A stretch of DNA of 42,968 nt from a virus. The DNA lies in the IMG/VR virus record IMGVR_UViG_3300047163_000028, positions 1 to 42,968 of that record; one strand, 5' to 3'. The translations under genes and the position numbers were made by a program. Shown one piece after another: positions 1-42,968 of this stretch. The first letter of the stretch is position 1, and every line of letters begins with the position of its first letter. Below the pieces are notes generated by a model. The model saw only the letters and a program-made list of their open reading frames with translations, ran no database searches and was not told where the DNA came from.

Positions 1-127
1 AATAGGAATGATATAGCAACATAGAAGAATGCTTTTGCAATCTTGAACCCCTGACTATGGCTAATTTTAGTGAATGAAATTGTCATTTATTTATACATCT
101 TTCTGATGGATTCTTGTCCATCTTTTA
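1..127. repeat. Terminal direct repeat, exact copy of 42842..42968 (127 bp)
   Basis: Bases 1-127 (aataggaatgatatagcaac...ttgtccatctttta) are identical to the last 127 bases of the window. A length of 127 is typical of a de Bruijn k-mer overlap on a circular contig. Confidence 0.95.
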
Positions 128-377
128 CTTCTTGTTTTTCTTTTGCTGGACTTTCTGCAGCTTCTTCAGCTGCACTTTCTTTAGATTCTCCAACATCTAT
201 ACTAGGGTACTTCTTTTTAACAGCTGCACGTACTGCAGCAGCTTCTGGCTTACCAGAACTGCGAGCTAGTGCATCTCTAGCATGAGCAGCGTCATGGATA
301 GGGTAGGCTTTTCTGGCCGGGAATACAAAGTCACTGGGTTTTAATCTTCGTCTTGCTTCGGCTGTTAGTATGCTCAT
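87..377 (-). CDS. Small conserved phage protein, DUF6582-like
   Basis: ORF track 87..407. Start moved to the ATG at 377 (MSILTAEARRRLKPSDFVFP...), which forms an ATGA stop/start overlap with the upstream endolysin gene. FPARKAYPIHDAAHARDALAR resembles the uncharacterised DUF6582 family, from memory. Confidence 0.55.
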   Translation of the reverse strand: MSILTAEARRRLKPSDFVFPARKAYPIHDAAHARDALARSSGKPEAAAVRAAVKKKYPSIDVGESKESAAEEAAESPAKEKQEVKDGQESIRKMYK

Positions 378-1108
378 TTTATTACCACACTTGATCCGGC
401 AGTCCATAGATCGCCTTGGCCATACATTTGACTATTAATTCTTACGATTCCGTTACCAAGTTCTGCAACTATAGGATAAGTTAAACCACCAAATTGGCTG
501 GGTACTAATACACCTTTGGCTTGAGCTGGGTTATAGGGGCCACCATTACGATATAAGTGCCATGGTCCAGTTGTAGGAGGTAAGTATATAGTTTTACCAG
601 TTGGTGCAGGTGGAGGAGTCACGGGTGTTGGTGCAGGGGCAGGTGCTGGTGTTGTTCCAGGAGTCAGAGGACGGTACCATCCCATACATGGCCTAAACTT
701 CCAGGCATAATGCGTAATATTAGCGAAAGAACCTTCGCTTGGGGAGTTTTGCTGAAGTAAATTATATCCGTTTGAATCCGCAGAATCACATATTCCTACA
801 TGTCCGTAAGGATTGTCAAAAGAGTTTGCGTATCCTGCGGCTGGAGTAGCATCAAATACCATAATGTCACCTTGGACCGGGACTTGATTAGGATTGTTAT
901 GGTCATTAGAAATCCATTGTAGATACTGGTTACCTTTACCAGCTAGTTCTCTTGCACCATTAACAGGAGGTATTATAGTTGTCCAGTTAACACCTGGGAA
1001 TAAGTATTCTATGTAAGCTTTGGAGTTATTAACTATTAAAGAAACACATTCACCGTCTCCGACTCGTATATCAGGTGTTAGTACACTTGTTCTAAACTGT
1101 TGGTACAT
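374..1108 (-). CDS. Endolysin: N-terminal CHAP amidase/peptidase domain, Pro/Thr/Ala linker, C-terminal SH3-like wall-binding domain
   Basis: The GDGECVSLIVN (Cys) and NPYGHVGICD (His) pair is typical of CHAP. It is followed by the linker TPGTTPAPAPAPTPVTPPPAPTG and a Gly/Trp-rich C-terminal domain. The gene lies in the lysis cassette. Confidence 0.8.
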   Translation of the reverse strand: MYQQFRTSVLTPDIRVGDGECVSLIVNNSKAYIEYLFPGVNWTTIIPPVNGARELAGKGNQYLQWISNDHNNPNQVPVQGDIMVFDATPAAGYANSFDNPYGHVGICDSADSNGYNLLQQNSPSEGSFANITHYAWKFRPCMGWYRPLTPGTTPAPAPAPTPVTPPPAPTGKTIYLPPTTGPWHLYRNGGPYNPAQAKGVLVPSQFGGLTYPIVAELGNGIVRINSQMYGQGDLWTAGSSVVIK

Positions 1109-1403
1109 TTTCTGCCTCTTGAATTTCTGGTTCAGCTAGCTGTCTTTCGCCTTGAACCTTAGCTATTGCTTCCTTTAGTAAATCTTCACTTTCAAAGTTA
1201 TGTGGGTTTATTCCCCATTTTTGAGCTTCGGCTACTACACTCTGATCAAACTTAGCCACTCTAGTGGACTTTAACTCATCTTCAAGCTTTTCCCACTCTT
1301 CACGAGCTTTATTTAAGACAGTAGCTATTCCAGCATGTCTTTCTCTAGCTGTACTTATATCAGTTTGTATTTCCTTTTCTGTTCGTTGTGTATTGTCGTT
1401 CAT
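1092..1403 (-). CDS. Hypothetical charged coiled-coil-like protein
   Basis: 103-aa ORF co-oriented in the lysis region. It overlaps the endolysin start by 17 nt. TGATATAAT lies 6 nt upstream of its ATG. Confidence 0.6.
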   Translation of the reverse strand: MNDNTQRTEKEIQTDISTARERHAGIATVLNKAREEWEKLEDELKSTRVAKFDQSVVAEAQKWGINPHNFESEDLLKEAIAKVQGERQLAEPEIQEAENVPTV

Positions 1404-1409
1404 AATAGG

Positions 1410-1418
1410 ATTATATCA
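1410..1418 (-). promoter_or_regulatory. Extended -10 box TGATATAAT, 6 nt upstream of the ATG at 1403 (leaderless-type arrangement)
   Basis: The reverse strand reads aggtaTGATATAATcctattATG. Confidence 0.4.
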
Positions 1419-1423
1419 TACCT

Positions 1424-1960
1424 CTAATTAACGATTTGAAAGGGTTGAGAGTGCCAATACACATGTACATCTCTAAGAGCATTTACATGATAGGTTATGT
1501 CGCTATATAGAACGTAGTGATCGCCAGGTGTAATTCCCGGGGGCACTTGAATTGTAACTTTAGCAATGCGACAACCTTTAGTAGCCAATCCTTGTGAGGT
1601 TTGTAGTGACACTCCGTTATTGCCTTGGACTATTTTACGATTAACAACTGGAGTAAGGGAGGTATTCTTGCAGACATCTATTTGGTAAGTTAGAGTACCT
1701 GGGCTTTTAACTACAGGAGTAATTACAGCGACTGAACGAATTACTAAAGGGTTTTGGGGCCAGAAAAAAAGATAGCAAACGTATATAAAGAGTAGTAAAA
1801 ACATTAAAGAGACAACAGCTACGAGGGCTTTTAATGGGTCAGTCTTTTTAGACTGTTTCTCTGAAATTTTAATATTAACAGCTTTATTTATTTTGTCAGC
1901 TTTTTTTCTAGCTTCAAGGGTTTTGTCTCTTATTTTTTGCAACTTAACTTCATCCATCAT
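1424..1960 (-). CDS. Membrane-anchored protein (basic N-terminus, one TM, beta-rich ectodomain)
   Basis: 178-aa ORF with TM segment LVAVVSLMFLLLFIYVCYLFFW. It has a 4-nt overlap with the upstream gene. Confidence 0.6.
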   Translation of the reverse strand: MMDEVKLQKIRDKTLEARKKADKINKAVNIKISEKQSKKTDPLKALVAVVSLMFLLLFIYVCYLFFWPQNPLVIRSVAVITPVVKSPGTLTYQIDVCKNTSLTPVVNRKIVQGNNGVSLQTSQGLATKGCRIAKVTIQVPPGITPGDHYVLYSDITYHVNALRDVHVYWHSQPFQIVN

Positions 1961-2214
1961 TTACCACCGCCTTTGGTTATTAAGTAACCGCCAACGATTA
2001 TTATAACACCACCGAACACTGCATAAATACCGTAGATAGCTCTAGTTAGTCCATTCACCTTATCATTAGTAGCGTAGTCAGTCTCAAGCGACTTCTCAAT
2101 AGTAGCCAGTTTTTCTAACATGAAACCGATATTAGTGTCGATGATAGCTATCTGAGTTTCCAGACTGTCGCCTCTGGATGAACTCATCCTTTGTTGTTTT
2201 TTTTGTACTGGCAT
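1957..2214 (-). CDS. XhlA-like small membrane protein (coiled-coil N-terminus, C-terminal TM)
   Basis: 85 aa with a C-terminal TM (AIYGIYAVFGGVIIIVGGYLI) and a position between the tail fibre and lysis genes. This matches the XhlA architecture. Call made from memory. Confidence 0.45.
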   Translation of the reverse strand: MPVQKKQQRMSSSRGDSLETQIAIIDTNIGFMLEKLATIEKSLETDYATNDKVNGLTRAIYGIYAVFGGVIIIVGGYLITKGGGK

Positions 2215-2218
2215 AACA

Positions 2219-3772
2219 CTAAATATATGAACTTTCAGCCCTTACTATTGTGTACGCATTAGAGTCATCACCGTAACCCCTAAAACCTGCACCTGTTGAA
2301 CCAGACGGTTGTACTATGGCATAGTAAAAGGATTGGCTAGAAACACTAATTCTTTTCTGGATATTCAAAGTTACTAATCGAGCAACAGACGAGTTAAAGT
2401 AAAATCTTTGCGCAAGATCCGCATCACTCACCGCATTGTTTGTTTGAGAAAGACCCCAGTAGCCATCTGTACCTGTGGCTACAATCGCTAACTGACCTCG
2501 TAAATTCCAAGGTCCCGTAGGAACTGAAATAGCTATTGAACCCTGATTTACCCATGAACTCCCAGACGCACTGGCAGTAGAGCCAGTACCAAACGAATAT
2601 TTAACTTCCCAGTTAGCAGCATCAGGGTTGAAGCCAAACGGGACTTTCTCGGTAGAGTAGAACGGATTAGTGAGAGTTTGGTTGGGGATAGTATTGCTGT
2701 TGCCACTATAAATCTTGATCGTAGTAGTAGGATTTACGTAACTTACACTAGTAATAATTCCAAGTTCTATTGCATTATAAGGATTAGCTGCCTGAGTGTT
2801 AAGAGCTCCACCACTAGCGGTCAGGGTGTTAGCGTTAGAAGTAGCGTCCGTCCATACACCATTAAATTGGTAGAGAGCAACTAAATTAGTTTCCGTACCC
2901 ACCAAATTAATTGCCATGTTGGATTGAATTGCTGATTGAGTTTGAGCAACTGACCATACTCTTACCTCTGACATATAACCGTTGAAATAAGTATTAGTTG
3001 GTGTGGCAGCGGCGGCTCCTATCCTTAAATCTACAGAAGCTTGGGTAAGAGAAGTTGCAGCCGATAATGGAGAATGAGTTGCTACAGCAACTCCATTCAG
3101 ATAGATCTGTCCAGTTTTACTGCTGGTTGAACTAACTACTCCAGCTATGTGTGTCCAGCGATTCAATTGGACCATTTCACTAGATGAAAAATTAGTGAAA
3201 CTTGAGCCAGTTGCATATTCTATCATCACGGTACCATCGGACTGAACCCTGAAATCCCAACCTCCACTCGTACCTGCAGCATCTGACCTGTTGATAACCC
3301 AGCCGCCGGTGGCGGTGCCATAACTTAAAGGAAAGACCCAAGATTCGCATGTAAAGGCTCCAGTAAATGTTATACCTGCTGGCGAAGCATGTGTGGCATA
3401 TTGTGAAGAAGCAGAAGCGAAAGAAGCCGCTTGGGTTGGTGGAACCGTTCCACGAGTAACTTTAAGCCGCATACCATTGGAAAGAACAGAAGTTAAATCA
3501 GCAGCAGCTGTTACAGTAAATTCTTTATTACCATTATTAGCACCATAAGTTAATGCATTAGAAATTGCGTTCCAGCCGCTATTAGCGGTAGCTGCAAAAG
3601 CAGTTTGAGGAAGTGAACCGGCCACTATCTTAGAACCATTCATGCTGGCTATGTTTGCATCATCTAAACTACCATTTAAAACAGCTAGAATAGCGTTGAT
3701 TGGATTATCTATGTCTTCAGCTAATGCTGTATTGCCGTCGCTTGGAAGTGTAACTGTTACTATGGGAGCCAT
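2219..3772 (-). CDS. Tail fibre / receptor-binding protein with a LamG (concanavalin A-like lectin) domain
   Basis: Central segment FTCESWVFP...WDFRVQSDGTV...NRWTHIAGVV...IYLNGV...FNGYMSEVRVWS matches the Laminin_G_3-type pattern. It is the last large gene before lysis. Confidence 0.65.
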   Translation of the reverse strand: MAPIVTVTLPSDGNTALAEDIDNPINAILAVLNGSLDDANIASMNGSKIVAGSLPQTAFAATANSGWNAISNALTYGANNGNKEFTVTAAADLTSVLSNGMRLKVTRGTVPPTQAASFASASSQYATHASPAGITFTGAFTCESWVFPLSYGTATGGWVINRSDAAGTSGGWDFRVQSDGTVMIEYATGSSFTNFSSSEMVQLNRWTHIAGVVSSTSSKTGQIYLNGVAVATHSPLSAATSLTQASVDLRIGAAAATPTNTYFNGYMSEVRVWSVAQTQSAIQSNMAINLVGTETNLVALYQFNGVWTDATSNANTLTASGGALNTQAANPYNAIELGIITSVSYVNPTTTIKIYSGNSNTIPNQTLTNPFYSTEKVPFGFNPDAANWEVKYSFGTGSTASASGSSWVNQGSIAISVPTGPWNLRGQLAIVATGTDGYWGLSQTNNAVSDADLAQRFYFNSSVARLVTLNIQKRISVSSQSFYYAIVQPSGSTGAGFRGYGDDSNAYTIVRAESSYI

Positions 3773-3795
3773 TTTTGTTTCCTTTTACAACTTTA

Positions 3796-3804
3796 ATTGT
3801 ATCA
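3796..3804 (-). promoter_or_regulatory. Extended -10-like box TGATACAAT upstream of 3772
   Basis: The reverse strand reads agTGATACAATtaaagttgtaaaaggaaacaaaaatATG, directly after the stop of the 1158-aa gene. Confidence 0.35.
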
Positions 3805-6800
3805 CTACTGAGTTGGATTGTTCAACGCATTGTCGATTCGAGCATTGTTAATACGAGTTTGTAATGAATTACCGCTTAACGGTATTTTTAAACTCGTCCA
3901 TTTCTGATCCCAGGCATACTTAGAATGTTGGCCAAAATTGTCTGGGTAATTTTTAGGAACTGCGTCAACTTTTAGATTCCATTCATGTGCAACCCTACCA
4001 GCTTTATTATATTGTCCATTTGCTACTAATGCTTGAACTTGTTTTTTAATAAGACTACTTTGTTTAAGCTGAGGATTGAATGTGTTATATAGTCTACTCA
4101 CCACTGCTGTTTGTTGACCTTCTGGGGAATTAGGGTTATTTTTAATCTTTAGACCAGCAATATTTCCTATAGCTGTAGCTGTATTTTGAGCGCCAGATAA
4201 TGTTTTGCCAGTCTGAACTAATGGAATAGGAGCGACTTCACCGGCTATATTAGCTGCCACTTTTTTACCTGATTGGGGATTACCTTGCTTATCATTGCCA
4301 TATATAGGATTGCCATAGAAATCTTTGTTAGCAACTCCTTGGTTTACTAAACTTGGAACAGCGGCTAATCTAGCTGTGGCGTAATCCGATACCGCAGTTT
4401 TAACACCCGATTCTTTAGCATTAGCCCCTAGACCTGTAATAGCTGGGGCAATTAATTTACCAAACTCAGATATATAGGTTGCAGGAAGTTCTGCTATTTG
4501 AGGTGTGCCATTAGGACTTGACTTAGAAGGGGCACCACGACTACTTAATGGCACACCAGGGCTTAATATCTGTTGCAAAAATGCACTTCCAACTGCGTGT
4601 GGATCTTTAAGATTCAGTTTGCCGCTAGAAGCTAGCGCTATCATACCTGGCATTGCAAATACCAAACTTTTGCCTATAACAAGTTGTCTAGCTAATCTAG
4701 CCTCTGGACCTTGTTTGGTTAGATTTAGGGCGTTTCCAAGAGTTCTTATCTTACCTTCAGTAAAATCAGTAGCTAGTACAACTCTAGAGAGCTTCTGAGC
4801 AGTTTTAGGTGGTAATCCGTCTACTAATCTATTTATACCTCCAAGATTGTTCACACCCTTCGCAATGCTACGTCCATAAGCTAATTGTTCAGGTGTAGGA
4901 TTGTGGAAATCCATACCTGGGAATTTAGATTCAAGCTTTTGTTTAGTAATCATTAACTTGACATTAGGAATCTGACGTTTAAATACTAGGTCGTGAACAG
5001 CTCGGATTGGGTTAAGAGAAGAGTTTTTAGCCTTGTCCAAAGTATTTAAATTAGCATCTCCCAGAATCTCTTTTGGTGACAAGGTAACACCAGTTTTACG
5101 ACTGAAGTCTAAGACCCCTGTCCTAGCATGATCTGCCAATACTGCATCATTAACTTTTTTACTGCCAGTGGCTGCAATAGTCTTTAGATTATTCGCTAAA
5201 GTTTCAATTGGATGAGCGTAAGTCCTAGGGTTCATTATTTGTTGGCCAGCCGCACTGCCAGCAGTTGTCAGAGAGTGGAAGAATCCACCTCCAAGTTTGG
5301 CATACTTAAGTCCACGGTTAGCTGCGTCGTAAGCTTTGGTCACTCCTTGAGATTCTTCAGCTGGAGCGTGTTTATTATATCCTTCTTCTAAGCCATCAGT
5401 CAGTGATATACCACGACCACCAGCTATTTTAAGATTGCCCAGACTATTACCTTTAGCGTCAATGCCAGCATGTATAACTTGACCAGGATGGGCTTCTGCA
5501 AGCCCTTTAGCGAGTGCAGCACTACCATGCTGATTAGAGGCTCGATCAATAGCTGAGTGCATATCATCTAAAATGCTAGGATTAGTTCTCACATAATGTT
5601 CGCCATTTGGCCCAACCCATGCATCTCTCTGGGCTAAGTTGTTAAAGACACGCTGATAGGCATATTTAGGCTTACCATTCTTAATGGCATATTGTTTCAT
5701 TTCAGGATTTTTACCTGCTTCTACAGGTTTACCGTTCTTGTCCACTAAAGTAGACTCATGTGGCAGATAATTTTGTCTCTCACCTAAATCTTCTTGACCT
5801 GGAATTGAACGAGCTGTAGCTAAATGAGTCTTGGTGAAATCTTGCCAAGCCTTAACGGTATTCCTAAACTGTTGTGGATTATCTGCAGTTTGGGCGATTC
5901 GCTCAACTCTAGCAGCTGCAGCTTTAGGACTTATAGCAGTTTCTCCAGGTGATTCAATGCCTTCCAATAATTTAGCGTCCCTAGCACTCATATCTTTAGA
6001 AACTGCCGCCAATGGAGCGTGGAAATCCTGATATTTTTGAGCTACAAAGTTTCGATTTAATATAGCCTGGGTCTTATTACCTTCTGGGACCGTAGGTGCC
6101 TGATCTATTAACGATTTAGTCTGAATGGGGAGATCTTTATTGGCAATGGGTACTTCATTTAAACCCATTTCTTTAGCAGCTTGTAGGCGGTGAGCACCGT
6201 CTTGAACGAAGGTTTGGCCACTGACATTATTGGTAACGAGGGGTTCAATTGGTTTACCGGCAGCAATGTCAGCCTTATACTTTTCTACTTGGTTTCGGTC
6301 TAATGGCATACCGGTAATACTATCTCGCCCACCTTTAAGCTTATTGACGGGTGCAGTAGTGGCTGTAGGCTCAACCGGAGTGTCTCCCTTTATTTTATTT
6401 ATAACTTCTCCAGCTACCTTACCGGCAACTTTTCCTGCCAGCTCTCCGCCCACTCCAAATAAATAACCTGCTCCAGCAGCATTGGCTACCGCTTTGGGGT
6501 TAGGGTTACTAGGATTATCTTGAACTGTAGTAGCTGCATTATAAGCAGCAGCAGATTTAGCTGTGCTGCCTGTGACTGCATTTTTAACCGCTCCCACTAC
6601 TTTACTAACAATAGGAGTTTTAGCAGTATCGCTAATTGCACTTTCCACCGCATCCTTAGCAGCTGATCCCCCAGACGCTAAAGATAATGTTCCTGCAACT
6701 TCTGAACCGACCCGATTAACATTAGTGTCTTGAGTCTTCTGTATTTGTTGCTGTTGTTGTTTAACGTGAGCGTTGATTTGAGACTGAAACGCACCCTTAG

Positions 6801-7281
6801 CTACTAATTGATTGACAGTATTTTTAACATTAGTTTGATCGCTAGCAGTTGGGATTGACTTGATAGTTTTATCTACTATAGGAGTGATTTTACCGCTTTT
6901 TAAGTTCTGATTATATTGATTATTGGATTGGTTAGCTTGTGGAGAGCCATGAATAACTTGAGACACCAACGCACCAGGACTATGAACAATCTCACTGCCT
7001 AATTGCTTAACCTGTTTAATTGGACCATTATTAATATCTTTGGCTAAACCTTCGACAGGCTGTGCGACAGTATTAACCACATCCATAGTGGCATTCCTAA
7101 TGTGGCCCAATAAACCTGGTTTCTGAGGAGCAACTTTAGCAACTTTAGCTTGCTGTGATTGCGGCTGTGGCCGTTGTTGAGGTGCTGGAATATTAACAGG
7201 AGCCACAAAACTCCTAGAACCCCTGCTTACACTGGGGGAAGGTGATGATGATGAACTCCCTGGAGCAGTAAACGTCTGCAT
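3805..7281 (-). CDS. Giant virion-module protein with a Q/A/S/N-rich disordered N-terminus and a ParB/Srx-like domain (polyvalent or internal-virion protein candidate)
   Basis: 1158-aa ORF. Residues about 318-385 (nt 6127..6330), KPIEPLVTNNVSGQTFVQDGAHRLQAAKEMGLNEVPI, resemble the ParB N-terminal/Srx fold. I recognised no tape-measure-like features. Confidence 0.6.
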   Translation of the reverse strand: MQTFTAPGSSSSSPSPSVSRGSRSFVAPVNIPAPQQRPQPQSQQAKVAKVAPQKPGLLGHIRNATMDVVNTVAQPVEGLAKDINNGPIKQVKQLGSEIVHSPGALVSQVIHGSPQANQSNNQYNQNLKSGKITPIVDKTIKSIPTASDQTNVKNTVNQLVAKGAFQSQINAHVKQQQQQIQKTQDTNVNRVGSEVAGTLSLASGGSAAKDAVESAISDTAKTPIVSKVVGAVKNAVTGSTAKSAAAYNAATTVQDNPSNPNPKAVANAAGAGYLFGVGGELAGKVAGKVAGEVINKIKGDTPVEPTATTAPVNKLKGGRDSITGMPLDRNQVEKYKADIAAGKPIEPLVTNNVSGQTFVQDGAHRLQAAKEMGLNEVPIANKDLPIQTKSLIDQAPTVPEGNKTQAILNRNFVAQKYQDFHAPLAAVSKDMSARDAKLLEGIESPGETAISPKAAAARVERIAQTADNPQQFRNTVKAWQDFTKTHLATARSIPGQEDLGERQNYLPHESTLVDKNGKPVEAGKNPEMKQYAIKNGKPKYAYQRVFNNLAQRDAWVGPNGEHYVRTNPSILDDMHSAIDRASNQHGSAALAKGLAEAHPGQVIHAGIDAKGNSLGNLKIAGGRGISLTDGLEEGYNKHAPAEESQGVTKAYDAANRGLKYAKLGGGFFHSLTTAGSAAGQQIMNPRTYAHPIETLANNLKTIAATGSKKVNDAVLADHARTGVLDFSRKTGVTLSPKEILGDANLNTLDKAKNSSLNPIRAVHDLVFKRQIPNVKLMITKQKLESKFPGMDFHNPTPEQLAYGRSIAKGVNNLGGINRLVDGLPPKTAQKLSRVVLATDFTEGKIRTLGNALNLTKQGPEARLARQLVIGKSLVFAMPGMIALASSGKLNLKDPHAVGSAFLQQILSPGVPLSSRGAPSKSSPNGTPQIAELPATYISEFGKLIAPAITGLGANAKESGVKTAVSDYATARLAAVPSLVNQGVANKDFYGNPIYGNDKQGNPQSGKKVAANIAGEVAPIPLVQTGKTLSGAQNTATAIGNIAGLKIKNNPNSPEGQQTAVVSRLYNTFNPQLKQSSLIKKQVQALVANGQYNKAGRVAHEWNLKVDAVPKNYPDNFGQHSKYAWDQKWTSLKIPLSGNSLQTRINNARIDNALNNPTQ

Positions 7282-7291
7282 ACATTACTCC

Positions 7292-8023
7292 TTAATACAT
7301 TACTGGTGCGGCTTTACCCACGTAGTCTTGTGCATGCGTTTGATTAATATAATTACTGAACATTGAGTTAAACGTAGAAGCAGATCCACCACCATTAACC
7401 CAAGAGTTTCTAGCAGCATTAAATGTAGCCGGTGATACTTTACCATCTTTGCCGGTTAACCCTTTAAGATAATTATTGGCTCCCGTTTGAGCTGCAGCTG
7501 CAGCTTCAGCAGCTGTTGGTCCCTTAGATGCGGCAGCGGCTCGATTAAGAGCACCTTCACTAGCGGTAGCAGCTATTGATTCCTGCTGTCGCCTCTCAGC
7601 AGCAGCTTCTGAAGCTAGGTTCTGATTATATGTATCAAGAGCAGATTGCTCAGTCTTTTGTTCATTGAGAGCGTTTGTATTAGCTGTAGAGTTAAGATTG
7701 GCTTTACTGGTATTAAGACTGTCTCTAGTGGCAGCTATAGTTTGCTGTAACTTAGCTAGAGCTGGTAAATAAGTAGCACCCGTATAAGAAGCTTCTTGGC
7801 TAGGAGAAAACCCAGAAAAATACATTCCTTTGTTATTGGCTGTTTGCTCAATATTACCGAAAGCATTAGTTTTAGCCTGATCTAAGCCAGATACTTGAGC
7901 TGAACCTGATGATTCATTATTAGCAATCTGGGTATCCAGTTGCTGTTGTTGGGGTGCTTGAGCAGCACTAAATTGTGCAACTAAGTTTTGGAGTGATTGT
8001 ACTGCTGGCGCTGAAGGGGGCAT
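7292..8023 (-). CDS. Hypothetical Q/A/N-rich virion-module protein
   Basis: 243-aa ORF, co-oriented, low-complexity coiled-coil-like composition. Confidence 0.6.
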   Translation of the reverse strand: MPPSAPAVQSLQNLVAQFSAAQAPQQQQLDTQIANNESSGSAQVSGLDQAKTNAFGNIEQTANNKGMYFSGFSPSQEASYTGATYLPALAKLQQTIAATRDSLNTSKANLNSTANTNALNEQKTEQSALDTYNQNLASEAAAERRQQESIAATASEGALNRAAAASKGPTAAEAAAAAQTGANNYLKGLTGKDGKVSPATFNAARNSWVNGGGSASTFNSMFSNYINQTHAQDYVGKAAPVMY

Positions 8024-8050
8024 TTTTTGTTATTTTCCTTTACATTTTTT

Positions 8051-8059
8051 ATTATATCA
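8051..8059 (-). promoter_or_regulatory. Extended -10 box TGATATAAT upstream of 8023
   Basis: The reverse strand reads aaaaTGATATAATaaaaaatgtaaaggaaaataacaaaaaATG. Confidence 0.45.
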
Positions 8060-8062
8060 TTT

Positions 8063-8467
8063 TTAGAACGGATAACTATATAAGTGGCCAGAAAAAGTAA
8101 AAGTGATACTAGGTAGTGTTATTGAAGCACTACTTAAATTGTTGACAAAAGTAATATTAATTTTGCGTCCTGCTGAATCTGATTGCATATTAAAAATGAT
8201 AAAGTAACCTACTTTGCCTTCATATAAACTAGCTGTTCCATTTAAAGGAAACCACTTAGCAGAACTAAAATTAGTTCCTGCTACATTAATTTTTAATAGA
8301 CTTAATACGTCGTTTCTAGCAAAAGGAATAATTACTGAAGTTCGCAAAACGGAATTAGCTGGACCAGGAAGTGTACCAGTAAAATTATAAACTACAGGTG
8401 TAATAGCCCCCAAATCCTGCAAACCTGGCATAAAAGAAGCAGCTTGGACTTTATTCATATCAATCAT
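8063..8467 (-). CDS. Hypothetical tail-module protein
   Basis: 134-aa ORF with a 4-nt overlap with the upstream gene. Confidence 0.6.
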   Translation of the reverse strand: MIDMNKVQAASFMPGLQDLGAITPVVYNFTGTLPGPANSVLRTSVIIPFARNDVLSLLKINVAGTNFSSAKWFPLNGTASLYEGKVGYFIIFNMQSDSAGRKINITFVNNLSSASITLPSITFTFSGHLYSYPF

Positions 8468-9195
8468 GGATGATAACTCCTGTATTTATAAAAGAATCCA
8501 GAGGTGCCAATTTCAACAAAATAAAAGTTAGTAGCGTCCATCGCCATTCCTAGGTAAGAAGCTACTTCCGCCCCAGTTATAGATAATGCCCAGCCGGTAC
8601 TCGATAAATTATATCTTGATCCTGTAAAGTTCCACATATTAACATCAGGCACATAGCCAAAGTTATGAGGAACTGTAACAATAGTAGTTGAACCAAAGGT
8701 TAAAAATGATCCTTCTTGCACTATTTGCCTATAGCCAGCTGCATCTTTCTGAGAGTCTGTGGAACTATATGCCACTGGGTTAGACCCAAGCGTTGGAAGT
8801 GCTCCTAGTATTGGTGGTGGATTATCAGCTAACCCAATAATTCTTACTATAATCGGTATAGTACCTCCTCCCCCGACTGTAGCTGTTACTTGGAAGGTGG
8901 CAGATAATACTGCCACACCACTTGATATGAAACATTGGGTAGTTGTGTTAATCACGCTACTAAAAGAAGTTGAGGGCGCAGCTCCCTGTACGGCTCCTAA
9001 ATCATTCCAGGTTAAACCGCCATCGTAAGAAAATATCCCAATAGGACGTATCAAAGAAGTTATAGCGGTAGTAAAGGGAATTGAAACTGTAGCATTTACT
9101 GAGTTAGTAATATTAATAGTCTGCGTATTAGCATATACCACTTGGTCTATAGTGTTACCACTGTAAAAACTGGTTTTAGTAGGATCAGCGCCCAT
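8464..9195 (-). CDS. Hypothetical tail-module protein
   Basis: 243-aa ORF. Its start overlaps the stop of the upstream gene by 1 nt. Confidence 0.6.
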   Translation of the reverse strand: MGADPTKTSFYSGNTIDQVVYANTQTINITNSVNATVSIPFTTAITSLIRPIGIFSYDGGLTWNDLGAVQGAAPSTSFSSVINTTTQCFISSGVAVLSATFQVTATVGGGGTIPIIVRIIGLADNPPPILGALPTLGSNPVAYSSTDSQKDAAGYRQIVQEGSFLTFGSTTIVTVPHNFGYVPDVNMWNFTGSRYNLSSTGWALSITGAEVASYLGMAMDATNFYFVEIGTSGFFYKYRSYHP

Positions 9196-9620
9196 CAGGA
9201 AATCCCGTCTTTTACATCAAAACCTGGCTGCATAAAGGCCATACCGCCAACACCATTTGGTAAAATTCCAATCTCTCCATAATTCTTATGAGTTGTTGGA
9301 TCGTACCAATACATAGTTCCAGTTGCAAAATCCCACATAAATAAGAGCTGAAGATTAGTAGCCTGAGTAACGTCTACACCTGGTAACGACATCTTCATGC
9401 CAAAAGCTCCTCCTGGGAAACCGCCTAATTGATAACCAGAAAGAAATCGTTTAGTTACACCATCAGCTAATACTTGAGTCTTGAGTTGATTATTTAATTG
9501 GCTAATAACACTATTAAGTGTAGAAATAACAGTAGGTAAATCAGCATTTCCGGGTAAGTTTTGCAACGTACCACCCTGCAATGCAAGCCCAGCAACTGAA
9601 GGGTTGTCGTTGGCACCCAT
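9195..9620 (-). CDS. Hypothetical tail-module protein
   Basis: 141-aa ORF, first gene after the reverse-oriented HNH insertion. Confidence 0.6.
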   Translation of the reverse strand: MGANDNPSVAGLALQGGTLQNLPGNADLPTVISTLNSVISQLNNQLKTQVLADGVTKRFLSGYQLGGFPGGAFGMKMSLPGVDVTQATNLQLLFMWDFATGTMYWYDPTTHKNYGEIGILPNGVGGMAFMQPGFDVKDGIS

Positions 9621-9645
9621 TATTGTCGTCCTGTTTGTAAATTGT

Positions 9646-9654
9646 AATATATCA
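9646..9654 (-). promoter_or_regulatory. Extended -10-like box TGATATATT upstream of 9620
   Basis: The reverse strand reads aaaaTGATATATTacaatttacaaacaggacgacaataATG. Confidence 0.35.
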
Positions 9655-9684
9655 TTTTTATTAACTTTCTAGTATTATTATACT

Positions 9685-10236
9685 ATGGAAGTTCGCAAAC
9701 CGACTAAAGAAGAAAAACAAGCATACCACAAAGCCTATCATCGTGAACATGCCGAAAAAATTAGGAAAAGAGCAAATGACTGGTATTACGCTAATAAAGA
9801 ACGTGCTTCAAAAAAAGCCAAAGAATATAGAGAGTTGAAAGGAGACGAACTTAAAGCTAAAAAATTAGCTTATTATAAAACTAATAGAGAAAAAATACGA
9901 GCACAACAAAATGCAAATCATGACCCATTAAAAGCCTATGCCCGTGTTAAGGCTTGGAGAAAAGCTAACCCAGAGAAATATAAAAAACTATATACCCGTG
10001 ATATGAATAAAAGACGAGCACTTAAACTAGCTACTCAAGTTGGCGAAGTTGATTATGAGGCTATAATAACTCGAGATAATGGAGACTGTGGTATCTGTAA
10101 ACTACCGATAGAAGGGAAGTTTGAGTACGACCATATTATCCCTTTGTCTAAAAACGGCCCTCATATCACAGAGAACCTACAGGTAGCGCATCCTAGCTGT
10201 AACCGTAAAAAGTCATCTAAACTTACTATACAATAA
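9685..10236 (+). CDS. HNH endonuclease (free-standing, opposite strand inside the tail module)
   Basis: C-terminal CGICKLPIEGKFEYDHIIPLSKNGPHITENLQVAHPSCNRKK is a textbook HNH motif. The N-terminus is a basic repeat region (YHKAYHREHAEKIRKR...). Confidence 0.85.
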   Translation: MEVRKPTKEEKQAYHKAYHREHAEKIRKRANDWYYANKERASKKAKEYRELKGDELKAKKLAYYKTNREKIRAQQNANHDPLKAYARVKAWRKANPEKYKKLYTRDMNKRRALKLATQVGEVDYEAIITRDNGDCGICKLPIEGKFEYDHIIPLSKNGPHITENLQVAHPSCNRKKSSKLTIQ

Positions 10237-10241
10237 ATTTG

Positions 10242-12251
10242 TCACTTTTGCCTACCTATTTTATAGATGGATATATATCCATATAATTCTACTGGAGTTT
10301 CTACTCCTTTTCTTTCAAACCTATATTGAATATGTTTACCACGGCCAGACATTCCAGCTAATCCATCAACTTGTCCAACTTTGCCATACTTAGAACCATC
10401 ACCCCATACAAAAGCACCCCATTTAGCACCCCCTCCTGCGACAATATACTCACGCATATCGGGGTTATTGGCAAAATCTTGGTCTTTACCGACAAGCATA
10501 GTGTAATCAGCGTTGACGGTCCTTATAATGGGTCTGAAACGCTTTATTCGTTTCTTGGCTGAACCACCGCCATAAGTTTGCCCATTACGTCGTCTGTAGG
10601 CATAGGTCTTATAGTTCGTCCAATATTTCCAGTCAATAGCTTTACCAAGATCTGAATACTGAGTTTCTCCGAAATAGACTTGTCCAACTAAAGAACTAAA
10701 CTCAACAAGTTGCTGTTGATCAAGATACAAATATGTAGCGCCTATAACTGGGTGGCCTGTATCCATGAACCATTGTTTAAGAGTTAAGTCAAATAAAAGC
10801 ATCTGGTTATTGAATGTACTAGGAGTTTTAGGGTAGTAAACTCTAATCTGGTTTTTATAAACATTAATGCGTATTTTACTTTTGTCTGTAACAGCTGAAA
10901 GTTCAGGTTGCATCTTATCAGACAATAATGTGTCAGAAGCACCGTTCCACATATAAAGGTTGCCATCATCAGCTATAAAGTAAACTCCGTTGTGGTCTGC
11001 ACAAATAGCTTCTTGGCTAACAGCCCCTTTGGTGCCAACAGCTTCTTTTCTAGTAAATGTGGATATGTCGGAACCAGATATAACGTGTTTAGTAGTATGG
11101 GTGAAAATGGTGAGTTTGTCTTGAAACACTACCCAGCCCGTCATATGATCAGGGGACTTAGGGGTAGGTACATAGAAAAAGTTTGTTGATGTGTAACTAG
11201 TAAAATTAGACAGATCAGAGAAATCAACCCTTGTAACATCTGTCATAAAGAACAAACGGTTTTGCCATGAAATAACATTAGTGGGAGCATTAATGGCCGG
11301 GACTCCTGGAATATTAACTGGCGTTGGAACAGTATTAAAATCAGTCCATCTAGCAGGATTTACACCATTTACCCATATACTAAAATCATTCACCTGAGTA
11401 AATCTTACATACGGTGCACTACTTGTTAAACTACTATCTACTGCAGTAGGCGTAGGAGAAGTCAAAGAAGTGGAATAAACAGAACCTAACTGAGCAAATA
11501 AAATTAAATTGTTTGTGTTACTTGAAGGATAGCGCAAACCATAACCTTTAACACCACCTGCGGTAGAAAGATATGTTTTATATCTAGCACTATAACCTAA
11601 TGGTGTACTTGAGGTTAACACATTGTTAGTGAAAACTACCTGTAAGGCACCAGAGGCGGCAGTTTTATGAAGATTATATGGACCAGTACCATTATCTTGG
11701 ACATACGCCACCCACCAGTATTGAGTACCACTAACTAAACTAGGAGCATCTATAAAGCGAGTGGTTAAGTAAGCGTAAGAAGAAGATATGGTATTGGAAT
11801 AAATAGAACTCTCAGCAAGTAACGTGCCGGGTTTGCCCCCTGTATCTGTGTAAACCTGAACTAAAACATGCCCTGTGGCTCCTGCCACCTTTTCTATCTC
11901 AATATCTAAACGACCCAATACCCCATTGGCGTTAGGAGTAAAGGGTTGAGCAAATACCACTGTGTTTGTAATGGGAATATCGCCAGTTGCCGTAGCAACA
12001 TTCTGAACATTTAAAGTTTCACCCACAGGATTAGACAAAACACTGGCACCCATTCTGGTTCGGTTAGCTACTCTTGAATCACCCGTATTACGAGCATACA
12101 TACGAGAATTTATAGTGAAAGGGGTTTCACCGGCCGACATAATTTCATCAGGATCACGTAAGTTAAGACCAGCTAGAGAATAGTTCTCGTCTACAGCTGG
12201 GTTAGCGAAAGGAGCATTGGGTCGATGGGGAGCAGTAAAAGCTGAGTTCAT
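10242..12251 (-). CDS. Large tail structural protein, function unassigned
   Basis: 669-aa ORF, co-oriented, beta-rich with many W/Y/G residues. No motif recognised with confidence. Confidence 0.6.
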   Translation of the reverse strand: MNSAFTAPHRPNAPFANPAVDENYSLAGLNLRDPDEIMSAGETPFTINSRMYARNTGDSRVANRTRMGASVLSNPVGETLNVQNVATATGDIPITNTVVFAQPFTPNANGVLGRLDIEIEKVAGATGHVLVQVYTDTGGKPGTLLAESSIYSNTISSSYAYLTTRFIDAPSLVSGTQYWWVAYVQDNGTGPYNLHKTAASGALQVVFTNNVLTSSTPLGYSARYKTYLSTAGGVKGYGLRYPSSNTNNLILFAQLGSVYSTSLTSPTPTAVDSSLTSSAPYVRFTQVNDFSIWVNGVNPARWTDFNTVPTPVNIPGVPAINAPTNVISWQNRLFFMTDVTRVDFSDLSNFTSYTSTNFFYVPTPKSPDHMTGWVVFQDKLTIFTHTTKHVISGSDISTFTRKEAVGTKGAVSQEAICADHNGVYFIADDGNLYMWNGASDTLLSDKMQPELSAVTDKSKIRINVYKNQIRVYYPKTPSTFNNQMLLFDLTLKQWFMDTGHPVIGATYLYLDQQQLVEFSSLVGQVYFGETQYSDLGKAIDWKYWTNYKTYAYRRRNGQTYGGGSAKKRIKRFRPIIRTVNADYTMLVGKDQDFANNPDMREYIVAGGGAKWGAFVWGDGSKYGKVGQVDGLAGMSGRGKHIQYRFERKGVETPVELYGYISIYKIGRQK

Positions 12252-12254
12252 CTG

Positions 12255-12917
12255 CTATGCCTCCCATGGGCTTGATCTAATACCACCCTTACGTCTATTA
12301 CTTCGCATTATAACTGGGCCAGTTTTAAACTGTCCACGGGCCTCCTGGGCGATAAAAGCAGTTGTTAGTGGTACTAAGTTAGCTAATTCCTGTTGAGCCT
12401 CTGGGTAGTCTTCATTTGTCTGCATACAACGCTCTAGAGCGCCTACTACAACTAGTTCTTGATATTGGTCTGGAAGTTCACATGTATCTGTGGTATTAAC
12501 CATAATATTTGGAACACGTAAGTAATCTATGGCTATTTGGGTGTCAGCTAATAACGGGGCAGAAAATCTCATCTGATTATTAAAATCAGTCCAATTACTC
12601 AGGTAAGCTGGCGTGTAAGTTTGCCAACCGGGCCATGCTTTCATAAAATCAGCCTGTTCCATATGATAGTCTTTAATTGAATATATCTGAGGGCTTACAA
12701 CATTAAGATCTATTAATGTTTGGAAATCATCAGGCATATCTACGGTAGTATCATTAGCGGAAGGATATAAAGTATCAGTTGCTTCCATCATTCTGGTTGC
12801 AGTATTAAAGAATAACTGATTAACAAACCAGTTAGCAGCATCTGTTATTTGGGTTGAATCAAATGAAGTATCGCCTAACTTGCCTCGAACCTTATCTATA
12901 ATATTTTGCAACGTCAC
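12255..12917 (-). CDS. Hypothetical protein, possible head-tail adaptor
   Basis: 220-aa ORF. The N-terminus LQNIIDKVRGKLGDTSFDSTQITDAANW resembles adaptor or neck proteins I recall. This is weak evidence. Confidence 0.5.
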   Translation of the reverse strand: MTLQNIIDKVRGKLGDTSFDSTQITDAANWFVNQLFFNTATRMMEATDTLYPSANDTTVDMPDDFQTLIDLNVVSPQIYSIKDYHMEQADFMKAWPGWQTYTPAYLSNWTDFNNQMRFSAPLLADTQIAIDYLRVPNIMVNTTDTCELPDQYQELVVVGALERCMQTNEDYPEAQQELANLVPLTTAFIAQEARGQFKTGPVIMRSNRRKGGIRSSPWEA

Positions 12918-12919
12918 AA

Positions 12920-13243
12920 TTAGCCGCCAATCTTTCTAGCTTTTAGCAATAGTTGGCCATAAAGAATTTCAAAAGTGGCATCTAGGTAGGTAACTACAAT
13001 ATCACCTTTATAAGAACCAGGAGTAGCCAAATCACCTGTCTGAGGCTGCCAACCGATAATACCGCTCCCAGCATTAATAATAGTGCAGGTTTCATGGCCC
13101 GTGTTGACTTTATTAGAACCTTTGTAAAGATTAAGAGTGACTGTGGTATTAGTTAAAACAACTATACTACCATCATCCCTCGTACAAGTTATCTGATACT
13201 GAGGAGCTGTATTACTTTGTACTACTTTTAATGTTGTTGACAT
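12920..13243 (-). CDS. Small beta-rich tail-module protein (Ig-like guess)
   Basis: 107-aa ORF with a TAATG 1-nt overlap with the upstream 940-aa gene. Confidence 0.6.
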   Translation of the reverse strand: MSTTLKVVQSNTAPQYQITCTRDDGSIVVLTNTTVTLNLYKGSNKVNTGHETCTIINAGSGIIGWQPQTGDLATPGSYKGDIVVTYLDATFEILYGQLLLKARKIGG

Positions 13244-16065
13244 TATAGATTTACCGTTTTATTTCCGCTACTAATATTGGTGTTTTTGCTTGTACTCGCT
13301 ACTGTGTCAGTTTTGACACTTGTACTTACATTATCTAGTTTAACACCACTAGCGACATTTGTAACCTTGTTACTCGTTGACTCTGTAACTGTTTTTAATC
13401 CAGTAGAAACAACAGCCTTGATATTAACAAATAATGGATTAATGTATTTTTTAATTAATGTTCCAGCAAAAGATAAGTTACTACTAAATACTGCATACAT
13501 TTTTTTCATTATCATTCCAGTAAATGTTAGGTTAGCATTTACCGATTTATTATCACTTTTCTTGAAGACACCTATAAAACTAAGGCCACCAGTGAAACTA
13601 ACACCATTGATATGAGATTTTGTAAATGTTCCAATAAAACTAAGACTGCCAGTGAGTTTTCTATTAATTGTTTTAAACAAATTACCTGTAGGTTGAAGAA
13701 TAGCCGTTAAGACATGTTCGGTGATTCTAGTGATAACCCCTACAAACGTAAGCGAAGCAGATAAGTATTTAAGTGGTGTTTTAACAAATGCACCAGTAAA
13801 TGATAGAGAACCAGTGAGAGTTTTAAGATGTTGATGATTGGTTACAAAAGTTCCAACAAATGTTGAAGCCCCTGTTAGTTTACGAGACATCCCCTTAACT
13901 ATATTCCCGGCAAAGACAAGAGAAGCTGACAAAGGGATTAAAGTAGTTTTGTTAATGTTACCGACAAAGCTAAGCCCAGCAGCCAATGATTTCAGATTAA
14001 GTGTCCCAGAGCTCTTAACGGTAGCTATAGATCCAACGAATGTAAGAGCTGCTGTAAAGGTTCTAGCAGTTGACTTAGGTAAACTACCAACAAATGATAA
14101 AGAAGCCGTTAACGAGCGTTTAATAACCCTAAGAATAGTTCCTGTAAATGAAAGTGAAGCGGTTAATGGAAACTTAATAAGTTTAGATATATTACCACTA
14201 AAACTTAAACTTGCAGTCAAAGTAGTGAAATGTTGATGGAATGCGCTTAATAAGCCACTAAACGAGAGAGAGCCGCTTAAAGTTCTAAACACTGATCGGC
14301 TAAGTACACCCGTGAAACCCAGAGTGGCAATCAATCCTTTCTCCAATTGTTTTAGCAACGAGCCGCTTAAAGTTAGTCCAGCAGTAAAGATCTTGCCAGG
14401 CAATTTTATAATTAACCCAGTGAATGTAAGAACACCTGGCAGTAACCTTGATGGCGATTTAATTAACGAGCCCACAAAGGTTAAGGATGGGGTAAAAGAT
14501 CTACTAATAAGTCTGGACATACTGCCCACAAAGTTTAGAGTAGCTGTTAACGGATAACTAGTTGTTTTACTCATAACACCCACAAAACTGAGTCCTGCGT
14601 TGAGAGATTGTGTATACATAGTCCCAGAAGTGTTATGTATATAAGTTAGCAAACCACTGAATGTAAGAGATGCAGTTAGAGAATGAGCCACTGATCTAAT
14701 AAAATTGCCTGCAAACGCAAGACTTGCTGGTAACATTCTACTAGGTGTTTTAGTAAATGCACCTGTACTAGAAATACCCGCAGAAAAACTTTGTTTATGA
14801 GGAATAACCGTATCAGATATTGCAAGAAGAAGGCTCACTCCTGTAAAGGTTGTCCCTGACGTAAAAGTGCCAGCATAAGTTCCTGTTGCAGCTACTACTT
14901 GGTCTTCTGTATAACTATCTAGAAAACCTGCGTTGGTATTAAGGTGGCCATAACCAGTGCCAGCAACAAAAGTCCCAGTGTTCCGGCCACCTGCTGCTGC
15001 AATTAATATATCATTAGTATTAGCTGTAACACCTGAACCCGAAGTAACAGAAGTAACAGCAGCCTGGAATTGACTGACAGCTACATCTATAGCTGAAGAT
15101 GTAGCTACGCCAGACAACTCAAGTACATGTAAATTCATCACTATGCTAACTGAGTTAGTCACCGTAATAGTATCTGCTCCCCCAGTGCCACCATATGCTA
15201 TCCAGACAGAATAACCAACTGCGTCTGTAATATTGCTACCATTAATTATGGGCACGTAAGTATTGCCAAGGCTGTCACTTACTGTCATAGTCCCAAAGGA
15301 TGTTGAATATTGTTGAAAAACTATAACAACGATAGCATTACTAGTCGCTTTATTATTTGGCAAAGCAGTAGCAACTGTAGTAGCACCTGAAGCGTTTGAG
15401 GCAAAAGTTCTTTGCACAACAGCAAGCTTTGGTGATAAAACAGCCTGAATAGCTTCAAATGCCTTAGACGTAGTCCAACTAAAGTTCATTGAATAACCTT
15501 GAGCGTTAGACTGAACGTAAGCATTGCCAAACGTAGAAAGAGTTGAAGGTGTGTTATAACCTACAGTCCAAAAAGTAGGCTGAGTGATTGTGCCCATTGT
15601 ACTTGTTGCACCAACCCCACCCATGAACATATCACCAGGGTTGTAAGTGGAAATGGCAGGGATAGCAGAACTACTTGTTGTTGCAGTAGATGAAAGACTC
15701 GACATAGCCTCAAACATATCTGAGTAAGTAGAAGCGTTAGGTATATTACTATATTCAAATATGTCTATGGCTAAAGATGCACCAGATAGAGTTGCAGTTG
15801 CGGTTTTAGATTGAGAAGCACCTGCAACTAGAAGATACAAGTAGAGCATTGAGCCAGTAGTTCTGGGTTGACTAATAATTAATTGGAAAGAGTTGCCGTT
15901 GCCATCTTTTACAGAGGTTAAAGCTGTACCATTAGTAACATTCTGAACCCAAGCAACGATTGCGTTGCCTTGGACTGGTGTAGCACCAGTAAAAGTAGCT
16001 GATTGAGCACTAGTCGCATAAGCTCCACCAGTAGCTTTTTGGACGAATCCTACGATATTAGACAT
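13243..16065 (-). CDS. Fibre/spike-like protein: two related N-terminal ~200-aa domains followed by about 24 tandem ~18-aa repeats
   Basis: 940-aa ORF. Repeats of the type SLTASLSFVGSLPKSTAR / PLTASLSFTGTILRVIKR span residues about 425-876. Confidence 0.7.
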   Translation of the reverse strand: MSNIVGFVQKATGGAYATSAQSATFTGATPVQGNAIVAWVQNVTNGTALTSVKDGNGNSFQLIISQPRTTGSMLYLYLLVAGASQSKTATATLSGASLAIDIFEYSNIPNASTYSDMFEAMSSLSSTATTSSSAIPAISTYNPGDMFMGGVGATSTMGTITQPTFWTVGYNTPSTLSTFGNAYVQSNAQGYSMNFSWTTSKAFEAIQAVLSPKLAVVQRTFASNASGATTVATALPNNKATSNAIVVIVFQQYSTSFGTMTVSDSLGNTYVPIINGSNITDAVGYSVWIAYGGTGGADTITVTNSVSIVMNLHVLELSGVATSSAIDVAVSQFQAAVTSVTSGSGVTANTNDILIAAAGGRNTGTFVAGTGYGHLNTNAGFLDSYTEDQVVAATGTYAGTFTSGTTFTGVSLLLAISDTVIPHKQSFSAGISSTGAFTKTPSRMLPASLAFAGNFIRSVAHSLTASLTFSGLLTYIHNTSGTMYTQSLNAGLSFVGVMSKTTSYPLTATLNFVGSMSRLISRSFTPSLTFVGSLIKSPSRLLPGVLTFTGLIIKLPGKIFTAGLTLSGSLLKQLEKGLIATLGFTGVLSRSVFRTLSGSLSFSGLLSAFHQHFTTLTASLSFSGNISKLIKFPLTASLSFTGTILRVIKRSLTASLSFVGSLPKSTARTFTAALTFVGSIATVKSSGTLNLKSLAAGLSFVGNINKTTLIPLSASLVFAGNIVKGMSRKLTGASTFVGTFVTNHQHLKTLTGSLSFTGAFVKTPLKYLSASLTFVGVITRITEHVLTAILQPTGNLFKTINRKLTGSLSFIGTFTKSHINGVSFTGGLSFIGVFKKSDNKSVNANLTFTGMIMKKMYAVFSSNLSFAGTLIKKYINPLFVNIKAVVSTGLKTVTESTSNKVTNVASGVKLDNVSTSVKTDTVASTSKNTNISSGNKTVNL
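13438..14793 (-). repeat. Coding tandem repeat region (about 24 units of 18-24 codons), degenerate at nucleotide level
   Basis: Units counted by eye from the translation. Consensus is x-L-T-A-S-L-S/T-F-x-G-x-L/I-x-K-x-x-x-R. Confidence 0.75.
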
Positions 16066-16087
16066 GAGAGGTTATCTCCTCTCTGGC

Positions 16088-16999
16088 TTAACCGCCTGAA
16101 GTTACAGTAAGTTGATACGTAAACTGGATTGAGTCACCGTTCACTACGTTGATAGCTGAAAATACTTTGTGATCCCACATAACTGGTACGATTGTAAATG
16201 TTTCAGTATTACCAGGAGTAGAACCAGCTGTACCGTCAGCAACTTTATACCAAGCTGGAATAGTACCAATGTGAGTAGTATTAGAAGTGTTAAGACCCCA
16301 TACCGTAGTAGTACCAGGTACAACAATCTTCTGTTGTAGACCTTGAACTGTTGAACTTGAAGCTGTTTGAGCTGAGCCTGTGTCACTCCATGTAGTAGCA
16401 GATGCAGCAGTAAATGGTGAGCCAGTAGTTGAACTTAAAGTTCCTCCACAGAACAAACCCCATTCTGTAACGGCTTCTGTGCCTGTGTAAGCGATAGTAG
16501 CCACAGTTTGGTACTTTTGGCTATTTGCAGCTGAAATTGTACTCTGAGTACCAGCTACGGGTGTCTGACCACCATTAGTAGATATGGTTTGTAGGTTTAT
16601 ATCAGTTGCAGCTGCTGCGGTAGCTCCTTTACCTGAAGCGTGATAATTAGCAAGTTTAAGAGTATTTATTGGAGCTCCTGATGGGCCAGCTAGGTTCCAG
16701 TCATTTGCCATTGCAAGTACACCAACATTAGTAACAAGTCCAGAACCTAAATCGAGTTCTGTTTTGTTTCGGTATAGTAATTTATAGAAGTTTCTTTTAA
16801 TGAGGTTCTCTTTATTGCCAAAATATTCAGTAACTTTCTTTTCGTTACCGTCTTTGTCAAGAACTTTAACCATAAGTTTAGTTTCATAAGCATTGTCACC
16901 AGTAACTAGTCTAGCTCTAGTAGCTGCGCCATGACGGTCTGAAGCAAATCCAAATCCAAAACTTTTACCTATTAAGGGTATTCTAATAATTTTACCCAT
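16088..16999 (-). CDS. Hypothetical virion structural protein
   Basis: ORF track 16088..17053. Start moved to the ATG at 16999 (MGKIIRIPL), which has AGGAGA 8 nt upstream. It overlaps the upstream ORF by 8 nt. Confidence 0.6.
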   Translation of the reverse strand: MGKIIRIPLIGKSFGFGFASDRHGAATRARLVTGDNAYETKLMVKVLDKDGNEKKVTEYFGNKENLIKRNFYKLLYRNKTELDLGSGLVTNVGVLAMANDWNLAGPSGAPINTLKLANYHASGKGATAAAATDINLQTISTNGGQTPVAGTQSTISAANSQKYQTVATIAYTGTEAVTEWGLFCGGTLSSTTGSPFTAASATTWSDTGSAQTASSSTVQGLQQKIVVPGTTTVWGLNTSNTTHIGTIPAWYKVADGTAGSTPGNTETFTIVPVMWDHKVFSAINVVNGDSIQFTYQLTVTSGG

Positions 17000-17210
17000 T
17001 CTGAGTATCTCCTTGTGTATTATCACTTTGTATATTATCAGTAACTTCTTCAACAGTTACATCCACAAGGCCAGGATAGTTAGATAAAACTACAGGAGGC
17101 TGAAACTGCGTAGTTATACTGACTGATTCACCAGCAGCAATAGTACCTATACCAATGACGCTCATGTCTTGGTCGCTTGTATTCTGGTATTTTTTTGTTG
17201 TTTGTTCCAT
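16992..17210 (-). CDS. Hypothetical small protein
   Basis: 72-aa ORF, co-oriented, tightly packed. Confidence 0.5.
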   Translation of the reverse strand: MEQTTKKYQNTSDQDMSVIGIGTIAAGESVSITTQFQPPVVLSNYPGLVDVTVEEVTDNIQSDNTQGDTQNG

Positions 17211-17228
17211 GTTATTTTTCCTATCTAG

Positions 17229-17237
17229 ATAATATCA
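17229..17237 (-). promoter_or_regulatory. Extended -10-like box TGATATTAT upstream of 17210
   Basis: The reverse strand reads tataTGATATTATctagataggaaaaataacATG. Confidence 0.35.
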
Positions 17238-17241
17238 TATA

Positions 17242-17616
17242 TTAATCAGTTAATGAAGCACCCACTGAGAACGTAGAAGCAGCAACTGCTACTGCAACAG
17301 ATACTCGGATAGTTTTAGGCAAATAATCTTGAGCGATAGCATTAGCTGAGGCAGCTATAGTTGGACCTACTTTGAGTCTAGTTGTAGCGTTAGAAGCCAA
17401 CGCAGAACTAGCCAGTATAGTATAGTATTTCCCTGACGTTGTATCTTTACCTTGAATTGTACAAGTCACAGTGCCAGATGCGCCAATAGCAGTAATGTCA
17501 ATTATGACATTTAAGAATTGGCAACCTGATGTGTCAATATCATTACTGACGGCAGTAGCTATACCATATGAAGCTGATGGTAAAAGGGGAGTATCTTGGG
17601 CTTGTACTGCTGACAT
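17242..17616 (-). CDS. Hypothetical beta-rich structural protein
   Basis: 124-aa ORF, first gene after the terminator and promoter pair at 17647-17696. Confidence 0.6.
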   Translation of the reverse strand: MSAVQAQDTPLLPSASYGIATAVSNDIDTSGCQFLNVIIDITAIGASGTVTCTIQGKDTTSGKYYTILASSALASNATTRLKVGPTIAASANAIAQDYLPKTIRVSVAVAVAASTFSVGASLTD

Positions 17617-17646
17617 ATTTTTGTTTCTTTCTTAATTAACTATCTC

Positions 17647-17655
17647 ATTATATCA
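17647..17655 (-). promoter_or_regulatory. Extended -10 box TGATATAAT upstream of 17616
   Basis: The reverse strand reads ttagTGATATAATgagatagttaattaagaaagaaacaaaaatATG. Confidence 0.45.
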
Positions 17656-17670
17656 CTAAAGTATTTAATA

Positions 17671-17696
17671 CAAACAAAAAAGCACCCGAAGGTGCT
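17671..17696 (-). terminator. Rho-independent terminator after the capsid gene block
   Basis: The reverse strand reads AGCACCttcgGGTGCT followed by TTTTTGTTTG, 22 nt downstream of the stop of 17719..18135. Confidence 0.7.
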
Positions 17697-17718
17697 AATT
17701 TGTAGGATAGAAGGGGTA

Positions 17719-18135
17719 TTAAGGCTGTCTAGTCCATGTGCCTTTACTATTGTCAATGATCCAAGCAGCAGCTGAGTTTACACCCGAACCAACTATCTTA
17801 AGTTCATCACCAATATTACCAGTAGTGTTTACTGCACCTTTACTAGTGGCAGCAGTGAATGCATTACCAGTAAAGCCGTCAGTACCAGTTGGAGCAACAG
17901 TAACGGTGTTACCGTCACCAACTGCACCGGCTGGACCACCAGAAGTAATTACCTTACCGCCATTTCTAACGATGTAGATATAACCTACTACTGTAGCTGG
18001 TACAGTTACGGTTACACCAGTTGCAATCACGTTCTGGACAATACCACAATCGGCAGCAACTAAGGTTTTGTTTAGAGTAACATCTACCCAAGTTCGGCCA
18101 TCTTGCCCTTTATATAAGGTTGTTGAGTTTGCCAT
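17719..18135 (-). CDS. Gly/Thr/Val-rich small protein, possible capsid decoration protein
   Basis: 138-aa ORF in the capsid block, followed by a terminator. The function is a guess from position. Confidence 0.55.
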   Translation of the reverse strand: MANSTTLYKGQDGRTWVDVTLNKTLVAADCGIVQNVIATGVTVTVPATVVGYIYIVRNGGKVITSGGPAGAVGDGNTVTVAPTGTDGFTGNAFTAATSKGAVNTTGNIGDELKIVGSGVNSAAAWIIDNSKGTWTRQP

Positions 18136-18137
18136 TA

Positions 18138-18677
18138 TTAATTACCTGTACTTTCTTCTTTAGTTTGTGTTTCTGTACTATCTTCAGCTGGAGTTTCTAC
18201 TTCGGGAGTAGCTTCTTCAGTTGGGGCAGTAGCAGGGTTTGCTTGCAATTCTTGTATGCGAGCTAATAGTTCCTCGTTTTTAGCTTCTAATTCTGCAGTA
18301 GCACTTGGTGCTTGTACAGTTGTATCTAATGGGTTAGATGTTGAACCACCTTCTGAAATAGTTGAAGTTAGGTTATACCTAACTGCGTTTGGGTCAAAAC
18401 CTGCTGCAATTATTGTTGCAGGGTCAGACTTTTTAGCATCTTTAGCAGCCTGAGCTTCTTGCATTGCTCGTAGTTCTAAAGCTGTAGGAGGTTCAGCGAC
18501 TTTAGTGTATCCCATTCTTACTAAAGCGTCCTGTTGAGCTGAACTTTGTGCATCAGGCATAACAATTACTTGTTTGCCAGAAGCTGCATGTTCATACACG
18601 CCTGGATCATTGGCAGCTCTTCCATTACTAGGAGTTTCACTAGCACCTGCGCCTTTTGGTAAATCTTTTGGATTCAT
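18138..18677 (-). CDS. Hypothetical acidic Ala/Glu/Thr-rich protein in the capsid block
   Basis: 179-aa ORF immediately downstream of the major capsid gene. Confidence 0.6.
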   Translation of the reverse strand: MNPKDLPKGAGASETPSNGRAANDPGVYEHAASGKQVIVMPDAQSSAQQDALVRMGYTKVAEPPTALELRAMQEAQAAKDAKKSDPATIIAAGFDPNAVRYNLTSTISEGGSTSNPLDTTVQAPSATAELEAKNEELLARIQELQANPATAPTEEATPEVETPAEDSTETQTKEESTGN

Positions 18678-18704
18678 ATTATATATTTCCTATTTAAATT
18701 TCTA

Positions 18705-19538
18705 TTAAGCGATCTGGTGAGTAAATATACCAGTTCCAGTTTGTGATGGGATGAAAGCATCGTAGTAACGACGACCTTCAGCTACAGCACCGTGAATACC
18801 TTGAACATCCGTAAGCACTCGTATCATCTCGAACTTACCAGCATATACCAAACATTTGTTATAGCAGAATAGATAACCTGTATTAGCAGGTAGATAAGAG
18901 GTTGGTACTACTACTATAGTGTTACCAGCAACTTGTCCAATGATACCTTTTTTCATGTCAGCGTAAGCAGTATCACACTGTTTAACGAAGTTCTGATCAA
19001 GCATCAAAAGGTTATAGCTTGAAGCTGGCATAAATACTACACGGCCTTCTGTAGGTACTAGAGCGTCTGTTAGAACAGCTTGAGCAGCTAAGAATTTAGT
19101 GAAAGCATTAGCAGCAGTTAAAGCAGCTGTTGCACTCTGAGAGTTAGCAATAGCATAAGCTTGTAGGGTTGTTAATCGGTACTTATCAACAGTAGGTACT
19201 GAAACTTCACGAATCTGTCTTTTAACAGCTTTGTTAGCTTCAGTTACCATCATGCTGTCTTCCAAGTTACCTTGATCAACAGTGAAGGTAAATGCCTTAT
19301 CTTGCGATAGAATAAATGTTTCCTGTCCATCGCCAAGTTCAACTAGAGAACCAAATCGGTTAGATCCAGCACGTACATAGTTAGATTCAGCAACAACATT
19401 AACATTGTAAATTGTTACGGAGTTTTTTCCGTTGAAATCTAGTCGGATGCCCTTATTGATAACTAAATCAGTTTTAGAGTCTAGGTAGAATCTTTCATCG
19501 ATAGTATCAAGGGTAGCCTGAGCATAGTTTTGTGTCAT
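18705..19538 (-). CDS. Major capsid protein (candidate)
   Basis: 277-aa ORF directly after the scaffold-like gene and upstream of a strong terminator. The call rests on order and composition. Confidence 0.65.
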   Translation of the reverse strand: MTQNYAQATLDTIDERFYLDSKTDLVINKGIRLDFNGKNSVTIYNVNVVAESNYVRAGSNRFGSLVELGDGQETFILSQDKAFTFTVDQGNLEDSMMVTEANKAVKRQIREVSVPTVDKYRLTTLQAYAIANSQSATAALTAANAFTKFLAAQAVLTDALVPTEGRVVFMPASSYNLLMLDQNFVKQCDTAYADMKKGIIGQVAGNTIVVVPTSYLPANTGYLFCYNKCLVYAGKFEMIRVLTDVQGIHGAVAEGRRYYDAFIPSQTGTGIFTHQIA

Positions 19539-19563
19539 CTTTATATTTCTCTTTCTTTAGTGA

Positions 19564-20409
19564 TTAGATGTCGTCGTCGTTCCAGATCTTTTCTAATTCA
19601 CTTATTTGTTTCGCAGGTATATTAGTTTTTGCAGATCGGGTCGGTCCGGCGGCAGATTGTTTTTTCTCAATTCTGGCTCGTTCTTCTTTACGCACCTTAT
19701 CACTTACGGCATCTATGTCAGTTGAATCATCTCCAACCCCTAGTTCGGATATAGCTAGTTTATGCCAGCGTCCGATATTACCAATGAGGAAATTAACCCC
19801 GGCTTGCCCATCTGTTTTAGCAGTTTGAGCTAACAATTCGCCCATCGCATCACTAACTTCTTCCGTTACCGGAGTTTTAGTAGTGCTCATGGCTAAGACA
19901 TATTCAGAAATCTGCCTATTCTGTCGTTCCGTAGTGAGTCCCTGTTTTAATTCAGCGACTTCTTTAGCTAACGGATCGGCATCATCTGCGATTTCGTCCT
20001 TAGCGGTTTCACCAATATTGTCAGCTAATTTCTTAGCTTGTGCAGCTGCTTCTGAACGTTTCGAAAAACTCCGTTGAGAGTTTCTAGCATCCTGCGCCAT
20101 TCTGCGTTCTTTATCAGTCTCCAAAGTACCGTAACCACGGTCTTCAGCCCACTTGTCTAGGTCTTTATCGAAGGTGGGAGTCTTGTCGACTTCATCCGAT
20201 TCCTCTGTATTTGTTTTATCATCAGCAGAGTCTTCGTCTGAGTCTGATGGTGCGTTGTCGTCTTCAGATATTTCATCTTCAACGTCGCTTGTGTCCGCCG
20301 ATTCATCATCTACAATGTCCTGGGAGTGGTCTTCTGCGCTAATATCGAAATCATCGCCAGTACCGCCAGCATCTATTGCAGCGTCATCGGGAGTGGAAAC
20401 TTTGTCCAT
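19564..20409 (-). CDS. Scaffolding protein (candidate), very acidic N-terminus
   Basis: ORF track 19564..20442. Start moved to the ATG at 20409 (MDKVSTPDD), which has AGGAG 7 nt upstream. It has Asp/Glu/Ser runs, a charged helical C-terminal half, and a position between portal and capsid. Confidence 0.55.
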   Translation of the reverse strand: MDKVSTPDDAAIDAGGTGDDFDISAEDHSQDIVDDESADTSDVEDEISEDDNAPSDSDEDSADDKTNTEESDEVDKTPTFDKDLDKWAEDRGYGTLETDKERRMAQDARNSQRSFSKRSEAAAQAKKLADNIGETAKDEIADDADPLAKEVAELKQGLTTERQNRQISEYVLAMSTTKTPVTEEVSDAMGELLAQTAKTDGQAGVNFLIGNIGRWHKLAISELGVGDDSTDIDAVSDKVRKEERARIEKKQSAAGPTRSAKTNIPAKQISELEKIWNDDDI

Positions 20410-20468
20410 TTTATTCTCCTTTATGTTTTGAAAAAGTTGCATAATCCATAATTGGACTAATGTTTAAA

Positions 20469-20849
20469 CTATAGCTTAGGGGTACTACGCCTGTCAATAT
20501 AGTCAAGTATTTCTTGTTGGGCAGCGGCTTTATTTAAGTGCGCTACCCGTTGAGCATCGCTAAGTTCAATTGTTTCCTGAAGTTTAGCACCTTGACCGTT
20601 AATATTTTCCTTATATCCAACACCGTCTTGAGCAAGTTTATTATGATAATCAATAAAACTTTGAGTAACCTTTATAATATTCTGGAATACTGGGTCTTTT
20701 TTAGCCTGCAAATATAGATTATTTAATGTTTTAGTAGCACCTGCAGCCGTCTTAGCTCTAGCTTTATGCTCTTCAACTTTTATTTGTTTAGCAGTTCTAG
20801 TATCTACTTTAGTTTCTTCTGCTACGTCTTCTACGTTTGGTTCTGCCAT
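20469..20849 (-). CDS. Hypothetical protein between portal and scaffold
   Basis: 126-aa ORF with AGGAG upstream of the ATG and a TGATATAAT box upstream. Confidence 0.6.
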   Translation of the reverse strand: MAEPNVEDVAEETKVDTRTAKQIKVEEHKARAKTAAGATKTLNNLYLQAKKDPVFQNIIKVTQSFIDYHNKLAQDGVGYKENINGQGAKLQETIELSDAQRVAHLNKAAAQQEILDYIDRRSTPKL

Positions 20850-20873
20850 TAGTTGCTCCTTTTTTATAATCTA

Positions 20874-20882
20874 ATTATATCA
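20874..20882 (-). promoter_or_regulatory. Extended -10 box TGATATAAT (its TGA is the portal stop codon)
   Basis: The reverse strand reads ttcaTGATATAATtagattataaaaaaggagcaactaATG. Confidence 0.45.
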
Positions 20883-22898
20883 TGAATTAGCGGTTTGCAT
20901 TCCAGCTGGTGGAGCTGCTGGAGTTGGTTGAGGTGGTAAATTAGGTTCAGGCTGGTTATCGGCGTTAGTCAGCGGATTAAGTAAGTCTGCTTGTTTAGCG
21001 CCATGCTGGATAGCATTGGTTTGTTCTGCTATTTCATGCATTGGATCAGGCTGTAACCCAAAGGCTGTTTCAATTTGAGCTTGGTCAAACTCACTAGCAT
21101 ACTGGAAGATAGTTGCCATACCTTGGAGTTTAGCTCGTTCAACATCCATAGCAAGTCGCTTGTCATCTTCTGTAGGCCCTGGGGGAGCTTCTGGTGCTAG
21201 CAACTTATTAAATTCTTCATCGGTGAGAGTTTCATCAATATGTTGCATTTCCCAACGCTTAATTTCAACAGGGTCAAATATACCTTTAGGATCGTCTGCA
21301 AGTATTTGGAATATTTGATTATCTTTTTGTCCCATTTCAATTTGTCTTTTACGAGCTGTAGTAGCAAGTTCTACTTGAGGGTGCCAGGGACCAGTGAATT
21401 TCCATCTATCATATTCATCAAAAGCCGTGCCGTTAGGGGTATTTATAGGCACTGAAGTTGGTTCATCTAAGAATATTTGAGCCATCTTCCATAATATGTC
21501 ACCAAGTTGAGCGTATCCTTCATTTTGTAGGTTATCAATTTTAGTGCTAAATCTATTCTGGGAAGTGGCTGAATTATCGACAACCTCAGTAGCTGTAGTC
21601 CGTCTTGGGTCTGCTGCTGGAGACAACGCTTCGTCAGCACCTGTAGCGCTACGCATCTGAGCGATAACTCTATCCTTCTTTTGGTCTAAGTTGCCAGCAA
21701 TTTCAGCAATCGGTAGTGAACTAATAGCACCTTTAGGTATAGGATAAACGGCACCTGGAATAGTCTCAATTTCTGTAGCTAAATCAGCAAACTGTGGATC
21801 AATTTGGTACATTGGTGTGTTCTGGTAAGCTGTATTGTCAATATCCATGGCTTCATAGTCATTGAGGTCTTCGCCACGATCAGCAATAATAGCGATTTCA
21901 CCTTCACCTAGCATCAAAGATGTATCTACGTAATCCCTAAGTACCGCAAATGGTATAAATGGGTCAATAGCATCTAGGGTTTGTTTACTTTGAATAATCT
22001 TTTGGCCAGTAGGATCAGTTGGGTCAGGGACTGGGACTATCCTAGTAAGTTTTTCCATTTGATAAGGAATATCTTTCTGATAAATAATCTTTTGGCCGTT
22101 AGCCATTTCAATTACTTTGCCAGATATTAAATCATACATAAGAACGACAAATACTTGTTGAGATATGGCTTCATTAACTGGTAATGTAGTGCCATTAAAT
22201 TGATCCTTAAACTGTTTATCCATTTGCTTAGCATCTGCTGGAGTGGCTGGGCCAACATCTGTAAGATCGTATTTAAGCACCATTTTGTTAGTAGCTGCAT
22301 CGTAGACCTTTTCTTGCTCCATCAATGCCTTATTACCTAAATAAGCAAAGCCAGCATAAGTACAGTCGGCCATCGACGTAGCTTGAGGATTGAAAAACCA
22401 ATCTCTTAATGGAATGTTATCAATTTTAGGTTTACCGTCTACCCAGGTAATATGCAAAATACCAGTACCATACTGGAGCATCTCTCGCACCCATTCCTGG
22501 TTGCGCATTCCCATGTTGTTGCACTCAAGCCAATATGCTAGCAATGAATTTAAGGTGTCTGTATTTTCAGTTTGTTCTTCATTAGTTCGTTTGAAATGGA
22601 AAGCAATATCACCACCAGCAATTTCAGCTACTAATAGTTCGATAATTGTAAAAACTTCTGGGATAACAGGGTCAGCTATGCCTTCGTAGTGACGATCAAC
22701 TCGTTGTCGCTTATAAATTCTGAAGTATTTGTCCCAATAGTTTCTATAACTAACGTCTATATACCGCTTAGCGGTTATATACATCTTCTGGGCAGTTGCA
22801 AAATCTAAATTACTGCTTGGCGGCAGCTCGGTGCTCACGCCGTGCTTGCTTGCGTCTGCTGAGGGCTTCTCTATTACTGGTGGTTTTTGTTTGGCCAT
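20880..22898 (-). CDS. Portal protein
   Basis: 672-aa ORF immediately downstream of terL, with typical portal size and position. The start is uncertain: ATG 22898 overlaps terL by 89 nt, and the next in-frame ATG is at 22784. Confidence 0.7.
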   Translation of the reverse strand: MAKQKPPVIEKPSADASKHGVSTELPPSSNLDFATAQKMYITAKRYIDVSYRNYWDKYFRIYKRQRVDRHYEGIADPVIPEVFTIIELLVAEIAGGDIAFHFKRTNEEQTENTDTLNSLLAYWLECNNMGMRNQEWVREMLQYGTGILHITWVDGKPKIDNIPLRDWFFNPQATSMADCTYAGFAYLGNKALMEQEKVYDAATNKMVLKYDLTDVGPATPADAKQMDKQFKDQFNGTTLPVNEAISQQVFVVLMYDLISGKVIEMANGQKIIYQKDIPYQMEKLTRIVPVPDPTDPTGQKIIQSKQTLDAIDPFIPFAVLRDYVDTSLMLGEGEIAIIADRGEDLNDYEAMDIDNTAYQNTPMYQIDPQFADLATEIETIPGAVYPIPKGAISSLPIAEIAGNLDQKKDRVIAQMRSATGADEALSPAADPRRTTATEVVDNSATSQNRFSTKIDNLQNEGYAQLGDILWKMAQIFLDEPTSVPINTPNGTAFDEYDRWKFTGPWHPQVELATTARKRQIEMGQKDNQIFQILADDPKGIFDPVEIKRWEMQHIDETLTDEEFNKLLAPEAPPGPTEDDKRLAMDVERAKLQGMATIFQYASEFDQAQIETAFGLQPDPMHEIAEQTNAIQHGAKQADLLNPLTNADNQPEPNLPPQPTPAAPPAGMQTANS

Positions 22899-24702
22899 TT
22901 GTTCGTTTCTGTGGTTTATAAATATTTACGTTACTTAGATCATACGAGTTCCAGGCAGACATTTGCAAGTTTATTGCTTTTGCCATGATGCAATCGTCGA
23001 ACATGTTTTCCTGCGCTGACGTTTTGCCGTTATCATCACGAACATATGTCATTGCTTCACGAATGAAAACAACATCATAATCTATTATATCACCTTCCCT
23101 TATAGCTTTAACCAATTCGTTTATGGCTACAGGTTTAGTTTTCTTATTAGTAAGCCAACCCATGCGAGTTGTACGTTCTTGGAATTGCTCATCCTCCGAT
23201 GTTTCTCTTTGATAAAGATTCCTATAAAACTTATTACGCAAAGTCTGAACTGTAGAAATTCCATGGTTGTTAACCTCGACACCAACTAATGCAAAATTAT
23301 AATATGTGCCAAGATCATAAACCACTTCACCTAATTGGTCAGGGTCTATATGAGCCCTATAACGTGCAACTGTCTTTAAAGTATCAGTACGCATAACATC
23401 AACTACACTAAAGTCAGTCTGGTCTTTTTCACCTGTCCCTTTTTCCAGCCCATCGGCTACGTCCACGCCTATGGTGTATTTAATCCCTTTCACGGGAAGT
23501 TCCCAAACCTTTAAAGGGGTTGGTTCATCAATATCAGATAATCTAGGCACTCGTTCAAACCCATATTTAGGTATGCCAGTCTCTGAATTAGGAATTAGTT
23601 TAACAATTCCAAATGTGGGGGCATTTTGTTCCAACCTAGCTAATTCTTCCATCTTAATCAATTTTCTAATATCAAATACTGGTCTACCAGAAGCTAGGAA
23701 AGCTTCCATGTCATCTTTGGGATATTCTTGGTAAAACTTGTCTGGTTCAGACCTAAATTCTTTTCTCTTTTCACGCCGCCAGACTAACTTTGGGTCCCAA
23801 GTATCTTTGGCATAGCCCAATTTTTCAAATATTTCCAGTAACTCCTGTTCTTCTTCATCATATACAGCTATTTTACCGGGTATCATATATTCTGGGTGTT
23901 CATGCCAAGCAAAAAACAACGGCTTAAAGGCTGATTCACCCTTTTTAGCGAACTGCCATTCATCATAGAAATAACCACCAACACCATTTGCAGTAGATTC
24001 CAAAAACGCAAAGGTTTCAGGAAATAAAGGAATGGCTTGCAAGGCAGAACTCAAAACATCTGAGCCTTTATCCCAGAAAGCTACCTCAGAACCATGGAAA
24101 AATAAGATGGTATCAGATCTACCTTCACCTTCACCAGCAACCATGGTCTGAATTTCACTACCAAGCCCCGGCATTTCATTAGCAGTTAAACCTTGAGAGA
24201 TATAATTTTCTTTTACATCATCAGTGATGTCGAAAGTTAGATCATCCTTGGTGTTGTATTTCCTAGTCGGCCTAAAGTATTGGTGGGCATTATCATAGAA
24301 TCTACGAAACATCTTATATAGGTTCTTAGCAGCTTTTTTCTTATGGCCAATAATGACTGAGTTAACATTCTTATGGGTTGTAGTCCACCAAAAACAAAGA
24401 GCTTCAATAATGGTGGATAGTCCCATTTGTCTGGCCTTTAAAATAATGTAGCGAACTGGTACACCGTCATGCAAATCTTTTAAAACTCGTTCAACTAGAA
24501 TCCGCTGCGCCCAGTTAGGCACAAGGGGTACCATTTGACCACGCTTATCTTTAATCATGAGGTTACGTTCACAATATATATAAAAGTCTGCTGCAATTAC
24601 CTTAATTGCTGCTTTAGCAGCTTCATCGGGCGCTAATGTTTCATACTTCGGTATTCGGGATCTTACCAGAGTTCTGGTGACTTCGCTGAGTTCTTGGGCC
24701 AT
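22810..24702 (-). CDS. terL: Terminase large subunit
   Basis: 630 aa. ATPase-type segment ILKARQMGLSTIIEAL. C-terminal RNase H-like nuclease acidic motifs (IGVDVADG, TDFSVVDV). Located upstream of the portal gene. Confidence 0.85.
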   Translation of the reverse strand: MAQELSEVTRTLVRSRIPKYETLAPDEAAKAAIKVIAADFYIYCERNLMIKDKRGQMVPLVPNWAQRILVERVLKDLHDGVPVRYIILKARQMGLSTIIEALCFWWTTTHKNVNSVIIGHKKKAAKNLYKMFRRFYDNAHQYFRPTRKYNTKDDLTFDITDDVKENYISQGLTANEMPGLGSEIQTMVAGEGEGRSDTILFFHGSEVAFWDKGSDVLSSALQAIPLFPETFAFLESTANGVGGYFYDEWQFAKKGESAFKPLFFAWHEHPEYMIPGKIAVYDEEEQELLEIFEKLGYAKDTWDPKLVWRREKRKEFRSEPDKFYQEYPKDDMEAFLASGRPVFDIRKLIKMEELARLEQNAPTFGIVKLIPNSETGIPKYGFERVPRLSDIDEPTPLKVWELPVKGIKYTIGVDVADGLEKGTGEKDQTDFSVVDVMRTDTLKTVARYRAHIDPDQLGEVVYDLGTYYNFALVGVEVNNHGISTVQTLRNKFYRNLYQRETSEDEQFQERTTRMGWLTNKKTKPVAINELVKAIREGDIIDYDVVFIREAMTYVRDDNGKTSAQENMFDDCIMAKAINLQMSAWNSYDLSNVNIYKPQKRTNGQTKTTSNREALSRRKQARREHRAAAKQ

Positions 24703-24968
24703 TCTTCTTTTCCTAATCTTTTTGCTGTTAATGGGTCTAATGGATATGCCTGATTATACTCGTCAACTAAATCAGGTGTAAGTTTATTAGGCTCTTTTAA
24801 TTTCTGTTGCTTCTTAATAAGCGCCCAGGCCATAATACCGGCTGCATTGTCTAGTGCTAATTGGAAAAATTTAGATTTATTTTCTATTTCAGAAAGCAGC
24901 TTTAGTTGGCGAGCTGGAATCGATATTAGAACCTTCTTTGATTTTCTCTTTTGGGGCTTTCTCGGCAT
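24663..24968 (-). CDS. Small DNA-binding protein (ribbon-helix-helix-like), small terminase candidate by position
   Basis: ORF track 24663..25022. The ATG at 24968 (MPRKPQKRKSKKVLISIPARQLKLL) follows GGAGG. It overlaps terL by 40 nt. Alternative starts exist at 24986 and 25022. Confidence 0.45.
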   Translation of the reverse strand: MPRKPQKRKSKKVLISIPARQLKLLSEIENKSKFFQLALDNAAGIMAWALIKKQQKLKEPNKLTPDLVDEYNQAYPLDPLTAKRLGKEEWPKNSAKSPELW

Positions 24969-25821
24969 TACTATTATTGCCTCCATAATATAATTTAAAT
25001 GTGGCTTTACGCCATGGGTCATTTACTTTTGATTTGATAATTTCTGCTGTGACTTCATGGCCTTTGAATGGAGGCCCAGTTTTCGGAAAACGAGCACCTT
25101 TAGTTGTTTTAAGAGCCACCATAAGACTGGCTCCGTAAGGTACACCCATTCCTCCTGGTGTGTATTTTGTCGGGACATAACCACCTATAATCTCTCTTTC
25201 CTGATTAATTATTACCAATGCTGTGTTGGTTCGTTTAAGTTCCATAGGGACTATTCTCATTAACTTATTAACTATCTTAGCCTTCTGACCAATATTAGAA
25301 TCAGCCGCATTATTAGCAGCCTCAGTTCGGAATGTGGTAGCAGCTAGGGAATCGAGAATAATCATGTCATAACGAGCATGTTCGACAGCTGCAATAATAA
25401 TTTCATAAATATCTTCAATGAAAGCTGAACTGTTATATAAAGTAAAGTTCTTGGCTTCTACTTCCAGATCCACTAACAGTTGAGGGTTTAAGGCTGCCTC
25501 GGTATCAATATAGAGCACTCTGTGGCCTTTTAATCCTTTAATCATATTGAGACATAAGGTTGTCTTGCCAACGGCATAGGGGCCTTGTATTTGAGTCACC
25601 CGTCCACGGGGGATCTGGGTAAGAGTATCAAACTCAGGTATACCAGTAGTGATCCACTGTACTTCTTCCATGCCCATCTTTTTAAAAGCGGCTAGATTTT
25701 TAACAGCATCATATACATCATCTTCACGAGCAGCAGCTACTCGACATTTATCAGAACAATACTTAGCAGTTTCCCGTTTAGCCTCAAATTCTATGCGGCA
25801 ATTAGCACAATACTTCTTCAT
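24889..25821 (-). CDS. RecA/RadA-family recombinase-like ATPase with an N-terminal zinc ribbon
   Basis: CANCRIEFEAKRETAKYCSDKCR zinc ribbon, Walker A GPYAVGKTTL, Walker B-like MIILDS, and overall RecA-core-like order. Confidence 0.75.
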   Translation of the reverse strand: MKKYCANCRIEFEAKRETAKYCSDKCRVAAAREDDVYDAVKNLAAFKKMGMEEVQWITTGIPEFDTLTQIPRGRVTQIQGPYAVGKTTLCLNMIKGLKGHRVLYIDTEAALNPQLLVDLEVEAKNFTLYNSSAFIEDIYEIIIAAVEHARYDMIILDSLAATTFRTEAANNAADSNIGQKAKIVNKLMRIVPMELKRTNTALVIINQEREIIGGYVPTKYTPGGMGVPYGASLMVALKTTKGARFPKTGPPFKGHEVTAEIIKSKVNDPWRKATFKLYYGGNNSNAEKAPKEKIKEGSNIDSSSPTKAAF

Positions 25822-25952
25822 AGTAGGGTGAAGCCACTACTTCCAATGTTGTCCTGTCCAGTCACCCAATTAGTCCAAACCATTATCCCAAGTATCACAA
25901 AAAACCCTATAGTCATCAACAATAATTGTCGGTCTGGGTTATTAAAACTCAT
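25818..25952 (-). CDS. 44-aa single-TM peptide (below the ORF-track cutoff)
   Basis: Hand-translated as MSFNNPDRQLLLMTIGFFVILGIMVWTNWVTGQDNIGSSGFTLL. Its TGA overlaps the ATG of the RecA-like gene (ATGA). Confidence 0.4.
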   Translation of the reverse strand: MSFNNPDRQLLLMTIGFFVILGIMVWTNWVTGQDNIGSSGFTLL

Positions 25953-25956
25953 ACTC

Positions 25957-25998
25957 TTAGCGTAACACGATAGCGTGACAAACACAAGTTAGCGTAAC
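25957..25998. promoter_or_regulatory. Cluster of TTAGCGTAAC motif copies
   Basis: Exact TTAGCGTAAC at 25957..25966 and 25989..25998, and variant TAGCGTGAC at 25971..25979. The cluster is upstream (on the - strand) of the RecA-like/terminase operon. Confidence 0.5.
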
Positions 25999-26312
25999 GG
26001 ATGTTCAGAGTGCCACTTCAATAAGTCCTCTGGCATCTCAGCTATCACCTGTTCCTCGAACCCTTCTTTAACAGCTTCGGGTAAGGTTTGGTGGTCTTTC
26101 AATCTAAAACCATTCATGGCTAGTAATCGTAGCACTTTAGGCGATACAATCTGCGGTAATACTGTAGTTTCACCGTTAACTATCGCAACCATTCCTAAAT
26201 GGTTATATGCAGGATTGGGGTAGATATTTATAACAGAATTTTCAGGGCTTATTGAAAACCCATTTAACTCAAAACAATCTGAAGGCTCACCCTCAAATGG
26301 TACCATCGACAT
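25989..26312 (-). CDS. Hypothetical protein
   Basis: ORF track 25989..26330. The ATG at 26312 (MSMVPFEG) has AGGAG 6 nt upstream. Alternative start at 26330. Confidence 0.55.
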   Translation of the reverse strand: MSMVPFEGEPSDCFELNGFSISPENSVINIYPNPAYNHLGMVAIVNGETTVLPQIVSPKVLRLLAMNGFRLKDHQTLPEAVKEGFEEQVIAEMPEDLLKWHSEHPLR

Positions 26313-26463
26313 GATAGACTCCTGGTTCATCTGGTGGTGGTAATGCTAATTCTCGCTCTAATGAATCATCGAACCTAATAGCAAGAACAGCCAACTGTAG
26401 ACTTATTTCAGCTCGTTTGTTTCGCTCAAAATTAACTAGTATTTCATGAGCTTTAGGGTGCAT
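26293..26463 (-). CDS. 56-aa hypothetical protein (below the ORF-track cutoff)
   Basis: Hand-translated as MHPKAHEILVNFERNKRAEISLQLAVLAIRFDDSLERELALPPPDEPGVYHVDGTI. It fills the gap between two co-oriented genes. Confidence 0.4.
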   Translation of the reverse strand: MHPKAHEILVNFERNKRAEISLQLAVLAIRFDDSLERELALPPPDEPGVYHVDGTI

Positions 26464-26464
26464 A

Positions 26465-26788
26465 TCACAGCGACCTATCCGTGTAGTCGCCTAATGAATC
26501 CCAACGTAGCTCATGCTCGCTTCTATTGCTTACTGGATGGTCTATTGGCAAATAGCTTATATCCTCAGTTACTTGAGGGTGAGGGTCTAGTCCCATGTCA
26601 TATCGGAGGAACGGGTCATCTTCATGGGTTGGCACCACTTCAACATCATCTTCAAAAGGAATGCCGGATGGTTCAAATAACATCCCAGTTGGGGAATGTT
26701 CGAAAAACAACTGAACTACAGCTTTAGCAGCATCATAATGCCGTTTCATATGCTTATTTATATTAGGTCTGATGTTTGATTTTTCCAT
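26465..26788 (-). CDS. Hypothetical acidic protein
   Basis: 107-aa ORF co-oriented with its neighbours. Preferred over the antisense ORF 26446..26727. Confidence 0.55.
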   Translation of the reverse strand: MEKSNIRPNINKHMKRHYDAAKAVVQLFFEHSPTGMLFEPSGIPFEDDVEVVPTHEDDPFLRYDMGLDPHPQVTEDISYLPIDHPVSNRSEHELRWDSLGDYTDRSL

Positions 26789-26822
26789 GGTGTTTCTTTT
26801 TATATTGGATTACCTAACTAAA

Positions 26823-27152
26823 CTATACGCTCAGAAATCCTAAAATACCAATGCTTTCACAAGCCCGTAAGACATCTAAGCGATCGTCAATGATCATGTC
26901 CAGTTCCAACTTAAATGCCACTTGCTTCTTCAGCCCAGGTACCTGATGCCATTCTGTGTACGGCACCACATGTATCTCACTATAAGGCACATGGCTCTTT
27001 CTAATATCCTTTAAGACCTGCTTCCTATTATGCTCAGCAATCGCTGTGATGATATAAACAGAACCTTCCGCAGCCAGTACAGTTTCAGCCAATAACTTAT
27101 AAACCTTAGGGTCTTTAGTAATAGTTCCATAGAAATCTATGCCAATTTTCAT
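26823..27152 (-). CDS. Small HAD-fold-like protein with a degenerate motif I
   Basis: N-terminal KIGIDFYGTIT resembles the HAD DxDGT motif, but the second Asp is replaced by Tyr. This is weak evidence. Confidence 0.5.
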   Translation of the reverse strand: MKIGIDFYGTITKDPKVYKLLAETVLAAEGSVYIITAIAEHNRKQVLKDIRKSHVPYSEIHVVPYTEWHQVPGLKKQVAFKLELDMIIDDRLDVLRACESIGILGFLSV

Positions 27153-27421
27153 TTCTTGTGATACTTATTATGAGCATGTTGGATATGCTCAGGTAGAACT
27201 TTTGATGGTATTGCTGGGTGATGTTTCTTGCAAACAATCAAAGTACCGTTACCTACCTTATGTAAGCCAATCCTATAGCAACCAGTCTGATGACAGTTAA
27301 GCTTCTTATATAGTGTGGCAAATATACCTAGGTATATCAAACACCCTACCCAACCAGACCAAGACAAATACCAATAGCCTGATGGGTTATTTAAACCAAG
27401 GATTGTAAATAATAAATGCAT
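27149..27421 (-). CDS. Membrane protein with a Cys/His-rich C-terminal region
   Basis: ORF track 27149..27427 starts at TTG. The ATG at 27421 (MHLLFTILG) lies 6 nt downstream of TGCTAAAAT. Two hydrophobic segments are followed by CHQTGC...CKKHH. Confidence 0.55.
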   Translation of the reverse strand: MHLLFTILGLNNPSGYWYLSWSGWVGCLIYLGIFATLYKKLNCHQTGCYRIGLHKVGNGTLIVCKKHHPAIPSKVLPEHIQHAHNKYHKK

Positions 27422-27427
27422 AACCAA

Positions 27428-27436
27428 ATTTTAGCA
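27428..27436 (-). promoter_or_regulatory. Extended -10-like box TGCTAAAAT, 6 nt upstream of the ATG at 27421 (leaderless-type arrangement)
   Basis: The reverse strand reads ctaTGCTAAAATttggttATG. There is no Shine-Dalgarno sequence. Confidence 0.35.
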
Positions 27437-27460
27437 TAGAAATTTTTGGGACAAATTTTT

Positions 27461-27489
27461 TTATGGGGGGTAAAAATAATTATGGGGGG
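27461..27489. repeat. Direct repeat TTATGGGGGG x2 (27461..27470 and 27480..27489)
   Basis: Read directly from ttatggggggtaaaaataattatgggggg, inside a non-coding island. Confidence 0.8.
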
Positions 27490-27718
27490 CGTACGTGTAG
27501 GGGAGTACAGTAAGCTCTCACTACGTTCGCTTGGGCTGCGTTGTGAACTTCACAGTGCCCTTGTGTCCACCCACCCATCGCAATATGCACGATTACATCA
27601 ATGATCATTACTTTTTGCTAGGCATAAAAAGTTATCCACAATTAATAATGAGTTATGACTAATGAAATATAGGTGCTTGTATAGGTAGTACGTCGCAAAA
27701 TATAGATTGTACGACTCT

Positions 27719-27727
27719 ATTATAACA
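27719..27727 (-). promoter_or_regulatory. Extended -10 box TGTTATAAT inside the non-coding island
   Basis: The reverse strand reads gatatGTTATAATagag, with an inverted TAGCGTAACA copy in the -35 region. Confidence 0.35.
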
Positions 27728-27743
27728 TATCTCTCTCTGTACG

Positions 27744-27824
27744 TGTTACGCTAGTGTCAAGCTTCAAGGTGTTATACCCACAATAAGGCATTTAGCGTAA
27801 CATTTATATGGTAGTTAGCGTAAC
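27744..27824. promoter_or_regulatory. Second cluster of TTAGCGTAAC motif copies
   Basis: Exact TTAGCGTAACA at 27792..27802 and 27815..27825, and an inverted TAGCGTAACA at 27744..27753. Confidence 0.5.
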
Positions 27825-27832
27825 AAAACGGT

Positions 27833-28213
27833 CTAACTTAGCACTGCTTCTATGTTTAAATTCAAGTGTTTTGACTCGCTACGCTGTAGTGCTTTACCTC
27901 TAACATGATCAATAACAAAGTGGGCGTTCTTAGTGGCGATTCGTTCGTCTGAGCTCTGTACCAGCTCTTTAACTCGCTCTACACTCTCAACACCAATCCG
28001 TTGCAATTGATGGTCTATATACTCCCCAGCATCTAGCTCCTTGCTTTTATTTGCAATTAACCAAGCTCTCCTACTACTATCTATTTCATCTGGTTCTGTT
28101 TCCCTAACTGCAGCTGTGCCGTTACCGTGAGCAATTACAGCAGCATTAAATCTTGCCACTGTTGCAGGCGTAACTCTCCTATATACTCTTTTCTTTTTAT
28201 TTGGTGTATTCAT
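27833..28213 (-). CDS. HTH DNA-binding protein (terminase small subunit-like/regulator-like), first gene of the reverse arm
   Basis: 126 aa. IAHGNGTAAVRETEPD...RRAWLIANKSKELDAGEYIDHQL resembles the HTH region of Terminase_2-type small terminases, from memory. It is divergent from early promoter 28364. Confidence 0.5.
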   Translation of the reverse strand: MNTPNKKKRVYRRVTPATVARFNAAVIAHGNGTAAVRETEPDEIDSSRRAWLIANKSKELDAGEYIDHQLQRIGVESVERVKELVQSSDERIATKNAHFVIDHVRGKALQRSESKHLNLNIEAVLS

Positions 28214-28219
28214 AAGCTA

Positions 28220-28228
28220 ATTATAGCA
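28220..28228 (-). promoter_or_regulatory. Extended -10 box TGCTATAAT, 6 nt upstream of the ATG at 28213 (leaderless-type arrangement)
   Basis: The reverse strand reads cacggTGCTATAATtagcttATG. There is no Shine-Dalgarno sequence. Confidence 0.45.
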
Positions 28229-28363
28229 CCGTGAGCAATAAGCAATAAGCGTTATATACTTTTAATTAAGTTGTTAAGGTGTAATTACCTTGTTTCCTAT
28301 CTATAATTATACACCTATAACAGAGGTGAAGCAAGTAAATAATAAAGATTATTATAAATATGC

Positions 28364-28392
28364 TTGACAATAGCCTATGAGTGGAGTAGTAT
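28364..28392 (+). promoter_or_regulatory. Early promoter copy D (TTGACA-17-TAGTAT) with a conserved CTATGAG spacer
   Basis: gcTTGACAatagcCTATGAGtggagTAGTATagt. It shares the TTGACA..CTATGAG core with 33460, 36993 and 41196. Confidence 0.55.
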
Positions 28393-28649
28393 AGTAATAG
28401 ATCAATTGTAAGGCACAAGCGATCAGCAAGAAGTTTAACAATCCGGTTAGTCAGTAACAGTAATATTCGAGCGGTAACGAATAAAAACATCACCGAGAGC
28501 GACCACTACCCGGATAAACTTCATTAACAACTTATCAATCTGCTATAGCTGTTAAGCGCAATATTATGACACTTGGTTTGAAGCCAAGAGCAACAGCTAG
28601 CCACTGACAGTTATAATGGATTGATAAGTAAAAACAAAAAGGATTTAAA

Positions 28650-28718
28650 ATGTATATTAAAAGTTTATTAACTGTAGTCGGATTATGGTTATTCATGATC
28701 TTACTACTATCAATATAA
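28650..28718 (+). CDS. 22-aa hydrophobic peptide (speculative)
   Basis: Hand-translated as MYIKSLLTVVGLWLFMILLLSI, with AAAGGA upstream. Confidence 0.25.
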   Translation: MYIKSLLTVVGLWLFMILLLSI

Positions 28719-28740
28719 ATTAAGCTGAGGAGCTAACGCA

Positions 28741-29037
28741 ATGAAAGAAAGAGATTACAAAAGAGATTATGAGAATACAACTATCGTATTCAGTAAACCG
28801 CTATATTATGGTGGACGAAATTTTATAAAATATAACGCTTTAACTAAGAAATATCATACTGGGAATACGGCTAGTACCGCTTACAACACTAACGACGGCT
28901 TATATATTCATAACGTAACTACTAAGCAAATTAAAGATATTGCTAGGCAATTGAACAATCGTGGTTACTCAGAATTTAAAGAACAATGGAACACTAAAGT
29001 TGATACTTACGAACAGATCAAGCGAGCAGGTTTATAA
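28741..29037 (+). CDS. Hypothetical early protein
   Basis: 98-aa ORF with GAGGAG upstream, in an AT-rich region. Confidence 0.65.
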   Translation: MKERDYKRDYENTTIVFSKPLYYGGRNFIKYNALTKKYHTGNTASTAYNTNDGLYIHNVTTKQIKDIARQLNNRGYSEFKEQWNTKVDTYEQIKRAGL

Positions 29038-29174
29038 TGCTTATAACTTACGATCACATAGGCTTTGTTATAAGTGACATTATTAATAATCAATATATCA
29101 AACGCCGATATTGTAACTTTACCCGTAAAGAAGCAATAAAAGATTTTAGACAATATGTAAAGGAGTTAGCATAA
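29037..29174 (+). CDS. 45-aa hypothetical early protein
   Basis: Hand-translated as MLITYDHIGFVISDIINNQYIKRRYCNFTRKEAIKDFRQYVKELA, with TAATG coupling at both ends. Confidence 0.45.
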   Translation: MLITYDHIGFVISDIINNQYIKRRYCNFTRKEAIKDFRQYVKELA

Positions 29175-29353
29175 TGTATAACTTAGTAGACCCCGAAACA
29201 ATGCAAAACTTAGATCAATCTTATGAATTAGTCGATCTATTCAAAAAACTAGATAGCTATACAGCTAAAAATCGTAAAGTAGTAATAATAAAAGATGGAG
29301 AGGTTAAGGCTGGAAATTTAATAGCCTTTGAATACGCAGGTAAACAATTATGA
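29174..29353 (+). CDS. 59-aa hypothetical early protein
   Basis: Hand-translated as MYNLVDPETMQNLDQSYELVDLFKKLDSYTAKNRKVVIIKDGEVKAGNLIAFEYAGKQL. It has a TAATG start and an ATGA overlap with the next gene. Confidence 0.5.
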   Translation: MYNLVDPETMQNLDQSYELVDLFKKLDSYTAKNRKVVIIKDGEVKAGNLIAFEYAGKQL

Positions 29354-29817
29354 CAACTAAACAATCAATCCGTAAAGTATTAACAAACACTAACAAATTT
29401 ATAATTGGTGATTATCACGGTCAAAAATGGTATTGCCCAGATGGATATATAGCCACTAGTGATAACATTTACGATCAATATAAACCTAAGAAGTCACAAC
29501 TTAATAACTTTCAAGAATTTATACATGTAAATAATCAACCTAAAATGGAAACAATTATAAATAATCAAAACAGTAAATATATACCAGTAGAACAGCTTAA
29601 TAAAAGTTATACTGAGGGAACATTATACCTGCAAGCTGGAGACCATAAAGTTTTAGTTAATAAGGTTTATTATGAGCTTATGGAAACACTATATCCAACA
29701 GGAATATTCTATATTGATAGTTATTACAGTTATAGTGCGGTACGAATAGTCGTAAAGAATTATACAGCCGGTGATCTATATAAAATTGTTGGCTTAATAA
29801 TGCCATTAAAAGATTAA
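29350..29817 (+). CDS. Hypothetical early protein
   Basis: 155-aa ORF, translationally coupled. No motif recognised. Confidence 0.65.
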   Translation: MTTKQSIRKVLTNTNKFIIGDYHGQKWYCPDGYIATSDNIYDQYKPKKSQLNNFQEFIHVNNQPKMETIINNQNSKYIPVEQLNKSYTEGTLYLQAGDHKVLVNKVYYELMETLYPTGIFYIDSYYSYSAVRIVVKNYTAGDLYKIVGLIMPLKD

Positions 29818-29840
29818 TTAAAGAACAGGAGTAAATAATC

Positions 29841-29963
29841 ATGACTATTTATCTAATAATAACAACCATCAAAGCTAATCACAAAGCTAATAAATGGCTA
29901 AAATCAAGGTTAAACCATTTAGAGAATAAGCAACTAATAAATAGGCTAGAACAATCAAAGTGA
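29841..29963 (+). CDS. 40-aa hypothetical peptide
   Basis: Hand-translated as MTIYLIITTIKANHKANKWLKSRLNHLENKQLINRLEQSK, with AGGAG 8 nt upstream. Confidence 0.4.
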   Translation: MTIYLIITTIKANHKANKWLKSRLNHLENKQLINRLEQSK

Positions 29964-30091
29964 GATCTTTACTAGTCATAGCAATAATAGTTTTTATAAC
30001 TGCTGCAGGCTCGATAATATACTTTGACTATGCATTAAACCATCAAGGAATGAATAAACCAAGCCAACAATATAGACCGTTTGGAGAATAA
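29960..30091 (+). CDS. 43-aa TM peptide with a GTG start (speculative)
   Basis: GTGA overlap with the previous ORF. Contains LLVIAIIVFITAAGSIIYF. Confidence 0.3.
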   Translation: MRSLLVIAIIVFITAAGSIIYFDYALNHQGMNKPSQQYRPFGE

Positions 30092-30144
30092 AATTATTAA
30101 TGAACTTGATAAGCTAATTATAGCAAATAACAGAGGTAAAAACA

Positions 30145-31383
30145 ATGAAATATGAGCTTAGAGACTATCAGCAACAGGCTAGCAATAGTGCTATATGGTA
30201 CTTCAAGAAATATAAGAAGCCCTTTGTTATACAGGCTGCAACTGGAGCAGGTAAAAGCCTAATCATTGCAGATATATGTCATAAGCTAGACTTGCCGGTA
30301 TTGATCTTGCAACCAAGTAAGGAAATACTTGAGCAAAACTATGCTAAATTGTTAAGTTACGGCATTACAGACATCGGAATTTATAGTGCAAGTAAGGGAC
30401 AAAAGGACATTGCAAAATATACTTTTGCTACTATAGGCAGTATATACAAAAAACCCCTGTTATTCAAGCATTTTAAGTACGTTATAATTGACGAATGTCA
30501 CCAAGTAAACCCTAAGAATTTTGAGGGCATGTATAAGACATTTTTAGACGCTATCAACTGCAAGAATGTCTGTGGGCTTACAGCAACGCCTTACCGCATA
30601 CAATCCAAGTATGTAACTGAAGCAGGGCAAGTATATTACACGGCAGTATTAAAAATGGTCAACAGAATACACCCGTTTTTCTTTAAGAAGATCATTTACC
30701 AGATCGAAACTCAACAACTAATCGATCAAGGTTATCTATCACCAATTGAGTATTACACCGAGCAAGAAGATTTATCAGGGCTGAAAGTAAATAGTACAGG
30801 GGCAGATTTTACTAGTGAGAGTTTAGAAAAGTTTTGGAATAATGATCGACTTAGAAGAATAGCGCAAGCAGTCCAATTTTCTGATACTCACCATGAACGA
30901 AGTCTAGTGTTCTGTAGTTCAATATTGCAAGCTAAGAACGCACAGGCTTTGTGTGATGGTCTTAAAGTTCAAACTGCAGTAGTTACTGGCAAAACGCCTA
31001 AAAACGAGCGAGAGACTATCATACGTGAGTTTAAAGACGGTAAAATCAAGCATATATTGAACGTTGGAGTATTCACTACTGGGTTCGACATGCCGAATCT
31101 TGATTCTATTATCCTAGCAAGACCAACCATGAGCCTTGCCTTGTATTACCAAATGGTTGGGCGTGGTGTTAGGTTAGATCCAAGTAAGCCTAACAAGGTT
31201 TTAAAAGTCTATGATCTAGCAGGTGTTGTAGAACGCCTTGGTAGGGTTGAAACAATAAAGGTCGTTAAGGAGGACGATGGCTTTAAGGATAAAGTAATTT
31301 CAGAAGTGGGCACAATGAGTGAAGTTGCCCTATTTAGATTTTTGGTCAAGAAAGATATTTTTAAACGAAAGGAAGAACCATGA
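30145..31383 (+). CDS. SF2 DEAD/DEAH-box helicase (ResIII plus Helicase_C type)
   Basis: Motif I AATGAGKS, motif II DECH, motif III TATP, motif VI QMVGRGVR. Confidence 0.85.
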   Translation: MKYELRDYQQQASNSAIWYFKKYKKPFVIQAATGAGKSLIIADICHKLDLPVLILQPSKEILEQNYAKLLSYGITDIGIYSASKGQKDIAKYTFATIGSIYKKPLLFKHFKYVIIDECHQVNPKNFEGMYKTFLDAINCKNVCGLTATPYRIQSKYVTEAGQVYYTAVLKMVNRIHPFFFKKIIYQIETQQLIDQGYLSPIEYYTEQEDLSGLKVNSTGADFTSESLEKFWNNDRLRRIAQAVQFSDTHHERSLVFCSSILQAKNAQALCDGLKVQTAVVTGKTPKNERETIIREFKDGKIKHILNVGVFTTGFDMPNLDSIILARPTMSLALYYQMVGRGVRLDPSKPNKVLKVYDLAGVVERLGRVETIKVVKEDDGFKDKVISEVGTMSEVALFRFLVKKDIFKRKEEP

Positions 31384-31655
31384 CACAAGAACAACAAATT
31401 TTACAGCTATTAAGAATGGCTGGCGATCGTGGTGTAAGTAATTTTGAGTTGATGAAAATAGCGTTTCAATATCCAGCTAGGATTCATTCCCTGCGCCATA
31501 AACATGGACAGAACATAATATCGAAACATGTAAAAGATAAGGAATGGCGAATAATATTGATACAGCCAACTGTACCTCTAAATAAATCAACCCCCGGCAA
31601 AGCAATTTCATGGTTACATGATGATGAACCTAGCGTTCAGCAACCGTTATTCTAA
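31380..31655 (+). CDS. Winged-helix DNA-binding protein (HTH_39-like)
   Basis: ILQLLRMAGDRGVSNFELMKIAFQYPARIHSLRHKHGQNI matches the wHTH pattern I recall. It has an ATGA overlap with the helicase gene. Confidence 0.55.
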   Translation: MTQEQQILQLLRMAGDRGVSNFELMKIAFQYPARIHSLRHKHGQNIISKHVKDKEWRIILIQPTVPLNKSTPGKAISWLHDDEPSVQQPLF

Positions 31656-31662
31656 AAGAGAA

Positions 31663-31682
31663 GAACCACATTTCTGTGGTTC
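31663..31682 (+). terminator. Stem-loop after 31655 (GAACCACA tttc TGTGGTTC), weak terminator candidate
   Basis: 8-bp perfect stem, but no U-tract follows. Confidence 0.3.
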
Positions 31683-31685
31683 AAT

Positions 31686-31765
31686 TGATAGCGTTCTCTT
31701 GCTTTTTCAAGCTTGACTAAATTGTAGCACTATGATTTACTCAAGTCAACGTATGATAGCGTTCT
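31686..31765. repeat. Direct repeat TGATAGCGTTCT x2 (31686..31697 and 31754..31765), related TAGCGTTC at 31631
   Basis: Read directly. Located in the 352-bp non-coding gap upstream of the replication genes. Confidence 0.7.
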
Positions 31766-32007
31766 TGCAGGATAACTCCTAAGAACTGAGAAGCAAGTAA
31801 AAAATTAGACAGAACTTAGGCGACCTTTTCCAACCGACAAGCATTACGAAGCAAACAGCCTTTGAGCTAGACAAGAATCTAGCTGGACTGGAACACGGAC
31901 TAATCACATGCTTAGAGGGCAGGAACTAGGGGAGAAAACATCGAGCAAACGACTGCGGTATTAGTATTACCACACTTGTCAATAGCAAATCTAAGGAGGG
32001 TATCCAG

Positions 32008-32268
32008 ATGGAAAAAGATTTATTAAAAAACTTAATACAAATAATTAATCCAAAAGAAAAACCTACTGCTGACAGAGTAAAAATGGTACACGCTAGGCTA
32101 GTTGACTACACGCCAGATGAATTAATTGCTAGTGCTAAAGAATTAGCAAAATCTGAATGGCATCGAGATAATGGGGAGATGAGTATAGATAATTTAATCA
32201 GGCCGTCAAAAATTGGTAGATGGTTTGCACAGTCAATTGCTCCTGAACAAAAAAAGGTGATTTTCTAA
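32008..32268 (+). CDS. Replication-associated protein with a phage conserved C-terminal domain (DnaD/Phg_2220_C-like)
   Basis: VKMVHARLVDYTPDELIASAKELAKSEWHRDNGEMSIDNLIRPSKIGRWF fits the pattern. Strong RBS AAGGAGGG. Confidence 0.55.
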   Translation: MEKDLLKNLIQIINPKEKPTADRVKMVHARLVDYTPDELIASAKELAKSEWHRDNGEMSIDNLIRPSKIGRWFAQSIAPEQKKVIF

Positions 32269-32501
32269 TGACACACGATTTACGCTGGCGAGAACGCAAG
32301 TGGCAACTATGGGACGAGTCACGCATTGATTACATAAAACATTTGTACTCAACAATAAAAGATTACAAGCAAAGTATAATTACCTGGAATAAATTAGGGT
32401 TGGAGAACCCACAATTAACAGGCATACCCGATTTAATAGCTGCTGAACGCAAACAGCTAAATGAGTTTCAAATAGAACTTAGGAGGGTAGTGGGGAAATG
32501 A
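32268..32501 (+). CDS. Hypothetical protein
   Basis: 77-aa ORF with a TAATG start and a 4-nt overlap with the DnaB-like gene. Confidence 0.6.
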   Translation: MTHDLRWRERKWQLWDESRIDYIKHLYSTIKDYKQSIITWNKLGLENPQLTGIPDLIAAERKQLNEFQIELRRVVGK

Positions 32502-33451
32502 GCCAAAAAAAATCATGGTTACTAAAACAAATCGCTCAACTACCAGACGATGAACGGGCTGAGTTAGAAGAACAACTGCTAATTTCAATTGATGAGTCCC
32601 CGGAATCTGAAGTTGAACAAACTGAATTAATTTTGCTATCAGAGTTCACTGAAGAAGCCAAATTACAATATGGACAGTTCGGCAAGATGCAAGGTATGTC
32701 TACGGGCTATTCTAAGCTCGATAGAATGCTTTTAGGCATCGTAGCTGGGGAACTAGTCATTATTGCAGGTAAAACCAGCCGTGGGAAGACTACGTTGGCT
32801 CTGAACATAGCTAACAATGTGGCATTAGACGGCAAGTCGGTTTTATTTGTGACTTTGGAAATGACTCACGCTGAAATTGCTAGTCGTTACATGTATGTTA
32901 ATGGCGGCGATACAGAAGATTATGCGAAAGTATCAGCTAGTACAGTTGTACAAGCTAGAGATGAACTGAATTGGCAATCTATTGATAGGCTAATGGAAAA
33001 AGCTAAAACTGAAATGGATGTAGATTTGGTGATCATTGATCATTTGCATTATTTTACTCGTGAGTTAGATCATGTGGCAGAAGATATTGGGCGTATTACT
33101 AAGGAGTTCAAAAAGAATGCTATTAGGCATAAAGTTCCTGTGATGCTTATTAGTCATGTTAGAAAAACTGGCAATAAAATCGAGTCGAGCATGGAAGATC
33201 TTAGGGGCTCAAGTTATATAGCTCAAGACGCTGACATTGTTTTGATGGTGGGTCGGGCAGATAATGACACAAACCATCTCCACGTGAAAATTGAGAAGAA
33301 CAGAAATCGTGGCTACAACTCAGACAATGACACAGCTATTTTGTGGGTAGATAAAATTAAGATTTACAACTCAGAAGGTGACGCAGTATTCAAAAAGGAC
33401 ACTACCAGTGAAAAGGAGCAACCGATTTCACCTATAGTGCCACTATTTTAA
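32498..33451 (+). CDS. DnaB-like replicative helicase (C-terminal RecA-like ATPase domain only)
   Basis: STGYSKLDRMLLGIVAGELVIIAGKTSRGKTTLALNIA (Walker A) and VIIDHLHY (Walker B), with the typical DnaB_C order. Confidence 0.8.
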   Translation: MSQKKSWLLKQIAQLPDDERAELEEQLLISIDESPESEVEQTELILLSEFTEEAKLQYGQFGKMQGMSTGYSKLDRMLLGIVAGELVIIAGKTSRGKTTLALNIANNVALDGKSVLFVTLEMTHAEIASRYMYVNGGDTEDYAKVSASTVVQARDELNWQSIDRLMEKAKTEMDVDLVIIDHLHYFTRELDHVAEDIGRITKEFKKNAIRHKVPVMLISHVRKTGNKIESSMEDLRGSSYIAQDADIVLMVGRADNDTNHLHVKIEKNRNRGYNSDNDTAILWVDKIKIYNSEGDAVFKKDTTSEKEQPISPIVPLF

Positions 33452-33459
33452 TTATACTC

Positions 33460-33488
33460 TTGACTTAAGGCTATGAGTATGTTAGATT
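33460..33488 (+). promoter_or_regulatory. Early promoter copy C (TTGACT-17-TAGATT) with a conserved CTATGAG spacer
   Basis: tcTTGACTtaaggCTATGAGtatgtTAGATT, followed by aaggggcaacaactattATG. Confidence 0.5.
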
Positions 33489-33516
33489 TAAATTAATAGA
33501 AGGGGCAACAACTATT

Positions 33517-33675
33517 ATGGCAAGAGAAAAACACACAATGCGAGTCAGGATGCGACAGATCATTGTTGGTACGATAAGCAAAGAAGACCGAGTCTTAGGG
33601 CTAGGTGAAGATAACCGAGTTTATTACTACACTTCAGAAGGTTGGAAATTACTAAAGTTGGTAAAGCCATTATGA
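33517..33675 (+). CDS. 52-aa hypothetical protein
   Basis: Hand-translated as MAREKHTMRVRMRQIIVGTISKEDRVLGLGEDNRVYYYTSEGWKLLKLVKPL. First ORF after promoter C. Confidence 0.45.
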   Translation: MAREKHTMRVRMRQIIVGTISKEDRVLGLGEDNRVYYYTSEGWKLLKLVKPL

Positions 33676-33761
33676 AAATAGAACCTGAACCATATAAAGG
33701 TAGAAATTGGTCAAGCACCGATGACATGTGGGATCAACCCACTAATGAGGATAAGGCTTAA
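33672..33761 (+). CDS. 29-aa peptide (speculative)
   Basis: ATGA overlap with the previous ORF. MKIEPEPYKGRNWSSTDDMWDQPTNEDKA. Confidence 0.3.
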   Translation: MKIEPEPYKGRNWSSTDDMWDQPTNEDKA

Positions 33762-33765
33762 TACT

Positions 33766-33987
33766 ATGAGTAAAGTTGTACGAAGTATCCCAATCTTGGG
33801 AAGAACCAAAGCGGTCAGTGACCAACTCAATAAACAGATAAAGATTCTGGGTGTTGCGGTTAAAGAAATTGATGGTGAAATAGTCCCTCAATGGGTATTA
33901 GCTAGATATAGGTCAGACTATCAGTCCAATAAGAATATTAAGTTTGGCACTACTGCCATAACTAAAACTAAGAAAGTGGTGTGGTAA
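33766..33987 (+). CDS. Hypothetical protein
   Basis: ORF track 33721..33987. The ATG at 33766 (MSKVVRSIPILG) is preferred because upstream ORFs occupy 33672..33761. Confidence 0.55.
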   Translation: MSKVVRSIPILGRTKAVSDQLNKQIKILGVAVKEIDGEIVPQWVLARYRSDYQSNKNIKFGTTAITKTKKVVW

Positions 33988-34208
33988 TGGATATAAAACA
34001 AGAGTTTAAAGCGTTAATCCTCTCACTTAATCCGCAGGGTAGTTATAAGTACGTTTCTCAAGAAGAAGCCGAACAACTTAGTAATACCTTACTAGCCTTG
34101 CACCAGAGAGCGTTGGTAGAAGAATTAGAACTGATACCATATGAACCTCTATCTGTAACATCAGATTATATCCAAGAAAAACTAGCTGAATTGAGGAAAA
34201 CATTATGA
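33987..34208 (+). CDS. Hypothetical protein
   Basis: ORF track 33981..34208 starts at GTG. The ATG at 33987 forms a TAATG overlap with the previous gene. Confidence 0.6.
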   Translation: MDIKQEFKALILSLNPQGSYKYVSQEEAEQLSNTLLALHQRALVEELELIPYEPLSVTSDYIQEKLAELRKTL

Positions 34209-34357
34209 GCGATAGACTAGAAGTAGATAAATGGAGTTTTGTAACCGAAAGTCCGAGTTGGTTTGTTTGGCGTAAAGATGGGGTCGGCTATTCTGTGTTC
34301 AAGAACCTCAATAAACATACTGGAGAAATAGTTATCAGGAGACTGACATGGATATAG
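34205..34357 (+). CDS. 50-aa hypothetical protein
   Basis: ATGA overlap with the previous gene. MSDRLEVDKWSFVTESPSWFVWRKDGVGYSVFKNLNKHTGEIVIRRLTWI. Confidence 0.45.
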   Translation: MSDRLEVDKWSFVTESPSWFVWRKDGVGYSVFKNLNKHTGEIVIRRLTWI

Positions 34358-34650
34358 ACAGCTTTGTTGAGAGCCTGTGGCTAAGAGCATTGGATTTAAC
34401 ATCTAAAGACTTTAAGTCTGAAAAGGCATATTTAACTGGTAAGGCTAACTACGAGAAACTAGCCAGACAAGCCCTACAATCCTACATAGACACTAAAGTA
34501 ATAGAGGGTAGGAAAAAGACGGCTAGTGATATTTTTAATCTAGCTCATCAATATGCTAGTGAAGATAAGACTATGAAAGGTGCTGAAGAACTTAGAAGTT
34601 ACCACTATTACAACGCTATAGCTAAGATTGGAGAATTTGATGGTCGCTGA
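34348..34650 (+). CDS. Hypothetical protein
   Basis: 100-aa ORF, co-oriented. Confidence 0.6.
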   Translation: MDIDSFVESLWLRALDLTSKDFKSEKAYLTGKANYEKLARQALQSYIDTKVIEGRKKTASDIFNLAHQYASEDKTMKGAEELRSYHYYNAIAKIGEFDGR

Positions 34651-34704
34651 ATTAAAGGAGAACGATTAGATATGAGTACATTATTTAAAGGAGAGGAGTA
34701 GATT

Positions 34705-34854
34705 ATGTCTAAAGTAGGAAAATGGTTTGATAAAGTTTTAAAGTGGCACTCACCAGATAAAAAGCCTAGAAGTTTTGATGGTATGAGTGTCCATAGTGTC
34801 TGTAAATACTGTAATAAAGAAATAATGCAGGATAGTCAGGGAGGTTGGTTTTAA
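34705..34854 (+). CDS. 49-aa hypothetical protein
   Basis: GGAGAGGAG upstream. MSKVGKWFDKVLKWHSPDKKPRSFDGMSVHSVCKYCNKEIMQDSQGGWF. Its stop abuts the next ATG. Confidence 0.5.
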   Translation: MSKVGKWFDKVLKWHSPDKKPRSFDGMSVHSVCKYCNKEIMQDSQGGWF

Positions 34855-35055
34855 ATGACCATGAAAGATAACTATAACTCTGGAGTTGTTTGCAAACATG
34901 AAACAAGTTATTTGGTTCGAGAGATGGATAATAGTTTGTATTGTCCTAACTGCGATGAAAAAGTTATTGATTATTATGACATACCACTAGTTAGAACTAA
35001 GACTTGGACAGATATTAACGGTGAACATACAGTAATACTGGAGACAACCAAATGA
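34855..35055 (+). CDS. Small zinc-ribbon protein
   Basis: 66 aa with CKHE...CPNC. The N-terminus MTMKDNYN carries the repeated start module. Confidence 0.6.
   Translation: MTMKDNYNSGVVCKHETSYLVREMDNSLYCPNCDEKVIDYYDIPLVRTKTWTDINGEHTVILETTK
34861..34877 (+). repeat. Start-module repeat copy 1: ATGAAAGATAACTATAA
   Basis: Identical 17-mer at 35052..35068. The 14-nt core AAAGATAACTATAA also occurs at 35328..35341. Confidence 0.85.
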
Positions 35056-35068
35056 AAGATAACTATAA
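35052..35068 (+). repeat. Start-module repeat copy 2: ATGAAAGATAACTATAA, opening only a 12-codon ORF
   Basis: ATGA overlap with the stop of 34855..35055. It translates to MKDNYKHGGCDV then stop (35052..35090). Confidence 0.85.
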
Positions 35069-35082
35069 ACATGGAGGTTGCG

Positions 35083-35325
35083 ATGTTTGATGATATAGAA
35101 CCAGATAGCATAAAGTTGGTTGGTCAACTAGACGAACTGAACTTGTTATTTAGACAAGGTGCAACTGCCGTTATTATTGACGGGGACTCAAGTGTTTGCA
35201 TAAAAGTTGGTGAAACAAGGTACTATTTTAACCCTGTTATTAAAGAGGAAACCTATACTGGCATGGATGATAAAACCCACAACCGTAAAATATTAAAATA
35301 TGATGGTTGGGAGAAGTCATTATGA
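35083..35325 (+). CDS. Hypothetical protein
   Basis: ORF track 35071..35325. The ATG at 35083 (MFDDIEPD) has GGAGG 5 nt upstream. Confidence 0.55.
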   Translation: MFDDIEPDSIKLVGQLDELNLLFRQGATAVIIDGDSSVCIKVGETRYYFNPVIKEETYTGMDDKTHNRKILKYDGWEKSL

Positions 35326-36008
35326 GGAAAGATAACTATAACAAGAAAATAGGCACACGAGCTAAAGTAATAATTCCAGCATTACCCCCAGATAACTATA
35401 GCTGGTTAGATAGAACTACATGTAGTCGTGGTCATGAGTTGAAAGATAATACCTATACACCGCCCAGCGGTAGTATTAGATGTAGAACATGCTTAAAAGA
35501 GGCTGATTGGAGACGCAAACACCCCGATTCACCAGAAGCGAAAGCCTTTAAACGGATTGAAAAGTCTGAAAGATACTATCCTGATAACCCCAAGCATGGT
35601 AAATATGGCACACCTGCATACGTTTCATGGATTGCTATGAAGTCTCGTTGCTATAATCCAAACAGTTTTGGTTATGAATATTATGGCGGTAGAGGAATAA
35701 AAGTTTGTGACAAGTGGCTTGAGTTCAAGGGATTTTACGAAGATATGGGTGAACGACCAGAGGGTCATACACTAGACCGCATTGACAATGATAGTGATTA
35801 TGAATTATCTAATTGTAGATGGGTTAGCAGACAGGCTCAAGCTATCAACAGACGATGTCGTAACAAGTTTGGTTATAAGGGAGTAACCAAAGTTAAGGAT
35901 AGGTATGAGTGCCGTATAACAAGAGAGGGCGTGTATATCTATTTAGGAACTTTTACTAATTTTGAGGACGCAGCCTCTATGAGTTTAGCTGCACAGGAGC
36001 AACTATGA
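35322..36008 (+). CDS. HNH homing endonuclease with a C-terminal AP2 DNA-binding domain
   Basis: GHTLDRIDNDSDYELSNCRWVSRQAQAINRR (HNH_3 type) and YKGVTKVKDRYECRITREGVYIYLGTFTNFEDAA (AP2 type). Start set at ATG 35322 (MRKDNYN), which has an ATGA overlap. Confidence 0.8.
   Translation: MRKDNYNKKIGTRAKVIIPALPPDNYSWLDRTTCSRGHELKDNTYTPPSGSIRCRTCLKEADWRRKHPDSPEAKAFKRIEKSERYYPDNPKHGKYGTPAYVSWIAMKSRCYNPNSFGYEYYGGRGIKVCDKWLEFKGFYEDMGERPEGHTLDRIDNDSDYELSNCRWVSRQAQAINRRCRNKFGYKGVTKVKDRYECRITREGVYIYLGTFTNFEDAASMSLAAQEQL
35328..35341 (+). repeat. Start-module repeat copy 3 (core AAAGATAACTATAA)
   Basis: Read directly at codons 3-7 of the HNH-AP2 gene. Confidence 0.8.
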
Positions 36009-36226
36009 ATATAACAGAGAAAGAATTAGAAATTGAGAAATTAAGGGCGACGATAAAGTCATATCAAGATGTTAACCAGTGGATAGTTGGCGAGTACAAG
36101 AAGCTAGATAGTCCAAAATATCCTATGGATGCAGCATTAGTAAGTAAACAAATTAGTAAAGGATTAGCCGACGTCACAGAAAAGTTAAAGGAATTAGAGA
36201 ACCAACCTAAACAGGATATTAAATAG
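36005..36226 (+). CDS. Hypothetical coiled-coil protein
   Basis: 73-aa ORF with an ATGA overlap with the HNH-AP2 gene. Confidence 0.6.
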   Translation: MNITEKELEIEKLRATIKSYQDVNQWIVGEYKKLDSPKYPMDAALVSKQISKGLADVTEKLKELENQPKQDIK

Positions 36227-36227
36227 T

Positions 36228-36356
36228 ATGACAAACCCATTACATATAATTACCAGAATTTACTACAAATATAAATATAAACCTATCAAGAAATATTTAG
36301 CTAGTGATGAATTTAAAAAACAACTCAAAAAGATTAAGGACTCTCATGCAGAATAA
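36228..36356 (+). CDS. 42-aa hypothetical protein ending in KDSHAE
   Basis: Hand-translated as MTNPLHIITRIYYKYKYKPIKKYLASDEFKKQLKKIKDSHAE. Its 3' end lies in repeat copy 1. The RBS is weak. Confidence 0.35.
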   Translation: MTNPLHIITRIYYKYKYKPIKKYLASDEFKKQLKKIKDSHAE

Positions 36357-36358
36357 GG
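36335..36358 (+). repeat. 24-bp perfect direct repeat copy 1: TAAGGACTCTCATGCAGAATAAGG
   Basis: Identical to 36657..36680. It contains an RBS-like AAGGA, an ATG and an out-of-frame TAA. Confidence 0.9.
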
Positions 36359-36678
36359 TAAGTAAAACTATAGTTACGAACAAACGCCTAGAACGACTAA
36401 AGTGGTATATTCATTACTTTATTGAGCATGAAATGTTACAAAGCGAGGGAGCTACTATAATACATGAATGTCCTAACTGTCATACACGCTACCCACTAAA
36501 TAACCTAAAACCTATGGCAGTTCAGCGACTAGAAGATTTTATGATTGAATTTGTTGAAACAAGCGAAATTGAAAGAGCAATACTTTGGAACATGATAGCC
36601 GAACGAACAGCATTGGCTCGCTGGGAAGATAGTGAAGAATACGACCTACCTAAAAGTAAGGACTCTCATGCAGAATAA
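36346..36678 (+). CDS. Hypothetical protein with a CxxC...H motif, bracketed by the 24-bp repeats
   Basis: ORF track 36304..36678. The ATG at 36346 (MQNKVSKT) follows AAGGA by 5 nt. The protein ends in KDSHAE, like the upstream small ORF. Confidence 0.55.
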   Translation: MQNKVSKTIVTNKRLERLKWYIHYFIEHEMLQSEGATIIHECPNCHTRYPLNNLKPMAVQRLEDFMIEFVETSEIERAILWNMIAERTALARWEDSEEYDLPKSKDSHAE

Positions 36679-36680
36679 GG
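36657..36680 (+). repeat. 24-bp perfect direct repeat copy 2
   Basis: Identical to 36335..36358, 322 bp downstream. Confidence 0.9.
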
Positions 36681-36724
36681 GGAGTAAAGAAACTAAAAGC
36701 ATTATAGAAAGGTATAAACAATGA
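36668..36724 (+). CDS. 18-codon ORF starting in repeat copy 2 (MQNKGSKETKSIIERYKQ), coupled by ATGA to 36721
   Basis: Hand-translated. It shares MQNK with the 36346 gene. Confidence 0.3.
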   Translation: MQNKGSKETKSIIERYKQ

Positions 36725-36996
36725 GCTGGGAAGAAATATCAGACATACTAACGCCTGAAGGCATTAAAAAACTGAAGGTGGGTAATGTACTAACTTTTGA
36801 TTTTGAAGGCTCTAAAACCACCCTAAAGATCATGAAGGTCCCCGGCAATGGCAATGTATGGGCTAAACAAGTTTATTTAGTGTCAGAAGAAGATATGAAC
36901 GCACATTATGGTCATAAAGTTGATGCCAGCCAAAAGACTATACAAGAACAAGGTGGTATCTGGTGTAATAGTTGTGGAAAACTTGTAGCGTCTTGA
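36721..36996 (+). CDS. Hypothetical protein
   Basis: 91-aa ORF. Its stop TGA lies inside the -35 box of promoter A. Confidence 0.6.
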   Translation: MSWEEISDILTPEGIKKLKVGNVLTFDFEGSKTTLKIMKVPGNGNVWAKQVYLVSEEDMNAHYGHKVDASQKTIQEQGGIWCNSCGKLVAS

Positions 36997-37022
36997 CAAG
37001 AACCTATGAGATATGCTAACAT
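36993..37022 (+). promoter_or_regulatory. Early promoter copy A (TTGACA-18-TAACAT) with a conserved CTATGAG spacer
   Basis: gcgtcTTGACAagaacCTATGAGatatgcTAACAT, followed by aaaggagcaacaagttATG. Confidence 0.5.
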
Positions 37023-37051
37023 CTTAAATGATAATAAAGGAGCAACAAGTT

Positions 37052-37114
37052 ATGGGAAATATAAAAGTTAAGCAGATTTCTTATTCTGTAAAAGTGAATG
37101 TGAGACAGCGTTAA
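37052..37114 (+). CDS. 20-codon upstream ORF (MGNIKVKQISYSVKVNVRQR) coupled by TAATG to the nuclease gene
   Basis: Hand-translated. It carries the conserved AAGGAGCAACAA RBS of the promoter cassette. Confidence 0.35.
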   Translation: MGNIKVKQISYSVKVNVRQR

Positions 37115-38154
37115 TGGCATTTCACGATATTAATAAGGTATTTTATAACGGCGAGAAAAAGATAATCTATCTTGATAAACCTCATATGTATTTTGTCCAA
37201 GACAGAATAAATTGGGATTTGCCAGTAGATGATGCTAAGGCATGGGGCAAGAAGACTAGACCAAAAGGCACTACTACATTACTTGATGACACCTTAGAGA
37301 AAAAAGGTTTGATGACTTGGCCACTAGGGTTAGCGTTAGGCGAACTCTTTGGCTTCTATAACTTCAAGAACAATGAAGGTGAAAAGATGATTGGATTCTC
37401 TAAAGGAGATCAACCGAATGGTTTAAAAGGTACTATATGGGGAATGCATCCGGGAGATGGAGATTATCAAGAACAACTATTACCACTTATTAAATCAGCC
37501 TCAGAAGCATGGCAACGCAAGAAACAAAAGGGAGCTGATATTGGATCAGTTGTTCACTCAGCTATAGAACATTTCATTACTGGCAAACCATTTAATGTCT
37601 TAAACGAATATACAAGCTCTGTAATGGCTGCTGAATATGAAACCCCAGCTGAGAAGGATACAGCTGTTGCAAACATTCCAGAGGACGTAGAACAAGCTGA
37701 GAAAGCATTAAAACAGTTCAAGAAATGGTGGAGCGATAAAAAGCCTACATTACTCGGTACTGAAGATCTAGTTTATTCTAAGCGTTGGAATGTTGCCGGG
37801 ACATATGATGGCCGATTAATGATGGATGGCAAAATGATTATCGCAGATTGGAAGACAAGTAATGCCAGCACTAGCCGAGAAGCCTGTGCGCCACAGGGCG
37901 TGTATTACACCTACTTTATTCAGTCTGCTATATATGCAATGATCTGGGAAGAAATGACTGGTGAATTAGCTGACGATTTGTTGATAGTGTCCTGTAGGAA
38001 AGATGGTGAGTTTGATACTAAACTAGCTAGTGAAGTTGGCTTATCAGTTGAAGACTGTATTTTATGGGCTAAATCAGTAATTTCATGTTATAGGTTTAGA
38101 GAAATAGTAAGAAAAAACTTGTGGGAACAAGGAAAAACGGCAGGTAGGGTATGA
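37114..38154 (+). CDS. PD-(D/E)XK family exonuclease (RecB/Cas4-like)
   Basis: GTYDGRLMMDGKMIIADWKTS fits the D...(D/E)xK core. It has several C-terminal Cys residues and lies beside an SSB-like gene. Confidence 0.65.
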   Translation: MAFHDINKVFYNGEKKIIYLDKPHMYFVQDRINWDLPVDDAKAWGKKTRPKGTTTLLDDTLEKKGLMTWPLGLALGELFGFYNFKNNEGEKMIGFSKGDQPNGLKGTIWGMHPGDGDYQEQLLPLIKSASEAWQRKKQKGADIGSVVHSAIEHFITGKPFNVLNEYTSSVMAAEYETPAEKDTAVANIPEDVEQAEKALKQFKKWWSDKKPTLLGTEDLVYSKRWNVAGTYDGRLMMDGKMIIADWKTSNASTSREACAPQGVYYTYFIQSAIYAMIWEEMTGELADDLLIVSCRKDGEFDTKLASEVGLSVEDCILWAKSVISCYRFREIVRKNLWEQGKTAGRV

Positions 38155-38363
38155 TCATAAAAATTATAACTGAAGTAGTAGGCTATGATGGCTGGATTGT
38201 AGAGATGCAGTTTAATGATCGCAAAGCTGCCACGTTTCGAGTAGACAATAGTAAAGATTTAGCCCCTGGAGAAATGTTTGATATAACTATCGATGCAATT
38301 GTGAAACAACTTGACTTTACGCACAGAGATTTAAATGGTAATAAATTAAAGGAGAAAAAGTAA
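38151..38363 (+). CDS. Hypothetical protein
   Basis: 70-aa ORF with overlaps at both ends. Confidence 0.6.
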   Translation: MIIKIITEVVGYDGWIVEMQFNDRKAATFRVDNSKDLAPGEMFDITIDAIVKQLDFTHRDLNGNKLKEKK

Positions 38364-39052
38364 TGTCAGAAAAAATAACACCACTAAAAACTCCAGCCTC
38401 ATCAGGCGACGGAGAATTTGAATTAGTACCAGCTGGGGTTTATCTAGCTCGCTGCTTCAAAATGATTGATCTTGGTACACAGGATACTATGTACTTAGGC
38501 AAACCATCGGGTAAAAAGCGAAAGATACAGCTTTACTGGGAACTGCTACAAGACGAAGAAGGCAACCCAGTATTTATGGAAGACGGCGAGCGAGTATTTA
38601 GTATATCTAAAGAATATACTTGGTCACTTGGCAAAAACGCTAACCTATTGGCTGACTTAAATAGTTGGCGTGGAGTTGATCTTACCAAAGAAGAAGCGGC
38701 TGATTTTGAAATAAGCAAACTTTTAGGGGTGTGTTGCAAATTGCAAGTAATGCACAAAAAGAGTAAGGATGGACAGAAAACATTTGCTAATGTGGGTGCT
38801 ATAATGACCACCACTAAAAAAGCTGATGGCGTTAATCCACTTGCATCATTTTCTATAGAAGATCCTGACATGGCTCTATTTGAAACATTCTCAGCTTATC
38901 TTCAAGATAAAATTAGAATGGCCGATGAATGGAAGCTAGAGGGTGAAATGGCTACAGGCAGTATCAGCGAAGATGGCAATATTGTTATTGACGATCTCGC
39001 AAATGATGCGCCAGTAATAACTAAAGAAGAATTAGGCAAATTGCCATTCTAG
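38363..39052 (+). CDS. DUF669-like protein (phage ssDNA-binding candidate)
   Basis: N-terminal FELVPAGVYLARCFKMIDLG...GKKRKIQLYWELL resembles DUF669 proteins I recall. It sits in a recombination gene context. Confidence 0.45.
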   Translation: MSEKITPLKTPASSGDGEFELVPAGVYLARCFKMIDLGTQDTMYLGKPSGKKRKIQLYWELLQDEEGNPVFMEDGERVFSISKEYTWSLGKNANLLADLNSWRGVDLTKEEAADFEISKLLGVCCKLQVMHKKSKDGQKTFANVGAIMTTTKKADGVNPLASFSIEDPDMALFETFSAYLQDKIRMADEWKLEGEMATGSISEDGNIVIDDLANDAPVITKEELGKLPF

Positions 39053-39054
39053 CT

Positions 39055-39417
39055 ATGGCTGAACGAAACTACTTACTTCTTAAGGCTCAACTTCAGTCTG
39101 GCAAACGCCGGGCTGATGGGAGCGTAACTATCCCTTGTGTAACAGCTGAGGAAATAGATACTGCTAAGTTTGCGGAGATAGATTATTACCGATCTCAAAA
39201 TGGATGGTTTGCATTTTTCCCTAATGAGGCTGAGGTAGATCTCACCCAAATACCAAAAGAAAACGCTAATGTTGAGGGTGGTAAAACGCCTTCACAACGG
39301 CTTAGGTCAGTTTTATATGTGCTTTACACCCAAACAAAGACCACCAAAACATTCCCTCAATTTTATGATGAGAATATGGAAAAATTTATAGACTTAATAA
39401 AGACGAAACTAGAATAA
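39055..39417 (+). CDS. Hypothetical protein
   Basis: 120-aa ORF, co-oriented. Confidence 0.6.
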   Translation: MAERNYLLLKAQLQSGKRRADGSVTIPCVTAEEIDTAKFAEIDYYRSQNGWFAFFPNEAEVDLTQIPKENANVEGGKTPSQRLRSVLYVLYTQTKTTKTFPQFYDENMEKFIDLIKTKLE

Positions 39418-39419
39418 TA

Positions 39420-39674
39420 ATGACAGACAAGCAACGTTTTGATACCCTTGGAAGGCGCATCCCTAATCGTGATTACAGCGCAAGAACTAAGAAAATTAAG
39501 GAGAAATATGGTAACGATTTCTATAACAACATTGGTACCGTGGGTGGTCGCAAGCGGACTAGGGGTTACTTTGGTTATCTCAAAGATACAGACCCGGAAA
39601 AGTTTGCCGAGTTCGAAGAAGAACAAAGGCGTAAAGCTGCCGAGACTAACCGTAAAAGGAAAAAAACTAAGTAA
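39420..39674 (+). CDS. Small highly basic protein
   Basis: 84-aa ORF. Preferred over the overlapping alternative-frame ORF 39439..39747 because its composition is more protein-like. Confidence 0.5.
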   Translation: MTDKQRFDTLGRRIPNRDYSARTKKIKEKYGNDFYNNIGTVGGRKRTRGYFGYLKDTDPEKFAEFEEEQRRKAAETNRKRKKTK

Positions 39675-39703
39675 ACACAAACTTTGGTTTGAGAAAGCTG
39701 AAA

Positions 39704-40234
39704 ATGAGCCTAAAGAGAAGCGGATTCATAAGGAGAAAAAGCAATGAGGAAACATCAGCTACAATGTGGGACAACTTTGCGGCGAAGTATGCTGAAGAAT
39801 GTCGTGATAGCGATGGACTTATCGGGTGCGGAGGAAGATTACACAGCCCTGAGTGCCCGGGTAGGCTCCCACGTCCGGATCTTCACCATAAAATCTCCAA
39901 AGCGCAGCGCCCGGACTTATACTTTAATAAACAAAATTTAATTTGGGTTTACAGGGGGTGTCATGGAATTTTGCATCAAGGGTCAGCCATTCAGCAAGGC
40001 GAACAGTCGAAGACTAGTAAGAAGGGGGAACCGAACAATCTCTATAAAGTCAGAGAAAGCTCTCCAGTACGAGGAAGCAGCCCTTTGGCAGCTGAAAACA
40101 ATAGTGGGTCGTCGCAAACCCTTTACAGTACCCGTAGCAGTAGAAATGACCATCTACTACCCCGACAAGCGACAAGACCTCGATCCGTCTTTGATACTAG
40201 ACATACTACAGAAAGCCGGGGTATACGAGAATGA
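39704..40234 (+). CDS. HNH-motif nuclease-like ORF whose 3' part runs out of frame through rusA
   Basis: LKRSGFIRRKS...CGGRLHSPECPG...DLHHKISK...NKQNLIWVYRGCHGILH is HNH-like. The conserved part ends near 39990, but no stop occurs until 40234. The ORF track starts at TTG 39689. Confidence 0.45.
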   Translation: MSLKRSGFIRRKSNEETSATMWDNFAAKYAEECRDSDGLIGCGGRLHSPECPGRLPRPDLHHKISKAQRPDLYFNKQNLIWVYRGCHGILHQGSAIQQGEQSKTSKKGEPNNLYKVRESSPVRGSSPLAAENNSGSSQTLYSTRSSRNDHLLPRQATRPRSVFDTRHTTESRGIRE

Positions 40235-40328
40235 CCGTCAAGTGCAAGAAATGCATCTTTTCCGCAGTATTGATAAGCTTAATCCTCGCACTGATATTGC
40301 GATATGGAAAATAAATGAAGATAATTAA
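39963..40328 (+). CDS. rusA: RusA-family Holliday junction resolvase
   Basis: 121 aa. The pattern KGQPFSKANS...PVAVEMTIYYPDKRQDLDPSLILDILQKAGVYENDRQV is typical of RusA. Confidence 0.75.
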   Translation: MEFCIKGQPFSKANSRRLVRRGNRTISIKSEKALQYEEAALWQLKTIVGRRKPFTVPVAVEMTIYYPDKRQDLDPSLILDILQKAGVYENDRQVQEMHLFRSIDKLNPRTDIAIWKINEDN

Positions 40329-40719
40329 TTCGCTGCCCCCGAACTACGAGGAGATTTGCTCTATTCTACCAGCTGTTAGGGATAACCCTAGGATTGTGTT
40401 CACTTATGGTGATACCATTTATATGCCTTCTGGTGAGAAAGAATTAGCTCCTGAACTTATGAAACATGAAGAAACCCACTCTGAACAGCAAGCGCTAACA
40501 ACTCCTGATAACTGGTGGAGACAGTATCTAACTGATACAAAGTTCAGATTCCACCAAGAACTAATGGCTTACCAAGCTCAGTATAAAGATGCTAAGAAGC
40601 GCTACAGTGGCAAGCACTCTAAGTTTGTTCTAAATATAATCTCTAAAGATCTGGCAAGCCCCATGTATGGAAAGCTTTTAAATACTAGAGAAGAAGCTAG
40701 AAGGTTGATAAAGTCATGA
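40315..40719 (+). CDS. HExxH zincin-like protein (DUF4157-like)
   Basis: VFTYGDTIYMPSGEKELAPELMKHEETHSEQQ parallels the DUF4157 pattern G..I.f......LLAHELTHVVQQ, from memory. Confidence 0.5.
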   Translation: MKIINSLPPNYEEICSILPAVRDNPRIVFTYGDTIYMPSGEKELAPELMKHEETHSEQQALTTPDNWWRQYLTDTKFRFHQELMAYQAQYKDAKKRYSGKHSKFVLNIISKDLASPMYGKLLNTREEARRLIKS

Positions 40720-40931
40720 AGGATAAATTTAACCAAGAAATTAACGGTGAACTTAAAAAGATTGTTCTTCACCTAATAAATGAAACCTTAGATGAAATAG
40801 AACTCCAAGAGCCCACTGACCAACAAAGACAGATATTAAATGAATTTAGCGGCAAGTTCGGCCAAAAGATTTTAGCAATGCAAATAATATTACAAGGAGA
40901 ACCAAATGGACAAAAAGCCAATAGAAAGTAG
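40716..40931 (+). CDS. Hypothetical protein
   Basis: 71-aa ORF with an ATGA overlap. Confidence 0.55.
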   Translation: MKDKFNQEINGELKKIVLHLINETLDEIELQEPTDQQRQILNEFSGKFGQKILAMQIILQGEPNGQKANRK

Positions 40932-41199
40932 AAAAGTTAAGTTATTAATGGTAAATCCGCCAGATTTTATGGCGCTATTCACTAAAGGACTAAAGGTACG
41001 TGGCGGTTGGAAGATTATTAAAGGTGTGCCAGCCGACGCAAAACTGCTAACAATAGCTTACGAACCATCTAGGAATGGTGTAATGCTAGTGGTTGAGTCT
41101 GAAGAATATGAGCCTGTTCCTAAAAATGTTACCCCTCCGATACAGATAGTGGAGATTGATATTAATGATAGACATGTTAAAAAACCAAAAGCGTCTTGA
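40906..41199 (+). CDS. Hypothetical protein
   Basis: 97-aa ORF. Its stop TGA lies inside the -35 box of promoter B. Confidence 0.55.
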   Translation: MDKKPIESRKVKLLMVNPPDFMALFTKGLKVRGGWKIIKGVPADAKLLTIAYEPSRNGVMLVVESEEYEPVPKNVTPPIQIVEIDINDRHVKKPKAS

Positions 41200-41224
41200 C
41201 AATAGCTTATGAGTGTGCTAATAT
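41196..41224 (+). promoter_or_regulatory. Early promoter copy B (TTGACA-17-TAATAT) with a conserved CTATGAG-like spacer
   Basis: gcgtcTTGACAatagcTTATGAGtgtgcTAATAT, followed by taaggagcaacaaaATG. Confidence 0.6.
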
Positions 41225-41267
41225 AGAGCTTGTCGTCGTTTATTAATTAACATTAAGGAGCAACAAA

Positions 41268-41447
41268 ATGATTGACAAATTAATAGAGGCTATCGAGCCA
41301 TTCGCATTAACATTAATAATTTTTACCGGTGCAACCATGGCTGGCTGGGTAAAGTTCTCAAATGAAAGATATGTCGGTTATGCTGTCGTATTCTTTGGGA
41401 TCTTACTTTTCATAAAGCATGTAATGAGCCGAATAAAGGCAAAATAG
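41268..41447 (+). CDS. 59-aa two-TM membrane protein (just below the ORF-track cutoff)
   Basis: Hand-translated as MIDKLIEAIEPFALTLIIFTGATMAGWVKFSNERYVGYAVVFFGILLFIKHVMSRIKAK, with AAGGAG 7 nt upstream. Confidence 0.55.
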   Translation: MIDKLIEAIEPFALTLIIFTGATMAGWVKFSNERYVGYAVVFFGILLFIKHVMSRIKAK

Positions 41448-41468
41448 TCTAAATTACTAGACTTAAAC

Positions 41469-41927
41469 ATGAAACCACTACTAATAGCCACATTTCTAAC
41501 TGTCTTATTGATACTAGGAATGCGACCGGCTGCTACACACACTGTTTCAGCTATCTCTACCAAGCATAAGCCCCATTTAATCCCTAAGTTGGTACAACAC
41601 ACAGCTGCAACTGTAAAACCTGTTATACGGGCTGTAATTGCTCCAGTTTACACAGGTAACAATTTACTTATGCACGAAGCTGGTATAGCTGATAGTGATT
41701 TTGCGGCTGTAGATTATATAGTTTCACATGAGAGTTCCTGGGATGTAGACGCAACAGAGCCTAATTCTGGAGCACATGGGTTAGTGCAGGCGTTACCCTA
41801 TAGCAAAACAGGTTGTGGGTGGAGTGATGCGGTTTGCCAATTAAATTGGGCTAACACATATGCACGGGTTCGTTACGGGGGTTGGTGGTCAGCCCAAGCA
41901 TATTGGTCTGTACATAGGAACTGGTAA
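41469..41927 (+). CDS. Secreted lysozyme-like/transglycosylase-like protein (signal peptide plus APF/SLT C-terminal-like domain)
   Basis: Signal peptide MKPLLIATFLTVLLILGMRPAATHTVSA. DYIVSHESSWDVDATEPNSGAHGLVQALP...RVRYGGWWSAQAYWSVHRNW resembles Gram-positive secreted muramidase-like domains, from memory. Confidence 0.5.
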   Translation: MKPLLIATFLTVLLILGMRPAATHTVSAISTKHKPHLIPKLVQHTAATVKPVIRAVIAPVYTGNNLLMHEAGIADSDFAAVDYIVSHESSWDVDATEPNSGAHGLVQALPYSKTGCGWSDAVCQLNWANTYARVRYGGWWSAQAYWSVHRNW

Positions 41928-41943
41928 ATGATAGGGTGGGGGT

Positions 41944-42084
41944 GTTAGAAGGTAATTACGAGGATCTTCTAACATCTCGTAACGGTCTAACTACAATCTT
42001 ATGTTTGTGCCGACTTAGACCTTAAAATAAGTGGTGATATGTTAGTCTAGCGTGTACATGCTAGCTGTCCCTCCCACTTATTTT
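41944..42084. other. Three consecutive stem-loops in the convergent intergenic region
   Basis: GTTAGAAG/CTTCTAAC (41944..41973), GGTCTAA/TTAGACC (41984..42021), and AAAATAAGTGG/CCACTTATTTT (42024..42084) with an inner CTAGC/GCTAG hairpin. Confidence 0.6.
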
Positions 42085-42144
42085 ATTTGTGCTATAGTTA
42101 ACTTGATAGCTGCTTTATCCCAACTATCTAAAAACTCAAACTAT

Positions 42145-42171
42145 GACCCAAGTTCTAATCCTTCTTGGGTC
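42145..42171 (+). terminator. Hairpin GACCCAAG...CTTGGGTC followed by TTT
   Basis: 8-bp perfect stem with an 11-nt loop. The U-tract is short. Confidence 0.4.
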
Positions 42172-42183
42172 TTTAAATAGAAA

Positions 42184-42205
42184 AAGTCCTAGCAATATAG
42201 GACTT
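42184..42205. terminator. Bidirectional rho-independent terminator candidate
   Basis: AAGTCCTA gcaata TAGGACTT, flanked by an A-run upstream and TTATTTAATTTTTGT downstream. It lies between the convergent arms. Confidence 0.6.
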
Positions 42206-42371
42206 TATTTAATTTTTGTAGGGGTGTTTTTGTTTTATAGATACATAAACATATGTATTGGTGAGAGACTTATAAAAGTGAATCTTTTTGGGAGTATTTC
42301 TTTGAATAAAAAACTATTTTGAATTGTATGGAAGGTACGAAGTTATTGCCCTTATGGTTGGCAGTATATAC

Positions 42372-42437
42372 CTAATGTGCAATAATCCAAATAACTAAAA
42401 CTATAGCTAGTAGAACACCAACTACTTTCCAGATCAT
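42372..42437 (-). CDS. 21-codon hydrophobic ORF (speculative)
   Basis: TAATG overlap with the upstream ORF. MIWKVVGVLLAIVLVIWIIAH. Confidence 0.25.
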   Translation of the reverse strand: MIWKVVGVLLAIVLVIWIIAH

Positions 42438-42607
42438 TATGGTTTTACCCAAGGTTGCCAATTAGTGAAGATTTCTATTACTAGAACTACTAAAGCAACT
42501 ATTACGGTTAGAATACCTAAGCTATGTGCGCTAATAGTTATCCATGTAGCCCAAACTGAACCTACAAATAGAACCCAAAGGGCTAAGATTATTACTGATA
42601 TTTTCAT
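42437..42607 (-). CDS. 56-aa two-TM membrane protein (holin/antiholin-like partner)
   Basis: Hand-translated as MKISVIILALWVLFVGSVWATWITISAHSLGILTVIVALVVLVIEIFTNWQPWVKP, with AGGAG 8 nt upstream. Confidence 0.55.
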   Translation of the reverse strand: MKISVIILALWVLFVGSVWATWITISAHSLGILTVIVALVVLVIEIFTNWQPWVKP

Positions 42608-42609
42608 GA

Positions 42610-42927
42610 TTAAACTCCTGGTGTTGGGTTAGTTGGTGGTGTTAAAGACGTTGGTGTAACAATTTGTTCAACTTGTGTAGCAACCGTTGTTACTCCAGCT
42701 GCCTGACTTGCAGGAAGGGCTGCTAAGGCGTTTTGTTCGTCATTAGTGATAATCTGCTTAATTGCTACTAAAGCCACGTTTATAGGCACTGTAAGTGCTA
42801 CATAAGCTGGATTGTGTGCAAAGTAAGCTGGTATCACTGATAATAGGAATGATATAGCAACATAGAAGAATGCTTTTGCAATCTTGAACCCCTGACTATG
42901 GCTAATTTTAGTGAATGAAATTGTCAT
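42610..42927 (-). CDS. Holin-like protein (two TM segments, hydrophilic C-terminus)
   Basis: 105 aa with TMs AKAFFYVAISFLLSVIPAYFA and AYVALTVPINVALVAI. In the circular map its ATG directly follows the stop of 87..377 (TAAATG). Confidence 0.55.
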   Translation of the reverse strand: MTISFTKISHSQGFKIAKAFFYVAISFLLSVIPAYFAHNPAYVALTVPINVALVAIKQIITNDEQNALAALPASQAAGVTTVATQVEQIVTPTSLTPPTNPTPGV

Positions 42928-42968
42928 TTATTTATACATCTTTCTGATGGATTCTTGTCCATCTTTTA
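42842..42968. repeat. Terminal direct repeat, exact copy of 1..127
   Basis: See the first feature. Confidence 0.95.

Follow-up and report, generated by a model that had tools for sequence, protein, structure and literature searches.

A ParB/Srx-fold module in a predicted large internal virion protein of an SU10-adaptor-type podophage

ParB/Srx domains have been known since 2017 in virion-linked polyvalent proteins (Iyer, Burroughs, Anand, de Souza & Aravind 2017, J Bacteriol, PMC5512222), among them the packaged DdrB of phage P1, whose ParB-like domain is the prototype of the DdrB-like ParB domain (PMC5512222). The LPD38 protein gp47 of phi24B (2811 aa) is abundant in virions and has been proposed to be an ejection protein (bioRxiv 10.64898/2026.04.10.717836). 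PTXU04 gp25 is essential for infection, and the ejection proteins of SU10 come after the nozzle and needle genes. The protein described here resembles the polyvalent proteins of Iyer et al. in that it is a large late-gene phage protein encoded beside virion genes, carries a ParB/Srx domain with a conserved active-site Arg, shows domain shuffling between orthologs, is predicted to be delivered with DNA, and has a structurally similar body with an LPD38-related C-terminal end. Unlike them, it has one recognisable effector domain, and no metallopeptidase or MuF anchor was detected in it by Pfam. Nor does its module belong to the DdrB-like type, since it has no additional Tyr-bearing helix between the final helix and the final strand; module members of the family match Pfam ParB_N, GmrSD_N, ParBc_2 and DUF6551, and no DdrB-type model. 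With phi24B gp47 it shares the rank of largest podophage protein, a place among the late genes and a C-terminal region related to LPD38-bearing proteins, but gp47 is more than twice as large. LPD1, LPD5 and MuF-C are missing from the protein described here, and it gives no direct sequence match to phi24B. Like T7 gp16, SU10 gp20-24, P22 gp7/16/20 and the N4 vRNAP, it is encoded by a large gene between the adaptor/nozzle-position genes and the fibre gene, and it is basic and helical with a hydrophobic helix; T7 gp16 (transglycosylase) and N4-like vRNAPs (ART/MPTase) similarly carry a variable accessory enzymatic domain on a conserved body. In contrast to these ejection and core proteins, its accessory domain is ParB/Srx and not a cell-wall hydrolase, comparisons by sequence and by fold gave nothing among T7 or SU10 proteins, and no homology to T7 gp14-16 or SU10 gp20-24 was detected. 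The protein would thus be a further example of a described class, and the sequence-only reading went too far in calling a ParB/Srx domain in a giant structural-module protein unusual.

The window, the whole stretch of 42,968 nt that was analysed, corresponds to the complete 43-kb genome of a short-tailed phage. The gene reported as its largest is confirmed: the frame runs from ATG to stop on the minus strand, and no longer ORF exists in the window (Table 1). Its AAGGAG shares nucleotides with the TAA stop that ends the preceding 243-aa gene; judged from this arrangement, the two genes are translationally coupled, and the coupling is equally tight in the relatives L003, L005 and L006. The JGI gene call begins at M66. 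Since the AAGGAG lies at 7 nt from ATG 7281, M66 has no good ribosome-binding site and residues 38-65, which precede it, are kept in relatives, we take the long start to be the right one.

The gene order adaptor, ~670-aa protein, small ORFs, ~250-aa protein, large protein, fibre and lysis genes is conserved. The 669-aa protein is 32% identical over 653 aa to a 669-aa ORF of L001 and has counterparts of 643-675 aa in L003, L005 and L006, which adjoin the adaptor in L005 and L006 and lie two genes downstream of a Gp10_C protein in L003. The 243-aa protein is 34% identical to a 260-aa ORF of L001, and proteins of 228-260 aa are encoded directly upstream of the large gene in L001, L003, L005 and L006. 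On the other side, the Laminin_G_3 protein, a probable fibre or receptor-binding protein, holds the same position in L005 and lies two genes downstream of P0140 in L007. The virion-module position claimed earlier is thereby upheld, the large gene occupying a slot of SU10-type podophages that is conserved between the SU10-type adaptor/~670-aa protein and the Laminin_G_3 fibre/lysis genes. This arrangement parallels the placement of the ejection genes in SU10.

Table 1. Coordinates of the large gene, of the segments of its product and of neighbouring genes in the window
Feature	Position (nt)	Strand	Basis or remark
Whole ORF	3805..7281	minus	1158 aa, 122 kDa, pI 9.8, no Cys; ORF list and translation
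Shine-Dalgarno AAGGAG	7288..7293	minus	7 nt 5' of ATG 7281; sequence read
N-terminal region, residues 1-297	6391..7281	minus	basic, pI 10; biased composition yet conserved
Glycine-zipper-like segment GELAGKVAGKVAG, residues 279-291	6409-6447	minus	zipper regex; closes the N-terminal region
ParB/Srx-fold module core, residues 308-381	6139..6360	minus	AF2, Foldseek, profile against PDB, Pfam
[quoted passage not shown]
Box II / P-motif DGAHRLQA, residues 361-368	6178..6201	minus	invariant columns of alignment A1
Linker from module to body, residues 382-399	6085..6138	minus	unconserved; pLDDT about 50
C-terminal body, residues 400-1158	3808..6084	minus	~750-aa mostly alpha-helical family 'Cfam'; basic, pI 9.8
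Most hydrophobic helix LVIGKSLVFAMPGMIALAS, residues 867-885	4627..4683	minus	Kyte-Doolittle mean 1.73
LPD38-related segment, residues 979-1143	3853..4347	minus	hhalign 95%, E=3.9e-8; blastp P0139 E=1.2e-6
517-aa Laminin_G_3 protein	2219..3772	minus	Pfam Laminin_G_3 E=2.5e-23; downstream of large gene
Upstream 243-aa gene	7292..8023	minus	partner of large gene in all relatives examined
669-aa nozzle-position protein	10242..12251	minus	directly downstream of adaptor
SU10-type head-to-tail adaptor	12255..12917	minus	Pfam SU10_adaptor E=3.5e-17; phrog_2941 virion structural protein
MCP	18705-19538		PHROG major head protein 3.7e-41
SU10-like portal	20880..22898	minus	Pfam SU10_portal E=1.2e-9
Large terminase	22810-24702		PHROG terminase matches

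Residues 308-381 constitute a genuine ParB/Srx-fold domain. The AlphaFold (AF2) model of the module has a core pLDDT of 90-95 and the order beta-beta-alpha-beta-beta-alpha-beta, and all top 50 Foldseek matches are of the ParB/Srx fold, the best being Srx (E=2.5e-6, TM 0.72 on the target). A profile built from 25 homologous module copies and searched against the PDB returned 26 ParB/Srx-fold chains and no other fold (SbnI 1.2e-9, Noc 8e-7, ParB 1.7e-6, Srx 3.4e-3), and Pfam ParB_N was matched by 20 of the 25 copies. The query sequence alone stays below the ParB_N threshold (E=0.016, 15.7 bits, cutoff 26.3), with a match that appears only when the segment is scanned separately. Once homologs are included, comparison of the sequences confirms that the ParB resemblance is far beyond chance. 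The fold had been proposed for residues 318-385 (nt 6127-6330), a range that contains the peptide KPIEPLV...NEVPI (residues 343-379, nt 6145-6255), and both the profile and the structural match agree with this proposal. No conserved columns follow the ..PV strand in alignment A1 of the module copies.

Although these copies are only ~35% identical, P347, D361, G362, H364, R365, A368 and G373 are invariant in alignment A1, and within Box I V332, Y335, I339 and G342 are near-invariant; the ligand-motif residues thus appear to be under selection. Box I, a name which like C-motif follows PMC12704722, aligns with the Box I region of Noc and SbnI. Box II, with the family consensus DGKHRLxA, aligns with AGERRWRA of Noc and DGVHRY of SbnI, and by this alignment is a GxxR(xxA) phosphate-binding motif of the SerK/SbnI/Srx 'HR' type. 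In ParB-fold proteins an R-to-A change in GxxR kills NTP binding; the identity of the NTP and any catalytic activity are not readable from sequence (PMC12704722). Residue 363 is Ala in the query and Lys in most module copies; Ala and Lys likewise replace the catalytic Glu of GERR and stand at the position of the sulfiredoxin catalytic Cys, and the whole protein has no Cys.

The best sequence and structure matches of the module are SbnI/SerK and sulfiredoxin, the ATP-using, enzyme-type members of the fold, with which it shares the D-G-x-H-R Box II, the Box I helix-loop, an acidic residue in the first beta-hairpin region and a small domain without HTH. It differs from SbnI/SerK in lacking their C-terminal domain, the match spanning their N-domain residues ~5-89 and the query scoring 16.9 bits against an NCBIfam equivalog cutoff of 350, and from sulfiredoxin at the Cys position. 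With the ParB/Noc/KorB clamps it has in common the N-domain fold, Box I and the GxxRxxA P-motif, but it lacks their dimerisation domain and the GERR Glu. Box III is absent from the module in alignment A1, no HTH was found in Pfam and NCBIfam scans or in A1, and the protein has no ParA-binding motif; against TIGR00180 the query reaches 13 bits, the cutoff being 58. Because the best matches are SbnI/SerK/Srx with DGxHR, and because Box III, HTH and ParA-binding motif are missing, the module looks like an enzyme-type NTP binder rather than a DNA-sliding clamp.

The AF2 model of the body is a compact multi-helix globule (pLDDT 88.4, pTM 0.85). The body has no match among Pfam, PHROG and PDB sequences, nor its fold in the PDB. 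Foldseek of the 759-aa body against BFVD gave 38 matches at E<=1e-3 (E=2e-13 to 1e-3) to polyvalent or internal virion proteins, annotated as large-polyvalent-protein-associated (LPD), ART-PolyVal, RelA/SpoT, helicase, methylase or nuclease fusions, the body aligning with later (C-terminal) segments of the polyvalent-type proteins. These matches have a modest TM of 0.3-0.5 and a large rmsd; they include PTXU04 gp25. To entries annotated as internal virion proteins the fold similarity is weak (VP2 1.7e-4; 'internal virion protein D' 3e-3). The body represents a helical family without earlier annotation, and its model is structurally like the C-terminal bodies of large polyvalent proteins. The view that the remaining ~770 residues match nothing has to be revised accordingly, since they belong to a large family carried by 133 of 151 representatives. 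This family is metagenomic throughout, and neither its consensus nor the query matched any of 50,697 GenBank phage records. Helix 867-885 is a candidate membrane-active segment, and windows of 19 aa that reach KD >= 1.6 occur in 70 of the 118 full-length proteins of the family. The basic pI of 9.8 and this helix were counted in favour of an ejection-type protein. Residues 979-1143 have their homologous counterpart in P0138 and P0139, where it comprises the C-terminal half of LPD38 and the C-terminal tail. These two proteins occupy the same syntenic slot and combine Pfam LPD38 with the same ParB module; the query itself reached none of the Pfam LPD models.

The first ~310 residues, described earlier as low complexity, are indeed biased over residues 1-300 (P/S/Q, next Q/N/S, last A/G/V/K), yet conserved: residues 38-298 match P0093, P0097 and P0119 at E~1e-24 to 1e-26, and the N-flanks (n = 91) fall into one similarity cluster. 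The ParB module is far less widespread. It is found in only ~10 of the 133 body-containing representatives and is missing from the closest relatives, P0003-P0020, whose body identity reaches 61%. In P0046, a GGDEF sits where the query has its module, and other body relatives carry ART-PolyVal or DUF3990, placement in the slot being seen for the P0046 GGDEF alone; in most of the family no effector domain could be detected there. Given these GGDEF, ART-PolyVal and DUF3990 relatives, the position of residues 308-381 fits a swappable early-effector slot.

Taken together, these results lead us to predict that the gene product is a large internal virion, polyvalent-type protein. The reading that we favour, with a probability of about 0.62, is that of an ejection-type 'polyvalent' protein of an SU10-adaptor-type podophage whose module is an enzyme-type effector. 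The polyvalent proposal of the sequence-only reading is supported by the BFVD matches, the ART-PolyVal/GGDEF/DUF3990 relatives, the co-occurrence of ParB and LPD38 in P0138/P0139 and the hhalign probability of 95%; taken strictly, the term implies several effector domains and is borderline here, as the query has a single recognisable one.

Alternatively, the protein could be a structural core or ejectosome component whose module works within the particle or at the channel, perhaps holding the leading DNA end or oligomerising like the scaffold-type ParB fold of PadC, with no anti-host role. The essential PTXU04 counterpart gp25, expected of a structural rather than an accessory anti-defence protein, the very basic character of the large protein, the existence of ParB-fold scaffolds that do not switch (PMC12704722) and the lack of a detectable effector domain in the slot of most relatives in the family all speak for it. 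We nevertheless consider it unlikely: the module is dispensable for the family, the GGDEF of P0046 and the ART-PolyVal of another member form an effector-like pattern, the NTP-contact residues are invariant, and no DNA-binding HTH accompanies the module.

Much less probable still is a cytoplasmic, non-packaged late protein that would use its ParB domain, like ParB/KorB, in handling phage DNA, for example to partition it, to start replication or to mark packaging sites. Its fold and P-motif also occur in the ParB, Noc and KorB CTP switches, and ParB homologs are frequent on phages and plasmids, but the clamp features discussed above (Box III, HTH or other DNA-binding domain, ParA-binding motif, GERR Glu, TIGR00180 score) are wanting, and no parA was detected among the part of the window's ORFs that was scanned. 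Moreover, the gene is translationally coupled within the tail/ejection block, and its module is fused to a body homologous to polyvalent/internal virion proteins. As to the earlier suggestion of a tape measure or internal virion protein, the second half stands as a prediction, whereas the first is excluded by the podovirus type of the phage, with its SU10-like portal and adaptor. A tape measure of a long-tailed phage would suit the largest, alpha-helical gene product of the structural block, with its Gly/Ala-rich segments, but we give it next to no chance: the body is a compact, confident globule and not an extended coiled coil, BFVD yields no tape-measure matches, and none of the 23 structural-block ORFs scanned matched a tail tube, sheath or tape measure in PHROG or Pfam.

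As an ejection-type protein with an enzyme-type effector, the product would consist of an N-terminal region (residues 1-297), an effector slot on flexible linkers (308-381) and a helical body (400-1158). We infer from the sequence that it is packaged into the virion and injected. It would be enclosed in the head together with the DNA and expelled via the tail at infection; the helical body, including its hydrophobic segment, may help to form or line a path across the envelope. The ParB/Srx module would then enter the cytoplasm at the very onset of infection and bind a nucleoside triphosphate via Box I and the GxxR P-motif. It could be a phosphotransfer enzyme/NTPase that depends on NTP or a DNA nickase under NTP control, rather than a CTP-gated DNA-sliding clamp, and its targets could be host DNA, host defence or signalling nucleotides. 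A trans-periplasmic conduit would not apply directly to a Gram-positive host, and the endolysins of the relatives (LysM/glucosaminidase/amidase) hint at hosts of this kind.

The largest ORF of the window, 3805..7281 (-), encodes a protein of 1158 aa, as the sequence-only reading had called it, and the peptide quoted in that reading is found at residues 343-379 (nt 6145-6255). An AAGGAG Shine-Dalgarno lies 7 nt 5' of the ATG at 7281 and shares bases with the stop codon of the preceding gene; the relatives recovered by an exhaustive HMMER search align to the protein from residue 38 on. The public JGI gene call starts at Met66, where there is no comparable ribosome-binding site, and yields 1093 aa. 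The Shine-Dalgarno and the conservation in relatives favour the upstream ATG over Met66, and the deposited JGI protein is probably N-terminally short by 65 aa (window 7087-7281, -).

Bases 1-127 are identical to bases 42842-42968, forming an exact 127-bp direct terminal repeat. The window therefore represents an entire phage genome, about 42.8 kb long, and the contig either was permuted circularly during assembly or carries terminal redundancy. Its gene layout is that of a podovirus, with a minus-strand late operon running from the terminase to the lysis genes (table below). The HNH ORF runs antisense to the minus-strand tail genes around it, with the 669-aa and 141-aa genes as its neighbours; since it is missing at the same position in three related phage loci (L001, L005 and L006), it is probably a homing-endonuclease insertion. 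The 940-aa ORF occupies the position held in L005 and L006 by beta-helix / pectate-lyase tailspikes; it gave no beta-helix Pfam match, and only a faint match to 'Permuted GreAB-C'.

Features of the phage genome around the gene for the 1158-aa protein
Feature	Coordinates	Strand	Evidence	Position
310-aa RecA/UvsX/Sak4-like ATPase	24889-25821	-	PHROG 5.3e-44	adjoins large terminase, late-operon edge
Large terminase	22810-24702	-		minus-strand late operon
SU10-like portal	20880-22898	-	Pfam 1.2e-9	
Major head protein	18705-19538	-	PHROG 3.7e-41	
940-aa ORF	13243-16065	-		late operon, between major head protein and adaptor
SU10-type adaptor	12255-12917	-	Pfam 3.5e-17	
669-aa protein, then four small ORFs, then 1158-aa protein		-		3' of adaptor
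HNH endonuclease ORF	9685-10236	+	Pfam HNH 5.7e-13	
Laminin_G_3 protein	2219-3772	-		downstream of the 1158-aa gene
Amidase endolysin	374-1108			downstream, after small ORFs

The whole protein had no match in Pfam, PHROGs, PDB sequences or GenBank phages (tblastn). A word-indexed search returned the protein itself and one distant metagenomic protein, P0002, which sits in a syntenic tail module and matched residues 301-406 only, at 43% identity; repeated with a 52-sequence full-length alignment, the same type of search returned the self match only, the word index being probably swamped by the low-complexity N-terminus. The exhaustive HMMER search, run against 1.84 billion representatives, recovered 185 relatives. 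All sequence relatives come from uncultured phages: the family is present in only 3 contigs of IMG/VR, its consensus matched none of 50,697 phage records in tblastn at E<=0.01, and no relative was found in representative bacterial genomes. LysM, glucosaminidase or amidase domains in the endolysins of relatives hint at Gram-positive hosts.

The sequence-only reading had assigned a ParB/sulfiredoxin (Srx) fold to residues ~318-385. Scanned at full length, the protein gave no Pfam ParB match; residues 300-420 scanned alone gave a Pfam ParB_N match that fell short of the gathering score (E=0.016), together with weak matches to SbnI and TIGR00180, both of the ParB/Srx superfamily. The significance of the ParB match hence comes from the family profile, the single protein remaining sub-threshold. 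A local iterated profile detected the module (residues 308-381) in 27 of 151 representatives, at varied positions and on varied scaffolds. When 25 copies, which share about 35% identity with the query, are aligned, seven columns are invariant (P347, D361, G362, H364, R365, A368 and G373), and 20 of these copies matched Pfam ParB_N individually, the best at 1.9e-7. Searched against the PDB, the module profile matched 26 sequences, all of ParB/Srx fold, including SbnI (1.2e-9), Noc (8e-7), Myxococcus ParB (1.7e-6), Spo0J (5.5e-4) and sulfiredoxin (3.4e-3). [quoted passage not shown] The best 50 Foldseek matches in the PDB were all sulfiredoxin, ParB, Noc, SbnI, SerK, pNOB8 ParB-N, KorB or PadC, with a best match at E=2.5e-6 and a TM of 0.72 on the target. 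With significant matches by both profile and structure, the fold assignment stands.

In the 2025 survey of this fold (PMC12704722), the helix and loop of the C-motif are termed Box I and the P-motif GxxR is termed Box II; an R-to-A substitution in GxxR abolishes NTP binding. Both are present in the query: Box I corresponds to VEKYKADIAAGKPIEP (residues 332-347) and Box II to D-G-A-H-R-L-Q-A (residues 361-368), where G362-A-H-R365 is matched by GERR in Noc and by GVHR in SbnI, and where G, H and R are invariant in the 25 copies. The module terminates right after the next strand and is followed by an unconserved linker; no column of the module alignment is conserved after the last strand, and hence there is no conserved Box III of the ENLQR type. 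In the DdrB-like ParB domains, an extra helix with a conserved Tyr stands between the terminal helix and the terminal strand, and an Asp or Asn closes strand 2 (PMC5512222). The module differs from these domains by the lack of the Tyr-bearing helix, as its model runs from a helix (66-75) through 3 residues to a strand (79-84); D361 closes a strand directly before G-x-H-R in the model, and this strand may be the strand 2 of that description. Since both boxes are kept while Box III, a helix-turn-helix (HTH), the Cys and the Tyr helix are missing, we define a minimal, Srx-sized module of DGxHR type.

Which member of the superfamily the module resembles in function was assessed from the defining features of each. 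A classical partition role has the ParB fold itself in its favour and fails on these features: the catalytic Glu of GERRxR is replaced by A363 in the query and by Lys in most copies, no HTH or C-terminal dimerisation domain was found (no Pfam match beyond the module, which is followed by the body), no N-terminal ParA-binding motif [LFI]G[KR]G[LFI] was detected by regular expression, TIGR00180 scored 13.1 bits against a cutoff of 58.45, and no ParA-like gene was found among the window ORFs scanned (Pfam/PHROG). Together with the missing Box III, this rejects a DNA-sliding CTP clamp of the ParB/Noc/KorB kind. A sulfiredoxin is likewise rejected, because the position of the catalytic Cys of GGCHR is A363 and the whole protein contains no Cys. 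DGAHR of the query (family consensus DGKHR) aligns to DGVHR of SbnI; a free serine kinase of the SerK/SbnI kind is nevertheless rejected, since the C-terminal kinase domain is unmatched and the NF033589 equivalog scored 16.9 bits against a cutoff of 350, with only residues 24-78 of 254, in the N-domain, aligning. The nearest counterparts of the module are the ATP-using members of enzyme type (SbnI, SerK, Srx), and the module presumably binds an NTP and is catalytic; for this fold the identity of the nucleotide is not predictable from sequence (PMC12704722).

The remainder of the protein, residues 400-1158 (the body), defines a family of ~750 aa present in 133 of the 151 representatives, always behind a variable N-terminal region of 140-1030 aa and, in 58 cases, followed by a shared extension of ~300 aa. 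A strict glycine zipper, considered as a universal feature of the N-terminal flank, was found in only 32 of 119 and is thus a weak feature. The body, family consensus included, had no match in Pfam, PHROG, PDB sequences or GenBank phages. Modelled by AlphaFold2 with a 60-sequence alignment, it is mostly helical, compact and globular (pLDDT 88.4, pTM 0.85). The tape measure that the sequence-only reading had offered as an alternative is therefore rejected: the SU10-type portal and adaptor identify a podovirus, and the body is not an extended coiled coil. No tail tube, sheath or tape-measure match was found in the window ORFs scanned (Pfam/PHROG).

Against the PDB, the best Foldseek match of the body was at E=0.024 with a TM of ~0.1, and the T7 core proteins were absent. 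Against BFVD, a library of viral structures, 38 matches were obtained at E<=1e-3, the best of them (2e-13 to 1e-7, with modest TM values of 0.4-0.5) corresponding to later segments of long phage proteins annotated as 'large polyvalent protein associated domain-containing', ART-PolyVal, RelA/SpoT, helicase, DNA methylase, nuclease or LPD38. These best matches include proteins of two cultured phages, Cellulophaga phi19:3 and Escherichia PTXU04, and weaker ones include the 'internal virion protein' of Vibrio phage VP2 and an 'internal virion protein D'. By hhalign, residues 979-1143 matched the C-terminal half of LPD38 and the tail of the relatives P0138 and P0139 (95%, E=3.9e-8); the query itself reaches no Pfam LPD model. 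Judging by the basic charge (pI 9.8) and a hydrophobic helix at 867-885, the body may act at the membrane or as a conduit. No homology of the body to SU10 gp20-24 or T7 gp15/16 was found: the family HMM matched no SU10 protein, gp20-24 included, and the PDB provided no fold match, T7 gp14-16 included.

Comparison of the relatives revealed domain shuffling among orthologs, one body being combined with several domains, and the ParB module being carried by LPD38 proteins and other scaffolds. Within the family, Pfam detected ART-PolyVal (2.4e-15), DUF3990 and GGDEF (4e-12), and the body is paired with ParB (~10 of 133), ART-PolyVal, GGDEF, DUF3990 or no detectable domain. The closest relatives of the query lack the ParB module, which, with so few carriers, indicates that the ParB/Srx module is an optional cargo. 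In the relative P0046, GGDEF lies at 500-599, just upstream of the body at 762-1465, and occupies the slot held by the ParB module in the query; this diguanylate-cyclase-type domain could be a virion-delivered nucleotide cyclase. P0138 and P0139, both carriers of the query's ParB module, contain an LPD38 domain (4e-25 and 2e-19), and P0044 combines ParB_N and the body in one protein. The query carries one effector domain (ParB/Srx) and a body whose last ~170 aa are related to LPD38 proteins.

The gene order is conserved as well: adaptor, ~670-aa protein, small ORFs, ~250-aa protein, large protein, fibre protein and lysis genes. The same arrangement surrounds P0002, P0003 and P0138 (loci L001, L005 and L006, with adaptor), P0138 sitting in the identical slot behind an SU10-type adaptor, and it is also seen at the P0044 locus (L003), where the adaptor is undetected. 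In L001 (4824-8988) and L008 (3136-7167), the protein that bears the ParB module is shorter (665-706 aa), and the one encoded next, of 677-680 aa, has no sequence relationship to the body family; here two genes seem to fill the same slot, as an alternative arrangement. A split or fused gene, in which the 680-aa ORF behind P0002 (L001) would be the missing body, is rejected, since the family HMM does not match this ORF.

Our data, which comprise the observed fold, motif conservation, family membership and gene position, support the view that in this phage group the query is the large internal virion protein of polyvalent type, laid out as a conserved basic N-region, an effector slot and a helical body. 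Its phage origin and its position, between genes at the adaptor/nozzle position and the fibre/lysis genes, are clear, and we infer that it is packaged and ejected. The main rival to this interpretation is that the module has a purely structural role or holds the DNA end. Precedents are available. P1 DdrB, which bears a ParB-like domain, is packaged (PMC5512222). The LPD38 protein gp47 of podophage phi24B is abundant in virions and is a proposed ejection protein (bioRxiv 10.64898/2026.04.10.717836). PTXU04 gp25, a structural match of the body, is essential. In SU10, the ejection proteins gp20-24 (gp24 being 1473 aa) are encoded last in the structural operon, behind the genes for nozzle and needle; the query resembles them by this post-adaptor/nozzle position, without detectable homology.

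A bolder reading would join the two parts, the module being a new class of injected NTP-dependent effector and the body a universal 'delivery chassis', so far unrecognised, for the polyvalent proteins of many podophages. We regard this combination as improbable, at roughly one chance in eight. According to it, the module would be carried at the tip of the ejection apparatus, where it might gate or anchor the incoming DNA end in an NTP-dependent manner; alternatively, it might act like a kinase or a sponge, by SerK/SbnI/Srx chemistry, on a nucleotide or immune-signalling molecule of the host, modifying or sequestering it, and would do so before any phage gene expression.

Virion-linked polyvalent proteins with ParB/Srx domains have been known since 2017 (PMC5512222), and ParB-fold fusions to phage receptor-binding-protein domains were shown to bind ATP in 2025 (PMC12704722); the presence of such a domain in such a protein is therefore already known in kind, and no new principle follows from our finding. 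Two elements are modestly new: a distinct, minimal, non-DdrB family of ParB modules, and a large body family that lacks annotation and solved homologs and is modelled with high confidence. The query provides a compact and clean case of the 'carrier body plus swappable early effector' design, with one small ParB/Srx domain attached by flexible linkers to a confidently modelled 750-aa body, whose family is linked by structure to the essential PTXU04 gp25 and, via LPD38, to the virion-packaged phi24B gp47. Naming this family would improve the annotation of many metagenomic podophages, and the 75-aa module with its invariant D-G-x-H-R offers a tractable system to address the role of injected ParB-fold domains, a question raised since 2017. 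As the GGDEF variant of P0046 hints, injection may extend to nucleotide-signalling enzymes.

Elsewhere in the genome, leftward late and rightward early genes diverge around ~28000-30000, where GC falls to 0.315 and the GC skew switches sign, probably marking a regulatory or origin region. The first ~35 residues of the RecA/UvsX/Sak4-like ATPase weakly match HNH-associated PHROGs. Finally, no Acb2/Tad1 homolog was found in the window by tblastn, and Acb2/Tad1-hairpin proteins (anti-CBASS/Thoeris sponges) are encoded in two related contigs, L003 at 18636-18869 (-) and L005 at 20696-20923 (-).
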